DNA from: an uncultured Verrucomicrobiae bacterium | GTDB taxonomy: Bacteria > Verrucomicrobiota > Verrucomicrobiia > Chthoniobacterales > UBA10450 | Length of the DNA stretch: 64,000 nucleotides | Direction of reading: 5' to 3' | Assembly: GCA_963735805.1 (NCBI GenBank) | Contig: CAVTMK010000001.1 | Span: forward strand, 128,001 to 192,000 | Shown here: piece after piece, positions 1 to 64,000 of the stretch | Numbering within the stretch: the stretch's first letter is position 1 | Layout: each line of letters begins with the position of its first letter | Notes under the pieces: generated by a model | Databases searched by the model: none | What the model was told of the DNA's origin: nothing | The model's input: only the letters and a program-made list of their open reading frames with translations | Program-made: the position numbers and the translations under genes

Positions 1-2
1 AC

Positions 3-875
3 CCCGGCTGGGTGCAGGATTCGCCGGATTTCGCTGCTCCATTCTTTCGAATTGGGCCAGCCAACTTTCCCATTGACGCTCCCCATTTGTGGTTAGCACG
101 AAAAACATGGAACGGTGTTATTGCTCCATTCTTTCAGTTCTGGCTAACGAACTTCGGCTTGTGGGTCCTGCTCGCGCTGGCACTGGTAGTATTATGTATC
201 TGGCGTGCTTGGAAATCAGGCTGGCGCTGGGGTAAGACACCTCCGGCAGACGTCGCGTTTGTGTTGCCTGCTGTTGTGATCTTCGGTCTTGGGTATTTTG
301 TTCAAACCGCGCCCTGGGATTGGGACAATCTCAAACTTATGGTTTGGGGTTACTTTCTTATTCTTCCCTTTTTGTGGAGCGATTTGCTGGCCCGTTGGGC
401 CTTTCCGGAACGAGCAGTGACCTGCATTGTGCTCTTCGCTTCGGGTTTTGTGACGTTGTTGGGCGGTTTGACCGCCGGGCATCCGGGGTTTGGACTGATT
501 GACCGCGCGAGACTCGATGCGATCGGCGCTGCTGTTCAACCTTTGCCAGTGGAGGCTCGCTTCGCGACGTGGCCGACGTACAATCATCCTCTCCTGCTTC
601 AGGGCCGCAAAGTTGTTCTGGGATATCCGGGCCATCTCTGGACCCAAGGATTCGACTACAACGATGCCAACAATAAATTGACGGCCCTGATGCGCGGAGC
701 GCCGAACTGGCGCGAAGCTGCGAAGTCGTTAGGCGTACGCTACATTTTTTGGGGTCGAGACGAGACGGCCAATTACCAGGGAAGCAGTCGCCCATGGGAA
801 ACCACGGCGCAGCGGGTGGCGTCCGGCGATTGGGGCGCGATTTACGACCTGGCGCCTGAATCGCCCACTCGCTAG
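3..875 (+). CDS. Polytopic membrane protein, possibly GT-C-type glycosyltransferase; 5' end lies outside the window
   Basis: Open frame from the window edge; several hydrophobic helices, then a soluble tail (LGYPGHLWTQG, LGVRYIFWG). Confidence 0.6.
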   Translation, partial: PGWVQDSPDFAAPFFRIGPANFPIDAPHLWLARKTWNGVIAPFFQFWLTNFGLWVLLALALVVLCIWRAWKSGWRWGKTPPADVAFVLPAVVIFGLGYFVQTAPWDWDNLKLMVWGYFLILPFLWSDLLARWAFPERAVTCIVLFASGFVTLLGGLTAGHPGFGLIDRARLDAIGAAVQPLPVEARFATWPTYNHPLLLQGRKVVLGYPGHLWTQGFDYNDANNKLTALMRGAPNWREAAKSLGVRYIFWGRDETANYQGSSRPWETTAQRVASGDWGAIYDLAPESPTR

Positions 876-904
876 GGTGCGATCGGGGTCTCGCTGATCG
901 AAGA

Positions 905-1651
905 TTATTTCTTGGAGGCGGCGACCTTCCTGCGAACTCGCAGTGGATGCGCCAGGAAAACGAAATAAATCGCGCTCACAAGATCAGAAAAACTGGATGC
1001 GGGGCTCGTCAGACGAAGTGGGCCACTCCGCAAAGCCGCAAAGAGGTTTTCGACAGTCAGCGCGGACGGAATTGGGATACTGGTATAATGGCGTCCAAAA
1101 GCATGGAGTCGATGCGCGTCGGACGTCGCGATTAAGGGTTTGCCATAGCGTGAGGCCACTCTCTTTGCGCGGCGGTTCGGATTGAACAAGCCCACGTGAA
1201 AATGACAAAACTCGATGGCGTCAAAACAATCTATTTCTCGAAGCAATCGCGATCCAATCGAGCCGCCGAACAAGTAAAAAGGATGCGGCGCAATTGTAAA
1301 AATGGAACTGCCGCGGCGCGCTCGCAGGTGACGCAGATCATCAAAGCTTTTCAGTTGCGCCATTTCTTCGGTGCTCACATTTAACACGATGACATCTGCG
1401 CCCTGCAGGCGCATCTCCGCTGCTGGGATAAGCAAAATCCCCATGGCCGCCGCATCAGCGAATACCTCCGATCGATCAAAAACTGCATCGTGCAGAGTGA
1501 TCGCCAGTACGCGAAATCCAAGCGCGCGGGCACGCTCGAGTAATTGATGCGCGGAATAATCGACCGCGTCTTTTGGATCATCGAGCGTATGAATGTGTAA
1601 GTCGATTTTGATCCATTCCTGATCTCCGTTCGGACTCTTGCTTTTGTTCAT
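905..1651 (-). CDS. PHP-domain metal-dependent phosphoesterase
   Basis: DLHIHT, LAITLHD, APHP and TSDAH motifs. Confidence 0.85.
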   Translation of the reverse strand: MNKSKSPNGDQEWIKIDLHIHTLDDPKDAVDYSAHQLLERARALGFRVLAITLHDAVFDRSEVFADAAAMGILLIPAAEMRLQGADVIVLNVSTEEMAQLKSFDDLRHLRARRGSSIFTIAPHPFYLFGGSIGSRLLREIDCFDAIEFCHFHVGLFNPNRRAKRVASRYGKPLIATSDAHRLHAFGRHYTSIPIPSALTVENLFAALRSGPLRLTSPASSFSDLVSAIYFVFLAHPLRVRRKVAASKK

Positions 1652-1739
1652 GCTTTACCCAGCCGGGGAAATTAGTCGCAGAAAGGAGACTTGCCAGCAG
1701 CTGTGGACTGCGGAAGGTTTTGGCGCTCTCGCGAGCAAG

Positions 1740-1823
1740 GCTCGGGTGGTGGAATGGCAGACACGTACGTTTGAGGGGCGTATGCCGAAAGGCATGCGGG
1801 TTCAAGTCCCGCCCCGAGCACCA
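1740..1823 (+). tRNA. tRNA-Leu(GAG)
   Basis: Acceptor stem GCTCGGG/CCCGAGC, anticodon arm TACGT-TTGAGGG-GCGTA, long variable arm, GGTTCAAGTCC, encoded CCA. Confidence 0.97.
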
Positions 1824-1833
1824 AATCGCGCAG

Positions 1834-2397
1834 TCAACTTGTCGGTTCGCTAGCCAATTGTTCGATTTGGCCCGTATCGCTGACAGCCTCCGCTCGCCTT
1901 TCCAAGAAGTCGCGAGCCATCGCGGCAAGAAACGCTTTGCCTGCCAGATTCCAAAGATCCACCAGGAACCACTGGATAGCGTGTTCACGATTTCCAAGGT
2001 CAGGCATCTGACTCTTAACAACCATGCCCTGAGGCGTGGACTGCAAAATAGCTGCTACTATTTTTCGAGCGAGCTGAATGCGAACGACCAGATGCAAACA
2101 CTCGCGATGTGTCAGAGCTGGCCAGGAACCGTCGCGAATAAACGCCGCCACCGCTTTTTCGACCGCTGCCTTCGCCAATCCTTGATCGACTCGAAGAGAG
2201 GCGACGTTTTTTCCGTCACGAACATGCGCGTGACCGATATGTTTAGCGATGCACAGATCAAAGTAAACGTTCTGCGCCGCTAAACGATTGTCCCACGATT
2301 GAAGCAGAGGGTCTTCAGGTGGTCGTTGAGGCACATGAGCGCGTGGCTCTATCGCGCTAACTGATTGATACCACTGCCACTCTTCAAGCGTGTGCAT
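1834..2397 (-). CDS. Hypothetical protein
   Basis: 187-aa ORF filling the gap after the tRNA; no recognised motif. Confidence 0.5.
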   Translation of the reverse strand: MHTLEEWQWYQSVSAIEPRAHVPQRPPEDPLLQSWDNRLAAQNVYFDLCIAKHIGHAHVRDGKNVASLRVDQGLAKAAVEKAVAAFIRDGSWPALTHRECLHLVVRIQLARKIVAAILQSTPQGMVVKSQMPDLGNREHAIQWFLVDLWNLAGKAFLAAMARDFLERRAEAVSDTGQIEQLASEPTS

Positions 2398-2695
2398 TTG
2401 AAGTTAATGTCGAGATGTCTATCGAAGCCCTGACAAAGCCCGAAATCATGGGAATTGCGCTTTTATCAAGAGCAGCGGCCCAATGCGAGCAAAAAATTAA
2501 CCCCTCCGTGAACCAGACTGTAAGGAGGAATCAGCATCTCCAAAGACGATGAGTTAGTGGCGAGACCGTACCATTTTGCTAACGCGTTGAGGAGAGCGCC
2601 TTCCACCAGGTTCTGTTAGGCGTTGGGAGCACCACGTTCCAGGTGGCAATTAGAACTTTGCGCTCTGTTACCGTTCCGATAACCTCCGCTCCAAT

Positions 2696-3712
2696 ATGGA
2701 ATCGCTTTATCTTGTCGGCATCGCTGTGCTGGCGCTGTTCGCGTTGGTGCTCGCCGTTGTTCTTTTCAACTTTTTCGGGCTCTGGCTGAGGGCGCGGATC
2801 GCGAATGCGCCGGTGAGTCTGGGTAAGATGGTCGGGATGCGACTGCGCAAAGTGCCAGTCGGTTTGATCGTGGACAATCGCATTACCGCAGTGAAAGCCG
2901 GTCTGGATGTCCGCAGCGATCCCCTGGAAGCCCACTACCTTGCGGGCGGTGACGTGAGCCATGTGGTTCTTGCTTTGATTGCGGCTGACAAGGCAGGAAT
3001 CACACTCGATTTCAACCGCGCCTGTGCCATCGACCTTGCCACGAAGGGGACAGGCAAGACAGTCCTGGAAGCGGTGCGCACCAGTATCAATCCCAAAGTG
3101 ATCGACGCGCCCAATCCAACAGCGGGCCGCGCGACGATCGACGGCGTCGCACAGGACGGCATCGGTGTGAAAGTAAAAGCGCGTGTTACGGTGCGCTCGC
3201 ATCTCGATCGGTTCGTCGGTGGCGCGACCGAGGAAACTATCATCGCCCGCGTGGGAGAAGGCATTGTGAGCGCGATCGGTTCCGCGCATTCCTACAAGGA
3301 GGTGCTGGAGAATCCCGATCGCATTTCAAAGACCGTGTTGGCCAAAGGCCTCGATAGCAACACCGCGTTCGAAATTCTCTCGATCGATATCGCCGACGTA
3401 GATGTTGGGGACAATATCGGCGCGAAATTGCAGACCGAACAGGCCGAGGCCGATAAACGTGTTGCGCAGGCAAAAGCCGAGGTGCGTCGCGCAGCTGCTG
3501 TTGCAGTTGAACAGGAGATGCGAGCCAAGACCCAGGAAATGCGCGCCAAAGTCGTGGAAGCGGAAGCGCTTGTTCCGCAGGCGATGGCAGACGCATTTCG
3601 CTCCGGAAATCTTGGTGTGATGGATTACGTTCGGATGAAAAACGTGCAGGCGGATACGTCGATGCGCGAATCAATTGCCGGCGGTGACAAGACGCGGACT
3701 GAAGGCACGTGA
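2696..3712 (+). CDS. floA: Flotillin-like protein FloA (YqfA/UPF0365)
   Basis: [52 protein letters not shown]. Confidence 0.93.
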
Positions 3713-3777
3713 TCAGTCGATGAGTAAACGGATTCAAAAAGTGGGCGGCGTCCGGATTACCCTTCAATGCTTGGCCG

Positions 3778-3801
3778 TTCAACGCTTTAACGCTTTAACG
3801 C
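3778..3801. repeat. Intergenic 8-mer tandem repeat (TTYAACGC)x3
   Basis: ttcaacgc tttaacgc tttaacgc. Confidence 0.7.
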
Positions 3802-3811
3802 CACGTAACTA

Positions 3812-4435
3812 ATGATTGCCGCTATCGAAAATCTGCTTTTCCTTTTGCTTGTCGCGGTCGCCGCCTTGTTCCAGTTCCTCGCCAAGACAGCCGCGAAGGC
3901 AAACAAGGATCAGACAAAGCGAACATCGACATCGCAAACGCCTCCATCAATCCCGCGCGCGGCAAGAGAGTCAGACGAAGAAAAGATCCGTAGGTTCCTG
4001 GAGGCACTTGGTCAACCGCCGAGCTCAAAACCGCCGACACCGGTTGCGCCTCGCACCGCGATTCCGCCTCGCCCGCTCGCGCCGGTGCAGCCGCCGCTGT
4101 CCCCGCTTTCACAACTGAGGCGGGAAAAGCAGCGTAAACGCGCGGCGATTCCAAAAGAAATTCCTCCGTCACCGACTGTCATCGGCGTCGAGGAAATCGT
4201 GCCGCGAAAAATAACCGCGGCTTCTCCGTTCGAAGTTCACGAAGGATCAACACTGACTGCGTCGCCAGCGAGGATCAAAACCGCTGCAGGAGTAATGCAA
4301 ACAGGTCTTAAAACGGAGAAATTAAGAACCGACATAACCACACTGCTTGCATCGACATCAGGCTTGCGCGACGCAATTATTCTTCGCGAAATTCTCAGTC
4401 TGCCGCGTGGGTTGCGCGGAATCGATTCGTTTTAG
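3812..4435 (+). CDS. Pro-rich membrane-anchored protein (YqfB-like, floA partner)
   Basis: N-terminal TM helix; C-terminal LRDAIILREIL motif typical of genes following floA. Confidence 0.7.
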   Translation: MIAAIENLLFLLLVAVAALFQFLAKTAAKANKDQTKRTSTSQTPPSIPRAARESDEEKIRRFLEALGQPPSSKPPTPVAPRTAIPPRPLAPVQPPLSPLSQLRREKQRKRAAIPKEIPPSPTVIGVEEIVPRKITAASPFEVHEGSTLTASPARIKTAAGVMQTGLKTEKLRTDITTLLASTSGLRDAIILREILSLPRGLRGIDSF

Positions 4436-4564
4436 TGTCCGCCGTCCTCGGTGGATTACGGCTTCCCTCGTAACCGGAATGCGGTGAGAGCGGCGCGCCC
4501 TGCAGGCGCGAGGTTATTGATCCGAACAGTCATCGAGGTGTCCGGAGTGCCAGCGGAAAAGGAA

Positions 4565-4594
4565 GAGCGGCGGGAACTCCCTGGCCCGCCGCTC
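4565..4594. terminator. Probable intrinsic terminator hairpin
   Basis: Perfect 10-bp stem GAGCGGCGGG/CCCGCCGCTC; T-rich tail on the minus strand, ATTT on plus. Confidence 0.55.
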
Positions 4595-4891
4595 ATTTAG
4601 TCCAAGGCACAACCAAAAGCGCCTTCGACTTCCTATGGAGTGTGCGATGGAAATCTGGTTTGAGTGGTGAAAACACACAATCGGACTGGCGGATGATTGT
4701 CTAATCAGACAAAATCCTATCGGTACAGGTTTTGATTGCCCGAGTAAAAGTGGCCCGGACATGATGTCATCGAAATCGCCGGACACCAAGCTGCCTGACC
4801 TAATCGTCCTGAGAATTGGAAGGAGAAACTGCAGAGACTTTCGCCAGTTGAGCTTCGTAGCCGGTCTTGTAGGTTCAAGGCCCCCGAAAAC

Positions 4892-4975
4892 GCCGGCGTG
4901 GCGGAATTGGCAGACGCGCTGGACTCAAAATCCAGTGATCGCAAGGTCGTGTGGGTTCGAGCCCCTCCGCCGGCA
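4892..4975 (+). tRNA. tRNA-Leu(CAA), CCA not encoded
   Basis: Acceptor stem GCCGGCG/CGCCGGC, anticodon arm CTGGA-CTCAAAA-TCCAG, variable arm, GGTTCGAGCCC. Confidence 0.96.
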
Positions 4976-5113
4976 CATTGGCCAGACCTGTCTGTTTACG
5001 CAGCGAATTGATCAGATGTCGCACGAGCAGTCTTCGCATCGGCGCGAAGGCAAACAGCTGCAGCGGGTTCCGTTTGTGCTTGTATAGCGCGGAGAGAACC
5101 ACAATGTTCTCTC

Positions 5114-5887
5114 GTGAACGGGAAGGCCGGCGAGCAGGGTGGAAGCGAACCGCATGAGTTTGTAACTACCCGGTGGAGCCTCATTTTTTCGGCCGCAAAC
5201 TCGGGAACTGAAGAGCAAAAGGTGCGCGATGCGCTCGCCGAGCTTTGCCGAACCTATTGGCGGCCCATTTTCTCGTTTGTCCGCGCGCGCGGCCATTCAG
5301 TCGAGGACGCCCAGGATCTGACACAGGATTTTTTTCTAGTAATACTTAAGGAAAACTGGCTGCAACACGCCGATCGAAATCGTGGCAGGTTCCGTTCGCT
5401 CTTGCTCAGGTCGCTCCAAAATTTTCTCATTAACGCAGCCGAGAAAACGCATGCCTACAAACGGGGCGGTGACGTGGAATTTATTCCATGGGACGATTGG
5501 GCAGCCGAGGCTCCACCGCAATTATCCAATTCAGCTCAGATGCCGAACTCGCTGCCACCCGAGCGACTCTTTGATCTCAGCTGGGCTACCGCTGTGGTAG
5601 AACACGCACTTCAACGCCTCCGCGAAGAATGCGAAAGTAAAGGGAAGCTCTGGCTCTTCCGTGCGCTAAGCCACCATCTTACCGACGCACGCGATGAAGT
5701 CTCATACACCGATCTTTCTGCGGATCTGGGAGTCGCCGACACCGTCGTGAAAAAGCAACTGCACAAAATGCGGCAGCGTTATCGGGCTCTGTTGCGCGCT
5801 GAAGTTGCGCGCACAGTCGAGAATCCCGCCGATGTGGACAACGAAATCCGGTATCTGTGTGCGGCACTCGCCCGCGGAACCGACTAA
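5114..5887 (+). CDS. ECF sigma-70 factor, kinase-associated PVC type
   Basis: FVTTRWSLI, LCRTYWRPI, DAQDLTQDFF, RGRFRSLL, KRGG; directly upstream of a Ser/Thr kinase. Confidence 0.88.
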   Translation: MNGKAGEQGGSEPHEFVTTRWSLIFSAANSGTEEQKVRDALAELCRTYWRPIFSFVRARGHSVEDAQDLTQDFFLVILKENWLQHADRNRGRFRSLLLRSLQNFLINAAEKTHAYKRGGDVEFIPWDDWAAEAPPQLSNSAQMPNSLPPERLFDLSWATAVVEHALQRLREECESKGKLWLFRALSHHLTDARDEVSYTDLSADLGVADTVVKKQLHKMRQRYRALLRAEVARTVENPADVDNEIRYLCAALARGTD

Positions 5888-5892
5888 CTCTG

Positions 5893-8826
5893 ATGAACAC
5901 TTCGAACGAGCGCTCCGATTCACTTCCGACTGCGACCAAAGGCGGTGCAAAATGCGAAAAGTGCGGCGTGGCTACGCGACTCGATACTGGAGTTTGTGTC
6001 AGCTGCCTGTTGCTCGAGGGACTGGAAACTGATGCCGAGGTTTCGGGCGCCGCTTATGAAAACGTGCTCGCTGAAGTGGATGCGCCAGGTAAGCAGTGGC
6101 GACTGGGCAATTACGAGATCCTCGACGAGATCGGGCGCGGCGGCATGGGCGTGATTTATCGCGCAAGGCAACGGCACTCCCGAAGGATCGTCGCCGTAAA
6201 ACGCGTGCTGAGTTATCAGGCTGATTCACATGAAACGCTCGTTCGCTTCCGGCGCGAAGCCGAGGCTGCGGCCAGCCTCGATCATCCGAATATCCTTCCT
6301 ATATACGAGGTGAGCGAAAGTGAGGACGGTCTTCCGTTCTTCAGCATGAAATTTGCAACAGGTGGGAGCTTGCAAAAATCGGCGGCGTCCCTGCGTCATG
6401 ATTCCCGAAAATGCGTGCAACTCATGGCAAAAGTCGCGCGCGCCGTGGAGTACGCGCACGGCCGTGGGGTTCTCCACCGCGATCTCAAACCGGGAAACAT
6501 TTTGCTCGACGATCGAGATGAACCTCTGGTGAGCGATTTCGGTCTGGCAAAATGGCTGGATGCGAACAAGGAGATTACAAACTCACTGACGGCCATCGGC
6601 ACTGCGGGTTACATTGCGCCCGAACAGGTCGAAGGCACAGCCGGCGACCTAACTCCGGCCGCCGATGTTTATAGTCTTGGTGCGATTCTTTTCGGCTTGC
6701 TCACCGGGCGTCCACCATTTTTGGGCGACAATTCCCTTTCCGTTATTCGACAGGCGTCGGAAACGCCGGCGCCGAAACTGCGCGCGCTCGCGTCATCGCT
6801 CGATCGCGATTTAGAAACTATTTGTGCACGTTGTCTCGAACGTGAACCTAAGGCGCGCTACGAGTCTGCGGGAGATCTGGCGGCCGATCTGGAACGCTGG
6901 CTTGAGGGACGGCCGATTATTGCCCGCCCGGTTTCGCCTCTAGCGCGAGCGTGGCGATGGTCGCGGCGTAACCCAAAGTTGGTGGCAACAGGCATTACAG
7001 GTCTGCTTCTCGGCGCGGGCGCGATTTGGTTATTCCATGGCAAATTGTTCCAACAGCCACTCTTTAATCCCCCGGAAAAGAGTATAGCTGTTTTGCCGTT
7101 CCTCGATCTCAGCCAGGCGAAGGATCAGGAATATTTCTGCGACGGCATGAGCGAGGAAATTCTCCACGCACTCGCAAAGATCGACGGACTGCGAGTCGTC
7201 GGCCGTACCTCGTCATTCTCATTCAAAGGAAAAAACGTGAACGTGGGCGAGGTTGGGAAAAAGTTAAACGTCCAAAATGTGCTTGAAGGAAGTTTACAGC
7301 GCGAGGGCAACCGCGTTCGTATTAACGCCCAGTTGATCGACACCCGTAGCGGTTTTCACGTTTGGACGGAAACCTACGATCGCGATCTGGCGAATGTCTT
7401 TGCGCTCCAGGACGACATAACTCGTTCAATTGTTGAAGCCCTTAAGATCAAACTCGCTGTTCCTATTCCCACCCATGAACAACGCAACAGAAAGGCATAC
7501 GATCTCTATCTGCAGGGCCTTTACTTCTCAAACAAGGGTAGCGAGGAAGATTTGCGCCGGGCGCTCAATTTTTTTCAAGGTGCGGTTGAGATAGATCCGA
7601 CATTTTCACGCGCCTGGACGGGGATTGCGAAGGTCTGGTATTTTCTGGCCGACGTTTACGTGAAGCCACTCGACGCTTACCCGGCATCAAAGGAAGCGGC
7701 TTTGAAGGCAATCTCGCTCGACGAGAAAGATGCCCAAGCGCATTGCTATCTTAGCGAAGCGAAACGCGTCCTCGACTGGGACCTTGCCGGTGCGGATGCA
7801 GAATTGAAACGCGCGCTGGAACTCGATCCGAACTCGGCACCGGCTCACCTTTTCTCAGGGCTGCATCCACTTTTTCGCGGAGAACTGAAACACGGTCTTC
7901 AACTTGTCCTGGAGGCAGAAAAGTTAGACCCGGTCTCACCTATCATTAGCTACGCAGCAACCGCTGCCTACCTGGCCAACGACCGCATCGATGATGCAGT
8001 GAGCGAAGGTCAGCGCACGCTTCAGCTCGACCCGAATTACTTTTACCTGGACTCAGTTCTGGCCGCTGCGTATCGCGAAAAAGGCAATTTTCCTGAAGCA
8101 ATCGCTCTCTATGCCAAGGCTCAGGAAGCCACGCATCTGCCGAGTAGCGGTCTTGCAATCACTTATGCGCGCATGGGCCGTCAAACCGAGGCCCAAAATA
8201 TTCTTACTCAGCTTTTACAGGTGAGGGAAAAACGATATGTCTCAGCGCCTTTAATCGCGGCAGTCTGTGTCGCTCTCGGCGATAAAGAAGGAGCTTTTCG
8301 CGAACTCGAGCGCGCATATGCCGAACACTCCGGAGTGTTACAGTGGATCGCGTTTCTTCCGGAATTTCGCGCGCTCCATTCCGACGCGCGTTTTCCTAAT
8401 CTTTTACATCGAACCGGTACTTCGCAGAACGCGATCCTGGCAATCAGTGAGACAACTCTCACGGAGATTAGAGATCCAGGCGCTCAGAAATATCTGTCGC
8501 TCAAGGTTGGAGTAAGGCCACGGCCAGGCACGCCAAACGGCCACGTCGTACGGATTGTCGTCTCCTTCTACGACCTTACCAAAGATAACAAAATGAAGCC
8601 AACTGACGCCCGGGTCGGTTACGACTGGCTTACGCCCGCGAATGATTGGTCAGACGCAACCGCAAAATTCCTTGTTGCGACGTACGTGCGCCCGAAGACG
8701 CAAAAGTCTTCAATGGAAGAAAGGCGCTACGGCGGGTTTGCTATTCGAGTCTATTTCGATGGCCAGTTACAAGATGCGCGGGCTAACCCGGCAGACCTTT
8801 TAACCCTTTTCCCGGCTGAGAATTAG
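5893..8826 (+). CDS. Hanks-type Ser/Thr kinase with TM, TolB-like domain, TPR repeats and an extra C-terminal domain
   Basis: IGRGGMGVIY, VAVK, HRDLKPGN, DFGLAK, GTAGYIAPE; EKSIAVLPF; TPR-like helices. Confidence 0.93.
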   Translation: MNTSNERSDSLPTATKGGAKCEKCGVATRLDTGVCVSCLLLEGLETDAEVSGAAYENVLAEVDAPGKQWRLGNYEILDEIGRGGMGVIYRARQRHSRRIVAVKRVLSYQADSHETLVRFRREAEAAASLDHPNILPIYEVSESEDGLPFFSMKFATGGSLQKSAASLRHDSRKCVQLMAKVARAVEYAHGRGVLHRDLKPGNILLDDRDEPLVSDFGLAKWLDANKEITNSLTAIGTAGYIAPEQVEGTAGDLTPAADVYSLGAILFGLLTGRPPFLGDNSLSVIRQASETPAPKLRALASSLDRDLETICARCLEREPKARYESAGDLAADLERWLEGRPIIARPVSPLARAWRWSRRNPKLVATGITGLLLGAGAIWLFHGKLFQQPLFNPPEKSIAVLPFLDLSQAKDQEYFCDGMSEEILHALAKIDGLRVVGRTSSFSFKGKNVNVGEVGKKLNVQNVLEGSLQREGNRVRINAQLIDTRSGFHVWTETYDRDLANVFALQDDITRSIVEALKIKLAVPIPTHEQRNRKAYDLYLQGLYFSNKGSEEDLRRALNFFQGAVEIDPTFSRAWTGIAKVWYFLADVYVKPLDAYPASKEAALKAISLDEKDAQAHCYLSEAKRVLDWDLAGADAELKRALELDPNSAPAHLFSGLHPLFRGELKHGLQLVLEAEKLDPVSPIISYAATAAYLANDRIDDAVSEGQRTLQLDPNYFYLDSVLAAAYREKGNFPEAIALYAKAQEATHLPSSGLAITYARMGRQTEAQNILTQLLQVREKRYVSAPLIAAVCVALGDKEGAFRELERAYAEHSGVLQWIAFLPEFRALHSDARFPNLLHRTGTSQNAILAISETTLTEIRDPGAQKYLSLKVGVRPRPGTPNGHVVRIVVSFYDLTKDNKMKPTDARVGYDWLTPANDWSDATAKFLVATYVRPKTQKSSMEERRYGGFAIRVYFDGQLQDARANPADLLTLFPAEN

Positions 8827-8934
8827 TCCTCCTCCTGCAAGCCCAACTCAAGGCTTCTAATTATAGTCACAACACACGGCGAGCTTGTTTGCCAATGGAA
8901 AGATTATTACACCTATTGGCGGAGATTCCCCGAG

Positions 8935-11900
8935 ATGCCCTGTAGCAAACGCGCCCACCCTGGTATCTATCTTGTGATCGTTGTGGGAGCTTTTGCCTGC
9001 GCCGTTCGGGCGCCAGGCCAAGGTGTTACGCCCACTCCTCCGACAACTAATCAATCTACTGTTACAACCGTAGAGGTCATTGTAACTGGCTCAAACATTC
9101 CTACTGCCGAAGAGGTCGGCCCGAATCCGGTGGACACTTACCGGCCACAAGACCTTGAAAAACTCGGTATCCGCAACGCGACAGATCTGCAGGAATTCAT
9201 TCCGCAGGAGGCCGGAGGGACAGTCAACCTGAACATCGGCAACGGCGGTGATGGGACCGTCCAATTCAATCTGCACGGCCTCTTGCCAAAGGAGACTTTG
9301 GTGCTGATTGATGGCAAGCGCGTCGCCTACGGATCGCTCGGCGTGGCTGGCTTTAGCGGAGGCGTAGATATTAACCTCATCCCCTTCCCGATGATCGATC
9401 ACGTGGACCTCCTCAAGGACGGCGCCTCTGCGGTGTATGGCTCGGATGCGATCTCAGGCGTGGTCAACTTCTTCCTGATTCACAAATTCCGTGGTGTGGA
9501 GATCGGAGGTACCTACGGGAACACAAACATGGGAGCATCCAACGAGATGGGTGAATGGGAGGCATGGTTGAAAGCCGGCACCGGCGATGACAAGACCGAT
9601 ATTGTAGTGGTTGCCGACTTCTTCGAGCGCACCGGTGGCGTGTTCAGCCGTGACCGGGACATTTCCAGTAACGCATTTCAAATACCCTGGGGTGGGTTCG
9701 ATGCTCGCAGCGGCAATGAACCCGGCCGCGTCATAGACCGCCGCTTGGTTCCCAGGCTATTTTTTGGGCAAAGCCCCAACGGTCTTCCGCAGATCGGCGT
9801 GAATACGCCGTTGCCACATTCAGCTCCCAACGCTGCGACTTCTCCATTTTATGCTAACCCGTTTGCGGTTAACCCAAATGCGTATCCGGGCGCACCAGGT
9901 ATTCACAATCCAAGAATGACCCTTGACCAGACCAGCACGAAATACAGGGGCGGCGGCGACTACTTCTTCTATAACTTCGCCGCTGTTACGCCAGCGTTGG
10001 CGCCGGAAGACCGTCAAGTGTACTACGGCTCATTCATCCGCGACCTGTGTGACAAATACCTGACCGTGTTTGCCGACTTCAAATATGCGCGCTCGTTTTT
10101 TGATTCGTCGCTGGCGGCCGTGCCGCTTACACCAGATCCATTCCACACGCCTGGGACTAACACCTTCTTCAGTCCCACAGGCATTAGTGTACCAATCTCG
10201 AATCCATTTAACCCTTTCACGGTCGGTGACACAACTCTGGTTGTTAACGGCGTACCAGTTCCAATGACTACCGGGGTCCGGTTTCGTAGCACCAATGATA
10301 CCGGCACCAGAGGCGAAAAATTCACTTATTGGGACCAACTCTTCGACATCGGACTGCGAGGTGAAATGGGAGAATTTGGGGATTACTTCAGGACTTGGAA
10401 CTGCGAAATGGGTTTCCGTTACTCTCGGAACGAGGGACAAGATCTCTCCCTTGGCGAAGTGAGCCAACCCGGGTTGCGCGACGCCCTGTTGGATGCGGAT
10501 CCAGCTACAGCGTTTGATCCTTTCCTGGGAATTAATGGTCGCAACAGCAAGCGGGCTAGGCAAGCGGTTTACATTACGCTGCATAACTCCGGCGAGTATG
10601 AATTGCCTGTTGGCTATGCCACTTTTAACGGTGACCTTTTCAGTCTTCCCGCCGGTCCAGTCTCCTTCGCGATTGGTGGCGAGTACGACGCGCCCAGATT
10701 CACGCGCGATCGTGACGCGCTCAATAACACGTTCCAAACCATCGGATCGGTGGACGGACAAAGTTTCCGTGTGAACCGGGATGTTTGGGGAATTTATGAG
10801 GAAGTACGTGTGCCATTCACCAGTCCGACGTGGAACCTCCCGTTATTCTATAGCATCGAAGTGGACTTTGCTGAACGGGAGGAATGGTTCAGCAATAATA
10901 CTTCTACCGTGCTACCTTCCAAACTCTTCCCGGGTCTGCCGGCAGCGCACACGAGGTATAACTCGCAGAAGCCGAAGGTATCCTTGCGTTGGCAACCGCT
11001 TGATTCCAAGTACATGGGCGCCGTGACCCTCCGTGGCAGCTACACTGAAGGGTTCCGCGCACCGACCTTAGGAGAGCTAACGCCTGCTTCGTCGCAGGTC
11101 TTCCCAGTGGTAACCGATCCATTTTCTCCACAGACCAAGCCCCAGATTGAGGAACGCACTATCGGAAATCCTTTGCTTCACCCGGAAGTTGCCTATGAAT
11201 GGACCTACGGAATTGTTTACAGTCCCAAGTGGATCAAGGGCCTGACGCTGAGCGCCGATTGGTGGCATATCGACTTGCGCGATATCGTGTCGACCCTCGG
11301 CGCACAGTTCCTTATCGAGAGCAATCCGCCGACCCCGGGGGTTCAGCAGAACGGGCCCTTTGTTTTCCGTGGACCTAGTGCAGTTCCCGGTGAGGCTGGA
11401 CCGGTCACACTGGTTATCGATCCAGGCAAGAATCTTTCCGGCGCAATCTTCGAAGGTCTCGACTACGAAGCGACTCATATTCTGGACTCTGCGATTTTTG
11501 GCCACGGGGATTATGGCCGGTTGACGACCATGATCAATGGCACCTGGCTGTCCCGTGCCTCGTTTCAACCTACCGCCACTACGAAGCGGTTTGGCATCGC
11601 AGGCTCATTCCTACCGCCGGGATTGGCCTTAACCAGTTCGCTCCCGTGGAATCGGGCTAACTTCAGTATCTTCTACGACGGCTCAGCTGACACGTGGATG
11701 CAGGGCTTGGACGTGGGCGCGATCGTTCACTGGACTAGTCAGTACCAGGACGACAACGTCAGCCTGACCGGATCGACGAAGCTAAATGAGCCCAGGAGTG
11801 GTGGATTTCCTGACTTTGGCGAAATTCGCGCGCGCAAAGTGTCTGCGTGGACCACACTCGATCTGATCCTGAACTACACATTTAACCTCTCACCGCCTGC

Positions 11901-12174
11901 GTCGGCGGACGTACCCGGCTATGCCAAAGATGGCAGGAAGAATGTGAAGATGAAAGACGGCAAGGAGAAAAACGTGCTACCCGTTTTAACGGCCGAGTAT
12001 GGCTGCAGCAATTGGCAGTGGTGGCTTAATAACACGACCATCACGCTGGGCATGCAGAACGTGCTCGACGAGGATCCGCCGTTTGTGGCTGGATCATTTG
12101 AGAACGCCTACGACGAGTCCATTGCGACCATTAAGGGCCGGTTCTGGTACGTCGGATTGAAGAAGCGTTTCTAA
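8935..12174 (+). CDS. TonB-dependent outer-membrane receptor
   Basis: VIVTGSNIP, TLVLIDGKR, LKDGASAVYGSDAISGVVN plug motif; ends GRFWYVGLKKRF. Confidence 0.93.
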   Translation: MPCSKRAHPGIYLVIVVGAFACAVRAPGQGVTPTPPTTNQSTVTTVEVIVTGSNIPTAEEVGPNPVDTYRPQDLEKLGIRNATDLQEFIPQEAGGTVNLNIGNGGDGTVQFNLHGLLPKETLVLIDGKRVAYGSLGVAGFSGGVDINLIPFPMIDHVDLLKDGASAVYGSDAISGVVNFFLIHKFRGVEIGGTYGNTNMGASNEMGEWEAWLKAGTGDDKTDIVVVADFFERTGGVFSRDRDISSNAFQIPWGGFDARSGNEPGRVIDRRLVPRLFFGQSPNGLPQIGVNTPLPHSAPNAATSPFYANPFAVNPNAYPGAPGIHNPRMTLDQTSTKYRGGGDYFFYNFAAVTPALAPEDRQVYYGSFIRDLCDKYLTVFADFKYARSFFDSSLAAVPLTPDPFHTPGTNTFFSPTGISVPISNPFNPFTVGDTTLVVNGVPVPMTTGVRFRSTNDTGTRGEKFTYWDQLFDIGLRGEMGEFGDYFRTWNCEMGFRYSRNEGQDLSLGEVSQPGLRDALLDADPATAFDPFLGINGRNSKRARQAVYITLHNSGEYELPVGYATFNGDLFSLPAGPVSFAIGGEYDAPRFTRDRDALNNTFQTIGSVDGQSFRVNRDVWGIYEEVRVPFTSPTWNLPLFYSIEVDFAEREEWFSNNTSTVLPSKLFPGLPAAHTRYNSQKPKVSLRWQPLDSKYMGAVTLRGSYTEGFRAPTLGELTPASSQVFPVVTDPFSPQTKPQIEERTIGNPLLHPEVAYEWTYGIVYSPKWIKGLTLSADWWHIDLRDIVSTLGAQFLIESNPPTPGVQQNGPFVFRGPSAVPGEAGPVTLVIDPGKNLSGAIFEGLDYEATHILDSAIFGHGDYGRLTTMINGTWLSRASFQPTATTKRFGIAGSFLPPGLALTSSLPWNRANFSIFYDGSADTWMQGLDVGAIVHWTSQYQDDNVSLTGSTKLNEPRSGGFPDFGEIRARKVSAWTTLDLILNYTFNLSPPASADVPGYAKDGRKNVKMKDGKEKNVLPVLTAEYGCSNWQWWLNNTTITLGMQNVLDEDPPFVAGSFENAYDESIATIKGRFWYVGLKKRF

Positions 12175-12420
12175 GTGGCGTGGTCAATCCTGTCTGCGAT
12201 GATCGAAGTTCGCGAGTAGGAAGCCACTTTTGGAACTCCTTGAAGGCCGCGTCAGGGCGAGACTCCGAATACGGCTGCGAATCCGACACTCTAAATCCTG
12301 TCTGAAAGACGAATTGAAGGCATTTAATTTGACCGTTCGAGCTTTTGCTGTCGTTCGAAGCAAATATTTGGGAACTTCGCTCCTTTTTTCCTGTAGGAAG
12401 TAGTGTAAAAGTTTATCTAT

Positions 12421-12957
12421 ATGTCAACTAAATCACTTCAAATAGGGTTTATCGGATTGGTTCTTTGTGCTGCGAGCGCTTGGGCTGGGCCGTCGAGCAT
12501 TCAGGGGATCGTCAAGGATGCAAAGGGACAACCGATAAAAGGCGCAGATGTTCGGATTGAGTCCAAGGACGGCCGCCAGCAGTTCACCACGGTGAAGACC
12601 GACTCAAAAGGTCGCTATATGGCACAGGGTCTGCCGGCGGGCGGCGTTTACCGCGTTACTATGGTAGTAAACGGTGCAGTCAAGGCGTCTATCACAAATA
12701 CGAAGACCAAGCCGGATCAGACGACTCAGTTGAATTTCGATCTCAAACCAGTTGCCGCCGCGCAGGCAAGCTCACAACAGAAAAAGGGAAAGAATATGGT
12801 TTGGGTGCCTGCGACTACAGGGAGCCATGTGGGTGGCCGATGGGTTGAAGTTCCCGACGGTGGTACCGACGCGGGCAATTTGAACGTCAAGAAAGTCAGC
12901 GCTGAAGAGTTGCAGCGCCAAATGCATGCCGTGGGAAACCCGAACACGGGCAATTAA
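12421..12957 (+). CDS. Secreted carboxypeptidase-regulatory-like (beta-sandwich) domain protein
   Basis: Signal peptide; IQGIVKDAKGQPIKGADV...TDSKGRY. Confidence 0.8.
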   Translation: MSTKSLQIGFIGLVLCAASAWAGPSSIQGIVKDAKGQPIKGADVRIESKDGRQQFTTVKTDSKGRYMAQGLPAGGVYRVTMVVNGAVKASITNTKTKPDQTTQLNFDLKPVAAAQASSQQKKGKNMVWVPATTGSHVGGRWVEVPDGGTDAGNLNVKKVSAEELQRQMHAVGNPNTGN

Positions 12958-13227
12958 AGATCCGCGCCCAATTCTGAAACAGTCAGTGAATTCGGCGTGC
13001 TCAATCACGCTCCGACGGAAATAGCGAAGCGTTCCGTCCGATTCCTCTGACACGACGCGGTGAGCATTGCGTCTCTTCAAAATTGGCGAGCCGTCCGCTG
13101 TGACGCTCCGGTGGAATTAGGCTAGCGAGTTTGGCCCTCACGGTGTCGTTTGCTTTCCCGGTGGCGCTGTCAGCGCACACTTTTACAGTCGAAGGAAATG
13201 TTCCTCTGAAAGATGCCGAAATCCGGT

Positions 13228-13644
13228 TCAGCCTGGGGTTTCGGTCGGTGAAAATAGCGCCTTTACCGATTCCCGCGAAAGGACAACGATCGTGAACACT
13301 CCGAGAATTGTTCCGAACGGAATGAACAGGCATTCGATGCAGGCCATCACGAATGCAAACGGGTAACGTTTGCGGAGCGCAATGGATCGGCCGGCAATCA
13401 GGATACAAATCGCCATTGCAAGTCCGATCAAGAACAACACCGAGCCGATTACAGTGAAAATCCAACCAAGAAATTCGGGGGGCAGGTCTTCGCCCGGTTT
13501 CGCGGTGCCATGCCTTGCAGCGAATATGAAGATTGTGCCGATCGTTGTATAAAGCAGTGGAAAAAGAGAAAAGAGCCCGGCCAGCCCGGCGACTACGTAA
13601 TGAAAAATCGCGAGCATTCGTAGGTGTTCCCGATCCTGGTTCAT
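13228..13644 (-). CDS. Small membrane protein
   Basis: EHLRMLAIFHY, three to four TM helices, PFGTILGVFTIVVL. Confidence 0.75.
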   Translation of the reverse strand: MNQDREHLRMLAIFHYVVAGLAGLFSLFPLLYTTIGTIFIFAARHGTAKPGEDLPPEFLGWIFTVIGSVLFLIGLAMAICILIAGRSIALRKRYPFAFVMACIECLFIPFGTILGVFTIVVLSRESVKALFSPTETPG

Positions 13645-13716
13645 TAGCTAAAGGGTCCGGCTAAAAGATCGCGTGATTCGGTATTCGTAAACATAGAATC
13701 GGGCAACTGAACACGA

Positions 13717-15186
13717 TCACGACGTGATATAGCCCTCCTCGCCATGCTGATTGATATCGAGACCTTGGCGCTCGATTTCCGGCGCGATGCGCAGGCCAAT
13801 CAATCGCCTGACAATGGCGCCGATGATTGCGCTGCCTACTACCGCCAACACAATCGTGATGCCGATGGCTTTTAATTGCTCCACCCACAAAGTGTGTCCC
13901 ACAATTCTTGCGAGACCGTTTCGCGTTGCAGGACTGGGCGGTCCGGTGACGGTTAATAAAAGATTTGGATTCACGCTGGCAGTCGCTAGCAAACCAGTTA
14001 GGAACGCGCCAAGCGTTCCGCCCACTGCGTGGATGCCAAAAGTATCGAGCGCGTCATCGTAACCGAGCCACGATTTCAATTTGGTGCATGCGAAAAACGG
14101 GACGATTCCTGCAGCAATTCCAATAATCACTGCGCCACTCGGAGCGACATACCCGCAAGCCGGTGTAATTACCACGAGGCCGCCGACTGCGCCGGAACAA
14201 AAACCGAGCACACTGGGTTTTCCGCGCAGCGCATACTCGAGCATCGCCCAAGTGAACGAGGCCACTGCGGTGGCAAGTGTAGTGCTCATAAATGCGTTCG
14301 CCGCGATTCCATCCGGCGCGAGCGCGCTTCCAGCGTTGAAGCCGTACCAGCCCACCCACAGCAAACCCGTTCCCACCATGCAAAGCACCATGCTGTGCGG
14401 GGCCATGATCTCTTTCCTGAATCCAAGCCGGTGCCCGAGTAAAATGCACAAAACGAGCGCCGACCAACCTGAGGTCATGTGGACGACAGTTCCCCCGGCA
14501 AAATCAATGGCTCTAATCCTTGCAGAAGGGTTCCACACTCCATTCATCCAGCCATCGATTCCCCAGACCATGTGCGCTATGGGAAAGTAGACCGCGAACA
14601 TCCAGGCTCCGACAAAAACGAGCACAGCCGCAAATTTCATTCGCTCGGCGACCGCACCGATGATTAACGCCGGTGTGATAATCGCGAACATGAGTTGATA
14701 CATCGCGAAAACATTCTGCGAAACCCAGTACGAATAATCACCGTTCGGTCGTCCATCGACTCCGTGCAGAAAGGCAAACTTGAATCCCCCGATGAACGGC
14801 GACCCAGAGGAAAAAACGAGCGAATAACCTATTAGCCACCAGAGAATCGTCACCAAGCCGGCAATGCCGAGACACTGCGCTAATACCGAAAGAACGTTCT
14901 TCGCGCGGACGAGACCACCGTAAAACAACGCAAGCCCTGGCAGTGTCATAAAAAGAACCAGCGCGGCGCAGGTCATCATCCAGGCATTGCTCGCGGGGCC
15001 GGGACCCGAAATATTTGATGCTACCGACGTGTTCGCGGCATCGGCGCCACGACCCGAATTGTTCACGTAAGCTTCTAAGTCGGCGACGCGCTGCTGCAGA
15101 GACGGTGAAGCAGAAGGTAAAGATGTCTGCGCGCGTATTGGAGAAGAAAACGCAATGATTGCTGTGAGCAAAAAGACACGCATCAT
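13717..15186 (-). CDS. amtB: Ammonium transporter
   Basis: PGLALFYGG, DFAGGTVVH, GWYGFNAGS, DDALDTFGIH, GLDINQHGE. Confidence 0.96.
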   Translation of the reverse strand: MMRVFLLTAIIAFSSPIRAQTSLPSASPSLQQRVADLEAYVNNSGRGADAANTSVASNISGPGPASNAWMMTCAALVLFMTLPGLALFYGGLVRAKNVLSVLAQCLGIAGLVTILWWLIGYSLVFSSGSPFIGGFKFAFLHGVDGRPNGDYSYWVSQNVFAMYQLMFAIITPALIIGAVAERMKFAAVLVFVGAWMFAVYFPIAHMVWGIDGWMNGVWNPSARIRAIDFAGGTVVHMTSGWSALVLCILLGHRLGFRKEIMAPHSMVLCMVGTGLLWVGWYGFNAGSALAPDGIAANAFMSTTLATAVASFTWAMLEYALRGKPSVLGFCSGAVGGLVVITPACGYVAPSGAVIIGIAAGIVPFFACTKLKSWLGYDDALDTFGIHAVGGTLGAFLTGLLATASVNPNLLLTVTGPPSPATRNGLARIVGHTLWVEQLKAIGITIVLAVVGSAIIGAIVRRLIGLRIAPEIERQGLDINQHGEEGYITS

Positions 15187-15311
15187 TACGCGCCCTTCGT
15201 TATAACGCGCGGGTTGAGCACGGCAAGAAAAATGCCATCGCGCGAGTTTACACCGTGGTCGCGTCGCTATATCGAGGCGTTCTCGCCGCGCCTCTATGAA
15301 AATATTCGCGG

Positions 15312-15372
15312 AAAAGGAAAACTCCGCCGAAGCGGGCTGGCCAGGCCAGGTTAAGGCGCTCGACGGAGTTTC
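15312..15372 (-). terminator. Probable intrinsic terminator after the PDZ gene
   Basis: AAACTCCG/CGGAGTTT stem followed by TCCTTTT on the minus strand. Confidence 0.45.
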
Positions 15373-15411
15373 TCCTCAGCCTCAAGTTCGCAAACGTTTA
15401 GTTTGCATGCT

Positions 15412-16470
15412 TCAAGCTTCCGTTTTTGAGGTACTTACTTCGCGATCAACCACATACCATTGAATGCACGGCGGCGCGCAGACCGTGTCGGTGGATTGCG
15501 GTGCGTCGTCATCTCCATCGTCATCGTCCTCATCCTCTTGATCGGTATCTGTTCCGGGCGCGACCGTCGGCAGATCATTTTGCTGTAATTTTTCGTAACG
15601 CTCACGAACATCAGCCGGCATTTTATCCCGATCCTCTTTTGTCTCGACTGATCCGCTAAAGAGCAATTTCCCCTGCGGGTCCTTGGCGGTAACTACTTTT
15701 TTTCCATCCAAATTTTCCAGTTTCATCTCACCTTTGTCATCGGAGAAAACGATTTGCGCGTTGCCAAGGTCGATCCTGGTGGCCTTGAGTGTCCCATTGT
15801 CTTTACTCAGAATGCGAATGTCCCGCGCGGCACGGCGGGCATTCTCCCGCGCTTGCCTCGCCGCCTCGTGGGCTTTCATCACCGCTCCCCGGATTGCGCC
15901 GCGTTGTGCGCCGAGTTGCTCCTTTAACTGTTCTTTCAAATCCTGCATCTGGTCGCCCAGATCACCCACATCATCGACATCCCAATCCCAATCGTGTTTG
16001 TCGCCTGGACTCCAAGAGTGACGCTGTGGTCTTTCTTTTTTTGAGAGCTTGACGGTAATCTTTTGCTCCTGTCCTTTGCGCAAGACCGTGAGGGTCACCT
16101 CCGTTCCATCAGAAAACGTCTGCAGGAGTTTCCTTAATTGGCTCGGTTCGATCAAAATCTGGTCGTTCAGCATCTTTAGAATGTCATTCTGCTGAACGCC
16201 CGCCGCAGCGGCAGGGCTGTCCGGCACAACGTACTCGACGACTAGCCCGAGTCCTTTGGCCAAGCCAAGCTGTTCGCTGACCACGGTCGGCACTTGCGAT
16301 GTTTCCACCCCTAGAAATATCGCGGGCACCTTCGGTGCTTTCTCATGGCCGCCCGGCGCGGGAGGATGTGGCGGAGCAGGAGGCTGCAGCGGCGCCGGTG
16401 GCGTCTGCGAAAAGCCTGTGATCGGCAAGAAGGCGATGGCTGTTGCGGTAACGATTGATTTTATCTTCAT
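15412..16470 (-). CDS. Secreted PDZ-domain protein
   Basis: Signal peptide; FLGV...VVPDSPAAAAGVQQNDIL...VLRKGQ; acidic tail. Confidence 0.85.
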   Translation of the reverse strand: MKIKSIVTATAIAFLPITGFSQTPPAPLQPPAPPHPPAPGGHEKAPKVPAIFLGVETSQVPTVVSEQLGLAKGLGLVVEYVVPDSPAAAAGVQQNDILKMLNDQILIEPSQLRKLLQTFSDGTEVTLTVLRKGQEQKITVKLSKKERPQRHSWSPGDKHDWDWDVDDVGDLGDQMQDLKEQLKEQLGAQRGAIRGAVMKAHEAARQARENARRAARDIRILSKDNGTLKATRIDLGNAQIVFSDDKGEMKLENLDGKKVVTAKDPQGKLLFSGSVETKEDRDKMPADVRERYEKLQQNDLPTVAPGTDTDQEDEDDDDGDDDAPQSTDTVCAPPCIQWYVVDREVSTSKTEA

Positions 16471-16488
16471 AGTTGGTTTTTGGTTAAA

Positions 16489-17043
16489 TCATTGTCCGGA
16501 AACCGGGATGAGGACGACTTCTTCGCTGGGATAGGACACGCGAAGCGATGCGCCCGTCGTCGGGTTACGCCATTGCCATGTCTGTTGCGTTTGATAACGA
16601 ACGCGCCGCAACGGTTGCCTTGAGCCGTCGCCAAACTGCAAACCCTCGTCGCGCTCATTATAGACAACCTGCGTCGCGGCAGTGGGAACGAATCTATTGG
16701 AGGAGGCCGAGCCTTGAGCCCTGGGCCTCCCAGACAAGCCAGGGATTACCCTTGTCGCTTCGGACTGACGCGGAACTTGTGCGATTTCTTTCCCTTCGTT
16801 TTGCGTTTGCTCGGTGTTGATCCGCGCGAGCAACAGAACGAGCGCAGCGGCGGCGGCCGCCAGGCCAATACCAAATCTTAAGGGTTTCCCTGTGAAGAGC
16901 CGCCAATTCCATCTGGTATCCGCATCGTTGGCAGCGTTGCGATCTTCATCCATCGCTTCGTCGATCCGCTCAAAAAGTACAGGCGAAGGACGCGCCGGTC
17001 GCAACGCTCTCAAATCATTCTCAAGGTCGGAGAGATCGTTCAT
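16489..17043 (-). CDS. Putative anti-sigma factor
   Basis: LENDLRALRPARPS N-terminus, single TM helix, overlaps the sigma stop codon. Confidence 0.7.
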   Translation of the reverse strand: MNDLSDLENDLRALRPARPSPVLFERIDEAMDEDRNAANDADTRWNWRLFTGKPLRFGIGLAAAAAALVLLLARINTEQTQNEGKEIAQVPRQSEATRVIPGLSGRPRAQGSASSNRFVPTAATQVVYNERDEGLQFGDGSRQPLRRVRYQTQQTWQWRNPTTGASLRVSYPSEEVVLIPVSGQ

Positions 17044-17531
17044 TGGGGTTGCAAGCTTTTCTTCAGGTTGGCCAGGGCGTATCGGTACCTCGATGCCGCG
17101 GTATTCTGCGAAATGCCAAGTGCGCCGGCGATTTCGCTAAAAGTGAGTTCGTTCCAGATCTTCAAGACGAGCACCTCGCGTTGGTCACGTGGCAAACAGC
17201 CGACTGCCGCAGCGAGTACCGATTGCGCCTCATCTTCCCAGTCAAACTGCGGCTCAACACTTGGATCGGCCTCGGCAAACGCAGTGGCCTCGCGTCGAGC
17301 GCGGCGTTTGTCGCGACGAATAAAATCGAGGGCGATCGAACGCACAGTGGCGTAAAGCAGTGCGCGGTTGTTAATTTCGTGGTTCCGGCGCCAGAACTTG
17401 ACGAAAGCTTCCTGGACGATGTCTTCGGCATCAGCTGCCGATCGGGTCCATTGCCGGGCAAAAAGCAGCAAACCGGGACCCATTTCTGAAAAGCAGCTCT
17501 TCCAATCCTCATGGCAGGCGATGTTGTCCAT
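17040..17531 (-). CDS. ECF sigma-70 factor
   Basis: DAEDIVQEAF, LPRDQREVLVLKIW, TFSEIA, NTAASRYRYAL; start set at MDNIAC. Confidence 0.9.
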   Translation of the reverse strand: MDNIACHEDWKSCFSEMGPGLLLFARQWTRSAADAEDIVQEAFVKFWRRNHEINNRALLYATVRSIALDFIRRDKRRARREATAFAEADPSVEPQFDWEDEAQSVLAAAVGCLPRDQREVLVLKIWNELTFSEIAGALGISQNTAASRYRYALANLKKSLQPQ

Positions 17532-17583
17532 GACCTTTTCACGGTCTTTATTTCCAAGACGCCGCCAGCCTGGGAATTTGTCT

Positions 17584-17886
17584 ACGCCATCGAGACTTTT
17601 CTCGTTCATAACATTGCAGGTCGTCGCAGCAGCAGCGGACGGAGAAGATGTCGATCTCGAAAAAGCTGTTGATTCACTCATCGCTACGGAAAAAGCCTTC
17701 ACCAGACGTGCCGGGAAAAAATCTCGCGACGCCTGTGTCTCTATTCTTGCCGACGATGCGTTAATCTTCCCACCTAACGCAGTCAACGGAAAAAGTTTTA
17801 GCGGAAACGTACGGCTAAAGTCCTATGGGCTGGTTGGACGATCGGTTATAGAATCCACGCCAAAAATGGTTCTGGATCCGGCGTAG
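17584..17886 (+). pseudogene. Truncated remnant of a secreted NTF2-like/DUF4440 protein
   Basis: AVDSLIATEKAF...RDACVSILADDALIFPPNAVNGK resembles this family's N-terminus; ACG at the expected start; similarity lost afterwards. Confidence 0.5.
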
Positions 17887-17967
17887 GACGCTTCTTCCTC
17901 AAGCTTCGTCTCGTTTTCAGACCTGCACTCAACAGGGGCAATCAGCAGTGAAAAAAGAAAGCCTATA

Positions 17968-19542
17968 ATGAATAAGTTGAAGTCATCGATTCGAACATTT
18001 ACGGCGCTCTTTCTTGGCTTTTTGGCCCTTTCTCTTTGCTATTCAGGAGCTGTTTCGCACGGTAGTTCACCGTCTTCGAACTCGCCCAGTGTGACGGTGC
18101 TGAATACGCATTTCTACCCGACTTTTGGAAACCCCGCTAAAGCGCTGGTTACGGATGATGACGCTTATGTGCTCGTCTCAGTAAATCAGCCACCCGCGCC
18201 AACTCCGTGCGCCGGGAGCCCCACCCCGGCAGCAACCCCCACTGAGAATTTCACGGGTCTCCAGGTTTTCGAAAAACCTTGTTACACGAATCCATGTAAC
18301 AGCCGGCAAATTATTAATTTCCCGTCGCCGACCATTCGCGAAGAGCCCGTGAAAGCGGTTTATGGCATGCAATTTTTTCCGGGCTCGCCGCAAGTCAGTG
18401 TTGGGGCTGCTGTCGAGGCACTGGGCACTGAATTTTTTCGTCTGGCTAGTTTGAACGAACCATGTGGCATGGACAACGTTCGACATGTTCAACAAAAACC
18501 TGTGGTCCCGAACTGCCCTGGTGGTCTTTGCCCACCCGGTAGTTTTGATCTGGCCGTCACGCCTGACGGAGAATATGCATTTGTTGCAAATGAGTATGGG
18601 ACGCTGCCCAGCCCCACACCACCAGATCTAATTGGAGGGGGAACGATAGGGGTCATCAAGGTTGAACGCGACGCTGCCGGTAGATTTACGCGTAACACAC
18701 GGGCGATCCACACCATTTACGTCCCGGGGGGTAGCACAATCCCCGGAATAACCATGTCGCATGATGGAAGGCATCTTTATGTCACGTGCGAAGGATCTTC
18801 AGACGGTGAGGAAATGGGAGAATGGTATCGGGATCCAACTAACTTCCGAAGCACCCCAAACAGTGTGGTCCTCTGCCCAGGTTGCGACAAGGCCGACAGG
18901 ACTTATCCGTATGGCTTCAAAAGGTGCGATAACAAATCAAATGGTGGGGGAGAAAACAATGGCCTGCTAGTGGTAATCGATGTTGGCAAGGCGATAGCCG
19001 GGGACCCGGACGCGATCACGACCAGAATTGCCTCCGGATGTTCCCCAGTTCGGGCAGTCGAGACGGCAGACGGTCGATATGTTTTCGTCGCAGCTCGTGG
19101 TCGAAATAAACTATTGCCTACGCCGCTGGGTACCAGTGGCTACCAGATTTTAGCCTTCGATGCCGAAGAGTTGATATCGAATTCGCCAAACAACGCGTTC
19201 CTTGGGTATGGGGACAGTGGCGGCACAGCTCCCGTAGGTCTCGCGTTATTTGGTACCAACGACAGTCTGCTGGCCGTGGCAAATTCCAACCGGTATTATT
19301 ATGAGACCGTTTGCTCGGCGAACCCGGCAGATTGCACCGCCAGCGTGGCGATTTTAGATGTTAGCAACCCGGCGGCGCCTACCGTGCAACAAATTGTTCG
19401 TAATCCAGATAATCCAAATTCAAGCGCCTTTCCGCGCGACGTAACGATCGGACCAGATGGCTCTACCATCTATGTGCCGAATTTTAACGCAAACTTTCTG
19501 GAAGTGATCACAACGAACGCGGGCACGCCACAATCTCAGTAG
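17968..19542 (+). CDS. Secreted Cys-rich beta-propeller (YncE-like) protein
   Basis: Signal peptide; blades AVTPDGEYAFVANE, MSHDGRHLYV, TADGRYVFV, IGPDGSTIYV. Confidence 0.8.
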   Translation: MNKLKSSIRTFTALFLGFLALSLCYSGAVSHGSSPSSNSPSVTVLNTHFYPTFGNPAKALVTDDDAYVLVSVNQPPAPTPCAGSPTPAATPTENFTGLQVFEKPCYTNPCNSRQIINFPSPTIREEPVKAVYGMQFFPGSPQVSVGAAVEALGTEFFRLASLNEPCGMDNVRHVQQKPVVPNCPGGLCPPGSFDLAVTPDGEYAFVANEYGTLPSPTPPDLIGGGTIGVIKVERDAAGRFTRNTRAIHTIYVPGGSTIPGITMSHDGRHLYVTCEGSSDGEEMGEWYRDPTNFRSTPNSVVLCPGCDKADRTYPYGFKRCDNKSNGGGENNGLLVVIDVGKAIAGDPDAITTRIASGCSPVRAVETADGRYVFVAARGRNKLLPTPLGTSGYQILAFDAEELISNSPNNAFLGYGDSGGTAPVGLALFGTNDSLLAVANSNRYYYETVCSANPADCTASVAILDVSNPAAPTVQQIVRNPDNPNSSAFPRDVTIGPDGSTIYVPNFNANFLEVITTNAGTPQSQ

Positions 19543-19615
19543 CGAGCTTTCGAATGCTCGAGTTGACGAACCGACCCACGCCAGGAACGGAATCTGACAC
19601 CACGCTACAACAATC

Positions 19616-20746
19616 CTATTTTGGCGACACAGTTGGCAACGCTCGCAGAATCAAATTTCCCAGCCAATCCGGGTTCGCTACGCCTTCGCGGTATGCTCGG
19701 AGTGCTTCGACGGAAGAGTTCACGCGCAGGTTGCTGTAAGATCCATCGGCGTTTTGCCAGCGCTCATGCCAGTAAATCGCTGCCTTGATTCGCGGATAAC
19801 GCGTTCGAAATAGCTTAAGCCCGTGCCTGATCCATTCGGCCTTGCTCACCCCGCCGCCCTCCGCCGAATGCGGGAACTCACCCGTCGCCCACTCAGCGAT
19901 CATAATCGGTTTATGCGGATCGAGTCTGCTTATCTCCTCGTATGGCCAGTCGACCAGCGAAGGAATGTCCGGGTTTGGCTCGTCCTTATATTGCTGACCG
20001 TAAACGCTCAGGCCGAGCCAATCGACGTAATCGGATCCGGGGTAATACGCTGGCGCGCAGTTCCAGGTTTCGTACGGATAGGGATAGTTATTCGTGTGAA
20101 ACATCCATTTGATATTTGAAGCGCCCCGCGCCCGGGCGCGATCAACGACGTAGCGAAATGCTTTACGGAAGGTCTCCGGACCTTTCCAACTGTTTTTGTC
20201 TTTCTCCCACTGGCCACCGCCGTAATAAGCTCCAGACCACGGAAACCAAGTGCCATTCATTTCGACGCCGAACACGACGATCATCGGATGACCAAAATTC
20301 CGAGCGGCGTCGGCCCACTTGTCGATGTACGCATCCCATCTGCCGGCAAGGATCTCGGTCAAACTAAACTTGTCCGGCCCATGATCTTCTTCATACGGTT
20401 TGTCCCACGGCGACCAAAACACTAGCGGCAGTGATCCGTGCCGCCAGATGACATTGAGATTTCCTATCGGAAAATTTTGTTCTCCCCAGTAACTGGACGA
20501 AGCGATGATGGCTTGGTGTTTGCCGACCATTTTCTCGAAATCCTCGATTGTTTCCAGAGTGACGTCGTCCTCCTCGTCGCCAAAATCCATGAATGCGCCG
20601 GTGTATGCACCATGTTCGGGAATTACAACCTCGACCGGTCCGTTTGGATCAAGATGTTGAACTGCGGCGCCCCGGCGGCATCCGGTTAGAACAAAGCTCG
20701 CCGCCATCAGTGCAACAACGGATGTGAAAATTGCATAAGCACGCAT
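19616..20746 (-). CDS. Glycoside hydrolase family 26-like lipoprotein
   Basis: Lipobox LTGC; EMNGTWFPW, YYPGSDYVDWLGLSVY, KPIMIAEW. Confidence 0.85.
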   Translation of the reverse strand: MRAYAIFTSVVALMAASFVLTGCRRGAAVQHLDPNGPVEVVIPEHGAYTGAFMDFGDEEDDVTLETIEDFEKMVGKHQAIIASSSYWGEQNFPIGNLNVIWRHGSLPLVFWSPWDKPYEEDHGPDKFSLTEILAGRWDAYIDKWADAARNFGHPMIVVFGVEMNGTWFPWSGAYYGGGQWEKDKNSWKGPETFRKAFRYVVDRARARGASNIKWMFHTNNYPYPYETWNCAPAYYPGSDYVDWLGLSVYGQQYKDEPNPDIPSLVDWPYEEISRLDPHKPIMIAEWATGEFPHSAEGGGVSKAEWIRHGLKLFRTRYPRIKAAIYWHERWQNADGSYSNLRVNSSVEALRAYREGVANPDWLGNLILRALPTVSPK

Positions 20747-20882
20747 CGAGCGCGCAAGTTCTCCAAAAAAGAGCGAAGTGTCCAGCGGCGCCAGTCCATT
20801 ACTCCATCTGGCCGACGGAATTTCGTTGACCGAAGAAGCCCAGATATGAGAAGAATTACGAAACCTCCAGCGGAGACAAGAA

Positions 20883-21476
20883 GTGAACAAAGAAGTCCTC
20901 ACGGTTCTGGCCTTGTCTTTCGCGTCAGCCGCTTTAGCTGACGACTTCAGAACGACTGATGGAAAAGTGTACAAGGATGCCATTGTCAACCGCGTCGAGC
21001 CCGACGGCGTTGTTGTGAAAACCAAATCAGGGATCTCAAAGCTATACTTCGCCGAACTCCCAAAAGACGTACAGGAACGCTTCGGTTATGACCCGCAAAA
21101 AGCCAGTGCATATTCTGCGGAGCAAGCCGCCAATTACGCTGTCTATCAAAAACAGCAGGAGCAGGTGCAACGTCAACAAGAAGTCGTGGCGGCGCAGAAA
21201 AAAGCTACGTTCGCTCAACAACAATCAGTAACGAATCGCTTTCAGGTGTTGCAGGACCGTTACGCAGCGCTTCAGCATCAGGAAGACGACTTGCTTCTCC
21301 GAATCGGCGAAGCCAAAAAGCCGGGCCCGGCTTACCGGGGTGGTAAAAACAATAAGACGCTGCTTCACAGCCCTAATCCGCAAGCATCGCAGCTTCCGCT
21401 CCTCCAGAGTCATCTAAAGGACGTTCGTCACGAAAAGGACCAGATCAGGAAGCAATTGGAGAAAGCGCAGCGGTAG
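20883..21476 (+). CDS. Secreted hypothetical protein with coiled coil
   Basis: Signal peptide; DDFRTTDGKVYKDAIVNRVEPDG domain; Gln-rich helix. Confidence 0.7.
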   Translation: MNKEVLTVLALSFASAALADDFRTTDGKVYKDAIVNRVEPDGVVVKTKSGISKLYFAELPKDVQERFGYDPQKASAYSAEQAANYAVYQKQQEQVQRQQEVVAAQKKATFAQQQSVTNRFQVLQDRYAALQHQEDDLLLRIGEAKKPGPAYRGGKNNKTLLHSPNPQASQLPLLQSHLKDVRHEKDQIRKQLEKAQR

Positions 21477-21524
21477 GAACGACGAAAGCGAACGCGTCGG
21501 CGTTTCACACTCCGAAAGCACTTC

Positions 21525-23765
21525 GTGCGAAATTCTTCGAGTCATCAATCTCGTTTTGCCAAAGCTCGCCGCGGGACGAGTTGGTGTCGCCGAAGCGAGT
21601 GGACTTTCGAAGCCCGATGCGTCCTCGCATCGGTTGCTCTCTCCGGGATCGGCCTCATCCAAATAGCATCACAAACTGAAGCGCGCGCCGACAAGGAGGC
21701 ATTTGCGGTTTCTGCCGTTGTCCTTGCCGATCATTCCGTAAACCAGTGTGTGCCAACTCAAGCATTAGGCGCGGGCGTGGACGGTCATGAGAAAGGTGAA
21801 TGCGCGCAGATGTTCACGGATAAGAACATCGCCGAGATGCGATCGGCTGGATTCGGTCCGCTGACGTATCGATTGCGCACCGAACTTGCCGGCGAAGTCT
21901 GGCATTGGAACCCGCGAGGCACCTGGAGTGATCCGGTTCGTCAGTGTGGATACTGGACCTCGGACGATTCGCTCGGCGAACCGATTAACCTTTCCTACGG
22001 CTATCGTTTGCCGCGACGCGGAAATACCATCGATCAGGCAAATGATGACGGTTATTCACGGATCGCTGACGGCGACGAAAAATCTTTTTGGAAAAGCAAT
22101 CCTTATCTCGATTCGTATTTTACCGATGAACCTGAAAATGCTCATCCGCAATGGGTGGTGATCGATCTGGGCGCGATGAAACCGGTTAACTCCGTTCGAA
22201 TTCATTGGGGCGCCCAGTACGCCGAGCAATTCAGAGTGGAATACTGGAGCGGAAACGATCCGATGCATTTGCACGCCGACCAGAAAGACGATTGGCGTCC
22301 TTTTCCAAGTGGAAAAGTGAACCGCGGATCAGGCGGTTATGAATCTGTCCGGCTCTGTTCAAAAGCAGTTCCCGCTCGTTTCGTGCGCGTTGTGATGAAT
22401 CGGAGTTCGCAAACAAGCGTACAAACGTCCAATGATATTCGCGACCGGCTGGGATTTGCGATTCGCGAGATCGAGCTCGGAAAGAGCGACACCCACAATC
22501 GTTTTGATGATTACGTCCGTCACGCGCCCGACCGGTCTCAACAGACAGTGATCTACGTGTCGTCGACCGATCCCTGGCATCGGGCCGAGGACATCGATTA
22601 CAAAATCGAGCAACCGGGGCTCGATTTCATCTTGCGCAGCGCGCTTACGAACGCTTTGCCCGTTCTTGTGCCTGTTGGCGTCTTGTATGATACGCCGGAA
22701 AATGCTGCTGCCGAGATCAGTTATCTGTTAAAAGAAAAGTATCCCCTCGAAGGCATCGAATTAGGCGAAGAACCTGATGGCCAGTGGGCGTCGCCCGAGG
22801 ATTATGGTGCGCTTTATGCCGGTATCGCGCGCCGCCTCTCCATGCTCAGTCCGCTTTTGAAACTCGGAGGACCAAGTCTGCAGAGTTTCGACGAAGAACT
22901 TCTCACGTGGCCCGACGCAGCAGGCAACCGCTCGTGGATGAATCGATTTCTCAAATACGTTCGCACCACCGGCGTACCTTTCGATTTTTGTTCCTTCGAA
23001 TTCTATCCCTTCGACAACATCTGCGCCGATGCAGCGCCACAGCTATTGGAAACTCCAAAGCGTCTCGGCAGAATGATGACTAGCCTGCGAGCAGATGGGG
23101 TTTCTACGGGAATTCCATGGCTAATGACAGAATACGGCTACTCTGTTTTTGCCGGACGCCACGAGGTAGATATCCAGGGCGCTCTCTTCGGCGCAGACAC
23201 GGTGGGAACATTTCTAACACTCGGCGGGTCCAAGCCTTACTTATACGGATACGAGCCAAACTACCTCCAGGACGAGCTGAAGTGTTCCTGGGGCAATCTG
23301 ATGATGCTCCAACTCAACCCAGGCAGCGATCAACTTAATCGGCTATCGGGCTACCATGCTGCCAAACTGATCGCGCGAGAATGGATGCAACCAACAAATG
23401 AGACACATAAGATATTCCCTGTAGCTATAACACAGCAGAAGCCGACGTTATCGCGGATTGTCACTGTCTATGCGGTACGACGACCAGACAAACAATGGGC
23501 TTTGCTGGCGATTAACAAGGATCCCGACCGCGCAGCGCGACTTGTTGTGCAGTTTAGGCTTCCTGGTACACAGCGAGAGGACAGCTTTGTTGGCGACGTG
23601 GATGTTATCCAGTTCTCCCGCGAGCAATACGTGTGGCACGACAATGGACCAAACGGATACCCTAGCCCTACTCTTCCGCCCGCGCACTTCACCCAAAAAG
23701 CGTCTTCATTCTACGATCTGCCACCGTATTCGCTCACTGTCTTGCGCGGAAGGCTTCTGGATTGA
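21525..23765 (+). CDS. Discoidin (F5/8 type C) domain-containing putative glycoside hydrolase
   Basis: [10 protein letters not shown]...QWVVIDLG...ARFVRV; clan-A-like ELGEEPD and MTEYG; start uncertain. Confidence 0.75.
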
Positions 23766-23848
23766 CGGCGCGGCACCGCGCGCGTGCCTAGCTTGTTGGT
23801 CGATGCTTTCACGGCTTTCGCCGCAAAGCCTGCCTCGATGTTGAACGT

Positions 23849-24742
23849 TTACGGAAGTTCTATAACACTGCCCAACCCGGCGTAGAGATACTGATCACCG
23901 AACGCCTTGCGAAAAGCCGTAAAAGCTGGCTCTCCGGTGCAATGCCCCGGCGCCATGCGATCAATTTTCCATTGATCGTGCAACGCCGCGGCGATACGTC
24001 CAATTTCCGGGTCTGGAGTTGTTACCAAATGGAGTCCTCCGAAAACAAGATGAACATGCTTATCCACCGCAATTGATGCTTCCAGTATCTTTTCAATTCC
24101 CGGATGTGAGCATCCGACTCCCAAGACCACACCCTTGGGCGACTTAATCGCCAGCGATAGTTCGCGAAGTTCCAGCGTCCCCGGATTCTGCGAGACTGTC
24201 GCAATCAAAAAGATTCCTGGCACCACTTCAATTAGGTTATCAACCCAGACAAAGTTGGCGTTTGGCCAAGGCGTGCCGAATATCATCTTGTCGGGGGCCT
24301 GCCCATCATAATAACGCATATAAACAGGCAGCGACTCATCCTTTCGATAGAAAGTTCCTGGCAACGCTGCGCCGAACACTCCAAATCCTTCCTTTGGTGC
24401 GTAGATTTTTACACCCGGATTGACACTTAAAAGATAGTTCAGGCCGCTCGTATGATCTCCATGTCGATGGGAAATTACAACGAAATCTAGTTTCTTGAGA
24501 TCGATACCTAATGCTTTGACATTCCGGCCAAAAACATCGGCGTTGTTACCGGTGTCGAAAAGGATACGCTTGCCGCTATATTCGATAAACGCAGAGAATC
24601 CCCAGTCCTTCTTCAGCTGGGAGGACTTTCCAAAAGCATCATAGAGGATAGTGACTCGATTCTCAGGCCGGACAGCTAATGCGGCCATGTTTGATAAAAG
24701 AATAGCTGCCACAATAAAATAAAGACTTGTTCGGGTTCTCAT
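23849..24742 (-). CDS. MBL-fold metallo-hydrolase
   Basis: LFDTG, SHRHGDHTSG, GCSHPG, GGLHL, PGHCTG. Confidence 0.9.
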   Translation of the reverse strand: MRTRTSLYFIVAAILLSNMAALAVRPENRVTILYDAFGKSSQLKKDWGFSAFIEYSGKRILFDTGNNADVFGRNVKALGIDLKKLDFVVISHRHGDHTSGLNYLLSVNPGVKIYAPKEGFGVFGAALPGTFYRKDESLPVYMRYYDGQAPDKMIFGTPWPNANFVWVDNLIEVVPGIFLIATVSQNPGTLELRELSLAIKSPKGVVLGVGCSHPGIEKILEASIAVDKHVHLVFGGLHLVTTPDPEIGRIAAALHDQWKIDRMAPGHCTGEPAFTAFRKAFGDQYLYAGLGSVIELP

Positions 24743-24868
24743 CGTTGTGTTTTCGCGTTCGATTTCTGACGGGACCTCGCTGAGGTTCGGGGGACTTTGA
24801 AGACCAAGGTGCACCCGGCTCGCGTAGTTGCAACAAAGTGCCGAACCCTAGGTAGGTCGCCCGAAGGG

Positions 24869-25963
24869 TTATCGCGCGGAGCTATTCTCTTTAACAAGCA
24901 TCATCTGCGCGAGAGGTATCGTCATTCGAACCGGCGCTGCCGCGAGCCGTGCAGCCAGGCCGGCTTCCAACTCGTCGATGAAGTTTGCCGAACGTGCCTT
25001 ACCGAGCCCTCCATCCAGGTTCGCTGCGAGTGTTGGGAATACCGAAGCCCGGCAAAAAGCAGCCCATTCCGCGCCAAATACGTGAGCGTCATGGCTCGCC
25101 TCGAATTGCGTCCAGATCCGATCTTCGCTATGAAATAACTCGAAATCCGCGATAGACAGATCTGCAAACTGCCCGGTTTTCGCAAATGGCTCCGTAAATT
25201 GGGCTCGGGTTCGACCCACAGTGGGAATGACCATCCGTCGAAATTCTTCCTTCCGAATGAGGCCGCGATTGACCATGTCGATTAGTATCTCGTAAATCGC
25301 ATCCGGTATAGGACGATAACCAAAGTCACCGTTGTCATCAATCGCCATTGTCACCACGACCAACCGGCTACCTGATCGCAACTCCCGACTGCGCATGGCA
25401 AGAAACGTTCGCCAGTCTTCCGCTGCTTGTTGGTCAAACGCACTGCGCGCAGCCGAGTCGTGGCTGTAGGCGACTTGCACCTGGTCTGGAATCGCGCATG
25501 GCACCTGGCTCAACCATTGAACCGCCCACGCGCTCCATCCCAGTGTCACGCTGGACGATGGCAGGATCTGCCCGAAGTAGGAACGCCCGACGGCGGCTGG
25601 AAATGCGGCGGGATCGTTACGAAGATAGCTGTCCGGATCGTTCGCGAGCGTTTGGAAAAGCGCCGTGAAATCGTTGCCAGGCAAGTCAGTGTGAAAGACT
25701 ACAAGCGCTCGCTCTCGACCGACGCGTTCCCTGAGTGCGCGGATCACCGCGGCGATTGGCGGAAGTGAATTATATCCTTCAGAGGAACCATAGTCCACGA
25801 CGACTACCGGTTCCGGCGACGGCGGCAACGCCGTGGTGTGAGCTGCACGTTCCAAAAGCGCCATCGCAGGCAACGAACCGGCCGCCTGCACGGACGAGCT
25901 TCGATTGTATGCGCCCTTTCCCTCCATCGGCGCGGGCTGAATAAACTTGGACGACTCAGTCAT
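24869..25963 (-). CDS. SABATH-like (Methyltransf_7) SAM-dependent carboxyl methyltransferase
   Basis: MEGKGAYNRSS, DYGSSEGYNS, TDLPGNDF, GRSYFGQILP, AVQWLS. Confidence 0.85.
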   Translation of the reverse strand: MTESSKFIQPAPMEGKGAYNRSSSVQAAGSLPAMALLERAAHTTALPPSPEPVVVVDYGSSEGYNSLPPIAAVIRALRERVGRERALVVFHTDLPGNDFTALFQTLANDPDSYLRNDPAAFPAAVGRSYFGQILPSSSVTLGWSAWAVQWLSQVPCAIPDQVQVAYSHDSAARSAFDQQAAEDWRTFLAMRSRELRSGSRLVVVTMAIDDNGDFGYRPIPDAIYEILIDMVNRGLIRKEEFRRMVIPTVGRTRAQFTEPFAKTGQFADLSIADFELFHSEDRIWTQFEASHDAHVFGAEWAAFCRASVFPTLAANLDGGLGKARSANFIDELEAGLAARLAAAPVRMTIPLAQMMLVKENSSAR

Positions 25964-25990
25964 GCCTACTCTCTCAGAACATATATCACG

Positions 25991-26007
25991 CCAGCGCCTG
26001 ATTAGGC
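25991..26007 (-). repeat. attC remnant (inverse-core end only)
   Basis: Minus strand GCCTAAT-CAGGC-GCTGG, containing the RidA stop codon. Confidence 0.45.
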
Positions 26008-26400
26008 ATTCTGTTCATCATCAAGTATGGCATCAGCTTCGAACTCGACTAACCAATCGGGATCAATAAACCTTGTTACCTGCATAACTGTGTTCGCGGG
26101 TCGAATCTCGCCAAAGAACTCGCCATGAACTGCGGCGACTGCCTCCCAGTCCTCGATCCTCACAAGCAGCGTGCGAGTGCGAATCACCTGAGCCAGCGAA
26201 ACGCCAGCCTTTTCCAATGCGGAAGCAATGATCTCAAGGCATCGCCTCGCCTGCAGCGCGGGATCCCCGACGCCGATGGTGCGCCCATCCGGACCAAGCG
26301 GAGCGGTCCCGGAGACCGCAATAACGTTTCCGACCCGCACAGCTCGTGAGATGCCAACCTTCGGCTCGTATGGGCTACCGCTGGAGATGAGTTTGCGCAT
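26002..26400 (-). CDS. RidA/YjgF family protein (cassette)
   Basis: SRAVRVGNVIAVSGT, IRPANT, DWLVEFEADA. Confidence 0.9.
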   Translation of the reverse strand: MRKLISSGSPYEPKVGISRAVRVGNVIAVSGTAPLGPDGRTIGVGDPALQARRCLEIIASALEKAGVSLAQVIRTRTLLVRIEDWEAVAAVHGEFFGEIRPANTVMQVTRFIDPDWLVEFEADAILDDEQNA

Positions 26401-26422
26401 GATTATATAGACAACCGATTAC

Positions 26423-26574
26423 CTCTAACGAAAAAGAGACAAGTCATACCTAGCGTTTTAATAAAGCCAGCCGGAACGGGTGGAGTATAAGTGGGAAACC
26501 GAAGATCGAATGAGCCTGATGGGTGAGTCACGTTGCATCGTAATGGCGCTTTCGGTCTCGTCGTATGGTTAACG
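26423..26574 (-). repeat. attC site, degenerate
   Basis: Minus CGTTAAC-CATAC...ACTTGTC-TCTTTTTC-GTTAGAG. Confidence 0.6.
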
Positions 26575-27047
26575 CGCGCCCATGTCATGAATTCGACCCG
26601 AAAACGAGAGAATGCAAAGTAAGGCGAAGGCTGTGACAAAGACCCCGTGAAAGCTCACGTGCAACGTGTCCGGTCGAATGCCGTTGCGGGCTGGAAGGAA
26701 TGCGTGTGTTTGTGCGAACCGGACTCGGTAACGCTCAGTGCGCAGCGGGTCTTTTACAAAAAGATAAGGAACCCACAAGTTCGGAGCACGCCGTATAGGC
26801 CAGTACCGTAACTCAGCCACAGCAACCACAGTAACCAAGCCGGAAAGTGAGCTTTAACATAGTAAACGCTCGCAGCAAATGCGACTGCAAATGGCAGCGT
26901 ACTGAGCGTTGTGACAAAAAGGAGCTTTCCCGTCGTGTCCGCTGCGCGAATGCCTTCGAGATTGTTTAACTTACCGAGAGGGATCCAGTCATGCAGCGCG
27001 ATGAAGAGCACGACAAGCAGTTGACACACAAGAAAGGCGTAAATCAT
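26569..27047 (-). pseudogene. Frameshifted membrane-protein cassette gene
   Basis: Two overlapping ORFs join (GVLRT-W-WVPYLF) if one G is restored near 26776; stop lies in the attC inverse core. Confidence 0.7.
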
Positions 27048-27053
27048 CGAGCG

Positions 27054-27158
27054 CCCTAATGAGAGCGAGATAAGGCCCCTGACCACTTGAGGCAAGAGAT
27101 TGGCTTTGTTCGCCAGCCTAACGAAAGCCCCCGAGCCGGGTTCATCAACTGGTTAGAC
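27054..27158 (-). repeat. attC site, core mutated to ATT
   Basis: Minus GTCTAAC-CAGTT-GATGAACC...CCTTATC-TCGCTCTC-ATTAGGG. Confidence 0.75.
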
Positions 27159-27290
27159 CTACTCGTGTGGCCTGGGTCAGTGTCATCGCAACCCGGCTCC
27201 TGGAATTCTTTACGCCACTGGGCGTGACGATCACCACAGGTCGCTTTCAATCCGTAAGGCGGCTCAATCGATCTGGGGACGATCACTGCA

Positions 27291-27869
27291 CTAATCATTC
27301 AATCCCTTTCCACTAAGAATCTCCTGCATACATTTTTCAACCCTTAACTCCCGGGTTTTGGACTGTTTGGCTCCAGAAAAATAAAGAATGTATCCTCTTT
27401 GCCTTCCCGGCGTCAGTGCATCAAAAGCAGTTTTCAAGGCAGGCACTTCATCTAGTTTATTTTGAAATTCCTCAGGAATAGGTTCCGGATTCCTTTTGTA
27501 ATTTACCTTTAAACCGGCCTTTTCCACTTCAATGGCTTCATAGATATAGGCTTTCAAGATGGGTTCTTTCTCAGTTATTTCTCGCACATCGGTGAACGGA
27601 ATCCGCCGTGCCGCCTGCCAGCCAAATTTTCTAAGGATACTATTGCGATCATTTAACAAGGCACCTTTGCAAAACAGAAGAGCGCAGAATTCTTTAAATC
27701 CCTGTATTATAACTATGTTACTTTTCTGAAACGTGTAACAAGGTTTACCCCACTTCAATTCTTCGGTCAGCCCACAGTCAAGACTGATCCTTCTCAATGT
27801 CTTCATTTCGTTCTGCCACTTTTTGGTTTTTCTTAAATATTCATCAACCTGAGGATTCATTTTATTCAT
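27291..27869 (-). CDS. YdeI/OmpD-associated (DUF1801) family protein
   Basis: LTEELKWGKPCY, FDALTPGRQRGYILYFSGAKQSKTR. Confidence 0.9.
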   Translation of the reverse strand: MNKMNPQVDEYLRKTKKWQNEMKTLRRISLDCGLTEELKWGKPCYTFQKSNIVIIQGFKEFCALLFCKGALLNDRNSILRKFGWQAARRIPFTDVREITEKEPILKAYIYEAIEVEKAGLKVNYKRNPEPIPEEFQNKLDEVPALKTAFDALTPGRQRGYILYFSGAKQSKTRELRVEKCMQEILSGKGLND

Positions 27870-27927
27870 TTGTTGATAGACTGAAATAAAGTAAGCCTCG
27901 ATTAGGCAATCTAAAAATCGTGAAGTT

Positions 27928-29751
27928 TCACCGCGTCGCGTTCTTCTTCGCCGTGATCGGCGCGAGTGAAGCAACAATTTCTTCAAAGCGCGGATCGCCT
28001 CGCAGCGGATCCCAAAACGGATCCAGACGTATTTCGCCATAGGAGACGCCTGCGGGAAGTCTTGCCAGTGTTTGCAATTGCTGGATCGCCTCATCGCGTT
28101 CTCCCGTCCACGCACAGATCACCGAATAAAAATAAAGGACTTCTGTGCCGTTGAGGGCATCTTTGGTTGCAGGGAGAAGCTCCACTGCCCTGCGACCTTC
28201 CCGAAGCGCTTCTTCGTTCCGCCCAAGCGATGCATCTATTAAGCCCAGGAAACAGAGCTTCGAAGCGTCATCAGGCGCTTTGCGTACTGCCTCTTCCTGC
28301 TCTGCGCGCGCGCCGCTAAAGGCTGCGGACGCGCCGGCTGCGTCTCCCTTCATTCGAGCGACTAACCCTTTAGCGTAAGCCGGGCTAAATTTGACCGTGC
28401 CGATTCCCCTGGCATTCATCACCGGATAATCCAGCGTGGCGAGAGCGCGCTCGGCGGCCACCGGGTCGCGTTCGTACAGACTCACAAAGAAGCGCGCGCG
28501 CGTCAGATCTCTCGCCGAGGCAGGATTCTCAGCGAGAATCTTTTCGAGAACCGCATGCCATGGACGGGTATCGGCCTGTTCATGGAAGTCGATCCAGACC
28601 GGCAGCAACCGCGCATAATTGTTCCTTGTCGGGAGCGCAAGGCCGCGATTAGCAATCTCTCTGGCTCGTTTATACTCGCGCGCGCAAAGATAGGTGAACC
28701 CCGTCCCGAAAAGGATATCATCATTTCGGGGATCCAACTCCACTGCACGTTCGAGGTTATGAAGGGCATCGTCCCAGCGACCCTGTCTTCGATCGATATA
28801 TCCGTTCAGCTCAAAGATTCGCGCATTGTTTGGCAAAGTGCGTACTGCGACGGTGAGCTCGTCCCGGGCGCGCTCGTAATCGAGGTAACCGTAGTAAAAG
28901 TGCAGGGCGGCGGCGAAATGTGCCTCGCCCGAATCCGGGTTTAATTGCAAAGCGGAATTTACTGCCGACTTGGCTAATTCAAGACGGCCCGGCGAGTGAT
29001 CGAGCGCATTCCAGTAGATCCCGTCGTGGGCTCTGGCCAACTGGCAGTATGCCAGAAGAAAAGTCGGATCCCGCGCGATTGCCTGATTGAGTAACTCGAC
29101 AGCTTTGAAAAGATTCGTCTCGCTGCTGAGGCCGTAATAGAGGGACTCTTCAATCAAAGGGACGGCGTGGACATAAAGGTCGTAAGCAACAAGATCTTTG
29201 GTGGGGTGTTCTTGCATCGCTGTTGTTTCGTAAGCTGAAACCTTGACTCCAAGCCGATTCGCGACCGCTTCCGCCACCTCCGCCTCAATCGCGAACACTT
29301 CATTCAAATCGCGATCGTATTCCCCTGCCCAGACGTGTGTGCCGGTGCGAGCATTCACGAGACGCGCATTGACGTGCACCTTGCCGCCGTAACGCCGCAC
29401 AGTGCCATCCAGCAGGTTTAAAACGCCCAGCGCCCTCCCAACCTGGCGCGGATCCTGATTACCACGGTAATGCATGACGCTGGTGTGGCTGATGACCTTG
29501 AGCTCGGAAATTCTTGCCAGCTTGGTCAAAATGTCGTCCTGCACGCCATCGGCAAAAAATGCGTCGTCGTTGTTATAGCTCAGGTTTTCAAACGGCAAGA
29601 CGGCGATGCTCTTCTCCTTTTTTGCAGCACTTGAGACTGATCCGGCGATTGCCGAATGCTTGCGCAGTGATGGGAAAAGGAAAAACGCCGTGGCGCCGAC
29701 AACCAGGATAGCAACTGCCAGAGCGACAATGGCACGACGCTCTTTACTCAT
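27928..29751 (-). CDS. Membrane-anchored TolB-like/TPR protein
   Basis: N-terminal TM, EKSIAVLPFENLS, TPR repeats, LDPFWDPLRGDPRF end. Confidence 0.85.
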   Translation of the reverse strand: MSKERRAIVALAVAILVVGATAFFLFPSLRKHSAIAGSVSSAAKKEKSIAVLPFENLSYNNDDAFFADGVQDDILTKLARISELKVISHTSVMHYRGNQDPRQVGRALGVLNLLDGTVRRYGGKVHVNARLVNARTGTHVWAGEYDRDLNEVFAIEAEVAEAVANRLGVKVSAYETTAMQEHPTKDLVAYDLYVHAVPLIEESLYYGLSSETNLFKAVELLNQAIARDPTFLLAYCQLARAHDGIYWNALDHSPGRLELAKSAVNSALQLNPDSGEAHFAAALHFYYGYLDYERARDELTVAVRTLPNNARIFELNGYIDRRQGRWDDALHNLERAVELDPRNDDILFGTGFTYLCAREYKRAREIANRGLALPTRNNYARLLPVWIDFHEQADTRPWHAVLEKILAENPASARDLTRARFFVSLYERDPVAAERALATLDYPVMNARGIGTVKFSPAYAKGLVARMKGDAAGASAAFSGARAEQEEAVRKAPDDASKLCFLGLIDASLGRNEEALREGRRAVELLPATKDALNGTEVLYFYSVICAWTGERDEAIQQLQTLARLPAGVSYGEIRLDPFWDPLRGDPRFEEIVASLAPITAKKNATR

Positions 29752-29810
29752 TTACTTGTCTCTCAGCTCACACGGTTCCTGGACATAAACATCCCTTCGA
29801 CAACCCGAAA

Positions 29811-29933
29811 GCCTGACGAGAACAAGATGAACTGAGGCGAGCGAAGGCGCGCGTGGCTACGGGTCCCTGGGTTGGACGCATGTGAAGCTGGATATTACGC
29901 CGGCTCGCGGTCGGCTCCATTGCATGCTTAGGC
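29811..29933 (-). repeat. attC site, both cores mutated
   Basis: Minus GCCTAAG-CATGC-AATGGAGC...GTTCATC-TTGTTCTC-GTCAGGC. Confidence 0.75.
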
Positions 29934-29940
29934 GCTGGCA

Positions 29941-30339
29941 TCAACGCAATGCGCTCCCTTTTTTCCATGCACTGCGCACAAACCAAAGCGTGCCGACTGT
30001 TCCGGAAAGGAGAAAGGCGAATGTTCCCATGCCAATAATGAGAGAGACAACATTCGGCACAGGCCATGGTTCAAAGCCGCGTGCCCGCAGAAGGTTTTTG
30101 TAGTGAAAGGCCTGGTACGCCGCGCTGGCAAACCTGACAAAAAGAATCACCGAGGCGAAGGCATAAAGACCGGAGACTAAGCGATACAGCGCACGATCAA
30201 AGCGCCGTTCAGCTACGTAGGTGGCGATGAGCACCGCGAAGGTCAAGGTAATCCAAATTTGAAAAATGGAATCGGTCAGAGCGAGCGTCGCGTAAAGTGT
30301 GCTGTAAATTGCTTCCTGAGATATTGGAGTCGCGGGCAT
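29941..30339 (-). CDS. Small membrane protein (cassette)
   Basis: 132 aa, about three TM helices, bounded by attC sites. Confidence 0.75.
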   Translation of the reverse strand: MPATPISQEAIYSTLYATLALTDSIFQIWITLTFAVLIATYVAERRFDRALYRLVSGLYAFASVILFVRFASAAYQAFHYKNLLRARGFEPWPVPNVVSLIIGMGTFAFLLSGTVGTLWFVRSAWKKGSALR

Positions 30340-30346
30340 ACGGCAG

Positions 30347-30470
30347 GCCTAACGGGATGGAACTGAGCCACCTCTCACGAGAGCGAGCGCGGGAAATATC
30401 GAAAACTGTTTCATAAGATCAAACGTGGACTTCACGACGGACAGCGGTTGGCTTCAGCGACTGGTTAGGC
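30347..30470 (-). repeat. attC site, intact cores
   Basis: Minus GCCTAAC-CAGTC-GCTGAAGC...GCTCAGT-TCCATCCC-GTTAGGC. Confidence 0.88.
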
Positions 30471-30761
30471 CGATGAGGTGGTGTTATCATGTGGCTGCGA
30501 TGGAACTCCGCGTCGTCGAGAGCGAAGACACTCGCAGATGAACAACAACACCGCGAGCAAAAAGCCGATGACGGCGATGGCGCTGAAAATCATTGTGGCG
30601 TGGAAGGCTGCGAAAACCCACGCTGCTTGCGGCGAGAACTTCGAGTGCTCACCCGGTAGCTGACTCGCTCCGATCAAGCGATACTCGATGAAGACAAGTA
30701 CTCCGTAGGTGACTGCATAAGCGGCCAGCACCACAACGACCGCGTGCCGGAAACCCTTCAT
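30465..30761 (-). CDS. Small membrane protein (cassette)
   Basis: ATG 2 nt after core GTTAGAC; TAA inside GCCTAAC. Confidence 0.75.
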   Translation of the reverse strand: MKGFRHAVVVVLAAYAVTYGVLVFIEYRLIGASQLPGEHSKFSPQAAWVFAAFHATMIFSAIAVIGFLLAVLLFICECLRSRRRGVPSQPHDNTTSSA

Positions 30762-30763
30762 CC

Positions 30764-30793
30764 GTCTAACGAGAATCGAGCAGATTTCATGAG
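30764..30793 (-). repeat. attC core end followed by the start of a mini-insert; rest of the site missing
   Basis: Plus GTCTAAC-GAGAA-TCGAGCAGATT, the same junction as at 32348. Confidence 0.6.
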
Positions 30794-30862
30794 CTTCCGG
30801 TCAGTCTCCACCATCCACGCCCTGCTGTTCCGTGAAATCATCTCCAAGCCCCTGGCGTAACC

Positions 30863-31735
30863 CTAGGGAGGTCGCGGTGTGCGAGTAGGCTGCGGTGTTA
30901 AAGTTGGCACTGGCGTAGACGTTGGCGTAACAGTAGGTGAAGGTGCGGATGTGGACGAGGGGGTGGCACTCGGCGTAGGGCTACCGGCCGGAGTAGGACT
31001 AATAGTAACTATCGGAGGTGTTTCCTCCGCTCCCTCATTTCGTTCTTTTTTATAAGTGATAAGAAGCGTGGCACCCGCCACTGGAGGGATCTTTGCTTCA
31101 GCCGGACCTGCAATGACTACCTGGTTACCCACTTCCGGGAAATTTTGCGAATTAATGCCAGTGCTGGAATCGATTCGAGTCGCGGTAAGAACATTCGCGA
31201 TCACCCCAGTATTACCACCCAGGGGCACACGGACGACGCCGTGGTCGGTGCCTCCTTCTTGAGTAAAATTTATGATGTTGAGGAAGCGATCTTCAGGGAC
31301 TGGGATGTTGAGCTGCGAAGTTGTAACGATCTTGCTTTTGAATTCTCCGTCGTTTGGTTCTTTTTTGTAAGTGATAAGAAGCGTGGCACCCGCTACCGGA
31401 AGGGCCTCCGCTTGAGCCGGACCTGCAATGACCACCTGATTAGCGATTTCCGGTAAATTTTGCGAATTAATGCCCGTGCTAAAGTCGATTCGAGTCGCGC
31501 TAAGAACATTCGTGGTGCCGCCGGCATCGCCACTCAGAGTGACACGGACGACGCCGCGGTCGGTACCCCCTTCCTGAGTAAAATTTATGATCTTAAGGAA
31601 GCGATCTTCAGGGACTGGGATTGTAAGCGGTGAAGTTGTAATGACCCTGGTCTTGAATCCTGCCGCAAAAATAAAGCCAGTATTCAGGAGAAAGAAGGCA
31701 GTCAACCAACGGCTGAGATACATTTTCTTCGTCAT
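30863..31735 (-). CDS. Secreted protein with two tandem 105-aa domains and a Pro/Thr tail
   Basis: Signal peptide; internal duplication with 315-bp period. Confidence 0.8.
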   Translation of the reverse strand: MTKKMYLSRWLTAFFLLNTGFIFAAGFKTRVITTSPLTIPVPEDRFLKIINFTQEGGTDRGVVRVTLSGDAGGTTNVLSATRIDFSTGINSQNLPEIANQVVIAGPAQAEALPVAGATLLITYKKEPNDGEFKSKIVTTSQLNIPVPEDRFLNIINFTQEGGTDHGVVRVPLGGNTGVIANVLTATRIDSSTGINSQNFPEVGNQVVIAGPAEAKIPPVAGATLLITYKKERNEGAEETPPIVTISPTPAGSPTPSATPSSTSAPSPTVTPTSTPVPTLTPQPTRTPRPP

Positions 31736-31832
31736 ATACCTGGACACCGCACAAGCAAATTAGAATCGATCGTCGTCACGTCAATGGGACTGTAACCAGA
31801 GGCCAGCAGAAAAATCAGTGAGCGGTGCATAC

Positions 31833-31958
31833 ATCTAACGAGACAGAGCTCAGCCACCGCTCCCGGAGCGAGGTTGCGCCCAATTGAGAATACAGTAATC
31901 AGGATCGGGATCGACACGCAACGCCAAAGAGCGGTCGACTGGGTGCGATTAGTCAGGG
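31833..31958 (-). repeat. attC site, inverse core mutated
   Basis: Minus CCCTGAC...GGTG-GCTGAGC-TCTGTCTC-GTTAGAT. Confidence 0.75.
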
Positions 31959-32342
31959 CTCGCACTTAAATTCTCTGAACAGGCCCACATATTCGTACTG
32001 ATTGATAAGCTGGATTTCTTCGATGCAACCAAGCCGTCCTGCATGAGTGAGCTTTCGGTAAGTCCCTGATAGATTTTCGAACTCCTCGTCTAATTCAGGT
32101 GAAACCTTAAACCGAGCGGACGCACTTTCAGACTTTAGAGTAATGTCCAGCTCATAGGTGACGCCTTTGTTCTCGACGTCCAAAAGAGTGCCTTTTAAAT
32201 GTTCACCGCTACGTGTTAACGAACCCTGTGCTTGCTGGGTATGCCACGCATAGTCACTCGTAACCCAAATCAGCTTCCAGTCCTCGGCTCTTAGAGATCC
32301 AGCAAAGGACAATACCAATACGAGCGTGTATATTTTTTTCAT
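31953..32342 (-). CDS. Secreted hypothetical protein (cassette)
   Basis: MKKIYTLVLVLSFAGSLRA signal peptide; start just after GTTAGGG; stop in CCCTGAC. Confidence 0.75.
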   Translation of the reverse strand: MKKIYTLVLVLSFAGSLRAEDWKLIWVTSDYAWHTQQAQGSLTRSGEHLKGTLLDVENKGVTYELDITLKSESASARFKVSPELDEEFENLSGTYRKLTHAGRLGCIEEIQLINQYEYVGLFREFKCEP

Positions 32343-32359
32343 GCAAGCCCTAACGGGAA

Positions 32360-32433
32360 TCGAGCAGATTGGGAATCTGCGAGATGGACGGGATAGCGCG
32401 GGAGGCGAATGAGTTGGGAAGATCATGAGTCAA
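32360..32433 (+). mobile_element. 74-bp non-coding insert in the attC spacer
   Basis: TCGAGCAG...GAGTCAA; removal restores CCCTAAC-GGGAAAGA-GATAAGC-CAC. Confidence 0.65.
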
Positions 32434-32504
32434 AGAGATAAGCCACGGGTTGGGTCGGGCAATACGCTGAGCTTATTTCGGAATCGGGTCAACTTGCTTG
32501 CGAA

Positions 32505-32657
32505 TGGAGCCGCGGGACGGCAGCGACATACCTGGGCAAACCGAGAGGTCGAATAGAGCTTAACGGGGAAAGCGACATAGAAGTTAAAGCTGCGAGGGAA
32601 GAAGCGAGCGCGTTGGGAAAGGAGCGAGTTTCAAATGAGCGGGAGCGAATGAGTCAA
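32505..32657 (+). mobile_element. 153-bp non-coding insert in the attC variable region
   Basis: TGGAGCC...AGCGACATA (x2)...GAGCGGGAGCGAATGAGTCAA. Confidence 0.6.
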
Positions 32658-32733
32658 GGCTTTCGGAGTAGGCTTCATCGATTGGTTAGACCGAAGGGCA
32701 TATGGCTCCGGTCGCGAACTCTTGGTTGAGACG

Positions 32734-33222
32734 TCAGGGTTCCTTCAAGTCCACGTTATGATAAGACACTATGCTCCATTCGCCTTTGTCTTTTACGAAC
32801 ACCTCTTGCAGTCGCGTGCGAATTTTGCCATCGGCCATGCTCTTTACGCCAGGCGGCGTCCTTTGAATCCCGCTCAATTCTGTAGAGATATCGACGATTG
32901 CTACGGCAGGCCGAACGAAACGAATCTTGCTCACCGACATCGCCAGTTTACTCCCTTTGAAAATCGTTTTGAAGATTTCGGCGTGCCGATCTTCGAAGGC
33001 TCGATGGCCATAAAATACCGTTCCACGAATGTTGGTAAAGCTCCCGTCTTCAGCGAACCTCTGCGAAAAAGCCTTTGCATCGCCCACGTTCCACGCCGCA
33101 ACTTCCTCGGCGACGATCTGACGAAGGCGCGATTCATCGTCGGATGATTGCGCTGCGACAGGTAGCCCAGTGGCAATGATTAGTAAATGCGCTGAGAGGA
33201 TGCTTACTAGTTTTCTTTTCAT
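32734..33222 (-). CDS. SgcJ/EcaC-like (NTF2/DUF4440) protein (cassette)
   Basis: AWNVGDAKAFSQRFAEDGSFTNIRG...WSIVSYHN. Confidence 0.88.
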   Translation of the reverse strand: MKRKLVSILSAHLLIIATGLPVAAQSSDDESRLRQIVAEEVAAWNVGDAKAFSQRFAEDGSFTNIRGTVFYGHRAFEDRHAEIFKTIFKGSKLAMSVSKIRFVRPAVAIVDISTELSGIQRTPPGVKSMADGKIRTRLQEVFVKDKGEWSIVSYHNVDLKEP

Positions 33223-33237
33223 ACCGTGAGAATTGAG

Positions 33238-33417
33238 GTCTAACGAGAAAGAGATAAGCCACAGCTAGCGTTGAACAGCAATACGACGGGAGTGCGCGAG
33301 TTCGAAGGGACGAATCGCACTAGGGAACCCGGGCACCTGGGTGAAATCCAGGGTGCCGTGGCAAGCTTGCTCGCGCTCACTCCGTCAGGGGCTGTTGGCT
33401 TCATCGACTGGTTAGGC
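33238..33417 (-). repeat. attC site, intact (180 bp)
   Basis: Minus GCCTAAC-CAGTC-GATGAAGC-CAACAGC...GCTGTG-GCTTATC-TCTTTCTC-GTTAGAC. Confidence 0.9.
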
Positions 33418-33418
33418 G

Positions 33419-33730
33419 TCAGCGACTCCATCGTTTGCTTGATGACAAATAGGCGCATATGAGACACACCACTGCAGTGCTGATCAAAAGGGTAGCCAAC
33501 ACAACCCCCAGGTCTCCGTCCCAAGCCCTGACAAAGAGAGTTGGAACCGCCACAATGGTGAGCGTAAGCAACATTACGGGAATAGCGCTCGGGCGGGCAA
33601 AATTGATCGTCCAACCCATCCACTTTAAACGCTTCGGCACAATTACCCGCGGATCGGCCTTGCAATAATAGACGCCCCACTTCCGATTCTCCGGGTCTTT
33701 CCAATAAGCTTCGAGTTCTTCGCGTGTCAT
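33419..33730 (-). CDS. DUF5808-like membrane protein (cassette)
   Basis: WGVYYCKADPRVIVPKR...GWTINFA. Confidence 0.82.
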   Translation of the reverse strand: MTREELEAYWKDPENRKWGVYYCKADPRVIVPKRLKWMGWTINFARPSAIPVMLLTLTIVAVPTLFVRAWDGDLGVVLATLLISTAVVCLICAYLSSSKRWSR

Positions 33731-33747
33731 AATATATCCCCGCTCAC

Positions 33748-33876
33748 GTCTAACGAGACGCAAGATCAGTGACCGTGAGGCCGGCAAAACGTAACTTGCA
33801 GCGTAAGGGTAGATGGTAAACACAAACAACGTAGATCGAAACGCCGTTCGCGGTCCGCTGCATCGCGTGGTTAGAT
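33748..33876 (-). repeat. attC site, intact cores
   Basis: Minus ATCTAAC-CACGC-GATGCAGC-GGACCGCG...CACGGTC-ACTGATC-TTGCGTCTC-GTTAGAC. Confidence 0.88.
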
Positions 33877-33897
33877 GTTTTCGCTGTGGTCACTTCG

Positions 33898-34743
33898 TTA
33901 TTTCACGTCGAGGGGCTTTCGCGTCCATGCACCAAATTGAATTGGCCCCAGGATTTGACTTCCGGCAGCTACCACTTCGTCTTCTAAGCGTCTTGCGAGT
34001 GTCTTATCAGCGGTGACCCCTTTAGGTAGCGCAAGTCCCATTTGCTCGAGGCGCGGAGTGACACTAATCAGCGTATTCGCTATCCAGCGATACAGATATG
34101 AATCGTGCCCGCCGCCGGCGACCGATTCGGCAAGAACGGTGGGAAATGGCAAGCCGGCGTCGAGAAATGCCCCGGCCACGCGGCGACCGTAATCAGGTGG
34201 ATTTCCCGAACGGCGGAACGCTTCGCTGAGTAGTCCGTAAATCTCGTCCCAAAACGCGCACTGAGGGTCGCTCGAGTGAGTGTTGGCAAAATCCATTTCG
34301 TGGAACACAACAATGCCGCGAGGTTTCAAAAATTTCAGCAGACGACGGATGATGGCTCCGGGATCTTGCTGGTAAAGTAAAATGTAACGGCCGACGATTG
34401 CGTCGAACTGATCTGCGGCGTCGAACTCAGCAAGGTTGCTGGCCTCGAAGGTAACCCAGGAAGAACAGCCCTGTTTACGACTGCGCTCGCGCGCCTTCTC
34501 CAGTCCCGCGGCATCCTGGTCAACTCCCAGCACCCACCCTCCTGGTCCGACGATCTCGCCTGCCAGGAACGCTACGTCACCCATTCCTGAGCCAATCTCG
34601 AGGACGCGCATTCCTGGGCTAACTCCGGCAAATCGGAAAAACTTGTCTGTGAACGGGCGAATTATCTTGGCCTGAAATGTCAACCGTTCATATTCATACT
34701 CCGATTGACCCAGAATGTAATTGCCTTCGGTTTTCGAAGCCAT
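33898..34743 (-). CDS. Class I SAM-dependent methyltransferase (cassette)
   Basis: MRVLEIGSGMGD, FDAIVGR, LKPRG. Confidence 0.9.
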   Translation of the reverse strand: MASKTEGNYILGQSEYEYERLTFQAKIIRPFTDKFFRFAGVSPGMRVLEIGSGMGDVAFLAGEIVGPGGWVLGVDQDAAGLEKARERSRKQGCSSWVTFEASNLAEFDAADQFDAIVGRYILLYQQDPGAIIRRLLKFLKPRGIVVFHEMDFANTHSSDPQCAFWDEIYGLLSEAFRRSGNPPDYGRRVAGAFLDAGLPFPTVLAESVAGGGHDSYLYRWIANTLISVTPRLEQMGLALPKGVTADKTLARRLEDEVVAAGSQILGPIQFGAWTRKPLDVK

Positions 34744-34834
34744 CCGACTCTTCAGCTTATTCAGTTAGAGCGCCATCGTCAGCCGTTAAATTAGGGAATG
34801 ACCTTCGAGTCTTAGGTCGAATTCTGTCGAGACC

Positions 34835-34958
34835 ATCTAAGAAGACGGAGTTGAGCCACCGCTGGCAGCGGCGAGCGTGGCGAATTCTCTAAACGGTTTC
34901 GTAAAATCAAATCTGCGCACCAGGACCGCCGGCGGTTGGCTCGAGCGATTTGTTAGAC
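34835..34958 (-). repeat. attC site, core mutated to CTT
   Basis: Minus GTCTAAC-AAATC-GCTCGAGC-CAACCGC...GCGGTG-GCTCAAC-TCCGTCTT-CTTAGAT. Confidence 0.82.
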
Positions 34959-35254
34959 GCGTTCGCGGCATCGCCTTGAAGCTATCTTTCGATCGGGAGT
35001 CGCGAACTCGACAGCCTCAATGTCCAGACTGCGCTTGTAGTCATGTTCTGTGGAAATACCAATCGCAATGTCCTTCGGCGAATTCTTTGTAAAACGCTCC
35101 ATCTCTGCGTCAGCAGCGTCTTTCGCCCGGAAGACGATTGCTTTCGCGGTGATGAGCCATCGCCGCTGACTGCGGTGGCACCTTTTGGTGTCGCCGCAGT
35201 CACGTTGAACGCCAACGCAACGAACGCCGATAGGGCAATGCAGCGCGCTAGCAT
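34953..35254 (-). pseudogene. Probably frameshifted small secreted-protein cassette gene
   Basis: ATG overlaps core GTTAGATG; an alternate frame after GDGSSP runs open (KAIVFRAKD...) to the TAA in GTCTAAC. Confidence 0.55.
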
Positions 35255-35290
35255 CTAACGAGACAGAGATAAGCCACGCCTAGGGTTGAA
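35253..35290 (-). repeat. Truncated attC (L'-R' half) at the array start
   Basis: Minus GTG-GCTTATC-TCTGTCTC-GTTAGAT; no other half before the SDR stop. Confidence 0.75.
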
Positions 35291-35301
35291 CACAACATAG
35301 A

Positions 35302-36051
35302 TCACATCATCAAGTCGCCGCCGTTGATGTCGAGGGACGTGCCGGTAATGTAGCCAGCGGCTTCGGAGGCGGCGAAGCAAATCAAATCGGCGACTTCGAC
35401 CGCGGTGCCAAGGCGCGGCACGGGATAACTCGCGGCGAGACGTTCGAGCAACTCGTTCGGGGCATGTTCGCGCGTCAGCTCGGTATCGATCATACCGGGG
35501 CAGATGGCGTTCACTGTGATACCGAACTTGCCGAGCTCCTTCGCGGCGGCACGCGTCAGTCCGAGGAGTCCAGCCTTCGATGCCGTGTAGTGCGCACCAC
35601 CGAGCGTGCTCACCATCCGGCCGGCCGAAGATGAGATATTAATGATGCGGCCATAGTGCTGGGCCCGCATTGCCGGAAGAACGGTTTTCGTCATCAAGAA
35701 TGGCGCGGTAAGGTTGACCTCAATCACTTTGCGCCATTCCTCGGCGGTGAGATCGGGAAAGCGTGTCGACAGCGGAAGCGCGGCGTTGTTGACGAGGATG
35801 TCGATTCGTCCGAAGCGTTCGAGCGTGCGGCGCACAATCTCGTCGGGGACGCCGTCCGCCGCGACGTCGCCTGGCACGGCGAAGGCGCGCTCGCCGATTT
35901 CCTTCGCCAGCGCCTCGGCGCGCTCGCGGTTGCGGAGGTTCACCGCGACCGAGGCACCACGCTCGTGCAGGCGCGCTGCGGCAGCCCGTCCGAGGCCGCG
36001 CCACGCACCGGTGACGACGGCGACGCGCCCAGCAAAATCAGCGTTTTCCAT
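35302..36051 (-). CDS. SDR family oxidoreductase (FabG-like)
   Basis: VTGAWRGLG, DILVNNA, YTASK, NAICPG. Confidence 0.92.
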   Translation of the reverse strand: MENADFAGRVAVVTGAWRGLGRAAAARLHERGASVAVNLRNRERAEALAKEIGERAFAVPGDVAADGVPDEIVRRTLERFGRIDILVNNAALPLSTRFPDLTAEEWRKVIEVNLTAPFLMTKTVLPAMRAQHYGRIINISSSAGRMVSTLGGAHYTASKAGLLGLTRAAAKELGKFGITVNAICPGMIDTELTREHAPNELLERLAASYPVPRLGTAVEVADLICFAASEAAGYITGTSLDINGGDLMM

Positions 36052-36070
36052 CCGGAGAATTGTCTCCAGG

Positions 36071-39000
36071 CTAGGCTCGCACCGGCACGCTGGCGGTGCG
36101 CTCGAGTTTGCCCCAGCTTACCCAAGCGCCTTTGATTGCGCGCAGGATCGCTTTCCAGATGCAGTAACTAAGCATTGGTCGGTAAATCAGACGCATCGGT
36201 AGAATGCGCCAGGCGCGTGTGATCGGTTCGCGTTCCAGGATGCAGGCGAGCGTGGCGAGTAACACGTCCATCGCAAGAAAGGTGATGACGAATGGCAGTA
36301 CCGCGTTCCAAGCACCGAACGGGAGAGACGCGAGAAGGAACAGATCTACCATCGGGGTGATGGCTATGAGGATGATTTGGAAAAACCAAATACTGGGCAA
36401 ACTGAACCAGCCAAGCGCTCGATAGTTCCAGTTGAACACCATGTCGCGATGTTTCCAGAGGGATTGCAGCGTGCCGTAAGCCCAGCGGAACCGTTGTCGG
36501 GCAAGGGTACGCACGCTCTCGGGCGCTTCTGTCCAGGCGATGGCATCGGGCACATAAACGATCCGCTGTCGATGTCTGTGCAACGCGAGAGTGAGATCGG
36601 TGTCTTCGGCAAGGGTCTGCAAACTCAGTCCACCGGCTGCATCAATCGCATTTTTGCGGACCGCGCTAATCGCACCAGGCACGACGGTGATGCAATTCCA
36701 GCGGTTGTAAGCGCGCCGATCCAGATTAAAACCGCAGGTGTATTCCAATGCCTGACAGCGCGCGATGAATGTGCGCAGGTTCCCGACTTTCGCATGACCT
36801 GATACTGCGCCGATACGCGCGTCGGCGAATGGCTCGACCAGATATGGGAGCGTATCGCGCTGACATTGTGTGTCGGCATCGATAAAAACAATGATGCCGT
36901 GACGCGCGGCGGCGAGACCGCGCTGGAGAGCGCGGGCCTTCCCGCGATTTTCCTGTTGTAACAAGCGAACACGCGCCTCGTTCTTTGCAACGCGCTCAAC
37001 TTCCGCGGCGGTTTGGTCGCGCGACCCGTCATCCACAACGACGACTTCAATTTCGCCTCTGTAGTCCGTAGCCAGAAGCGTGCGCAGAGTTTCCGCAATT
37101 ACTTTGCCTTCGTTGTAGGCAGCGATCACCACACTGATCGGTTCCGAAAAATCTTTTCGTGGTTCCCGTCGAAAACGATAAGCGAGCCAGATGACTATCA
37201 GGGTGCGAACGACCACGAGTGCCGTTGCCACAATCATGAACGCCCAGAGGAATTCTTCGAAGCTATGGTAAACTCGAAATCCGGTTCTGCTCACCAGGCG
37301 CGTGAGAGATTGTCCATTGTTTTGCACCACCGGCATGATCGCGTCGCGGGTCGTGCCCAGTAGCGTGCTCACCGCCACCACGGTGTCGCCGCGCGTATGC
37401 AGCCAATCCAAAATGCGCGGAAGCGCTTCCACCGTCTGCGAGCGGTCGCCGCCCGCGTCATGCAGCAAAATGATGCTGCCATCGCGTCGTTGTTGTTTCA
37501 CACGCTGGACGATGATGTCCGCCCCTGGCTTCGCCCAGTCCTGTGGATCGATACTCTCCAGAACGACGAGATAATTGAGGTCTTCCGCGATTTTCAGCGG
37601 AGTCAGATCGGTCAGTTGGGTCGGACTCGAATCCGCAGCATAAGGCGGCCGGAACAACGTGGTGGCGCGACCCGTTATCGTTTCCAGTAGAAGCTGTGTT
37701 GCATTCAGTTCCAGCCGGATGTGCTCGGGCCAGCATAGGGCCAAGTTAGGATGATAATAAGTGTGGTTCCCAATCTCGTGTCCTTCATCAACAATACGCC
37801 GAACAAGCCCCGGGTAACGTTCCGCGTTCACGCCCACGAGGAAAAATGTGGCTTTGACGTTTGCTGCTTTGAGGATGTCTAAGATCTGCGGCGTCCATCG
37901 CGGATCCGGGCCGTCGTCGAAAGTGATTGCCACCTGATGCTCGCCTGCGGCGCCCTGATGATACAGCGTCGGGAATTCCGCAAACTTCGTGTATTTCGCC
38001 GTGAGGTAGCCATCAGTGTCCACGGCAAGTTTTCGCAATCCATCGGTGCGTTCCTCGTCAACAGTTACAATCTCACCGTCGCCGACGTCGGTAATTGTGT
38101 CGGTCGATTTTATCAATTCCAGTGCTTGTCGCGCTTGATTATCGAGTTTGAAATCCCGCGGAACACTTAAGGCATCCCAAATCGCAGGGTCTTCGCTGCC
38201 CAGCCGATAAAGTGCAAAGCCGCCGGCTTTTTTGTCGCGCACAGTGCGCAGTTGGTTGAGGAACGTCACTGCATCCAAAAACCAGACAGCGTGCTCCTTG
38301 CCTTCATCCTCGAAATAAAAATACGGGCTGTAGCTTGGTCCTCGTACTTCTGCGCTCTCGATTTCCGCATCGTTCGCGCGGCTCATCGCTTCTGAAAAAC
38401 TGATCATCTCGGCCTTTTTTCCGCCGATCGTCCAATCATACCCGTAACCACCCATTGCGAAGATCCATTGCTTGGTATCGGCATCTTCCAGCAAGACATT
38501 CACCCAGCCTTCAAACCAGGAGCGCGACGCCAGCGGTCCCGGCGGGTCGGTGTCGGATGTTTCGTCAAACAACATCGCTACAAAACGATCGACGTTGTCG
38601 GAGAGCGCATCGAAATCGATGTAATCCAATTCCTGGCCCGGTTGAACGCACAACCAAAGCTCCTTGTTATCGTCGTGTAATACATCGGCAAACTTGTCGA
38701 TGAACGCGGTGATGTCCTTTTTGTAAGCAGGATCGATTTGTTCCCAATCAACCACGACGCCTGCGGCTTTCGCATTGCGCAAAACAGCAAGCACCCGTTG
38801 GATAAACCGGTCCTGTCGTTGTGCCGGCCCGTGCGCAAGGTTCTCAATCGCTTCAGGCTGCCAGGTATCGCCTACGAGGTTCGTCAGCAGGGGCATCAGC
38901 GCGATGCCCTTGCTTGCGGTCAGTTTCAATAGCCGAGTGTCTCCGTCGATTTGTAAATCGCCCAAGCCATTGATTACCGTCATCCATTCGGGGCAGAGAT

Positions 39001-39421
39001 GTGTAATCTGCGCCGCGTGTTGCTCGAATGAAGCGTAGCTGTACGGATCGCCGTTCACATAGAATGCAAGGCGCACTTCGTTACTGGGCGCTTTCTTCCG
39101 CGGCCGCGCGGTGGGCGCGGCGCCGGTAAGCTTTCTTGCGGCTTGCCGCGCTGCGGAAAATTTCTGCCACAGCAGCGAACTCGGAGACAATTGCTCGGCC
39201 GGATTCTGTTTTTGCAACGCCTTCAACTGGCCTTTCAACTGTCGCAGAGAAAACGGCACATTCATTTTCGGCGCGACGAAAAGCGTCTGGACGAACACCA
39301 CCGTCGCCAGGAAAAACAGGATGCCGGCAATAAGCACCGTTAAGCGCAGGCGCGGCCAGCGCTTCCCAGTCGGATCCGAGAAAACAAACGGTGTGACTTC
39401 TTCTGGAGGGGTCCCCTGCAT
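36071..39421 (-). CDS. GH18-like + polysaccharide deacetylase + GT2 fusion protein
   Basis: TFDDGPD, HEIGNHT, FRPPY, LLHD; AYNE, VDDGS, DADT, AEDTD, QRFRW. Confidence 0.92.
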   Translation of the reverse strand: MQGTPPEEVTPFVFSDPTGKRWPRLRLTVLIAGILFFLATVVFVQTLFVAPKMNVPFSLRQLKGQLKALQKQNPAEQLSPSSLLWQKFSAARQAARKLTGAAPTARPRKKAPSNEVRLAFYVNGDPYSYASFEQHAAQITHLCPEWMTVINGLGDLQIDGDTRLLKLTASKGIALMPLLTNLVGDTWQPEAIENLAHGPAQRQDRFIQRVLAVLRNAKAAGVVVDWEQIDPAYKKDITAFIDKFADVLHDDNKELWLCVQPGQELDYIDFDALSDNVDRFVAMLFDETSDTDPPGPLASRSWFEGWVNVLLEDADTKQWIFAMGGYGYDWTIGGKKAEMISFSEAMSRANDAEIESAEVRGPSYSPYFYFEDEGKEHAVWFLDAVTFLNQLRTVRDKKAGGFALYRLGSEDPAIWDALSVPRDFKLDNQARQALELIKSTDTITDVGDGEIVTVDEERTDGLRKLAVDTDGYLTAKYTKFAEFPTLYHQGAAGEHQVAITFDDGPDPRWTPQILDILKAANVKATFFLVGVNAERYPGLVRRIVDEGHEIGNHTYYHPNLALCWPEHIRLELNATQLLLETITGRATTLFRPPYAADSSPTQLTDLTPLKIAEDLNYLVVLESIDPQDWAKPGADIIVQRVKQQRRDGSIILLHDAGGDRSQTVEALPRILDWLHTRGDTVVAVSTLLGTTRDAIMPVVQNNGQSLTRLVSRTGFRVYHSFEEFLWAFMIVATALVVVRTLIVIWLAYRFRREPRKDFSEPISVVIAAYNEGKVIAETLRTLLATDYRGEIEVVVVDDGSRDQTAAEVERVAKNEARVRLLQQENRGKARALQRGLAAARHGIIVFIDADTQCQRDTLPYLVEPFADARIGAVSGHAKVGNLRTFIARCQALEYTCGFNLDRRAYNRWNCITVVPGAISAVRKNAIDAAGGLSLQTLAEDTDLTLALHRHRQRIVYVPDAIAWTEAPESVRTLARQRFRWAYGTLQSLWKHRDMVFNWNYRALGWFSLPSIWFFQIILIAITPMVDLFLLASLPFGAWNAVLPFVITFLAMDVLLATLACILEREPITRAWRILPMRLIYRPMLSYCIWKAILRAIKGAWVSWGKLERTASVPVRA

Positions 39422-39481
39422 GTGGTGCTTACAATCGCTCAGGCGCAAAAATAAGGAAATCCGATTCTGTCATTCGAAGTT

Positions 39482-39556
39482 TGTCATTCCGACCGAAGTG
39501 GAGGAATCTCTCAGATTAAATTCCAAAGAGCTGTCTCGACTTCACTCGATATGACA
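39482..39556. repeat. GTCATTCCGA-type palindromic REP-like element
   Basis: TGTCATTCCGACCGAAGTGGAGGAATCTC...CTCGACTTCACTCGATATGACA; sister copy at 42011. Confidence 0.8.
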
Positions 39557-39580
39557 GGTGGGGTTGCGTGTTAAACACTG

Positions 39581-40132
39581 ATGCACATTGAACCAGATTC
39601 ATTGCCCACTGGACACGCGGGTATCGCTGCGCGTTTAAAAAAAGGTCCTACTATCCATTCCAGCGCGTGGATTGTCCCGGGCGCAACGGTGATCGGCGAC
39701 GTGATTCTGGAAGAAGAATCGAGTGTCTGGTACGGCGCGGTGCTTCGCGGCGATATCAATCGGATCGTGATCGGGCCGCACTCGAACATTCAGGATAATG
39801 CGGTCGTACATATCGATACAGATTACCCAACAACCATGGGGGAACTGGTCACCGTCGGGCACACCGCTATCGTGCACGCATGCACGATCGACAATGAAGT
39901 GCTCATTGGCATGGGCGCCATCATTCTCGACGACGTGGAAGTTGGCGCACGTTCCATTATTGGGGCCAACGCTCTTGTCACCACGGGAACGAAAATTCCG
40001 CCTGGCTCGCTCGTGCTCGGGTCGCCGGCGAAGATCCGTCGGCAACTGAGCCTCGACGAACAAAAGGACATTGCCCGATGGGCGTGGAGCTATGTCGAAA
40101 CGGCCAAGCAATATCGCGAGTTTTGTTGCTAA
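39581..40132 (+). CDS. Gamma carbonic anhydrase family protein
   Basis: VLRGDIN, NIQDNAVVH, VGHTAIVHAC, hexapeptide repeats. Confidence 0.92.
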   Translation: MHIEPDSLPTGHAGIAARLKKGPTIHSSAWIVPGATVIGDVILEEESSVWYGAVLRGDINRIVIGPHSNIQDNAVVHIDTDYPTTMGELVTVGHTAIVHACTIDNEVLIGMGAIILDDVEVGARSIIGANALVTTGTKIPPGSLVLGSPAKIRRQLSLDEQKDIARWAWSYVETAKQYREFCC

Positions 40133-40164
40133 ACAACCGCAAACCAGAGAGCAATAATGCATAT

Positions 40165-40653
40165 ATGAAAGCTATCGTTGGATCCGCATTAGCTACGCTC
40201 TTAGCCGTCGTCCTCATCCACGCGCAGTTGTCCGCTGAAGAAATGCAGTCTACCGACATGCATCTCTATCCTCCGACAGTTATCGAATGGAAAGCAGGGC
40301 CAGCGGCTTTGCCTCCCGGCGCAAGGATGGCTGTACTGGAAGGCGACCCGACGAAAGAAGGCCCGTTTGTGGTCCGATTTCAGTTTCCTGACGGTTATCA
40401 TATTCCGCCGCATACCCATCCAAAGACTGAGCGGGTCACTGTGATTTCGGGTACCCTGTATCTCGCGACGGGAGACGGGCTCGATCGCGGCAGTGCGAAA
40501 AAACTTCCTACCGGCTCCTTCGGTTACTGGCCAGCCGGGATGAAACACGCGGGGTGGTCCGAAGGCGAAACAGTCATCCAACTTCATGGAATTGGCCCAT
40601 GGCAGATTAACTATGTCAATCCGGCGGACGATCCGAGGAACGCGAAGAAATGA
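40165..40653 (+). CDS. Secreted cupin-domain protein (DUF4437-like)
   Basis: PPHTHPKTERVTVISG, PAGMKH. Confidence 0.85.
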   Translation: MKAIVGSALATLLAVVLIHAQLSAEEMQSTDMHLYPPTVIEWKAGPAALPPGARMAVLEGDPTKEGPFVVRFQFPDGYHIPPHTHPKTERVTVISGTLYLATGDGLDRGSAKKLPTGSFGYWPAGMKHAGWSEGETVIQLHGIGPWQINYVNPADDPRNAKK

Positions 40654-40656
40654 CTT

Positions 40657-40751
40657 TGTCATCCCGAATAAAGTGAGGGATCTCTCTCTTAGCGCTGATT
40701 GATCACACAAAGCACGATGTGTAGCCCGCGCCTTGATTGTGCGGTCCCTCA
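40657..40751. repeat. Partial GTCATCCCGA-type REP-like element
   Basis: TGTCATCCCGAATAAAGTGAGGGATC...GGTCCCTCA; right end missing. Confidence 0.6.
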
Positions 40752-40752
40752 T

Positions 40753-40884
40753 TGCAGGGCGTCTGTGTCAGACGCCATTCCACAACCCGGCGCTTGACGG
40801 GATGGAACAGCCGGGACGCGAGCGACATAGACGGGCTGCTCGTTAGAGCGACAGAGCGGGAGCGAACGAGTCAAACGCCCTACA
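40753..40884. repeat. GTAG-type REP inverted pair containing an insert
   Basis: TGCAGGGCGTCTGTGTCAGACGCC...GGCGCTTGAC[insert]ACGCCCTACA. Confidence 0.65.
40803..40874 (+). mobile_element. 72-bp non-coding insert, same family as 32505
   Basis: TGGAACAGCCGGGACGCGAGCGACATAG...GAGCGGGAGCGAACGAGTCAA. Confidence 0.65.
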
Positions 40885-41983
40885 ATTCCTTCGCGAGCTC
40901 GCGCGCGTTGTCGCGCAACAATTCGGCGGCGCGCTTCATGTTTTCTTTCTCACTCATTCCGGGTCGCGCATTTTCGTAAACACCGTCGAAAATCTCTCGA
41001 ACCTCTCGGTCCTCGGTTGCGCGGCCGACAATCGCGAAGACTTTTTTTCCTAGTTTGCGCGCCAGTCTTGCAACGCCCGCCGGCGTTTTTCCTTCCAGCG
41101 TTTGCCGATCCAAACTCCCCTCGCCCGTGATGACAACGTCCACATCTTTCATTTTTGACTCGAGCCCGACTGCTTCTGCGACCACATCGAAGCCGGGGCG
41201 AATGGTGGCACCGCAAAAACTCATCAGACCAAATCCCAATCCACCAGCCGCTCCCGTGCCCTGTTTGTCGCGATAATCAAAGCCAAAATCGCTGGCGACA
41301 ACGTCGGCCAGCCTGGTTAGCGCCTGTTCCAGGACTTTGAGTTCATCATTGCTCGCGCCCTTTTGCGGACCAAACACCTGCGTGGCCCCATTTTCGCCGA
41401 GTAACGGATTGCGCACATCAACGGCTGCAATGATTGCCGGCAACTTCAAATCCTTCGGCATATCGATCCGATCGAGATTAACCAAATCGGTCACGCATTC
41501 CCGGTCTTTCTCGTGCTCGTAATCGAATCGGTATCCCATCGCGCGTGCCATCCCAAATCCGCCATCATTTGTCGCGCTACCGCCAAGGCCGATGATGATT
41601 TCATTCGCGCCGCGATCCGTTGCATCCCGGATCATTTCGCCAACGCCGAATGTGGTCGCGCGAATGGGGTCTCGTTCATTTTCAGACAGCCGCCGCATTC
41701 CAGCCGCTTCGCTCATTTCCATTACCGCGAGTTTGCCATCGTCAATCCAAGCGTAACGGGCCTCGATCTCACGCCCGATGGGATCGTGTGCTTTACATTT
41801 TAACCATGAACCGCCGCGCGCTTCACAAATCGCTTCCGCGGTCCCCTCTCCTCCGTCTGCCATCGGCACAATTTCGATGTCAGCATCGGGCAAGACGTCG
41901 TGCAGTCCCTTGGCGATGTTTTCCGCAACATCACGCGCGTTTAGCGCGCCTTTAAATTTGTCGGGGGCAATCAGAATCCGCAC
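40880..41983 (-). CDS. Glycerate kinase (GlxK/GarK family)
   Basis: APDKFKG, PMADGGEGT, GLGGSATNDGG, GAAGGLG, TGEG. Confidence 0.94.
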   Translation of the reverse strand: MRILIAPDKFKGALNARDVAENIAKGLHDVLPDADIEIVPMADGGEGTAEAICEARGGSWLKCKAHDPIGREIEARYAWIDDGKLAVMEMSEAAGMRRLSENERDPIRATTFGVGEMIRDATDRGANEIIIGLGGSATNDGGFGMARAMGYRFDYEHEKDRECVTDLVNLDRIDMPKDLKLPAIIAAVDVRNPLLGENGATQVFGPQKGASNDELKVLEQALTRLADVVASDFGFDYRDKQGTGAAGGLGFGLMSFCGATIRPGFDVVAEAVGLESKMKDVDVVITGEGSLDRQTLEGKTPAGVARLARKLGKKVFAIVGRATEDREVREIFDGVYENARPGMSEKENMKRAAELLRDNARELAKEL

Positions 41984-42010
41984 AGTTGCAACTTTATCGC
42001 TTATCCGATC

Positions 42011-42100
42011 TTGTCATTCCGAGCGAAGCGCAGCGGAGTCGAGGAATCTCTCGCATTAAAAGAGTGATTGGAGATGTCTCGACTTCGCTCGACATGACAA
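42011..42100. repeat. GTCATTCCGA-type palindromic REP-like element
   Basis: TTGTCATTCCGAGCGAAG...TCGAGGAATCTC...GAGATGTCTCGACTTCGCTCGACATGACAA. Confidence 0.82.
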
Positions 42101-42116
42101 GTCAGGAAATGCGCGA

Positions 42117-43571
42117 TCAGGAATTCAGCTTCCGCTCTAAAATCTCGCCGACCAGCTGCGGGTTAGCCTTCCCTTTTGATAATTTGATTACCTGCCCCTT
42201 GAGAAAATTGAGCGAAGCGACGTTGCCGGCCTTGAAATCTGCAGTCGGTTTGGGATTCGCGGCGATCGTCTCGTCACATAATTTTTCGATGGCGCTCAAA
42301 TCGCTTAGTTGCTCGATTCCCTTTTCCTTGACGATCGCGGTCGCGTTTTTGCCACTGGCAAACATTTCCGCGAAAACGTCCTTGCCCTGTTTGCCGCTGA
42401 TTTTTCCGCTGTCGATCAAATTGACCAACTCATCAAGCGCTTCTGGTGGAATCGGACAATCATTGATGTCCTTACCGGCAGCACTGAGGGCATTCTGCAA
42501 ATCATTCAGGATCCAGTTTGCGACATTCTTCGGTTTCTTTGCGCCCCTGGCTGCAGTTTCAAAATAGCGCGCGAGATCGAGATCATTCGCAAGCACAGCG
42601 GCATCGTACGGGCTCACCTGATACTGCTGGATAAAACGGTCTCGTTTCGCCTTCGGCAACTCAGGCACGCGCTGTCGCACTTCAGCCAGGAGAACGTCGG
42701 TCTTCACAGGAACAAGATCGGGATCCGGAAAGTAGCGGTAATCATGCGCGAATTCCTTTGTGCGCATCAGGAATGTTTCGCCGGCTGTGTCGTTCCAACC
42801 GCGCGTTTCCTGCTCCAGCGTTTCGCCATTCTCCAGCGCAGCGATTTGACGCCGGATCTCATATGCCAGCGCGCGTCGGACTCCGCTGATGGAATTCAGG
42901 TTCTTGATCTCGATCTTCGCGCCAGACTCGGCCTGTGACTCCGGTCGTACAGAAATGTTGCAATCACAACGGAGTTGTCCCTTCTCCATGTCGGCGTCGC
43001 TTACGGCTCCATAGATTAAAATTTGCTTCAGCGAAGTCAGAAACGCGAACGCTTCCTCCGGAGATTTGATTTCCGGTTGCGTCACGATCTCCATCAACGG
43101 TGTGCCGGCACGATTAAAGTCGATCCCGGTGCTGTTCTCGAAGTGAAAGCTCTTGGCCACGTCTTCCTCGAGATGAATCCGCACCAGAGCCACTTCCTTG
43201 TCCGAAGCGACGATATCTTTCTGCGCGTCCTTCGGATAAGCCAGATCGTGCAACTGGACGGCGCCGTTCGTGCAAAGCGGCATGTCGTACTGTGAAATCT
43301 GGTAGTTCTTCGGCATGTCCGGGTAGAAATAGTTTTTGCGATCGAACTTGCAGATCGGGGCGATATCGCATCCCAGCATAAGTCCGGTGAGAACCGTCAT
43401 GCGCAACGCTTCATGATTCATTACCGGCAACGCGCCGGGCAGTCCAAGGCAAACCGGACAAGTATGCGTGTTCGGTTCTGCCCCGAATTCAACCGGAGAA
43501 GCGCAAAACATTTTCGAACGCGTCTTCAGCTGGACGTGCACTTCCAGGCCGATCGTGGGGATGTACTTCAT
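42117..43571 (-). CDS. gatB: Asp/Glu-tRNA amidotransferase subunit B
   Basis: IGLEVHVQL, FDRKNYFYPD, DFNRAGTPL, DYRYFPDPDL. Confidence 0.98.
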   Translation of the reverse strand: MKYIPTIGLEVHVQLKTRSKMFCASPVEFGAEPNTHTCPVCLGLPGALPVMNHEALRMTVLTGLMLGCDIAPICKFDRKNYFYPDMPKNYQISQYDMPLCTNGAVQLHDLAYPKDAQKDIVASDKEVALVRIHLEEDVAKSFHFENSTGIDFNRAGTPLMEIVTQPEIKSPEEAFAFLTSLKQILIYGAVSDADMEKGQLRCDCNISVRPESQAESGAKIEIKNLNSISGVRRALAYEIRRQIAALENGETLEQETRGWNDTAGETFLMRTKEFAHDYRYFPDPDLVPVKTDVLLAEVRQRVPELPKAKRDRFIQQYQVSPYDAAVLANDLDLARYFETAARGAKKPKNVANWILNDLQNALSAAGKDINDCPIPPEALDELVNLIDSGKISGKQGKDVFAEMFASGKNATAIVKEKGIEQLSDLSAIEKLCDETIAANPKPTADFKAGNVASLNFLKGQVIKLSKGKANPQLVGEILERKLNS

Positions 43572-43952
43572 TTCGGATTTCGGAAACCGGATTTCAGAGA
43601 GTTGTTTCGCGCACGAGCAGTTCGTATCGAGCTAACAACGATGGCGATAATTTCGTTAGCTTCGCTCATTAACTCACCCAATCGTGATGGCTTCACGATA
43701 CCGGCTTCGATTAGCATTTGCATCCAATACAGAGCTTCGTCGCATTCCTCTTCTACGATTCCCATTTTTGCGACGAAATCAGCCCGAGATTTCCCACGCA
43801 AGGCAGAGCGATAGTGCTCCCACACCTGTTCCAGCACGAAGAAGCTGATTTCCAATTACGCGCGCTGCCTGTGAATTCGGGAGCGACTCAACCAAACGAA
43901 TTGTTCGCGGCCCGAAATGCATCGTTCGTCTCGCGAAATCTTTCTTTTGCAT
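43568..43952 (-). pseudogene. Four-helix-bundle protein (TIGR02436-like), frameshifted
   Basis: MQKKDF...VIGNQLLRAGTGVGA then YRSALRGKSRADF...EEECDEALYW in another frame; GCA-C-TAT where GCA-AAC-TAT is expected. Confidence 0.82.
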
Positions 43953-43987
43953 TCTGAACTTTCCAGTTTCCGGTATCCGAAATCTCG

Positions 43988-44908
43988 TTACTTCTCCAGC
44001 GCATAATCGAGCGCGCGCTGAATATCGAATTTCTTGATGCGTTTTGCGAGGACCGGATCGTTTGCCGCTTCAATGACGTGTGGATTTTGGAGCAGATCGA
44101 AAAAGCGTTCCTGCGCGATCAGGTCCGCAATTTCCGGATCGCTTCGCAGAGCGACGATTTTTGGATGCTCAGCCAATTCGCGCGCACCAGGGAACCCTAA
44201 AAATTTCTGGGTACGTTCCGGACTGGAGAGAACCCTCCCCGCCTTTTCCAGCGTTGCGTACGTTCTCTGCGAAATAGGATCTGTGCTCTTAAGCACGTTA
44301 CCTAGCAGACCCAGCTCCAATGAATTCTTCAGGCGGGCCAGCGATGTCGCGAGCGTCTGTATGCCGTCTTCCGACTGCGAGAGAAAACGACGGCGCACAT
44401 CGATAGCGTGCGAGGTCGCGTCTTGTGTGCTGTGCGCCGCTGCGTTCGATCGTGCGACAGCCGGCCCTCCAGCGAAGGCGCCGACCGCTCGCACAGTGAC
44501 GACAGTCAGCCAAAGCAGAAAGAGACCGAAAAACAGACCAAGGATTGCCCCTGCAAAACCGTAAATGAGCCGGATAAGTCCGGATTCTTGTTGGGCAGTT
44601 CGCTTGAACAAGATTGCCCCCACCCCGCTTACGAGCGCATAAGCGGCGAGCGCGAGTAACGCGCCGCACAAGATCGACAAGACAGGGTCAGGCATTTTGA
44701 AAAAGGAGCGAATCATTGGAACAAACAATTTGCCCCCGAAAAATGCTGCTGCGTACGCGATACCAAGAGCGATCAGGCGCATTATCTGACGCATCAAACC
44801 CAATCGCCAACCCCGCACGACTTCGAATAAGATCAAAATGACGCCAAAAGAAATAAAGATGACCTGCCAAAGTGGCGACCCAGCCACCGGTCGAATTTCA
44901 GATGTCAC
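43988..44908 (-). CDS. CvpA family membrane protein
   Basis: [11 protein letters not shown] plus TM helices; GTG start overlaps the aroC stop. Confidence 0.75.
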
Positions 44909-45996
44909 TGTGACCGACCGTCTATTGCTCGCTGCCGCAAAGCATGATCGCATAGCACCAATGCGGTCATCGCTTCTACGATTGGCACTGCCCGCGGAAG
45001 AACGCACGGATCATGCCGACCGCGCGCAGCCAGACGGGTTTGCTGGCGCGAACTGGTTACCGTTTTTTGTTCGTGGCGGATTGTAGCTGTCGGCTTGAAC
45101 GCGACACGGAAATTAATCTCCTCCCCGTTACTGATGCCGCCCTGGACCCCACCGGAATTATTGGTCGCCGCGCGGATTTTATCGCCGTGCATCTCGAATG
45201 GATCATTGTGTTGCGAACCCCTCATCCGCGTCGCCGCAAAACCGGAACCGATCTCGAATCCTTTTGTTGCCGGTATGCTCAGCACCGCTTTAGCCAAATC
45301 CGCGTCGAGCTTGTCGAAAACCGGTTCACCAAGTCCGGGCGGAATACCGCGAACGACGCATTCAATGACGCCGCCAACCGAATCACCTTCGTTGCCAACT
45401 CGCTCGATCAACGAGGCCATTTTTTTGGCCGCCGTGATATCCGGGCAACGAACCATGTTCTTCTCGATATCTTTCGCCTTCACCGCGGACCGATCGATTT
45501 TCGCAGCGACCTCGTGAATTTGTGCGACGTAGGCGACGATTTCGAATTCCGCATACAGCATCGATAATATTTTTCTCGCAACAGCGCCAGCTGCTACTCG
45601 ACCGATAGTCTCCCGAGCTGAAGCGCGGCCCCCGCCCTGCCAGTTCCGAATTCCATACTTGGCCTCATAGGTAAAGTCAGCATGTGAAGGCCGAAACTTC
45701 TCAGCGAACTCCACGTAATCCTCTGGCCTTGCGTCTTTGTTACGCACCAGAATCGCAATCGGCGTGCCGAGGGTTTTACTCTCAAAAACACCGGAAAGAA
45801 TTTCGCACTGATCCGCCTCCTTCCTTTGTGTTGTGATCTTACTTTGACCTGGACGACGGCGGTCCAGTTCACGTTGGATCTCGGCCTGGGACAGTTCGAT
45901 GTTCGGCGGGCAACCGTCGATCACCACACCCACGCCGCCACCGTGCGATTCGCCAAAAGTGGTGACGCGAAAGAGCTGGCCGAAAGTGTTGCCCAT
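44905..45996 (-). CDS. aroC: Chorismate synthase
   Basis: [28 protein letters not shown]. Confidence 0.98.
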
Positions 45997-46412
45997 TGTG
46001 TGCCGATCTTAATCTAATCAGGACACGAGCGCGAGGTGGATTGGCTTCGCCGAAGACAATCTCAATCTCGCGTGCGTTTCATGCTCTTCCGCGCAGGCGC
46101 CGTCGAAAGCAATGGCGACCGCGGAGGTACGAGCGAGGACTGCACGATGGATGTTGTGGTCTGCCCATGAACGAGAAACCGATGTTCCTCTGTCATTCCG
46201 TCCATTTGCGATCAATTTGCAATGGCGCGTTTCTCGAAAGCCACTTTTGCTCTCATGCTATCCTTGTTGCCCGCGACGGCATGCCTGGTAGGAATCGTTG
46301 TTCTGCGACAAGTTCCATCGCTTTCAGAACTAACCAGTGTCGGCGCAGTGATACCCGGAGTCGCTTTGAAACGCAGCGTAGATGATTAAGATGATTAAGG
46401 AGAGATAATGCA

Positions 46413-47393
46413 ATGAATTATACAAATCTTGGAAAAACCGGGCTCAAACTATCGCGAATCTGCCTGGGCTGCATGAGTTACGGACTCAAGGAAGAGAGAG
46501 AGTGGGGTCTGGATGAGGAACAAAGCCGGCCTTTCATTAAAAGAGCGCTTGAGCTTGGCATTAACTTTTTTGACACAGCCAACATGTATGGAAATGGCCG
46601 GAGCGAAGAGGTCGTGGGCCGGGCACTACATGAGTTCGCGAAACGAGATGAGGTAGTGGTCGCGAGCAAAGTCTATTTTCCGATGCGTCCCGATGTGAAC
46701 GGGCACGGACTGTCCCGCAAATCGATCATGACAGAAATCGACCACAGTTTGCGACGCCTGAAGATGGATTATGTCGATCTTTACCAGATCCACCGTTGGG
46801 ATTACGACACACCGATTGAAGAAACCCTCGAAGCCCTGCACGATGTCGTGAAATCAGGAAAGGTGCGTTACATCGGAGCATCATCGATGTTTGCCTGGCA
46901 ATTCTGCAAGGCGCTATACCTGGCCGACCTCCATGGTTGGACACGTTTTGTTTCGATGCAGCCACATTACAACCTGCTGAATCGCGAGGAAGAACGGGAG
47001 ATGTTACCTCTTTGCTTCGCGGAGGGTATTGGCGTGTTACCGTGGAGCCCGCTGGCGCGCGGCCGGCTCGCCCGAGCATGGGAGACGCAGCCGAGTACTG
47101 TGCGCGGTCAAACTGATGAGTACGGCAAAAAGCTCTATTCGGCGACTGAAGAACTGGACAAAGAGGTAGTTGATCGCGTCGGGGAAATCGCCAAGGCGCG
47201 AGGAGTCAGCCGGGCAGAGATCGCGCTCGGCTGGTTGCTTCACAAGCCTGCGGTAACGGCGCCAATTGTTGGCGCAACCAAGCTTCATCATCTTGAAGAA
47301 GCCGTGGCGGCGGTGGACGTGAAATTATCCAAGGCGGAAATCGAAGCGCTTGAGGCGCCATACGTTCCTCATCGCATTGCCGGATTCGAATGA
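46413..47393 (+). CDS. Aldo/keto reductase
   Basis: GINFFDTANMY, YVDLYQIHRWD, PWSPLARG. Confidence 0.95.
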   Translation: MNYTNLGKTGLKLSRICLGCMSYGLKEEREWGLDEEQSRPFIKRALELGINFFDTANMYGNGRSEEVVGRALHEFAKRDEVVVASKVYFPMRPDVNGHGLSRKSIMTEIDHSLRRLKMDYVDLYQIHRWDYDTPIEETLEALHDVVKSGKVRYIGASSMFAWQFCKALYLADLHGWTRFVSMQPHYNLLNREEEREMLPLCFAEGIGVLPWSPLARGRLARAWETQPSTVRGQTDEYGKKLYSATEELDKEVVDRVGEIAKARGVSRAEIALGWLLHKPAVTAPIVGATKLHHLEEAVAAVDVKLSKAEIEALEAPYVPHRIAGFE

Positions 47394-47436
47394 TCAAGGT
47401 TTTTGAGAGAATGTTGGAACAACAACCGAAGCAGAC

Positions 47437-47805
47437 ATGGGTCCCGATTACATCGACTTCTTAATCAAAAGATTCGAGAAGCCAGACGAAGTCCGAACTT
47501 TTGAGAAGGGGCGGTTCGAACTCATCAAAATCGGTGGAATGACGATCGGCCGGGCGACCTATGAACCCGGCTGGAAATGGTCACAGCATGTCGCACCAGT
47601 CGCCGGGACTTCCTTTTGTCAGGTGGAGCACATTGGTATGGTCATCTCCGGTCAAGCGGCGTGTGCCATGGAAGATGGAAGGTCGTACATCATGAAGCCT
47701 GGCGATCTCTTTTACATTGGTCCCGGGCATGATAGCTGGGTCGTGGGCGATGAACCTTATGTTTCCCTTCATCTTCTCGGAGCGGAAGAATATGCGCATG
47801 AGTGA
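47437..47805 (+). CDS. Cupin-domain protein
   Basis: EPGWKWS, CQVEH, PGHDSWVVG. Confidence 0.85.
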   Translation: MGPDYIDFLIKRFEKPDEVRTFEKGRFELIKIGGMTIGRATYEPGWKWSQHVAPVAGTSFCQVEHIGMVISGQAACAMEDGRSYIMKPGDLFYIGPGHDSWVVGDEPYVSLHLLGAEEYAHE

Positions 47806-47904
47806 AAGAACCGACTCACGCCCGGTGATCTCTCCGCCTTCCGCGATAGCAGACGAATGGAACTAGAATCGCGTTCTTGCACCAACACGTCGAAGCGACG
47901 TTGG

Positions 47905-49065
47905 CTAGATTGCTTCGAGCGCGCTCTTCAAATCGTCGATTAGATCACGCACATCTTCTACGCCTACCGAAAGCCTTACCAGTGAATCGGTCACGCCCAG
48001 TTTCTCGCGCTGTTCCTTTGGCACTGAAGCATGCGTCATAAGCGCTGGGTGATTGATCAGGCTCTCCACACCGCCCAAACTTTCGGCCAGCGCGAACAGG
48101 TGCGTGTTTTCCAGAAAACGCCGGGTCGCAGCAGGATCGCCTTTCAAAACGATCGTGACGATTCCGCCAAAGCCGCGCATTTGTTGCCGTGCCAAGTCGT
48201 GCTGCGGATGCGATTTTAATCCCGGATAACTGACAGATTTCACTTCGCGCTGTTCCTCCAACCAGCGCGCAATCTCAAGCGCGTTTGAACAATGTCTCTC
48301 CATGCGGAGCGCCAGCGTCTTCAAACTGCGCAGTACCAGAAAACTGTCGAATGCACCGGCGATTGCGCCGACTGAGTTTTGCAAGAACGCAATTTGGTCG
48401 GCTAGTTCCTTGTTGTCGCCGACCACGACGACTCCATTCACAAGGTCGGAATGACCGTTCAGATACTTCGTAGCCGAATGCAGAACAATATCGAATCCCG
48501 CCTCGATCGGGCGTTGAATCCACGGTGTTGCAAATGTGTTGTCGGAAACCGAGATGATCTTGTGCTCGCGCGCGATTTTCGCAATCGCTTCGAGGTCGAT
48601 CAGTTTCAGAAGTGGATTGCTCGGCGTTTCGATCCAAACCATGCGTGTGTTTGGTTTGATCGCGCGCTCAAGATCGTTCGCATCGGTTAAATCGACATAA
48701 GTAAAATCAAGGTTCGCCGACCGACGACGCACTTTGTCGAATAACCGGAATGTGCCGCCATAAAGATCGTCACTCGCAACAATATGCGAGCCGCTGTCGA
48801 TCAATTCGAGCACGGTCGCCATTGCTGCCAAACCGGAGGCAAACGCGAATCCGCGCGTACCGCTTTCCAAACTGGCGATGCATTTCTCGTAAGCCAGCCG
48901 CGTGGGATTGATCGAGCGCGAGTAATCGTAGCCTTTATGCTTTCCGGGGCTTTCCTGCACGTAGGTCGATGTCGCATAGATGGGCGTCATCACCGCGCCG
49001 GTGGTCGGGTCGGGTTCCTGGCCGGCGTGAATCGCTCGCGTGGCAAATTCGTGTTCCTTTTTCAT
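47905..49065 (-). CDS. Cystathionine gamma-lyase/synthase (Cys/Met PLP family)
   Basis: YSRSINPT, ETPSNP, DNTF, HSATKYLNGHSD, AESLGGVESL. Confidence 0.93.
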   Translation of the reverse strand: MKKEHEFATRAIHAGQEPDPTTGAVMTPIYATSTYVQESPGKHKGYDYSRSINPTRLAYEKCIASLESGTRGFAFASGLAAMATVLELIDSGSHIVASDDLYGGTFRLFDKVRRRSANLDFTYVDLTDANDLERAIKPNTRMVWIETPSNPLLKLIDLEAIAKIAREHKIISVSDNTFATPWIQRPIEAGFDIVLHSATKYLNGHSDLVNGVVVVGDNKELADQIAFLQNSVGAIAGAFDSFLVLRSLKTLALRMERHCSNALEIARWLEEQREVKSVSYPGLKSHPQHDLARQQMRGFGGIVTIVLKGDPAATRRFLENTHLFALAESLGGVESLINHPALMTHASVPKEQREKLGVTDSLVRLSVGVEDVRDLIDDLKSALEAI

Positions 49066-49136
49066 GTCGCGACAATCTAACCGCGAATCGCGCGATTAGC
49101 GCTGACAAAATCAGTCCAATTCGCTCAGACAACGGC

Positions 49137-50552
49137 TCACTGCTTCGGCATGTGCAACCGCAAATACGAGAGCAGGTCGGAACGCGTCACTAATCCGAGG
49201 AAATTGTCGTCGTCCATTACAATGGCGACACGACCGCGATCAAATACGTTCAAGAGATCTTTGATCGTCGCTTTCGGCGACAGCGTTTCCAGCTTAGACG
49301 TCATCGCCTTTTTTACCGGATCATTAAAGTGCGAGGGGTCATGGTGAACCTTCACGAGCACGTCGGATTCGTCGAGAATCCCAATCGCGCGTCCATGTTG
49401 ATCGAGCACGGGAACCTGTGAGACATCGGCGCTGCGCATACGCTTGAACGCGGTTAGCAATGTATCGGTCGGTCCGACCGAAACTACTTCGCCGGCTTCG
49501 TAACGATGTGAAATGAGATCGCTCAAATCCTCATGTGGCGGACGATGAAGGAAACCCTGTTCCGCCATCCAGAAATCGTCGTACATCTTGGAAAGGTATT
49601 TGTTTCCGGTATCGACGACGAAGCTGACAACTCGCTTTGGTTTCGTCTGTTTACGGCAGTAACGCAACGCCCCAGCGACGAGCGTACCCGTGGAAGAACC
49701 GCCGAAGATCCCCTCTTTGCGCAACAGCTCGCGCACCATGGCGAAGCTTTCCCCGTCATCAATCTCGAATGCTTCCGTCACCAGCGACATGTCGGCGATG
49801 TCGGGAATAAAATCCTCGCCAATGCCTTCAACAGCCCAGCTACCTGCTTCGTTCAGCTTACCTGACTTCACATATTCGAAAAGCACAGAGCCTTTCGGAT
49901 CGGCCAAAACCATTTCGATGCCGCGGCGTGGCTTAACGCGATTGAAAAATCGCCCGAGACCGGTCAGCGTTCCGCCGGAACCGACTCCCACCACAATCGC
50001 GTCGACATCGTGCCGCATTTGCTCCCAAATTTCCGGACCAGTGGTGCGTTCGTGGGCCAGAGGATTTGCGGGATTCCCGAATTGGTTCACGTAAAACGCC
50101 CCCGGAATTTCTTCGGCGAGTCGCGCAGCGACATCCTGGTAATATTCAGGATGACCTCGCGTCACATCCGAACGCGTGATCCGCACCTCAGCGCCGAGAG
50201 CTTTCACGTGTGAGATTTTTTCCTGCGACATCTTGTCGGGAATCACCAGCACTACATGGTAGCCTTTCGCCCCCGCAACCAGCGCAAGGCCCAGGCCAGT
50301 GTTGCCAGCTGTCGCTTCCACGACCGTGCCGCCGGGTCGCAATTTCCCTTCGTCCTCCGCAGCTTCGATCATCGACAATGCAATCCGGTCCTTGATCGAG
50401 CCGCCTGGATTTTGATTTTCAAGTTTGAGAAAAAGCTGACACGGACCGGTGTCGATTTGTGTGATCTCCACCAATGGCGTGTCACCGATCAGCGACAAGA
50501 TGTGAGGCGGACGCTTTGAATTAACTTGGGGAACGGTTGGAGTTTCGAGCAT
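49137..50552 (-). CDS. Cystathionine beta-synthase with C-terminal CBS domains
   Basis: NPGGSIKDR, EATAGNTG, GSGGT, EGIG; CBS pair. Confidence 0.92.
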   Translation of the reverse strand: MLETPTVPQVNSKRPPHILSLIGDTPLVEITQIDTGPCQLFLKLENQNPGGSIKDRIALSMIEAAEDEGKLRPGGTVVEATAGNTGLGLALVAGAKGYHVVLVIPDKMSQEKISHVKALGAEVRITRSDVTRGHPEYYQDVAARLAEEIPGAFYVNQFGNPANPLAHERTTGPEIWEQMRHDVDAIVVGVGSGGTLTGLGRFFNRVKPRRGIEMVLADPKGSVLFEYVKSGKLNEAGSWAVEGIGEDFIPDIADMSLVTEAFEIDDGESFAMVRELLRKEGIFGGSSTGTLVAGALRYCRKQTKPKRVVSFVVDTGNKYLSKMYDDFWMAEQGFLHRPPHEDLSDLISHRYEAGEVVSVGPTDTLLTAFKRMRSADVSQVPVLDQHGRAIGILDESDVLVKVHHDPSHFNDPVKKAMTSKLETLSPKATIKDLLNVFDRGRVAIVMDDDNFLGLVTRSDLLSYLRLHMPKQ

Positions 50553-50561
50553 TACCTGTCC

Positions 50562-51086
50562 TTAAGGGGTCTTCAACGATGGTTCGCCTTTATGCGACCA
50601 TTCCGATTTGCTGTCTTCAAGAAATTGTTGAAGCACATCAAAACGGACTTCGCCGTAGTTCAATGCGTAGCGGAGATCGCCGCCTTTGTAAATCCAAGTC
50701 GTAGGAATCCACGATAGCGGCATCCCGGCGAATTGCTTGATCTTGGTATCACCCCTGCGTGAGCCCGGATCCGCGAGGACGGTGACGTTCGGTTGGTCCG
50801 TGATTTGAAATTTTTGCAGCAGCAGCCTGCCGTCTTCACCATTATTCCAAACGGACACGAAATAAAATTTAACCTGTGGGTTGTCTTTGGCCGCCTTGAG
50901 CCAACCGCCGCTTTTCAATTCCGCCTGGCAGTTAGAGCACCACGGCGCCCAGAGATGCACCACGCTGATGTCAGGTGATTTGATCGCGTCGAGAATTTGT
51001 TGTTCAGCCGGGGAAGGTTCGGCGAGTAGGCGCGGCACCGCGAAAAGCACGGCGAGGATCCACACACGTAATATCGACATCTTCAT
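50562..51086 (-). CDS. Secreted thioredoxin-like protein (TlpA-like)
   Basis: WAPWCSNC, IPTT. Confidence 0.85.
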   Translation of the reverse strand: MKMSILRVWILAVLFAVPRLLAEPSPAEQQILDAIKSPDISVVHLWAPWCSNCQAELKSGGWLKAAKDNPQVKFYFVSVWNNGEDGRLLLQKFQITDQPNVTVLADPGSRRGDTKIKQFAGMPLSWIPTTWIYKGGDLRYALNYGEVRFDVLQQFLEDSKSEWSHKGEPSLKTP

Positions 51087-51143
51087 TGAAAATACCGGAG
51101 AAACCGGATGCACTCAAGGTCTGACGGTATGCCGTCGTAACAG

Positions 51144-51172
51144 TTGACCTGCGCAGGAAAGACGCCTACTAT
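51144..51172 (+). promoter_or_regulatory. Sigma-70 promoter of rpsA
   Basis: TTGACC-17 nt-TACTAT. Confidence 0.7.
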
Positions 51173-51260
51173 GCCGTCCCGTTTCCGCCGTCTCAGCTGC
51201 GCGGAAAGATCGGTGCTCCACTGGAAGCGCCGTTTCGCCTGAAGGAGGCTCATTTAATTT

Positions 51261-52997
51261 ATGATTCACATGCAGGATGTAATGGCGAAGCCGATGCCGG
51301 ACTTCCGTGAAGGAAGCATCGTCAAGGGACGCATTTTGGAAGTTCGTCCGCGGGAAGTATTGGTCGACGTTGGATACAAATCCGAGGGAGTTATCCCGTT
51401 AGCAGAATTTGATGACGTCGATTCGTTGGAAGTAGGCGACGAAGTGGACGTGCTTCTGGAGCGGCTTGAGAACGACGAAGGGATGGTCGTTCTGTCGAAA
51501 GAAAAAGCCGCTTACCGTCAAAATTGGAACAAGATCGTCGGTGTATTCCAAGGTGACGGATTGATCAAAGGCAAAGTGAAATCCGTCGTAAAAGGCGGAT
51601 TAATGGTCAACATTGGCGTCGAAGCATTTCTGCCGGCGTCTCAAATCGATGTGGTGCCGCCGAAAGACTTGCAGCAATTCGTTGGTAACACTTACGACTT
51701 TAAAATCGTCAAGCTCAATGACGACCGCAAAAACGTCGTTCTCAGCCGACGCGAGGTTATCGAGCAGGAGCGCAGCGAAAAACGCCAAAAATTCATGGAA
51801 GGTGTCACCGTTGGCGACCGCGTGGACGGCACAGTGAAAAATATCACCGACTTCGGCGCGTTCATCGATCTGGATGGTATGGATGGCTTGCTGCATGTCA
51901 CCGATATGACCTGGGGCCGACTCGGCCACCCCAGCGAGTTGCTGAAGGTCGGGCAGCAGTTGGAAGTCGTCGTGCTCGACATCAACAAAGAAAAAGAGCG
52001 TGTGTCGCTGGGCCTTAAACAAACCCAGAAGAATCCCTGGGACCAGATCGAGGAGCGGTTCCCGGCTGGGCAACGCATCAAAGGCAAAATCACCAATCTT
52101 GTTCCCTACGGTGCATTTGTGGAGATCGAGGAGGGCGTGGAAGGACTTATCCACGTTTCCGAGCTTTCCTGGACGAAACGCATCATGCGACCCTCCGACA
52201 TCCTTAGCGTCGGCCAGGAAGTGGAAGCTGTCGTGCTCGGTGTGAACAAAGAAGAACAAAAGATTTCATTGGGCCTGCGCCAGCTGGAGCCAAATCCGTG
52301 GGATGAAATCGAGAAGAAGTTCACCATCGGCAGCCAGGTGAAAGGCAAAATCCGTAACATGACTGCCTACGGCGCATTCGTGGAACTCGAAGAAGGCATC
52401 GACGGCATGATTCACGTGTCCGACCTGAGTTGGACACGCAAGATCAATCATCCCAGCGAAGTTTTTAAGAAGGCCGACGAAATCGACGCTGTAGTGATCG
52501 ATATCGACAAGGTAAATCAGCGAATCAGCCTCGGGATCAAACAGCTCACCGAAGATCCCTGGAAGATAATCGATGAGAAATACAAGATCGGCGACCTGGT
52601 TAAAGGCAAGGTGACGAAGCTCGCCAGCTTCGGCGCGTTTGTGCAACTCCAAGACGATATTGACGGCCTCGTTCACATCTCGCAATTGAGCGAAGATCAC
52701 GTCGCGAAAGTAAAAGATGTCCTCAAAGTCGGTCAGGAAGTTGAAGCCCGCGTCATTAAGGTAGACAAACTCGAGCGGCGCATCGGTTTGTCGATTAAAG
52801 CTGCGAACTACACCGAGGAACAACTGCGCAAGGAAGCTGAAGCCCTCGATATACTCCGTCCGGGAGAAGACATGGTCGGCCTTGAGAAAGCGTTCGCCGC
52901 TGCGGAACAGGAAGAATATCGCCCCGGTGAGTCAAAGAAAGCCAAAGAGCCGACAGAATCGAAGCGCGAGTCGAAGAAGGAATCGAAAAAGAAATAG
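51261..52997 (+). CDS. rpsA: 30S ribosomal protein S1
   Basis: Six S1 repeats (FGAFIDL, YGAFVEI, GLIHVSELSW). Confidence 0.98.
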   Translation: MIHMQDVMAKPMPDFREGSIVKGRILEVRPREVLVDVGYKSEGVIPLAEFDDVDSLEVGDEVDVLLERLENDEGMVVLSKEKAAYRQNWNKIVGVFQGDGLIKGKVKSVVKGGLMVNIGVEAFLPASQIDVVPPKDLQQFVGNTYDFKIVKLNDDRKNVVLSRREVIEQERSEKRQKFMEGVTVGDRVDGTVKNITDFGAFIDLDGMDGLLHVTDMTWGRLGHPSELLKVGQQLEVVVLDINKEKERVSLGLKQTQKNPWDQIEERFPAGQRIKGKITNLVPYGAFVEIEEGVEGLIHVSELSWTKRIMRPSDILSVGQEVEAVVLGVNKEEQKISLGLRQLEPNPWDEIEKKFTIGSQVKGKIRNMTAYGAFVELEEGIDGMIHVSDLSWTRKINHPSEVFKKADEIDAVVIDIDKVNQRISLGIKQLTEDPWKIIDEKYKIGDLVKGKVTKLASFGAFVQLQDDIDGLVHISQLSEDHVAKVKDVLKVGQEVEARVIKVDKLERRIGLSIKAANYTEEQLRKEAEALDILRPGEDMVGLEKAFAAAEQEEYRPGESKKAKEPTESKRESKKESKKK

Positions 52998-53073
52998 CTT
53001 CGCCGTAGCCAGCGTGAAGTTGTGAATTTGACGGGGGTCGTTGGCCTCGTGCCGCGTCAATCCCAAGTGATTT

Positions 53074-53427
53074 ATGGAACGGCAGTCTGCCCAAATTAGT
53101 TTTTCACAACCCAAGCTGCAATTACGGATAGTTGCCGCAATCGCTCTGTTGCTCGCGATGGCTGGCTGCGGAAATTCCACCATCGTCGGCAAATGGCGGA
53201 TGACGGGAGGATCCAACGCAACGCTTTGGGAATTCTCGGCAAATGGCGCGGTCCTTGTCGGCGATCTACGCGGCAAATATGAGTTCGGTGACCAGGACCG
53301 AATCAAAATTCAAACGCCATTCGCAACTACCGTTTACCAAATGAAAATCTCCGGCGACCGAATGACCCTGCAAGAACCCGGTGGCTCCACGCTTGAGTTT
53401 ACGCGGATAAAGCAAACGGACCGCTGA
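53074..53427 (+). CDS. Small lipoprotein
   Basis: Lipobox-like MAGC followed by IVGKW; start uncertain. Confidence 0.7.
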   Translation: MERQSAQISFSQPKLQLRIVAAIALLLAMAGCGNSTIVGKWRMTGGSNATLWEFSANGAVLVGDLRGKYEFGDQDRIKIQTPFATTVYQMKISGDRMTLQEPGGSTLEFTRIKQTDR

Positions 53428-53463
53428 TCTCTGGATTGGGACCTGCATTGTTATTGTCAGCTG

Positions 53464-54315
53464 TCAGCTCTTTTCCCGCCGCCGCTTTTTGCTTGTGCTC
53501 GCAGTCCCCTTGCGATCGTGTGTTTTATTTACAGAGGATCGAGTCTTTCTTTGACCGTTGCCTGACGATTTCGCACCGATTGCCGGCGTGTGATGAAGGG
53601 CCAGGGCGCGTCCTAGCTCTTTTTCGTCGGTCAGGTCGAGGCGTAATGGTGTGACCGAGACCCAGTTGTGTTCGACCGCCCATCGGTCAGTCCCTTCTTC
53701 GGCTCCCTGCAGCGGGATAACTGTGAACCAGAAAATTGGGCGGCCCATCGGATCTTTGCTTGGAGCTACTTTGCCGTCGTACTGCCGCACAGACTGGCGC
53801 GTCCAGCGAATGCCCCGTGGTTTCTCTGGTAAATTCACGTTCACCAGAGCCATCGCGTTTTCTTCGAGCAGCATATCGATCACCTTGGCGACGTACGGCT
53901 CAAGCTTGTCGAAATCCGGCTCCTGGTTTTCGCTTACAGCTGTGCTGAACGCGATGCCGCGCACTCCGAGCAATGCAGCTTGTTTTGCAGCTGCCAGCGT
54001 GCCGGAGTGCCAGCAGGAATTGCCAAGATTCAGACCGAGATTGATTCCGGAAAGAACAAGATCGACATGCTGCCAATGATGGGTTCCGAGGGCAACGCAA
54101 TCAGCGGGCGTACCATTCACGCGATAGGCCTCGAAGTCTCCCAGGCGAATTTTTTTATAGCGGAGGGGCCTCGAAGAAGTAACAGCGTGGCTCATAGAAG
54201 ATTGCTCCACGTCGGGCGCGACAATACGCACTTCGCCAAAACGCGATGCGACTTTCGCCAAGGCGACAATACCAGGGCTATAAATGCCGTCATCGTTCGA
54301 AATCAGGATTCGCAT
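53464..54315 (-). CDS. surE: 5'/3'-nucleotidase SurE
   Basis: ILISNDDG, GTPADCV, SGINLG, SGT. Confidence 0.96.
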   Translation of the reverse strand: MRILISNDDGIYSPGIVALAKVASRFGEVRIVAPDVEQSSMSHAVTSSRPLRYKKIRLGDFEAYRVNGTPADCVALGTHHWQHVDLVLSGINLGLNLGNSCWHSGTLAAAKQAALLGVRGIAFSTAVSENQEPDFDKLEPYVAKVIDMLLEENAMALVNVNLPEKPRGIRWTRQSVRQYDGKVAPSKDPMGRPIFWFTVIPLQGAEEGTDRWAVEHNWVSVTPLRLDLTDEKELGRALALHHTPAIGAKSSGNGQRKTRSSVNKTHDRKGTASTSKKRRREKS

Positions 54316-54387
54316 GTTCTTTACTAGGAAACGTGTACCAGATTGTTTTTGGCCGAATAATCCCCTATTTACCGATTACAAGGTCAG

Positions 54388-55314
54388 ATGCGAATTACGT
54401 TGATCCACAATCCCAAGGCTGGTGATGCCAAGCATGGTAGAAAGCAATTGATGGCCGCTTTGGCCAAAGCGGGGCATCATGCCACTTACCAATCCACAAA
54501 AGAACCGGGCTTCAAGAAAGCGCTCAAGCAGCCTGCCGATCTGGTGTTAGCCGCCGGCGGTGACGGAACCACCGCAAAAGTTGCGTTCCGTCTCATCGAT
54601 AGCGGCGTTCCGTTGAGCGTTCTTCCTCTGGGTACCGCGAATAACCTCGCGCGAGCGCTGGGCTTGGCCGCTTCTCCGGAGGAAATCATCGCGAGGCTCG
54701 AAGGCGGAAAGAAACAGGTCTTTGACGTGGGCCTTGCGAGAGGTCCTTGGGGGGAACGATATTTTTTTGAAGCCACCGGAGGCGGTTTGCTTGCCGATTA
54801 CGTCCGCAACGCAAAGAAAGAAGAGAGAAAGAATGGGAAGGCTGAAAAACTCTCGAAAGAACAACAAATGGCGCGTCATGGCGCACTTCTACGGCGAATG
54901 CTGCACGACTATCCGGCGCGTCAGTGGAAAATCGAGATCGACGGAAAAGATATTTCCGGTCGCTATATTCTTTGGGAGGCGATGAACATTCGCTCAGTGG
55001 GTCCCGCGTTGCACCTTGCGCCGCAGGCCGCGACCAGGGATGGACGATTCGACTTTGTTTGTGCCCGAACAGCGGATCGCGCACGTTTAATGGAGCATTT
55101 CGACGCGCGTGTAGCTGGGAGGAAGAGCAAGTCTCCTCTGCCAACGCGACGATTCCGGGAATTGCGGATCATTGCGAAGGGTTCCACGATCCATTTGGAT
55201 GACGAACTTTGGCGGGAAAAGAAAAAGACCAGGAAGTCGGTCGACGAAATCAATATCACCGTCAAACCGTCGGCACTAATCATTCTGCAACCCGCGGCGG
55301 CGATTAAAACCTAG
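54388..55314 (+). CDS. Diacylglycerol/lipid kinase family protein
   Basis: HNPKAG, AGGDGT, PLGTANNLA. Confidence 0.9.
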   Translation: MRITLIHNPKAGDAKHGRKQLMAALAKAGHHATYQSTKEPGFKKALKQPADLVLAAGGDGTTAKVAFRLIDSGVPLSVLPLGTANNLARALGLAASPEEIIARLEGGKKQVFDVGLARGPWGERYFFEATGGGLLADYVRNAKKEERKNGKAEKLSKEQQMARHGALLRRMLHDYPARQWKIEIDGKDISGRYILWEAMNIRSVGPALHLAPQAATRDGRFDFVCARTADRARLMEHFDARVAGRKSKSPLPTRRFRELRIIAKGSTIHLDDELWREKKKTRKSVDEINITVKPSALIILQPAAAIKT

Positions 55315-55322
55315 GTCGCGAA

Positions 55323-56720
55323 TCAGAATTCTGCGCTGCCGGGTGTACGAGCAAAGGGAATGACATCACGGATGTTCGACACGCCTGTAATAAACATCAG
55401 CATTCGCTCGAACCCGAGGCCGAAGCCTGAATGCGGCACAGTGCCGTAACGACGAAGGTCCAGATACCATTTGTAATCGGCGGGATCCATGTTGTGCCGG
55501 CGCATGTTTTCTTCGAGCACCTCAAGCCGCTCTTCGCGCTGGCTGCCGCCCACGATTTCGCCAATGCCCGGCACGAGCAAGTCCATTGCAGTCACCGTTT
55601 TTCCATCGTCGTTCACACGCATGTAGAACGGTTTGATTTCCTTTGGATAATTGAAAACCGTAACCGGGCACTGGAAGTGTTTCTCGGTTAACCAGCGTTC
55701 ATGTTCCGATTGCAGGTTCAATCCATAGTCGACCGGGAATTCGAACTTCTCGCCGCTCTTTTTCAGAAGCTCAACCGCATCGGAATAAATGATCCTCTGA
55801 AATGGCCGCTCAACGACAAAATCGAGCCGCGCTAGCAATTCCTTGTCCACGAACTTGACGAAAAGTTCCATCTCGTCGGGGCAATGTTCGCGCGCGTCGA
55901 CGATCAAATATTTCACAAACTCCTCGGCGAGATCCATGTTGCCGTTCAAATCGCAAAACGCCATTTCCGGCTCGATCATCCAGAATTCACTCGCGTGCCT
56001 GGACGTGTTGGAGTTCTCAGCACGAAAAGTTGGTCCGAAGGTGTAAACCTTGGACAAGGCAAGCGCGAATGCCTCCGCTTCCAACTGGCCGCTCACGGTG
56101 AGATATGCCGGCCGGGCAAAGAAATCCTTTGTATAATCGATTTCACCCTTCGCCGTTCGCGGCGCGTTCGCGGCGTCAAGCGTTGTGACGTGAAACAATT
56201 CCCCGGCGCCCTCGCAATCGCTTCCGGTAATGATCGGCGTATGCACATGAACGAAACCGCGCTCTTGAAAAAACTGATGAACTGCAAAAGCCAACCTGCT
56301 TCGCACCCGAAAGACACTGCTAAAAAGATTTGAGCGAGGACGAAGATGAGCGATTTCGCGCAAAAATTCTGGCGTGTGTCCCTTTTTCTGGAGCGGGTAA
56401 GAATCGTCAGCTGTTCCTACGATCTCAATTTTATCCGCAACCAGTTCCCATTTTTGACCTTTACCTTGCGACGCGACCAGCGCGCCACTCACCGCGATAG
56501 ATGCTCCGGTCGCGAGTCGTTGAACAGCCGGATAATTGGGTAAAGTGTTCTTCGCGATAATCTGTAAATTGCGCAGGCCGGAACCGTCGTTCAGCTCGAT
56601 GAACGAAAAATCCTTCGAATCGCGGCGCGTCCGCACCCAGCCCTGGACCTGGATTGGACGTACTGGTGCGGCGCGTTCCAGGGCGTTTTTAATCGGAGTT
56701 GGAGAAAGAGATTTATCCAT
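55323..56720 (-). CDS. asnS: Asparagine--tRNA ligase
   Basis: [42 protein letters not shown]. Confidence 0.97.
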
Positions 56721-56733
56721 ACAATTTGAAGGG

Positions 56734-56775
56734 AACGTTCAACGCTCAACGCTTAAGATTCAACGCTCAACTCGC
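56734..56775. repeat. Intergenic heptamer tandem repeat (AACGYTC-like)x6
   Basis: aacgttc aacgctc aacgctt aagattc aacgctc aactcgc. Confidence 0.75.
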
Positions 56776-56812
56776 CGCTGTCAGATTGCTTGGGCGGTCC
56801 GAAAAGGAAATT

Positions 56813-58768
56813 TTAACTTAGCGGCAACCAACTGCCCGATTGCGGCTGCAGTTTAACACCGTTAAGCGACAGGTAGGTGTACTCCTGCAAGAGACGCTCG
56901 TAGTCGTCCAGCAGCCTCATGGCGTCGTTAGGCTTAAGGCGATCGGTTTTGATTGCGTCATCGACCTGTGTCTTGAGCAGTCGCATCAGCTCGACTTTGT
57001 CCCATTGCGTCATGGCAAGGACTTCGCCGATCGTGCTGCCGCCGATCACTTCTTCAATGTACCAGCCGGACTCCTCATCAGGGTCCAGAAAAACGTGAAC
57101 CTCGGTCACGCGCCCAAACAAGTTATGCAGGTCGCCCATGATATCCTGATATGCGCCGACCATGAAGACGCCTAGATAATACATTTCGCCGGGCACGATG
57201 CGGTGCAGCGGGATCGTGTCGCGCACATCCTGCAAATCGGTGAACTTTGAGACTTTGCCGTCGGAATCGCACGTGATGTCCACAATCATCCCGTGGCGAT
57301 CCGGGGGCGTGTTTAGTCGATGGATGGGCATGATAGGAAACAATTGGCCGAGCGCCCAGTGATCGAGAAGTGATTGGAAAACCGAAAAATTGCAGATGTA
57401 CTGGTCGCCCAAGGTAGTTTCGAGCTCCTTGACCTCTTCTGGAATGAACCGCAATCCACGATGCATGTTTAGAATCTGCTGCGCGAGCTGCCAGTAGACG
57501 GTATCGATCTTTGCTTTTGATTCGAGATCGAGCAGACCAAGCTCGAAATTTTGCTGCGCTTCTTCCTTGATCTGCTGGATATCGTGCAGGCTCTCGAGGC
57601 GATTGCCACGCTTGAGCCGCTGTTTCACATCGAGGATGTCGCCCACCAGTTTGTGATCCTTCTCGCTCGCAGTGACTCGCAACTTCGGCGCCGTTTTCTC
57701 GATCGAACTGAACGCTTCCATCACCAGCACGGAATGATGCGCTACTATCGCGCGACCGCCTTCACTCACAATCGCCGGGTGCGAAACACCTTCAGAATCA
57801 CAAACGTCCATGATGTTCCAGACGACATCGTTGGCGTATTCCTGAAGCGAATAATTTGCCGAACTATCGAAATCGCTGCGTGAACCGTCGTAATCGACTC
57901 CAAGCCCGCCGCCGACATCCAGATATCCAAGCTCATGCCCAAGCTTTGCGACCTTTGCATAGTAACGGGCACCTTCACGCACGGCGCGCTTGATGGTTGA
58001 AATATCCGGCACTTGCGAGCCGACATGGAAGTGAATGAGCTTCAGGCAGTGCGCGAGGCCTGCGGCCTTCAACATTTCGCTCGCAGCGACGAGACTCGTG
58101 GTATCGAGCCCGAACTTCGCGTTCTCGCCGCCGCTCGGCGCCCACTTGCCCGCGCCTTTACTGTAAAGACGGACGCGAATGCCGATGTGCGGCTCCACGC
58201 CGACTTCCTTTGCTGCCCGAATCGTTTGCTCCAACTCTTCAAGTTTTTCAGCAACGATGACGACCTTCTTGCCGAGCTTGCAACCGAGCAGCGCGATGCG
58301 GATGAACGCAGCGTCCTTGTAGCCGTTGCAAATGACCAGACTTTCAGCGTCCTGATGCATGGCCAGCGCCGCGACCAACTCCGGCTTGCTTCCAGCTTCA
58401 AGCCCAAAGTGAAATCGCGCGCCCGCATCAACGATTTCTTCGATGACTTCGCGCAACTGATTGACCTTGATCGGAAAAACGCCGCGATATTCGTTCTTAT
58501 AATCAAACTCCGTGATCGCGGTTTGAAACGCGCGATTAACTGATTCGACACGGTGTCGGAGCAAATCCTGAAATCGGATAACCAGCGGGAAACTCAAACC
58601 GCGATTGCGCGCTTCATTTACGACTTCCAGAATATCGATCGTGCCGCCCTTTTCCTGCAAAGGTTGTGCGACGACGTTGCCGGTCGCATTGACGGTGAAA
58701 TAGCCGCCGCCCCAACCGTCGATATTGTAGGTCGCGATTGCTGCGTCGACGTCCCAATCGTTTTTCAT
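56813..58768 (-). CDS. speA: Biosynthetic arginine decarboxylase
   Basis: FPIKVNQ, GLEAGSKPEL, HFHVGSQ, DVGGGLGVDY, DITCDSDG. Confidence 0.97.
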   Translation of the reverse strand: MKNDWDVDAAIATYNIDGWGGGYFTVNATGNVVAQPLQEKGGTIDILEVVNEARNRGLSFPLVIRFQDLLRHRVESVNRAFQTAITEFDYKNEYRGVFPIKVNQLREVIEEIVDAGARFHFGLEAGSKPELVAALAMHQDAESLVICNGYKDAAFIRIALLGCKLGKKVVIVAEKLEELEQTIRAAKEVGVEPHIGIRVRLYSKGAGKWAPSGGENAKFGLDTTSLVAASEMLKAAGLAHCLKLIHFHVGSQVPDISTIKRAVREGARYYAKVAKLGHELGYLDVGGGLGVDYDGSRSDFDSSANYSLQEYANDVVWNIMDVCDSEGVSHPAIVSEGGRAIVAHHSVLVMEAFSSIEKTAPKLRVTASEKDHKLVGDILDVKQRLKRGNRLESLHDIQQIKEEAQQNFELGLLDLESKAKIDTVYWQLAQQILNMHRGLRFIPEEVKELETTLGDQYICNFSVFQSLLDHWALGQLFPIMPIHRLNTPPDRHGMIVDITCDSDGKVSKFTDLQDVRDTIPLHRIVPGEMYYLGVFMVGAYQDIMGDLHNLFGRVTEVHVFLDPDEESGWYIEEVIGGSTIGEVLAMTQWDKVELMRLLKTQVDDAIKTDRLKPNDAMRLLDDYERLLQEYTYLSLNGVKLQPQSGSWLPLS

Positions 58769-58951
58769 TTGATCAGATCGCGCGACGAATGGCGCCGCAA
58801 AACGGATATTCAATCAGGGTGTTCAACATGCAAGCCTGCAGAGCAAGATTTTGATGCGCCCATATGTCGCATCTGCTCTGTGAGGCAATCGTGCTTCATT
58901 CATACAGTCTACACCGCTTGTTTTTCGCTCCTCTGCGGATAACGTTCGCTC

Positions 58952-59422
58952 GTGAACAAAACGGTGATCGAAGTGCAGGTTCGGGCGGTATTGCCGACAA
59001 GCGGCGGGTGCGCGGTGTTCCTCGGTAATAACGACAAAGTGTTCATTATTTATGTCGATCAAACAGTGGGCAGCGCGATCACGATGTTCATGAGGCAAAT
59101 CACCAAGGAACGTCCTCTCACCCACGATCTAATGGCGCATTTGTTGACGGCTCTCGGCGCAAAAGTCGAGCGAGTCATCATCAACGACTTGAAAAATGCC
59201 ACATACTATGCCCGCGCAATCATTCGCGTGGAAAACGAATTGCACCAGAAAAAGATCATCGAGCTTGATGGAAGGCCGAGCGATTGCATTGCCATGGCTA
59301 CTCAGCAAAAGGCGCCCATTTACGTGAGTCAGGACGTGTGGGATGAAGTGGATGATATGAGCGACGTCTTGCGTAAGATGGAAGAAGAGGGGCTAAAACC
59401 CGATCCCGAAGCGGAAGAGTAA
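58952..59422 (+). CDS. Bifunctional nuclease (DUF151) family protein
   Basis: RPLTHDL, DGRPSDCIA. Confidence 0.92.
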   Translation: MNKTVIEVQVRAVLPTSGGCAVFLGNNDKVFIIYVDQTVGSAITMFMRQITKERPLTHDLMAHLLTALGAKVERVIINDLKNATYYARAIIRVENELHQKKIIELDGRPSDCIAMATQQKAPIYVSQDVWDEVDDMSDVLRKMEEEGLKPDPEAEE

Positions 59423-59520
59423 CGCGGTTTGCGATCGCGCCCGTTAAAAGCGTTACGTCGTTACAACGGTTCTTTGCATATCACCTTGGAACTCCTTTAA
59501 CTTTCAACTTCTGCCCGGCA

Positions 59521-61287
59521 CTAGCCGAGTAAATCGCCGTAACGTTTGTCTGCCAGTTCGAGGCAGCGGGCCAAGATTTCCGAAGCGGTATTAAGCTTGA
59601 GCGTTTCCTCGACCAGTTCACGGCATTCGGGAATTGTCAGACTTTGCACCGCGCGTTTGACTCGCGGAACAAGGGTCGCACTCGCACTGAGCTCATCCAT
59701 GCCGAGACCCAGCAACAGCGGAACCAGTGCCACATCCCCGGCCATTTCGCCGCAAACGCCGACCCAAATGTGATTGGCATGCGCCGCGTCTGCGATCATT
59801 TTTAACAAACGCAGTATTGCCGGATGTGTCGGCTCGTAAAGGTACGCAAGCTTCTCGTTCACGCGATCGACTGCAAGGGCATATTGGATCAGGTCGTTCG
59901 TTCCAATACTGAAGAAATCGACTTCGGACGCGAGCGCGTTCGCGCAGATGGCTGCGCTAGGGATTTCGATCATCGCCCCAACCTCGATCTTTTCGGCCAC
60001 GGGAAGGCCCGACCGCCGCAACTCATCTTTGCACTCGGCGAGCACCGCCTTGGCACGCTGCAATTCCTCCAAACCCGAGATCATGGGAAACATGATTTTT
60101 ATATTGCCCACGACACTGGCACGAAGAATAGCCCGCAACTGCGTTTTAAAGATGTCTATGTTCTCGAGACAAAGTCGGATGGCGCGCCAGCCAAGGAAAG
60201 GGTTTAACTCATCCGTGATATCCACGGTACCAGGGGCCAGTTTGTCACCGCCAAGATCAAACGTTCTGATAATCAGCGGGTCAGGCCGGACACGTTCTGC
60301 AACTTTTCGATATGTCTCAAATTGTTCGTGCTCCGTTGGCAAAGTCGAGCGATTCAAATAGAGAAACTCCGTGCGATAAAGTCCGATGCCTTCTGCCCCA
60401 TTGGCCGCCACCGCGTCGACGTCTTGCGGGAGTTCGATATTTGCCGAGAGCACAATGTGACGACCGTCGCGTGTAGTCGATCTTGTCGTGCGCAGCTCTT
60501 TTAGTTGGGCCGTAACTTTGGCTCTCCGTGACTCAATTTCCGCGTAGTGCGCAATGGTTTGCGGTGCCGGATTAACAATCAGCAAGCCGTCGCTCCCGTC
60601 GAGAAGCACATGTTCGCCGGTCTCGAGTTTCGCGGTGATATCGTGCAATCCGACTATTGCGGGGATATTGAGAGAGCGCGCCAGGATCGCGGCGTGCGAT
60701 GTGCGGCTACCCAGATCGGTGGCAATCCCGAGCACGTTTGCCCGGTTAACGCTTGCGGTATCCGAGGGAGTGAGATTGTGCGCGACAAGAATGTGCGGCT
60801 CGTCCAGAGCTAAAAATGTTTTGGGAGCTTTTCCCTGCAAATTGCGAACCACGCGCTTCGTTACGTCCTGGATATCCAGCGCACGCTCTCGCAAATAGGG
60901 ATCGTCGATCTTGTTCAGGGTCTCGGCGTAACGCGTGGCGACTTCCTGAAAGACCCACTCCACGTTGCAAAGCTCCGTCTCCAGTTTCCGCAACACTTCG
61001 TCGATCAACGTACGATCCTCGACGACAAGCAGATGAGCATCGAAAATGGCCGCATCCTTCGCTCCAATGGATTCCGCAATGCGTTGTTGCATTTCCAGAA
61101 TCTGCATGCGCGTTTGGATGAGCGCGGTCTCGAAGCGCCCGATTTCATCCGCGACTTGGGAAGGCGCAATCCGGTAGCGCACGACGTCATCGAGGTCGTC
61201 GCGCACGACGTGGATCTTGCAGCAGGCCATCCCGGGCGATACCCCTGCTCCTTCAAATCGGATTTCCTGACGCGCGCTGTCGCTCAT
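59521..61287 (-). CDS. ptsI: PTS enzyme I
   Basis: TSHAAILAR, GLYRTEF, SIGTNDL, CGEMAG. Confidence 0.96.
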   Translation of the reverse strand: MSDSARQEIRFEGAGVSPGMACCKIHVVRDDLDDVVRYRIAPSQVADEIGRFETALIQTRMQILEMQQRIAESIGAKDAAIFDAHLLVVEDRTLIDEVLRKLETELCNVEWVFQEVATRYAETLNKIDDPYLRERALDIQDVTKRVVRNLQGKAPKTFLALDEPHILVAHNLTPSDTASVNRANVLGIATDLGSRTSHAAILARSLNIPAIVGLHDITAKLETGEHVLLDGSDGLLIVNPAPQTIAHYAEIESRRAKVTAQLKELRTTRSTTRDGRHIVLSANIELPQDVDAVAANGAEGIGLYRTEFLYLNRSTLPTEHEQFETYRKVAERVRPDPLIIRTFDLGGDKLAPGTVDITDELNPFLGWRAIRLCLENIDIFKTQLRAILRASVVGNIKIMFPMISGLEELQRAKAVLAECKDELRRSGLPVAEKIEVGAMIEIPSAAICANALASEVDFFSIGTNDLIQYALAVDRVNEKLAYLYEPTHPAILRLLKMIADAAHANHIWVGVCGEMAGDVALVPLLLGLGMDELSASATLVPRVKRAVQSLTIPECRELVEETLKLNTASEILARCLELADKRYGDLLG

Positions 61288-61403
61288 GCACTTGCCAGAG
61301 TAAAGCAGATGTCAAACAATGCGAGAATCCTGTTAGTCCCAGTCACAGAACGGTGCGCCGGTCCGAAAACCTTCGGGAATCACCGCAGCACGACGGCTCT
61401 ACC

Positions 61404-61715
61404 TCACTCCTCGTTAAAGCCGGCCTTGATCAATGCCTCGAGTTCTTCCACTGCCTTGTCGGCGTCTGGGCCTTCGCATCGGATGTGCAGCTTTGAACCC
61501 TGCCCCGCGGCCAGCATCATCAGGCCCATGATGCTCTTGCCATTTACCTCTTCTCCTTCTTTCGAAACCCAGACTTCCGCGCGATATCGACTGGCAATCC
61601 GCACGAACATGGCCGCCGGTCGTGCATGAAGTCCCAGCCGATTACTGATCGGAACGTCTTTTTCGATTTTCTGAGACGCTGCTGAGCCGCCCGTTTTTCG
61701 ATAGAGCAAACCCAT
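61404..61715 (-). CDS. ptsH: Phosphocarrier protein HPr
   Basis: GLHARPAA, NGKSIMGLMML. Confidence 0.95.
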   Translation of the reverse strand: MGLLYRKTGGSAASQKIEKDVPISNRLGLHARPAAMFVRIASRYRAEVWVSKEGEEVNGKSIMGLMMLAAGQGSKLHIRCEGPDADKAVEELEALIKAGFNEE

Positions 61716-62713
61716 TACACGGCTCCCTTCCGCTCCATCAAACTGAGTAATCTGGCATTGAAATCGACCGCACTGTTTTGACCCAGACCCTTCAATTTTT
61801 CATCCATCGCCGCGACTTCGATCAAACGCGCCATGTCACGACCTGGCCTCACCGGAATGGTAACGTGCGGCACCGGAAGCCCAAGGATCTCATAGAATTC
61901 TCGATCCAACCCGATTCGATCGACCTCTTCCACGTCGTGCCATTCCTTGAGCGTGACGACAAGGTCGAGGCGTTTTTCGATTCGAATGCTGCCGATGCCG
62001 AAGACCTTCGCCACGTCGATAATGCCAATGCCTCGCACTTCCATGTGATTACGAGTCAATTCGGGCGCTGTTGCCATAAGCTCCCGCCCTTCCACCGAAG
62101 TGATTCGCGTCACGTCATCCGCCACAAGACTGTAGCCTCGTTCGATCAGCCCGAGGACACATTCGCTTTTGCCAATTCCGCTCGCACCGCGGATCAAAAC
62201 GCCCACCCCAAGGATGTCCACCATGCTGCCGAACTCGGTGACTGTGGGAGAAAAATCCATTTCCAGAGCGATGGTCGCGGCATTGATAAATTTCATGGTA
62301 ATCATCGGAGTGCGAAACACCGCGATTTTTGCATCTGCGGCTACGGCCAGCAATTCCGGCGCAAGATGAAAACCACGAGACATGACAAGACAAGGGATTT
62401 TACGCTCGCATAATTTTCGAAATCGCCTGATGCGCAGCTTCGATGGCAAACTTTTCAAATAGGAATGCTCAGCCGCGCCGAGCACCTGCACACGTTTCTC
62501 GGCGAAATAAGTATAGAAGCCCGAGAGCGCCAGTCCGGGGCGGTTGATTGTGGGCTCGCGAATTTTTCGATGGAACCCCACGCGCTGCCCTTCCAATTTC
62601 ATCTGCAGTTTCTCGGCATGCGAATTGTAAAAGCTCTCCACCGTAACAACCGGGACGCTTTTCTGCCGATCGCTTGCAGATGTAATTGTTTGGGTTCCGC
62701 CTTGTTCCGCCAT
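61715..62713 (-). CDS. hprK: HPr kinase/phosphorylase
   Basis: NRPGLAL, GASGIGKSE, LVADD, MEVRGIGII, PVRPGR. Confidence 0.96.
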   Translation of the reverse strand: MAEQGGTQTITSASDRQKSVPVVTVESFYNSHAEKLQMKLEGQRVGFHRKIREPTINRPGLALSGFYTYFAEKRVQVLGAAEHSYLKSLPSKLRIRRFRKLCERKIPCLVMSRGFHLAPELLAVAADAKIAVFRTPMITMKFINAATIALEMDFSPTVTEFGSMVDILGVGVLIRGASGIGKSECVLGLIERGYSLVADDVTRITSVEGRELMATAPELTRNHMEVRGIGIIDVAKVFGIGSIRIEKRLDLVVTLKEWHDVEEVDRIGLDREFYEILGLPVPHVTIPVRPGRDMARLIEVAAMDEKLKGLGQNSAVDFNARLLSLMERKGAV

Positions 62714-62909
62714 GAGGCTTAACTTCTAGCGTGAATAGCGCGCAATTTCCAATCGACCATCGCATGTTTTACACACTCGTTACCACCACCTTCAAAAACG
62801 TGAAAATTTCAACGAGGGTTCAATCCCAATCAACGTCAGATCGACGACGACTGTAAGAGTCATCCGTACACTCCAACACACGATCTATTCCAAACGAGTT
62901 CAGTTTTTA

Positions 62910-63251
62910 TTAGCCTTTGCTCTGATCCTGATAGCGAATCACTTTCACTTTCTCGAGCGTTACCAAACCGCCACCTATCATTTCATCAAGCACAGGGAGG
63001 AATGCACTGATTTTTTTATCCGAGTCGACGATTTCGATTACCATTGGAAGATCCATGGACAAGCGAAGGATTTTCGCAGTGTGCAGGTGACTTGATTTCC
63101 CAAAACCCATCGGCCCGCGCAACACGGTCGCGCCCGCCAGTTCGAGTTCGCGTGCTTTCAATACAATCGCTTCGTAAAGCGGCTGATGCCGATAACGATC
63201 ACTTTCGCCAATAAAAATTCGCAGGAGCACGGCGTCTTCGGGAAGGTGCAT
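62910..63251 (-). CDS. DUF190 (PII-like) protein
   Basis: LLRIFIGESD, GATVLRG, LSMDLP; follows crcB. Confidence 0.92.
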   Translation of the reverse strand: MHLPEDAVLLRIFIGESDRYRHQPLYEAIVLKARELELAGATVLRGPMGFGKSSHLHTAKILRLSMDLPMVIEIVDSDKKISAFLPVLDEMIGGGLVTLEKVKVIRYQDQSKG

Positions 63252-63260
63252 GGTCGGTTT

Positions 63261-63650
63261 CTATTTCGGTAGTATCGCGAGAGCAAGAACGCGTCCAAGC
63301 CAGACCGCTATGAGACAGCAGATAAACGAAAGCAGTGTATTTAGGCCGGCCTTGAACCAATCTCCGTCCCGAATGAGATCGAGAGTTTGTAAGCTAAACG
63401 ACGAAAACGTGGTATACCCGCCGCACAGGCCAAGCATGAAGAATTGACGGAATCCAGGTGGCACCAGAAGCCGTCCCTCTGGATCCGTCAATGCAGCAAA
63501 GAACCCAATGACGAAGGAGCCAGTGACGTTTACGACGAGCGTATCAATGGGAAAAAGCTCCCCCAACTGTTCAGCAACAAATCCTGATATCCAAAATCGC
63601 GCTCCCGTCCCAAGTGCGCCGCCTAGCATTACCGAGATATAATTCAGCAT
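63261..63650 (-). CDS. crcB: Fluoride channel Fluc/CrcB
   Basis: GGALGTGAR, TLVVNVTGSF, GLCGGYTTFSSF. Confidence 0.96.
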   Translation of the reverse strand: MLNYISVMLGGALGTGARFWISGFVAEQLGELFPIDTLVVNVTGSFVIGFFAALTDPEGRLLVPPGFRQFFMLGLCGGYTTFSSFSLQTLDLIRDGDWFKAGLNTLLSFICCLIAVWLGRVLALAILPK

Positions 63651-63668
63651 TAAAAACTCCTTCCGATC

Positions 63669-63729
63669 GGAGGAGTCATTAGCTCACGCGGTTTTCCCAA
63701 TCTTGGGCGGGACGGCAAACTCCATTGCC
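63669..63729 (-). ncRNA. Fluoride (crcB) riboswitch
   Basis: Minus GGCAATGGAGTTTGCC...AAACCGCGTGAGCTAATGACTCCTCC directly upstream of crcB. Confidence 0.9.
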
Positions 63730-63809
63730 TTGTAACAGGTTAGCGTATGTTTGCAGCAACTCAAGGAAGATGGGGTCGCCCCCGCCAGCGCTGTGTTAGC
63801 CGCCACGCC

Positions 63810-64000
63810 TCACATCTTGAAACGCTCGCCGAGATAAAGCTGACGACTGATGGGATCGTTGATGAGAAAATCCTTTGTCCCTTCGCTCTCGACGCGCCCA
63901 TCGAAGATCAAATAAGCGCGGTCCACGATGGAAAGGGTCTCGCGCACGTTGTGATCAGTGATCATGATCGCAAGGCCTGACTTGCGCAGGTTTACGATAA
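63810..64000 (-). CDS. lptB: LPS export ABC ATPase, 3' end only
   Basis: Hand translation IMITDHNVRETLSIVDRAYLIFDG...RQLYLGERFKM*; absent from the ORF track. Confidence 0.92.
   Translation of the reverse strand, partial: IVNLRKSGLAIMITDHNVRETLSIVDRAYLIFDGRVESEGTKDFLINDPISRQLYLGERFKM

Follow-up and report, generated by a model that had tools for sequence, protein, structure and literature searches.

An integrase-less array of integron cassettes beside a conserved chromosomal gene of Candidatus Udaeobacter

Flanks, cassettes and attC sites

The DNA that we analyzed, referred to below as the window, is a 64-kb stretch of a 422-kb contig (C1) from a metagenome-assembled genome of four contigs. 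The organism is a Candidatus Udaeobacter, a soil Verrucomicrobium. Members of this genus are uncultured, globally abundant in soil and possess a small genome. One conserved flank of the locus, upstream of the array, is the minus-strand gene at 36071..39448, referred to here as the GT gene; according to its Pfam matches, it encodes a 1125-aa GH18/polysaccharide deacetylase/GT2 protein. Full-length orthologues with 76-94% identity are present in 80 public loci named Candidatus Udaeobacter or Chthoniobacterales. Comparison with relatives identified the downstream flank as a convergent plus-strand gene for a 746-aa protein (21525..23765); where the site is empty in relatives, this gene and the GT stop codon are 17-735 nt apart. 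Since the gap between these two genes holds intI or attC in 21 of 63 congeneric loci, we place the limits of the variable block at 23766 and 36070. The extent given in the first-pass annotation, 25991-35290, lies inside this block but does not reach its limits.

Besides the cassettes, the variable block contains three genes without a recognizable attC site of their own. A short-chain dehydrogenase (SDR) gene (35302..36051, minus strand; Pfam adh_short_C2, 1.2e-62) starts 19 nt after the GT stop, where relatives carry intI. Only one of the 80 public loci has an SDR match, at only 35% identity; a 91% identical copy is found in another genome (G018), about 10.6 kb distal to intI and with an attC 5' half before it. 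At the opposite end of the block reside co-oriented minus-strand genes for a SAM carboxyl methyltransferase (24869..25963), found in only 3 of the 31 genomes searched, the window's own (G000) included, and for a metallo-beta-lactamase (MBL)-fold protein (23849..24814), which is an attC-flanked cassette in public locus L033. Both genes are syntenic in the closest relative, G003, with homology ending at 25974, and are likely fixed former cassettes.

All of our attC calls rest on R1, a covariance model of the R''-L''...L'-R' hairpin trained on nine sites of the window itself. Run over the entire 64-kb window with filters off, R1 yielded ten matches at E <= 3.6e-5, which are confined to the minus strand and to the interval 26423-35413; the nine other matches listed reached only E >= 0.4 and at most 11.5 bits. 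The first-pass annotation had proposed about 12 sites, and each of them was recovered at its coordinates, ten fitting the covariance model. Nine are full sites on the minus strand (26423, 27054, 29811, 30347, 31833, 32348, 33238, 33748 and 34835, each the last base of a GTTRRRY-like core) and three are partial (26001, 30764 and 35253). An RYYYAAC-like inverse core precedes each core at 105-344 nt. Clusters of attC sites lacking an integron-integrase are known as CALINs (Cury et al., 2016, NAR 44:4539, PMC4889954); their spacing, at least two co-oriented attC sites no more than 4 kb apart, is also that of the present array, in which the widest gap (27158 to 29811) measures 2.65 kb.

At the head of the array, the GT stop is followed by the SDR gene and then by only the 3' half of an attC site (35253..35293; L' GGCTTATC, spacer, R' GTTAGAT), which lies directly after the SDR stop and whose R1 match (35253-35413, 24.8 bits) extends into the SDR gene; cassette 1 begins at this half site. 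About eleven co-oriented cassettes lie between the attC sites, and all features in the remainder of this section are on the minus strand. Cassette 1 (34982..35254) encodes, as assembled, 90 amino acids with a hydrophobic N-terminus; contigs of three of four runs carry one extra base behind 35141, and frame arithmetic then leads to a frame stopping at 34953-34955, within the inverse core. It is followed by attC A (34835..34958; GTCTAAC...CTTAGAT, 124 nt, 107.0 bits) and by cassette 2 (33898..34743), which encodes a 281-aa class I SAM methyltransferase (Pfam Methyltransf_31, 8.6e-20) and recurs at the same locus in L023 (90% nucleotide identity) and L022 (78%). Then come attC B (33748..33876; 129 nt, 80.3 bits), which has its R and L boxes paired in the fold of minimum energy; cassette 3 (33419..33730), encoding a 103-aa DUF5808 membrane protein (Pfam 1.9e-11) and 86% identical in nucleotides to a cassette in L040; attC C (33238..33417; 180 nt, 90.0 bits); and cassette 4 (32734..33222), encoding by Pfam a 162-aa SnoaL-like/DUF4440 protein with a signal-like N-terminus. 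Alignments show attC D (32348..32691; 344 nt) to consist of a canonical 5' arm and L' interrupted by two short insertions of non-coding DNA (about 32490-32667 and about 32358-32431), because of which R1 perceives the site as a weak 5' half only (11 bits). Both inserts have copies within attC sites of an array on another contig of this genome, C2.

Cassette 5 (31953..32342) encodes 129 amino acids with a signal-like N-terminus and no Pfam family, and attC E (31833..31958; 84.4 bits) has a degenerate inverse core. Cassette 6 (30863..31747) encodes 294 amino acids with a Pro/Thr/Ser-rich tail and contains an internal 317-nt tandem duplication (31030-31346 versus 31345-31661, 83% identity); a copy with 75% amino acid identity is present at the same locus in L019. 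The 5' half of attC F (30764..30868; 36.1 bits) is degenerate, and its variant 3' arm, ending AATCTGCTCGATTCTCGTTAGAC, is shared with attC D and two C2 sites. Cassette 7 (30465..30761; 98 aa, two hydrophobic segments) and cassette 8 (29941..30339; 132 aa, three hydrophobic segments; 62 nt at 29964-30027 absent from contigs of three of four runs) are separated by attC G (30347..30470; 124 nt, 107.8 bits). In attC H (29811..29933; GCCTAAG...GTCAGGC, 88.0 bits) both the 5' and the 3' core are degenerate. Cassette 9 (27291..29751) holds two genes with no R1 match between them, assigned by Pfam to a 607-aa TPR protein with an N-terminal membrane anchor (27928..29751) and a 192-aa DUF1801/YdeI protein (27291..27869). 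Beyond attC I (27054..27158; GTCTAAC...ATTAGGG, 105 nt, 53.8 bits), cassette 10 (26569..27047) encodes a membrane protein whose coding sequence is split in the assembly between two frames (26754-27047 and 26569-26838); in contigs of two of four runs, an additional base behind 26775 unites them by frame arithmetic. Two cassettes are hence frameshifted in the assembly. After attC J (26423..26574; 152 nt, 72.9 bits), cassette 11 (26002..26400) encodes a 132-aa RidA/YjgF protein (Pfam 1.4e-22), and its stop lies in a lone inverse core (26001..26007), the remainder of the attC being missing. L020 contains a copy with 87% amino acid identity, and there too the site behind the gene is reduced to a remnant resembling an inverse core. 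Sites that are degenerate or cut comprise D, F, H, the half site at 35253 and the lone core at 26001.

The proposed placement of reading frames relative to the sites was borne out. Starts lie within 0-30 nt after a core in cassettes 1, 3, 4, 5, 7, 8, 10 and 11, and stops fall inside inverse cores at 30465 (cassette 7), 26569 (cassette 10, in attC J) and 26002, as well as in the degenerate inverse core at 31953. Likewise, the expectation of mostly unknown membrane and secreted products agrees with our data: the proteins are mostly small, 6 of 13 cassette frames lack a Pfam family, and 8 of 13 encode a strongly hydrophobic 19-residue segment.

Pairing, covariation and extrahelical bases

Among the nine training sites of R1, 81.5% of the base-pair cells are paired (20.8-41.4% when slid). 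An independent test set of 108 sites, taken from C2, other arrays and relatives, gave 93.2% versus 24.9-39.6% in slid controls, with compensatory changes on both sides at 13 of 20 pairs; the observed values were reached by none of 500 shuffles. Bottom-strand folding, suggested as a check in the first-pass annotation, does not fit a simple reading: in three of the seven sites folded, the structure of lowest energy has the R and L boxes paired, but in the other four it does not. The whole-site bottom-strand folding energies were no better than those of shuffles in any of the seven sites (z -0.73 to +1.10). It is thus the pairing at specific positions and the covariation, rather than a high overall stability, that support the hairpin.

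The R''-L'' arm contains two single-base bulges, six pairs apart. On the top strand these are G in 96 and A in 103 of the 108 independent sites; on the bottom strand, T in 103, the other one being C in 96 and G in 11. The sites combine paired and covarying R''/R' and L''/L' boxes with extrahelical bases marking the bottom strand, as expected of attC sites. The same 6-bp spacing of extrahelical bases is described for attC sites by Nivina et al. (2016; PMC5027507), and their account of canonical attC sites of mobile and Vibrio integrons offers further likenesses: RYYYAAC and GTTRRRY ends, paired L boxes and an unpaired central spacer, extrahelical bases opposite the cleaved AAC, and T as the distal extrahelical base on the bottom strand. 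In contrast, the L'' extrahelical base, usually G in canonical sites (PMC5027507), is predominantly C here; the 3' spacer is 8 nt versus 5 nt on the 5' side, and site lengths in the Udaeobacter family cluster at about 96, 108 and 123 nt.

Integrases in the genome and at the locus in relatives

The first-pass annotation found no tyrosine recombinase in the window. This holds for the window and for the whole of contig C1, in which profile searches gave no TIGR02249 match (E <= 0.001) and no PF00589 match (E <= 0.01); the array is therefore a CALIN, with no integron-integrase within 4 kb. The designation as an orphan array is correct for the locus but not for the genome, since C2 carries an intact intI (TIGR02249, 470.7 bits versus a cut-off of 265). 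There, intI, attI and a roughly 30-kb array of the same attC family occupy C2:1247493-1279182. R1 has 56 matches genome-wide, 19 of which form the C2 array that ends 0.7 kb from intI, and four further CALINs are present. An intI with attI heading the array, the feature of a complete integron, is missing from the window but present on C2 and at this locus in congeners, and we found no similarity between the window and the C2 intI-attI block.

In the public loci, the GT gene marks an integron locus genus-wide. The 80 loci contain 73 R1 matches, every one of them downstream of the GT gene and on the same strand as that gene. In a census of the 63 loci with at least 1.5 kb of sequence downstream of the GT gene, intI is in one piece in 6 and broken or a fragment in 8; at least two attC sites without intI are present in 4, one attC in 3, and neither in 42. 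At this locus, intI occurs in both orientations, and L050, which lacks intI, has an attI-like relic directly 3' of the GT stop. The C2 IntI is closest to integrases at the GT locus of other species (90.4% identical to that of L026, 89.8% to that of L056), and the C2 intI-attI block is homologous to these two loci up to the attI GTTAGAC, where the similarity ends. In L033, the array at the GT locus is colinear with three cassettes of C2. The integrase end on C2 lies next to the gene for a 473-aa protein, and in G003 a broken intI and an attC site adjoin this gene too. From 25974 onward, G000 and G003 carry different cassettes, and the content also varies among all congeners examined.

Origin of the array and known integrons

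Could the sites be generic intergenic palindromes of the REP type, unrelated to integrons? Ten isolated R1 matches elsewhere in the genome would fit such repeats; however, the other 46 of the 56 matches form six co-oriented clusters, one adjoining intI, and the matches at the 80 related loci lie without exception on the same side of the GT gene and on the same strand, next to intI where that is present. Together with the RYYYAAC/GTTRRRY ends, the two attC bulges and the covariation across 108 sites, this refutes REP-like repeats and leaves them practically no chance. We also regard it as very improbable that the array is really contiguous with intI and was misjoined at repeated attC sites, even though the genome is metagenome-assembled in four contigs and public short-read contigs break at attC edges. 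The junction between the GT and SDR genes is not at an attC site; in the independent G003 assembly, too, intI adjoins the 473-aa gene and the genes for the methyltransferase and the MBL-fold protein are next to the 746-aa gene; and a single 3218-nt public contig is colinear with 32628-35259 except for a 585-nt insertion.

A fossil array deserves greater weight, although we still consider it rather unlikely. Here, an old integrase would have laid down cassettes whose decaying sites are no longer recombined despite the IntI elsewhere in the genome. The degenerate, interrupted or truncated state of 5 of the 12 sites speaks for it, as do the SDR, methyltransferase and MBL genes without attC, the latter two fixed and syntenic in G003. 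L020 retains homologues of two genes of the locus with no R1 match even with filters off, which shows that such arrays erode in the genus. Yet eight of the window's sites score 54-108 bits, at or above those beside the intact C2 intI (at most 82 bits), and the divergence of cassette content between G000 and its relatives argues against a frozen array.

Our preferred explanation, which we hold to be quite probable, is that the stretch is a CALIN, probably left over from a chromosomal integron after its integrase had been deleted or had moved away, and that its cassettes would now be excised and reinserted by the C2 IntI alone. Because this IntI is 90% identical to integrases at this very locus elsewhere, the array is likely a remnant of a genus-wide sedentary integron, and the same site family adjoins intact intI on C2 and in relatives. 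An ancestral integron would have resided at the GT locus; in the line of G000 and G003 its integrase end would have moved beside the 473-aa core gene, and a deletion may then have brought the GT and SDR genes together. The bottom strand of the sites (the plus strand of the window) is predicted to be folded and recombined in trans by the C2 IntI. As no attI or Pc is present, expression of the first cassettes would have to rely on read-through out of the GT and SDR genes, which have the same orientation. The C2 integron may be either the relocated integrase end or an independent acquisition; G018 has two intI genes at two different loci, each about 80% identical to C2 intI. The folding energies, which do not fall below those of shuffles, the degenerate or cut sites, the frameshifted cassettes and the three attC-less genes count against this explanation, and part of the array may therefore be inert. 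We saw no excision products; public contigs break at attC edges, as repeat-induced assembly breaks would.

The array fits published ideas on the origin of CALINs and the ilvD integron of Xanthomonas, and is an ordinary case of a known class. Integrase loss, or the splitting of an integron by rearrangement, is proposed as the origin of CALINs by Cury et al. (2016; PMC4889954), who report that about half of them occur in genomes encoding an IntI elsewhere and name Verrucomicrobia among the phyla with integrons. Like the CALINs described there, our array has at least two attC sites, no intI nearby and mostly unknown cassettes; its 10-12 sites place it in the large tail (6.6% of CALINs have more than 10). 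Since the same gap carries intI in congeners, its origin is traceable, while for 95% of CALINs in that study no intI pseudogene could be recognized in the vicinity. Inspection of the two borders of the variable block, made without an IS library, revealed no IS. The Xanthomonas integron (Gillings et al., 2005, as described in Microb Genom 2025, PMC12444791) is likewise a genus-wide feature of one fixed chromosomal locus, with an intI often broken by stops, frameshifts or deletions, an intI elsewhere and attC-less former cassette genes at the old locus in some species, and CALINs at further conserved loci. It differs in phylum and flanking gene, in that intI is found in both orientations in Udaeobacter, and in prevalence: 93% of Xanthomonas genomes (PMC12444791) versus 21 of 63 Udaeobacter loci with integron features. 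A full-text search of one literature library returned no paper titled on Udaeobacter integrons, the match being titled on Escherichia coli, and the titles and abstract openings of the papers found there for integrons and attC together with Chthoniobacter point to none on such arrays.

CALINs are common, and their origin is usually untraceable. The comparison of congeners shows a likely path from a fixed-locus integron, via broken integrases, to an integrase-less array. More tentatively, we suggest that Udaeobacter, among the most abundant genera in soil, may possess a genus-wide, fixed-locus integron with its own attC class (C for G as first extrahelical base), whose integrase has repeatedly been lost, flipped or relocated, and whose leftover arrays might serve as a working in-trans reservoir colonized by tiny attC-specific non-coding elements. 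With the site family as a model, Udaeobacter cassettes can readily be sought in soil metagenomes, and the family's unusual first extrahelical base offers a modest natural experiment on what IntI requires to choose a strand.

Architecture of the array and pairing of its attC sites

Between positions 25991 and 35290 of the minus strand, small co-oriented reading frames follow one another in a row, separated by spacers that open with a RYYYAAC-like heptamer and close with a GTTRRRY-like one; each site coordinate of the first-pass annotation proved to be the last base of the latter core. When nine window sites were aligned, the pairing scheme expected of attC (R''-R', L''-L' and the stem beyond; 20 pairs) gave standard pairs in 81.5% of the cells, as against 20.8-41.4% with the 3' partners slid by one to three columns. 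Scanning the whole window with filters off, our covariance model trained on these nine sites (R1) yielded ten matches with E-values up to 3.6e-5, which fall within 26423-35413 and exclusively on the minus strand; the nine other rows all had E ≥ 0.4. Rfam contains no attC family, and its gathering-threshold run on the window found two tRNAs (1740-1820 and 4892-4975, both on the plus strand) and a fluoride riboswitch (63663-63738, minus strand; 40.1 bits) and nothing more, while an E-value run over 23500-36200 returned a single sRNA match at chance level. Folding of seven whole bottom strands as DNA, a check proposed in the first-pass annotation, produced no energy signal (z-scores of -0.73 to +1.10), and only three of the seven sites had their R and L boxes paired at minimum energy. 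Since the central parts are long and variable, the absent whole-site energy signal is unsurprising, but it is still a negative result.

The genome to which the window belongs (G000) contains many further sites. A genome-wide R1 scan at E ≤ 1, in which 150 of 1084 first-look candidates were scored, gave at least 56 matches: nine in the window's array, 19 in C2:1258362-1277523 on a second contig, six and five at 336-339 kb and 20-28 kb of the window's own contig C1, four at C2:1683-1685 kb, three at C2:1067-1069 kb, and ten at isolated places. An independent set of 108 matches (106 distinct) outside the R1 training sites, drawn from the C2 array, other clusters and related genomes, had 93.2% of its cells paired versus 24.9-39.6% in slid controls; both-sided changes occurred in 13 of the 20 pairs, and none of 500 shuffles reached any of the five pairing measures. 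The alignment of these sites was fitted to R1 and is thus biased toward pairing; the compensatory changes and slid controls nevertheless speak for a conserved hairpin.

The top-strand consensus reads [G/A][T/C]CTAAC - CANNC - G[A/C]T-G-NAGC[C/G]A-A-C[C/G]GC ... GC[G/C]GT[G/C]GCTNA[T/G]C - T[T/C]NNTCTC - GTTAG[A/G][C/T]. Its 5' arm carries two single-base bulges six pairs apart, a G in 96 of the 108 sites and an A in 103 of them, which on the bottom strand (the window's plus strand) become C and T in the arm opposite the AAC triplet. The relevant passages of Nivina et al. (2016; PMC5027507) describe the same geometry, with a usually G extrahelical base internal to L'' and a conserved T as the distal one, and state that IntI1 requires a 6-bp stem between the two. 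Because the bulge geometry matches that description, the sites are canonical in shape and orientation, with the coding strand as top strand; the first extrahelical base, C on the bottom strand, differs from the usual G described there.

One site, attC D, is enlarged by two inserts. A non-coding element of about 180 nt (32490-32667), inserted just behind the L'' stem and without an Rfam match, recurs at C2:1272425-1272652, 1269903-1270130, 1264508-1264737 and 247424-247667; its three C2-array copies share 88-90% identity and occupy an equal relative position within attC, and contigs C3 and C4 carry shorter pieces. A 74-nt insert (32358-32431) between the L' spacer and R' also occurs at C2:1258288-1258388, with partial copies at window 30764-30790, C2:1255120-1255144 and C2:1257080-1257127. 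It terminates in a small hairpin (GCAGATT CCC AATCTGC) followed by TCGATTC, and its 3' part doubles as the 3' arm in attC F and in a C2 mini-attC of 57 nt. A link between this insert and the IS110 element of the same contig was rejected, since the two share no similarity.

Cassettes and the surrounding variable block

Cassette 1 encodes a 90-aa protein with a hydrophobic N-terminus, cassette 2 a class I methyltransferase, cassette 3 a DUF5808 membrane protein and cassette 4 a SnoaL-like protein with a signal-like start; cassettes 5 and 6 encode secreted-looking proteins without a family, and cassettes 7 and 8 small membrane proteins. Cassette 9 holds two genes, for an anchored TPR protein and a DUF1801/YdeI protein, cassette 10 a membrane protein in two frames, and cassette 11 RidA. 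Antibiotic-resistance families were absent from the Pfam results for the cassette proteins, and PADLOC, run on 16 proteins, reported no defence system, with weak domain-level matches for three (methyltransferase, RidA, MBL). Promoter-like sites (9 vs 7.2 in shuffles) and terminator-like sites (19 vs 15.7) both occurred at the shuffle rate. The cassette 6 protein has a C-terminal tail rich in Pro, Thr and Ser and contains a tandem duplication of 317 nt (31030-31661) with 83% identity between its copies. At least ten diverged paralogues of the N-terminal domain (29237-29616) of the 607-aa TPR protein occur on C1-C4, at 64-76% nucleotide identity.

Upstream of the array lies a gene of 1125 aa with GH18, deacetylase and GT2 domains (GT gene), conserved at 76-94% identity in 80 loci kept from 304 relatives found; the closest public loci are labelled Candidatus Udaeobacter and Chthoniobacterales. 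On the other side, a 746-aa gene occupies 21525-23765 on the plus strand. In several relatives without integron features (e.g., the public loci L044, L050, L035, L076, L087 and L096), its homologue closely trails the GT gene, at 17-735 nt, and on this basis the variable block of the window spans 23766-36070, or 12.3 kb. The cassette row at 25991-35290 stands as first annotated; the variable block is wider and adds genes for an SDR, a SAM carboxyl methyltransferase and an MBL-fold protein. The SDR gene was matched in one of the 80 loci, at 35% identity, the methyltransferase gene in three of 31 genomes searched, and the MBL-fold gene is an attC-flanked cassette in L033. Downstream of the MBL, SAM methyltransferase and RidA genes, attempts to align an attC remnant were unsuccessful. 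One locus, L028, whose contig bears the title Candidatus Dormiibacterota, has the 746-aa gene in synteny and a GT gene with 92% identity to that of the window; the contig probably derives from Udaeobacter and was mis-binned.

The GT locus in congeners and the integrase on C2

Comparison of the locus in relatives revealed integron features at the same gap, with differing cassette content. Across the 80 loci, R1 found 73 matches, spread over 18 of them; without exception they lie on the strand of the GT gene and downstream of it. Sixty-three loci include 1.5 kb or more of sequence past the GT gene (15 others fall short of this, and two lack the gene's 3' end): six of them have intI in one piece, eight a broken intI or fragment, four no intI and two or more attC sites, three no intI and one attC site, and 42 neither. 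Outside this census, short loci include a full intI (L026) and two attC sites (L030). The integrase gene points toward the GT gene and away from the array in L026, L053, L056, L049 and others; in L018, L040 and L058 it runs in the same direction as the array, and its product there is only 62-66% identical to the C2 IntI. The two orientations at one site, with this divergence, suggest either two integrase lineages or an inversion. L050 (genome G004) has an attI-like stretch (13382-13460) that resembles the C2 attI directly behind the GT stop, no intI, and the 746-aa gene starting 479 nt past that stop; L020 retains MBL and RidA homologues, but R1 finds no site in it, including in a run with filters off.

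The absence of a tyrosine recombinase from the window extends to all of the 422-kb contig C1, on which neither TIGR02249 nor PF00589 has a match, and the genome search recommended by the first-pass annotation located intI on C2. There, an uninterrupted reading frame matches positions 1-313 of TIGR02249 at 470.7 bits (cut-off 265); it points away from an array on the minus strand, the closest attC site of which ends at a distance of 0.7 kb, with an attI-like GTTAGAC between them at about 1278060-1278066. Homology of this intI-attI block to L026 and L056, from two other species, ends at the GTTAGAC and the first cassette differs, as recombination at attI predicts. Likeness of the C2 array to the arrays of relatives reaches down to about C2:1247493.

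The C2 integron resembles those at the GT locus: its IntI is 90.4% identical to that of L026, 89.8% to that of L056, and about 80% to those of L053, genome G002 and both copies in genome G018; at least ten relatives have counterparts of its cassettes, with 80-94% nucleotide identity, in their GT-locus arrays, and three of these cassettes keep their order in L033. Beyond the C2 intI lies a 473-aa core gene (88-97% identity across the genus), and in G003, the closest relative among the genomes searched (GT gene 92% identical), a broken intI and an attC site adjoin this same gene; in G018, the 473-aa gene adjoins neither intI. G000 and G003 also have in common the 746-aa, MBL and methyltransferase block, with homology stopping at window 25974. 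In the GT-locus array of G018, about 10.6 kb separate intI from the distally placed SDR gene, and an attC 5' half precedes the latter; in the window, the SDR gene starts 19 nt past the GT stop with an attC 3' half behind it. We infer that an ancestral integron resided at the GT locus, that in the G000/G003 line its integrase end would have come to lie beside the 473-aa gene, and that a deletion in G000 would then have brought the GT and SDR genes together, leaving the distal cassettes as a CALIN, a cluster of attC sites without an integron integrase. Alternatively, the C2 integron may have been acquired independently from a congener. A second shared locus was rejected as its explanation: the integron on C1 of G018 is not syntenic with that on C2 of G000.

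Variation in soils and relation to known integrons

Eight window sites score 54-108 bits with R1, equal to or above the sites beside the intact C2 intI (at most 82 bits), and the cassette content differs from that of G003 and all other congeners examined. Between 58 and 82% of the sampled words of the array were present in each of four public soil runs from a single study, one of which may be the sample from which the genome was assembled; contigs from these runs cover the array region and differ by single bases. In cassette 8, the contigs of three runs share a 62-nt deletion (29964-30027), and a contig of one run has an insertion of 585 nt between 34984 and 34985; the array is polymorphic in these soils. 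A single additional base lies behind 35141 in three of the four runs and behind 26775 in two; by frame arithmetic, each would merge a split frame into a long one with its stop inside the inverse core, and each is either an assembly indel or a strain-specific frameshift. Many soil contigs stop or part ways precisely at the edges of attC sites; loose ends lie at 33238-33240, 33415-33418, 32690, 32349, 35255 and 34845, and a joint of 23 letters connects 32689 with 33239. A shuffling of cassettes between strains that occur together and breaks induced by repeats fit this pattern equally well, and we consequently do not count it as evidence of activity.

Taken together, the array is solidly confirmed, with a modest variant in its attC sites. 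On the tested points of the CALIN definition in Cury et al. (2016; PMC4889954), the block classifies as a CALIN; the pertinent sections of that study propose integrase loss and integron splitting as CALIN origins and list Verrucomicrobia among the integron-bearing phyla. In the literature searched, we found no paper on integrons in Udaeobacter. A close genus-level parallel is the Xanthomonas ilvD integron, for which the corresponding parts of PMC12444791 describe a fixed locus and frequent intI decay, along with relocated intI, attC-less genes left behind and more CALINs. With whole intI, broken intI, attC sites only, an attI-like relic and the eroded L020 among the congeners, the GT locus displays all stages of decay, from the complete integron down to its eroded remains.

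What the first reader, a model, noticed from the sequence alone, without database searches (positions are those of the whole stretch)
32348..32691. Tiny non-coding elements without terminal repeats inserted into an attC site
Seen: this attC is 344 bp long. Removing 32360-32433 restores CCCTAAC-GGGAAAGA-GATAAGC-CAC, nearly identical to GTCTAAC-GAGAAAGA-GATAAGC-CAC at 33238. Also removing 32505-32657 leaves an ordinary 117-bp site. Both inserts follow GAA, begin T(C/G)GAGC, end ATGAGTCAA, are purine-rich on one strand and lack terminal inverted repeats. Established: IS608 of the IS200/IS605 family ends in TCAA, moves as ssDNA and makes no target duplication; IS1111-attC elements target attC. Inference: a possibly undescribed non-autonomous element family that parasitises hairpin DNA and could immobilise cassettes.
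Basis: partly seen in the sequence, partly recalled or inferred. Interest (0 to 1): 0.85.

Follow-up and report, generated by a model that had tools for sequence, protein, structure and literature searches.

The report
Tiny self-nesting mobile hairpins in Chthoniobacterales
The two inserts are copies of a family of 70-80-base non-coding DNA pieces that fold into hairpins, jump around the genomes of common soil bacteria and pile up inside integron recombination sites; the enzyme that moves them is still unknown.

Summary
The 344-bp attC holds three elements, not two: a 74-nt one (32359-32432), and a 72-nt one with an 81-nt one nested inside it (32504-32656). They belong to a dispersed family: 38 model hits in this genome, a left-end match in 97 of 121 genomes of the host family, and none in 148 other genomes of the phylum. 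Copies run ATSGAGC...TCA, insert at (G/C)A|A, and have no terminal inverted repeats and no target duplication of 2 nt or more. They fold on the purine strand into three covarying hairpins in which tandem G·A steps swap with Watson-Crick pairs. Mobility is shown by empty alleles, nesting, tandem arrays and near-identical copies at unrelated sites. No long copy or cognate transposase was found; TnpB and IS91 are nearly absent from the family and RT was not found in this genome. Best guess: ssDNA cut-and-paste by a Y1/HUH enzyme in trans (about 0.45). It is a new variant of small, TIR-less non-autonomous elements.

The parts
32348..32691 (+). attC site of the SnoaL-like cassette. The + strand is the bottom (recombining) strand; cassette genes are on the - strand. 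344 bp with inserts, 117 bp without.
   Evidence: IntI lies elsewhere in the genome at C2:1278239
32359..32432 (+). Element subtype C (74 nt here, 75 nt usual), inserted at GA|A in the R'-L' spacer
   Evidence: model hit 48.8 bits (this copy is in the model's training set); 92% copy at C2:1258298; 76 attC sites with this subtype at this position
32504..32552 (+). Element subtype A, left part (49 nt)
   Evidence: uninterrupted 72-nt copy at C3:8776-8847
32553..32633 (+). Element subtype B (81 nt), nested at GA|A inside subtype A
   Evidence: alignment A2 of 39 copies; free-standing copies, e.g. C2:155299 and C4:585563
32634..32656 (+). Element subtype A, right part (23 nt, ends TCA)
32493..32668 (+). 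24-nt REP-like hairpin (arms about 32493-32503 and 32657-32668), itself an addition to the basic 96-bp attC; the A/B nest sits inside it
   Evidence: empty 120-bp allele at C2:1275871; 15 pattern matches in the genome
32734..33222 (-). Cassette gene that owns the attC (SnoaL_3/DUF4440, 162 aa)
31953..32342 (-). Next cassette gene (129 aa, no Pfam hit). An 89%-identical copy in G325 is preceded by a different, unfilled attC.
33238..33417 (+).
40802..40873 (+). Further family copy (subtype A, 72 nt) inside the inverted partner of a GTAG-type REP pair
   Evidence: model hit 62.9 bits; sequence
30775..30793 (+). Truncated subtype-C start in a broken attC remnant
   Evidence: (family D16)

Best explanation
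A lineage-restricted family of very small non-autonomous mobile DNA elements (60-111 nt, peaks at 72 and 80-81 nt). On its purine-rich strand each copy folds into a 5' hairpin, followed by a three-way junction whose closing stem ends at the 3' TCA, so both ends sit at the feet of helices. Stems tolerate tandem G·A steps in place of Watson-Crick pairs, and loops carry GGG or DNA mini-hairpin motifs. Shown: mobility, ends, target, fold, nesting, accumulation in attC. Inferred: the element moves as single-stranded DNA. An enzyme supplied in trans, most likely one of the domesticated Y1/HUH (TnpA-REP-like) proteins common in this family, nicks at an S-A step at both ends and at the target and joins by strand transfer. 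That gives scar-free insertion, head-to-tail stacking and possibly precise excision. Copies survive where tolerated: attC, REPs, tRNA-end and thiC-end duplicates, intergenic repeats, and in frame in a gene. They can then hitch-hike when those host repeats are copied.
For: Ends and target: 176 of 199 left ends had a right end within 60-111 nt, and 5 more were outer members of nests. Junctions were GA|A in 137 and CA|A in 28 of 176 (for 30 source loci the search pattern forced the left A). TIR matches averaged 1.8 of 12 (310 distinct copies). A 2-nt duplication was seen in 3 of 328 and a 4-5-nt one in 0. Mobility: stepwise attC series 96-120-192-252-300-344-417-566 bp; exact empty allele of an in-frame 75-nt insert; filled and empty alleles of one cassette; 16 pairs 92-96% identical at unrelated flanks; tandem arrays and nests. 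Fold: 82.7% of cells paired and 176 two-sided changes, 0 of 500 shuffles as high; subtype B 84.7% and 55. One stem step is GA/GA in 40, Watson-Crick or wobble in 25, otherwise in 12 of 77. The purine strand folds lower than its complement in 170 of 171. DNA rather than RNA: middle-hairpin loops are GNA in 21, GNRA in 11 and GNYA in 6 of 92; GNA/GNNA mini-hairpins are far more stable as DNA (PMC13037366, passages); outside attC there is no orientation to transcription (47 vs 47); no RT was found in the genome. Enzyme: TnpA-REP enzymes cut at dinucleotides, including CA and, with a changed guide, GA (PMC8266576, passages). Y1 genes occur in 112 of 121 family genomes, TnpB over cut-off in 1 and IS91-type in 2. 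Element and Y1 counts correlate weakly (rho 0.36, 0.27 per Mb, n 118); the 9 genomes without Y1 hold at most 3 copies.
Against: No cognate enzyme was found. None of 30 Y1 loci from five high-copy genomes is bounded by element ends; the 22 Y1 flanks printed show their own palindromes or no element ends. Of 308 neighbouring ORFs scanned, 2 are Y1, and in both the element sits inside a separate GTAG repeat. No unpaired guide complementary to the cut site is evident among invariant columns (by eye). No clear replichore bias was seen, by eye. Single copies do not fold better than shuffles (z -1.8, 0.9, 1.1). G·T did not outnumber A·C in stems (70 vs 94, sensitive to alignment register). 54 of 92 middle loops fit neither loop class. 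No pair at unrelated sites exceeded 96% identity, so current activity is not shown. Related copies inflate the covariation counts.
Confidence: 0.45

Rival explanations
1. Same mobile ssDNA element, but moved by a host or repeat-associated nuclease not yet recognised (for example a GIY-YIG protein), or by a structure-driven pathway in which the whole folded body, not only the ends, is the substrate.
For: No transposase is linked to it. The interior hairpins covary too, which ends-only recognition would not need. Ten GIY-YIG matches lie in the genome. It is confined to one family although Y1 genes are widespread.
Against: No candidate is enriched next to copies (308 ORFs). The interior length varies from 60 to 111 nt. 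Scar-free ends at a fixed dinucleotide are what HUH strand transfer gives.
Confidence: 0.27
2. Mostly passive spread: a few old insertions were amplified when attC sites, REPs and tRNA-end repeats were copied, and the fold is kept for a host function, such as keeping the host hairpin foldable or binding a protein.
For: The same A+B nest sits at one attC position in 5 sites of this genome with unrelated genes. Subtype C is confined to one attC class: 61 vs 1, against 24 vs 39 empty sites offering the same target, using hand-made classes. Two target contexts recur 17 times each.
Against: Near-identical copies sit at unrelated flanks. There are 154 distinct target contexts. Nested and tandem insertions of different subtypes occur. 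One cassette carries different element loads in different hosts.
Confidence: 0.1
3. Miniature derivative moved by the IS110/IS1111 recombinase that also sits in attC sites of this genome, using an A-A core.
For: Three IS110-family genes are present, two of them inside attC. All four junctions read S-A-A. IS1111 members target attC and REP (PMC11187229, passages).
Against: The IS110 inserts at a different attC position, and its ends do not resemble the element (by eye; no model hit at those ends). RNA-guided targeting implies one long target, whereas these targets share only 3 nt. 18 of 328 junctions lack the second A.
Confidence: 0.08
4. A small structured RNA copied back into DNA (retro-element or intron-like), perhaps spliced out of transcripts.
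For: GNRA-type loops occur. The RNA fold of the purine strand is more stable than that of its complement in 166 of 171. The 3' end resembles NCA.
Against: No RT was found in this 94%-complete genome. There is no strand bias to transcription. Hits in thiC and tRNA lie in duplicated 3' fragments beside intact copies. The best-supported gene insertion is in frame. No Rfam match at the element.
Confidence: 0.07

Closest known systems
PATEs, palindrome-associated transposable elements derived from IS200/IS605 (Haloquadratum; PMC3119063, passages)
   Same: Non-coding, no TIRs, no target duplication, hairpins at the ends, as short as 52 bp, often found nested with other mobile elements.
   Different: PATE ends match IS605-type transposons of the host group and follow a 4-5-nt target. 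Here no matching IS was found, TnpB is almost absent, the target is about 3 nt spanning the cut, and the whole body is a covarying three-hairpin fold with tandem G·A steps.
REP/BIME/REPIN with TnpA-REP (RAYT) (PMC8266576, PMC3733652, 10.1101/279083; passages and named sections)
   Same: Dispersed hairpin DNA, strand-specific, probable HUH chemistry at a dinucleotide, in-frame entry into genes.
   Different: No GTAG foot; 70-80-nt branched fold instead of a 20-50-nt stem-loop; does not flank the RAYT genes; it inserts into the host's own GTAG REPs.
IS1111-attC and IS110 elements (PMC11187229, passages); group IIC-attC introns (PMC3001079, search listing only)
   Same: Occupy attC sites without a target duplication.
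   Different: No ORF, no sub-terminal repeats, no RT; several attC positions and many non-attC targets.
Small mobile repeats SMR-A/B (PMC3119063), Rickettsia RPEs (as summarised in PMC3733652) and cyanobacterial small dispersed repeats (Elhai et al. 2008: named in an earlier scan note, otherwise recalled; paper not held)
   Same: Tiny, enzyme unknown, insert into other repeats or in frame in genes.
   Different: SMRs have inverted terminal repeats; RPEs are palindromes; SDRs are recalled as much shorter. Sequence relationship to any of them was not tested.

Membership tests
PATE / IS200-IS605 derivative | No terminal inverted repeats | tested here: met
   mean 1.8 of 12 matches, maximum 5, 310 distinct copies
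PATE / IS200-IS605 derivative | No target duplication | tested here: inconclusive
   2 nt or more excluded (3 of 328 at 2 nt, 0 at 4-5 nt; GA|T variant against the canonical attC); a single A cannot be excluded
PATE / IS200-IS605 derivative | Hairpins near both ends on one strand | tested here: met
   the hairpins are terminal rather than sub-terminal
PATE / IS200-IS605 derivative | Fixed 4-5-nt target 5' of the left end, chosen by a guide 5' of the hairpin | tested here: not met
   only positions -2, -1 and +1 are strongly conserved; the left end starts at the hairpin foot
PATE / IS200-IS605 derivative | Ends shared with a tnpA/tnpB-bearing IS in the host group | tested here: not met
   0 of 30 Y1 loci bounded by these ends; TnpB domain over cut-off in 1 of 121 genomes; no transposase recognised by eye downstream of 14 left ends listed without a right end
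PATE / IS200-IS605 derivative | Orientation bias to the replication fork | tested here: inconclusive
   mixed orientations by eye on weakly skewed draft contigs; no formal test
PATE / IS200-IS605 derivative | Single-stranded circular intermediate | not testable with these tools
   only assembled contigs were available
REP / REPtron | GTAG-type tetranucleotide followed by a 20-50-nt palindrome | tested here: not met
   alignments A1 and A2
REP / REPtron | Cognate repeats flank the tnpA-REP gene | tested here: not met
   both RAYT genes of this genome are flanked by GTAG REPs; 2 Y1 among 308 neighbours, both explained by insertion in a GTAG repeat
REP / REPtron | Cleavage and joining at a dinucleotide by a Y1 enzyme | not testable with these tools
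   junctions are compatible with an S-A cut; needs biochemistry
IS110 / IS1111-attC | DEDD transposase gene, or ends shared with such an IS | tested here: not met
IS110 / IS1111-attC | One specific, RNA-selected target site | tested here: not met
   154 distinct target contexts; several attC positions
MITE | Terminal inverted repeats related to a transposon | tested here: not met
Group IIC-attC intron / retro-element | RT gene and intron-sized ribozyme | tested here: not met
   60-111 nt; no RVT_1 match in this genome; no Rfam hit at the element
Cyanobacterial small dispersed repeats (SDR) | Published sequence and size classes | not tested
   paper not held; not mentioned in two reviews searched

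The most novel reading that the evidence does not exclude
This is one member of a widespread, undescribed class of 'folded-DNA' mobile elements. They are defined by a whole-body ssDNA structure built on tandem G·A helices and mini-hairpin loops, carry no gene, have no autonomous parent, and are moved at S-A steps by a host enzyme. They are tolerated inside attC because they fold out of the recombining bottom strand (88 vs 2 by orientation, about six vs one independent positions). That would make them natural barcodes for how attC sites are copied into new cassettes.
Probability: 0.3. Interest if true: 0.85.

Novelty: new variant of a known kind. Interest (0 to 1): 0.64.

Why it matters
It defines, with precise ends, a consensus fold and a 3-nt target, a new family of minimal mobile DNA in one of the commonest groups of soil bacteria. 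The covarying swap between G·A tandems and Watson-Crick pairs is comparative evidence that non-canonical ssDNA helices are under selection in a chromosome. The system is small enough to test with oligonucleotides, which bears on the open question of how REP-like repeats spread. Filled attC sites of 170-570 bp, found behind dozens of unrelated genes, give markers for cassette genesis and attC copying, and they warn that attC detectors with length limits will miss such sites.

Tried and rejected
Search for an autonomous copy: neighbour clustering over 128 regions, Pfam on 226 + 82 neighbouring ORFs, left ends without right ends and orphan right ends, and Y1 flanks all gave nothing. One Y1 gene lies between two copies (L230). 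This was rejected as a cognate pair: both copies are inside GTAG repeats of a duplicated block of about 860 bp, and the Y1 has its own palindromes. Splicing was rejected because the thiC and tRNA hits are in duplicated 3' fragments. General hairpin targeting: null. G·T versus A·C asymmetry: not supportive. Energy z-scores of single copies: not significant. Free-energy folding of filled attC did not recover the R-box pairing in the long sites; the model does not credit G·A tandems, so this was not used either way. The hand-written structure for A2 had three mis-registered pairs (columns 10, 11, 43). Rfam: no relevant match. Phage and plasmid collections: no match. Viral contigs: one match, without the usual flank or right end. 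Acidobacteria copies are 1-3 per genome, mostly on single contigs, possibly mis-binned or transferred. Several non-Verrucomicrobia hits lack the left A and the right end and were treated as chance. No RNA holder was listed. The 81-nt skip in run X5 may come from another copy and was not used. Literature: 10 searches listed no description of this family; most subscription papers and all bioRxiv supplements were outside reach, and no supplements were read.

Full report
OBSERVATION. The attC at 32348-32691 is 344 bp. Removing the two segments leaves 117 bp whose start matches the site at 33238. Contigs from a second soil run of the same study reproduce the stretch. The window is C1:128001-192000 of a 3.5-Mb, 94%-complete genome.

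ANATOMY. There are three elements. Subtype C (32359-32432) sits in the R'-L' spacer. Subtype A (32504-32552 plus 32634-32656) carries subtype B (32553-32633) inside it; subtype A alone is at C3:8776-8847. The target of A is a 24-nt hairpin repeat that is itself an addition to a basic 96-bp attC. Of 33 attC-like stretches listed in the genome, 8 carry elements. They form a series of 96, 120, 192, 252, 300, 344, 417 and 566 bp (two of the 33 rows merge neighbouring sites). A further copy lies at 40802-40873 in a GTAG-type REP pair.

A FAMILY. A covariance model built from 77 copies gives 38 hits at E below 0.01 in this genome. The left-end pattern occurs in 97 of 121 genomes of the family, with 0 matches of the reversed control. 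That tally and those include two genomes marked unpublished, G007 and G014; without them it is 95 of 119, and no other claim rests on them. In a phylum sample the model hit 2 of 150 genomes, both of this family; only 33 candidates per genome were scored. No match was found in the phage or plasmid collections or, at the element, in Rfam.

ENDS AND TARGET. Of 199 left ends, 176 had a right end at 60-111 nt and 5 were outer members of nests. Junctions were GA|A 137, CA|A 28, GA|C, GA|G or GA|T 7, and other 4 (30 source loci came from a pattern that forced the left A). Which side one A belongs to cannot be told, so a 1-nt duplication is not excluded; longer ones are. There are no terminal inverted repeats, and the strand is 68% purine.

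FOLD. The purine strand forms a 5' hairpin and a three-way junction closed by a short stem that ends at the terminal TCA. On 77 subtype A/C copies, 82.7% of cells pair and 176 show two-sided changes; none of 500 shuffles reach this, and slid controls give 19-42%. Subtype B behaves alike. Related copies inflate such counts. The striking feature is one stem step that is GA opposite GA in 40 copies, a normal double pair in 25 and neither in 12: tandem G·A steps stand in for base pairs. Middle-hairpin loops are GNA in 21, GNRA in 11, GNYA in 6 and other or unassigned in 54 of 92. GNA and GNNA mini-hairpins are much more stable as DNA than as RNA (PMC13037366, passages). With no orientation to transcription outside attC (47 vs 47), this points modestly to folding as ssDNA. 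Against: single copies do not beat shuffles in energy, and G·T pairs did not outnumber A·C.

MOBILITY. It is shown by empty alleles: the 120-bp attC; a gene with an in-frame 75-nt copy in two relatives and an exact empty site here; and one cassette filled in L308, L336, L353/L375 and L356 but empty in L328. It is also shown by nests and head-to-tail arrays and by 16 pairs of 92-96% identical copies at unrelated flanks. No pair above 96% was seen, so present activity is not shown.

WHAT IT TARGETS. Recurrent hosts are attC, GTAG REPs, CGTC-like repeats (label recalled from PMC3733652, section 4), repeats of tRNA 3' ends beside intact tRNAs and duplicated thiC ends. Yet 154 dereplicated empty sites fold no better than 301 nearby or 400 genomic controls. 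Survival in dispensable repeats explains the pattern as well as hairpin targeting does.

INSIDE attC. Targeted searches yielded 76 distinct attC sites with subtype C at the same spacer position, 96.8% identical to their consensus (65 full-length copies). Their 43 recoverable genes fall in 35 clusters. The insert is confined to one attC class although another offers the same target (61 vs 1 filled, 24 vs 39 empty; hand-made classes, 14 and 59 unclassed). One filled cassette precedes three different neighbours. This argues against strict immobilisation but does not settle it, because the empty allele shows that insertion or precise loss happened after that cassette arose. Elements lie on the bottom strand in 88 cases and on the top strand in 2, among 109 attC sites of which 66 were filled; targets are about equally available on both strands. 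The sample is enriched for subtype C, and the independent positions are about six against one, so this is a lead only.

THE ENZYME. Not found. The genome holds an IntI, two RAYT-type Y1 genes with their own GTAG REPs, three IS110 genes and ten GIY-YIG matches; no RT match was found. None of 30 Y1 loci from five high-copy genomes is bounded by element ends. Of 308 neighbouring ORFs, 2 are Y1, both explained by a copy sitting in a GTAG repeat. Across the family, Y1 is in 112 of 121 genomes, TnpB over cut-off in 1 and IS91-type in 2.

MECHANISM. All four junctions read S-A(-A), the ends are scar-free and the fold is strand-specific. This fits HUH nicking and strand transfer at a dinucleotide, as shown for TnpA-REP, one of which cuts at CA and, with a changed guide, at GA (PMC8266576, first part of the text and passages). 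Several Y1 subclasses have no known cognate repeat (10.1101/279083, passages). I put a Y1 enzyme in trans at about 0.45, an unrecognised host enzyme or structure-driven route at 0.27, mainly passive copying at 0.10, IS110 at 0.08 and an RNA route at 0.07. That the element is mobile DNA I hold at about 0.9.

COMPARISON AND NOVELTY. It works like a PATE (PMC3119063, passages) or a REP, but fails defining tests for both, and for MITEs, IS1111-attC and attC introns (see the membership table). Ten literature searches listed no description; subscription papers and supplements were not seen. Earlier unchecked notes of this scan describe look-alike small elements in other phyla, one inserting at GA|A; I could not compare sequences, and they are leads, not support. 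Verdict: a real, apparently undescribed family and a new variant of small TIR-less non-autonomous elements; interest 0.64.

Noticed in passing
G000 C2:245.5-246.7 kb and C1:22.4-23.6 kb (L002, L003): An IS110-family element (309-aa transposase, long non-coding region upstream) inserted at one position of the 96-bp attC class. A remnant of its end remains in the 108-bp attC at C2:1536819.
   Followed up: partly
window 26424-35300: Cassette array on the - strand with about ten attC-like sites and no integrase in the window (CALIN-like). The only IntI over the cut-off is on C2 at 1278239.
   Followed up: partly
window 33262-33385 and G000 C2:1264438, 1269567, 1272238: Further purine-rich modules of other types inside attC variable regions, not matched by the element pattern; possibly more insert families.
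   Followed up: no
window 31953-32426 (- strand): The subtype-C insert supplies an upstream in-frame ATG that extends the next cassette's ORF from 129 to 157 codons; ORF callers may mis-start this gene.
   Followed up: partly
L200, L219, L012, L023, L025, L034: Tandem repeats of tRNA 3' ends (period 144 bp in L200 and L219) downstream of an intact tRNA, each carrying an element in the T-loop copy.
   Followed up: partly
L124:1501-1790 and L106:1393-1560: Duplicated 3' ends of thiC, suggesting an integration site, each with an element at a different position.
   Followed up: partly
G000 C2:1241191-1242007: Three GIY-YIG matches with identical scores at a 308-bp period, suggesting a tandem repeat of one small gene.
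   Followed up: no
window 31030-31644: 300-bp direct repeat (84%) inside a 294-aa Pro/Thr-rich cassette ORF.
   Followed up: no
window 26424-26573: Degenerate attC-like site with a purine-rich stretch ending GAGTCA; possibly a decayed insert.
   Followed up: no
alignments A1, A2: G-runs in the hairpin loops are nearly invariant (GGG in all three loops of subtype B); whether they are protein contacts or a G-tetrad contact is unexplained.
   Followed up: no
L321, L392: The only two top-strand insertions in attC, both at one site in the long variable region of the roughly 125-bp class.
   Followed up: partly
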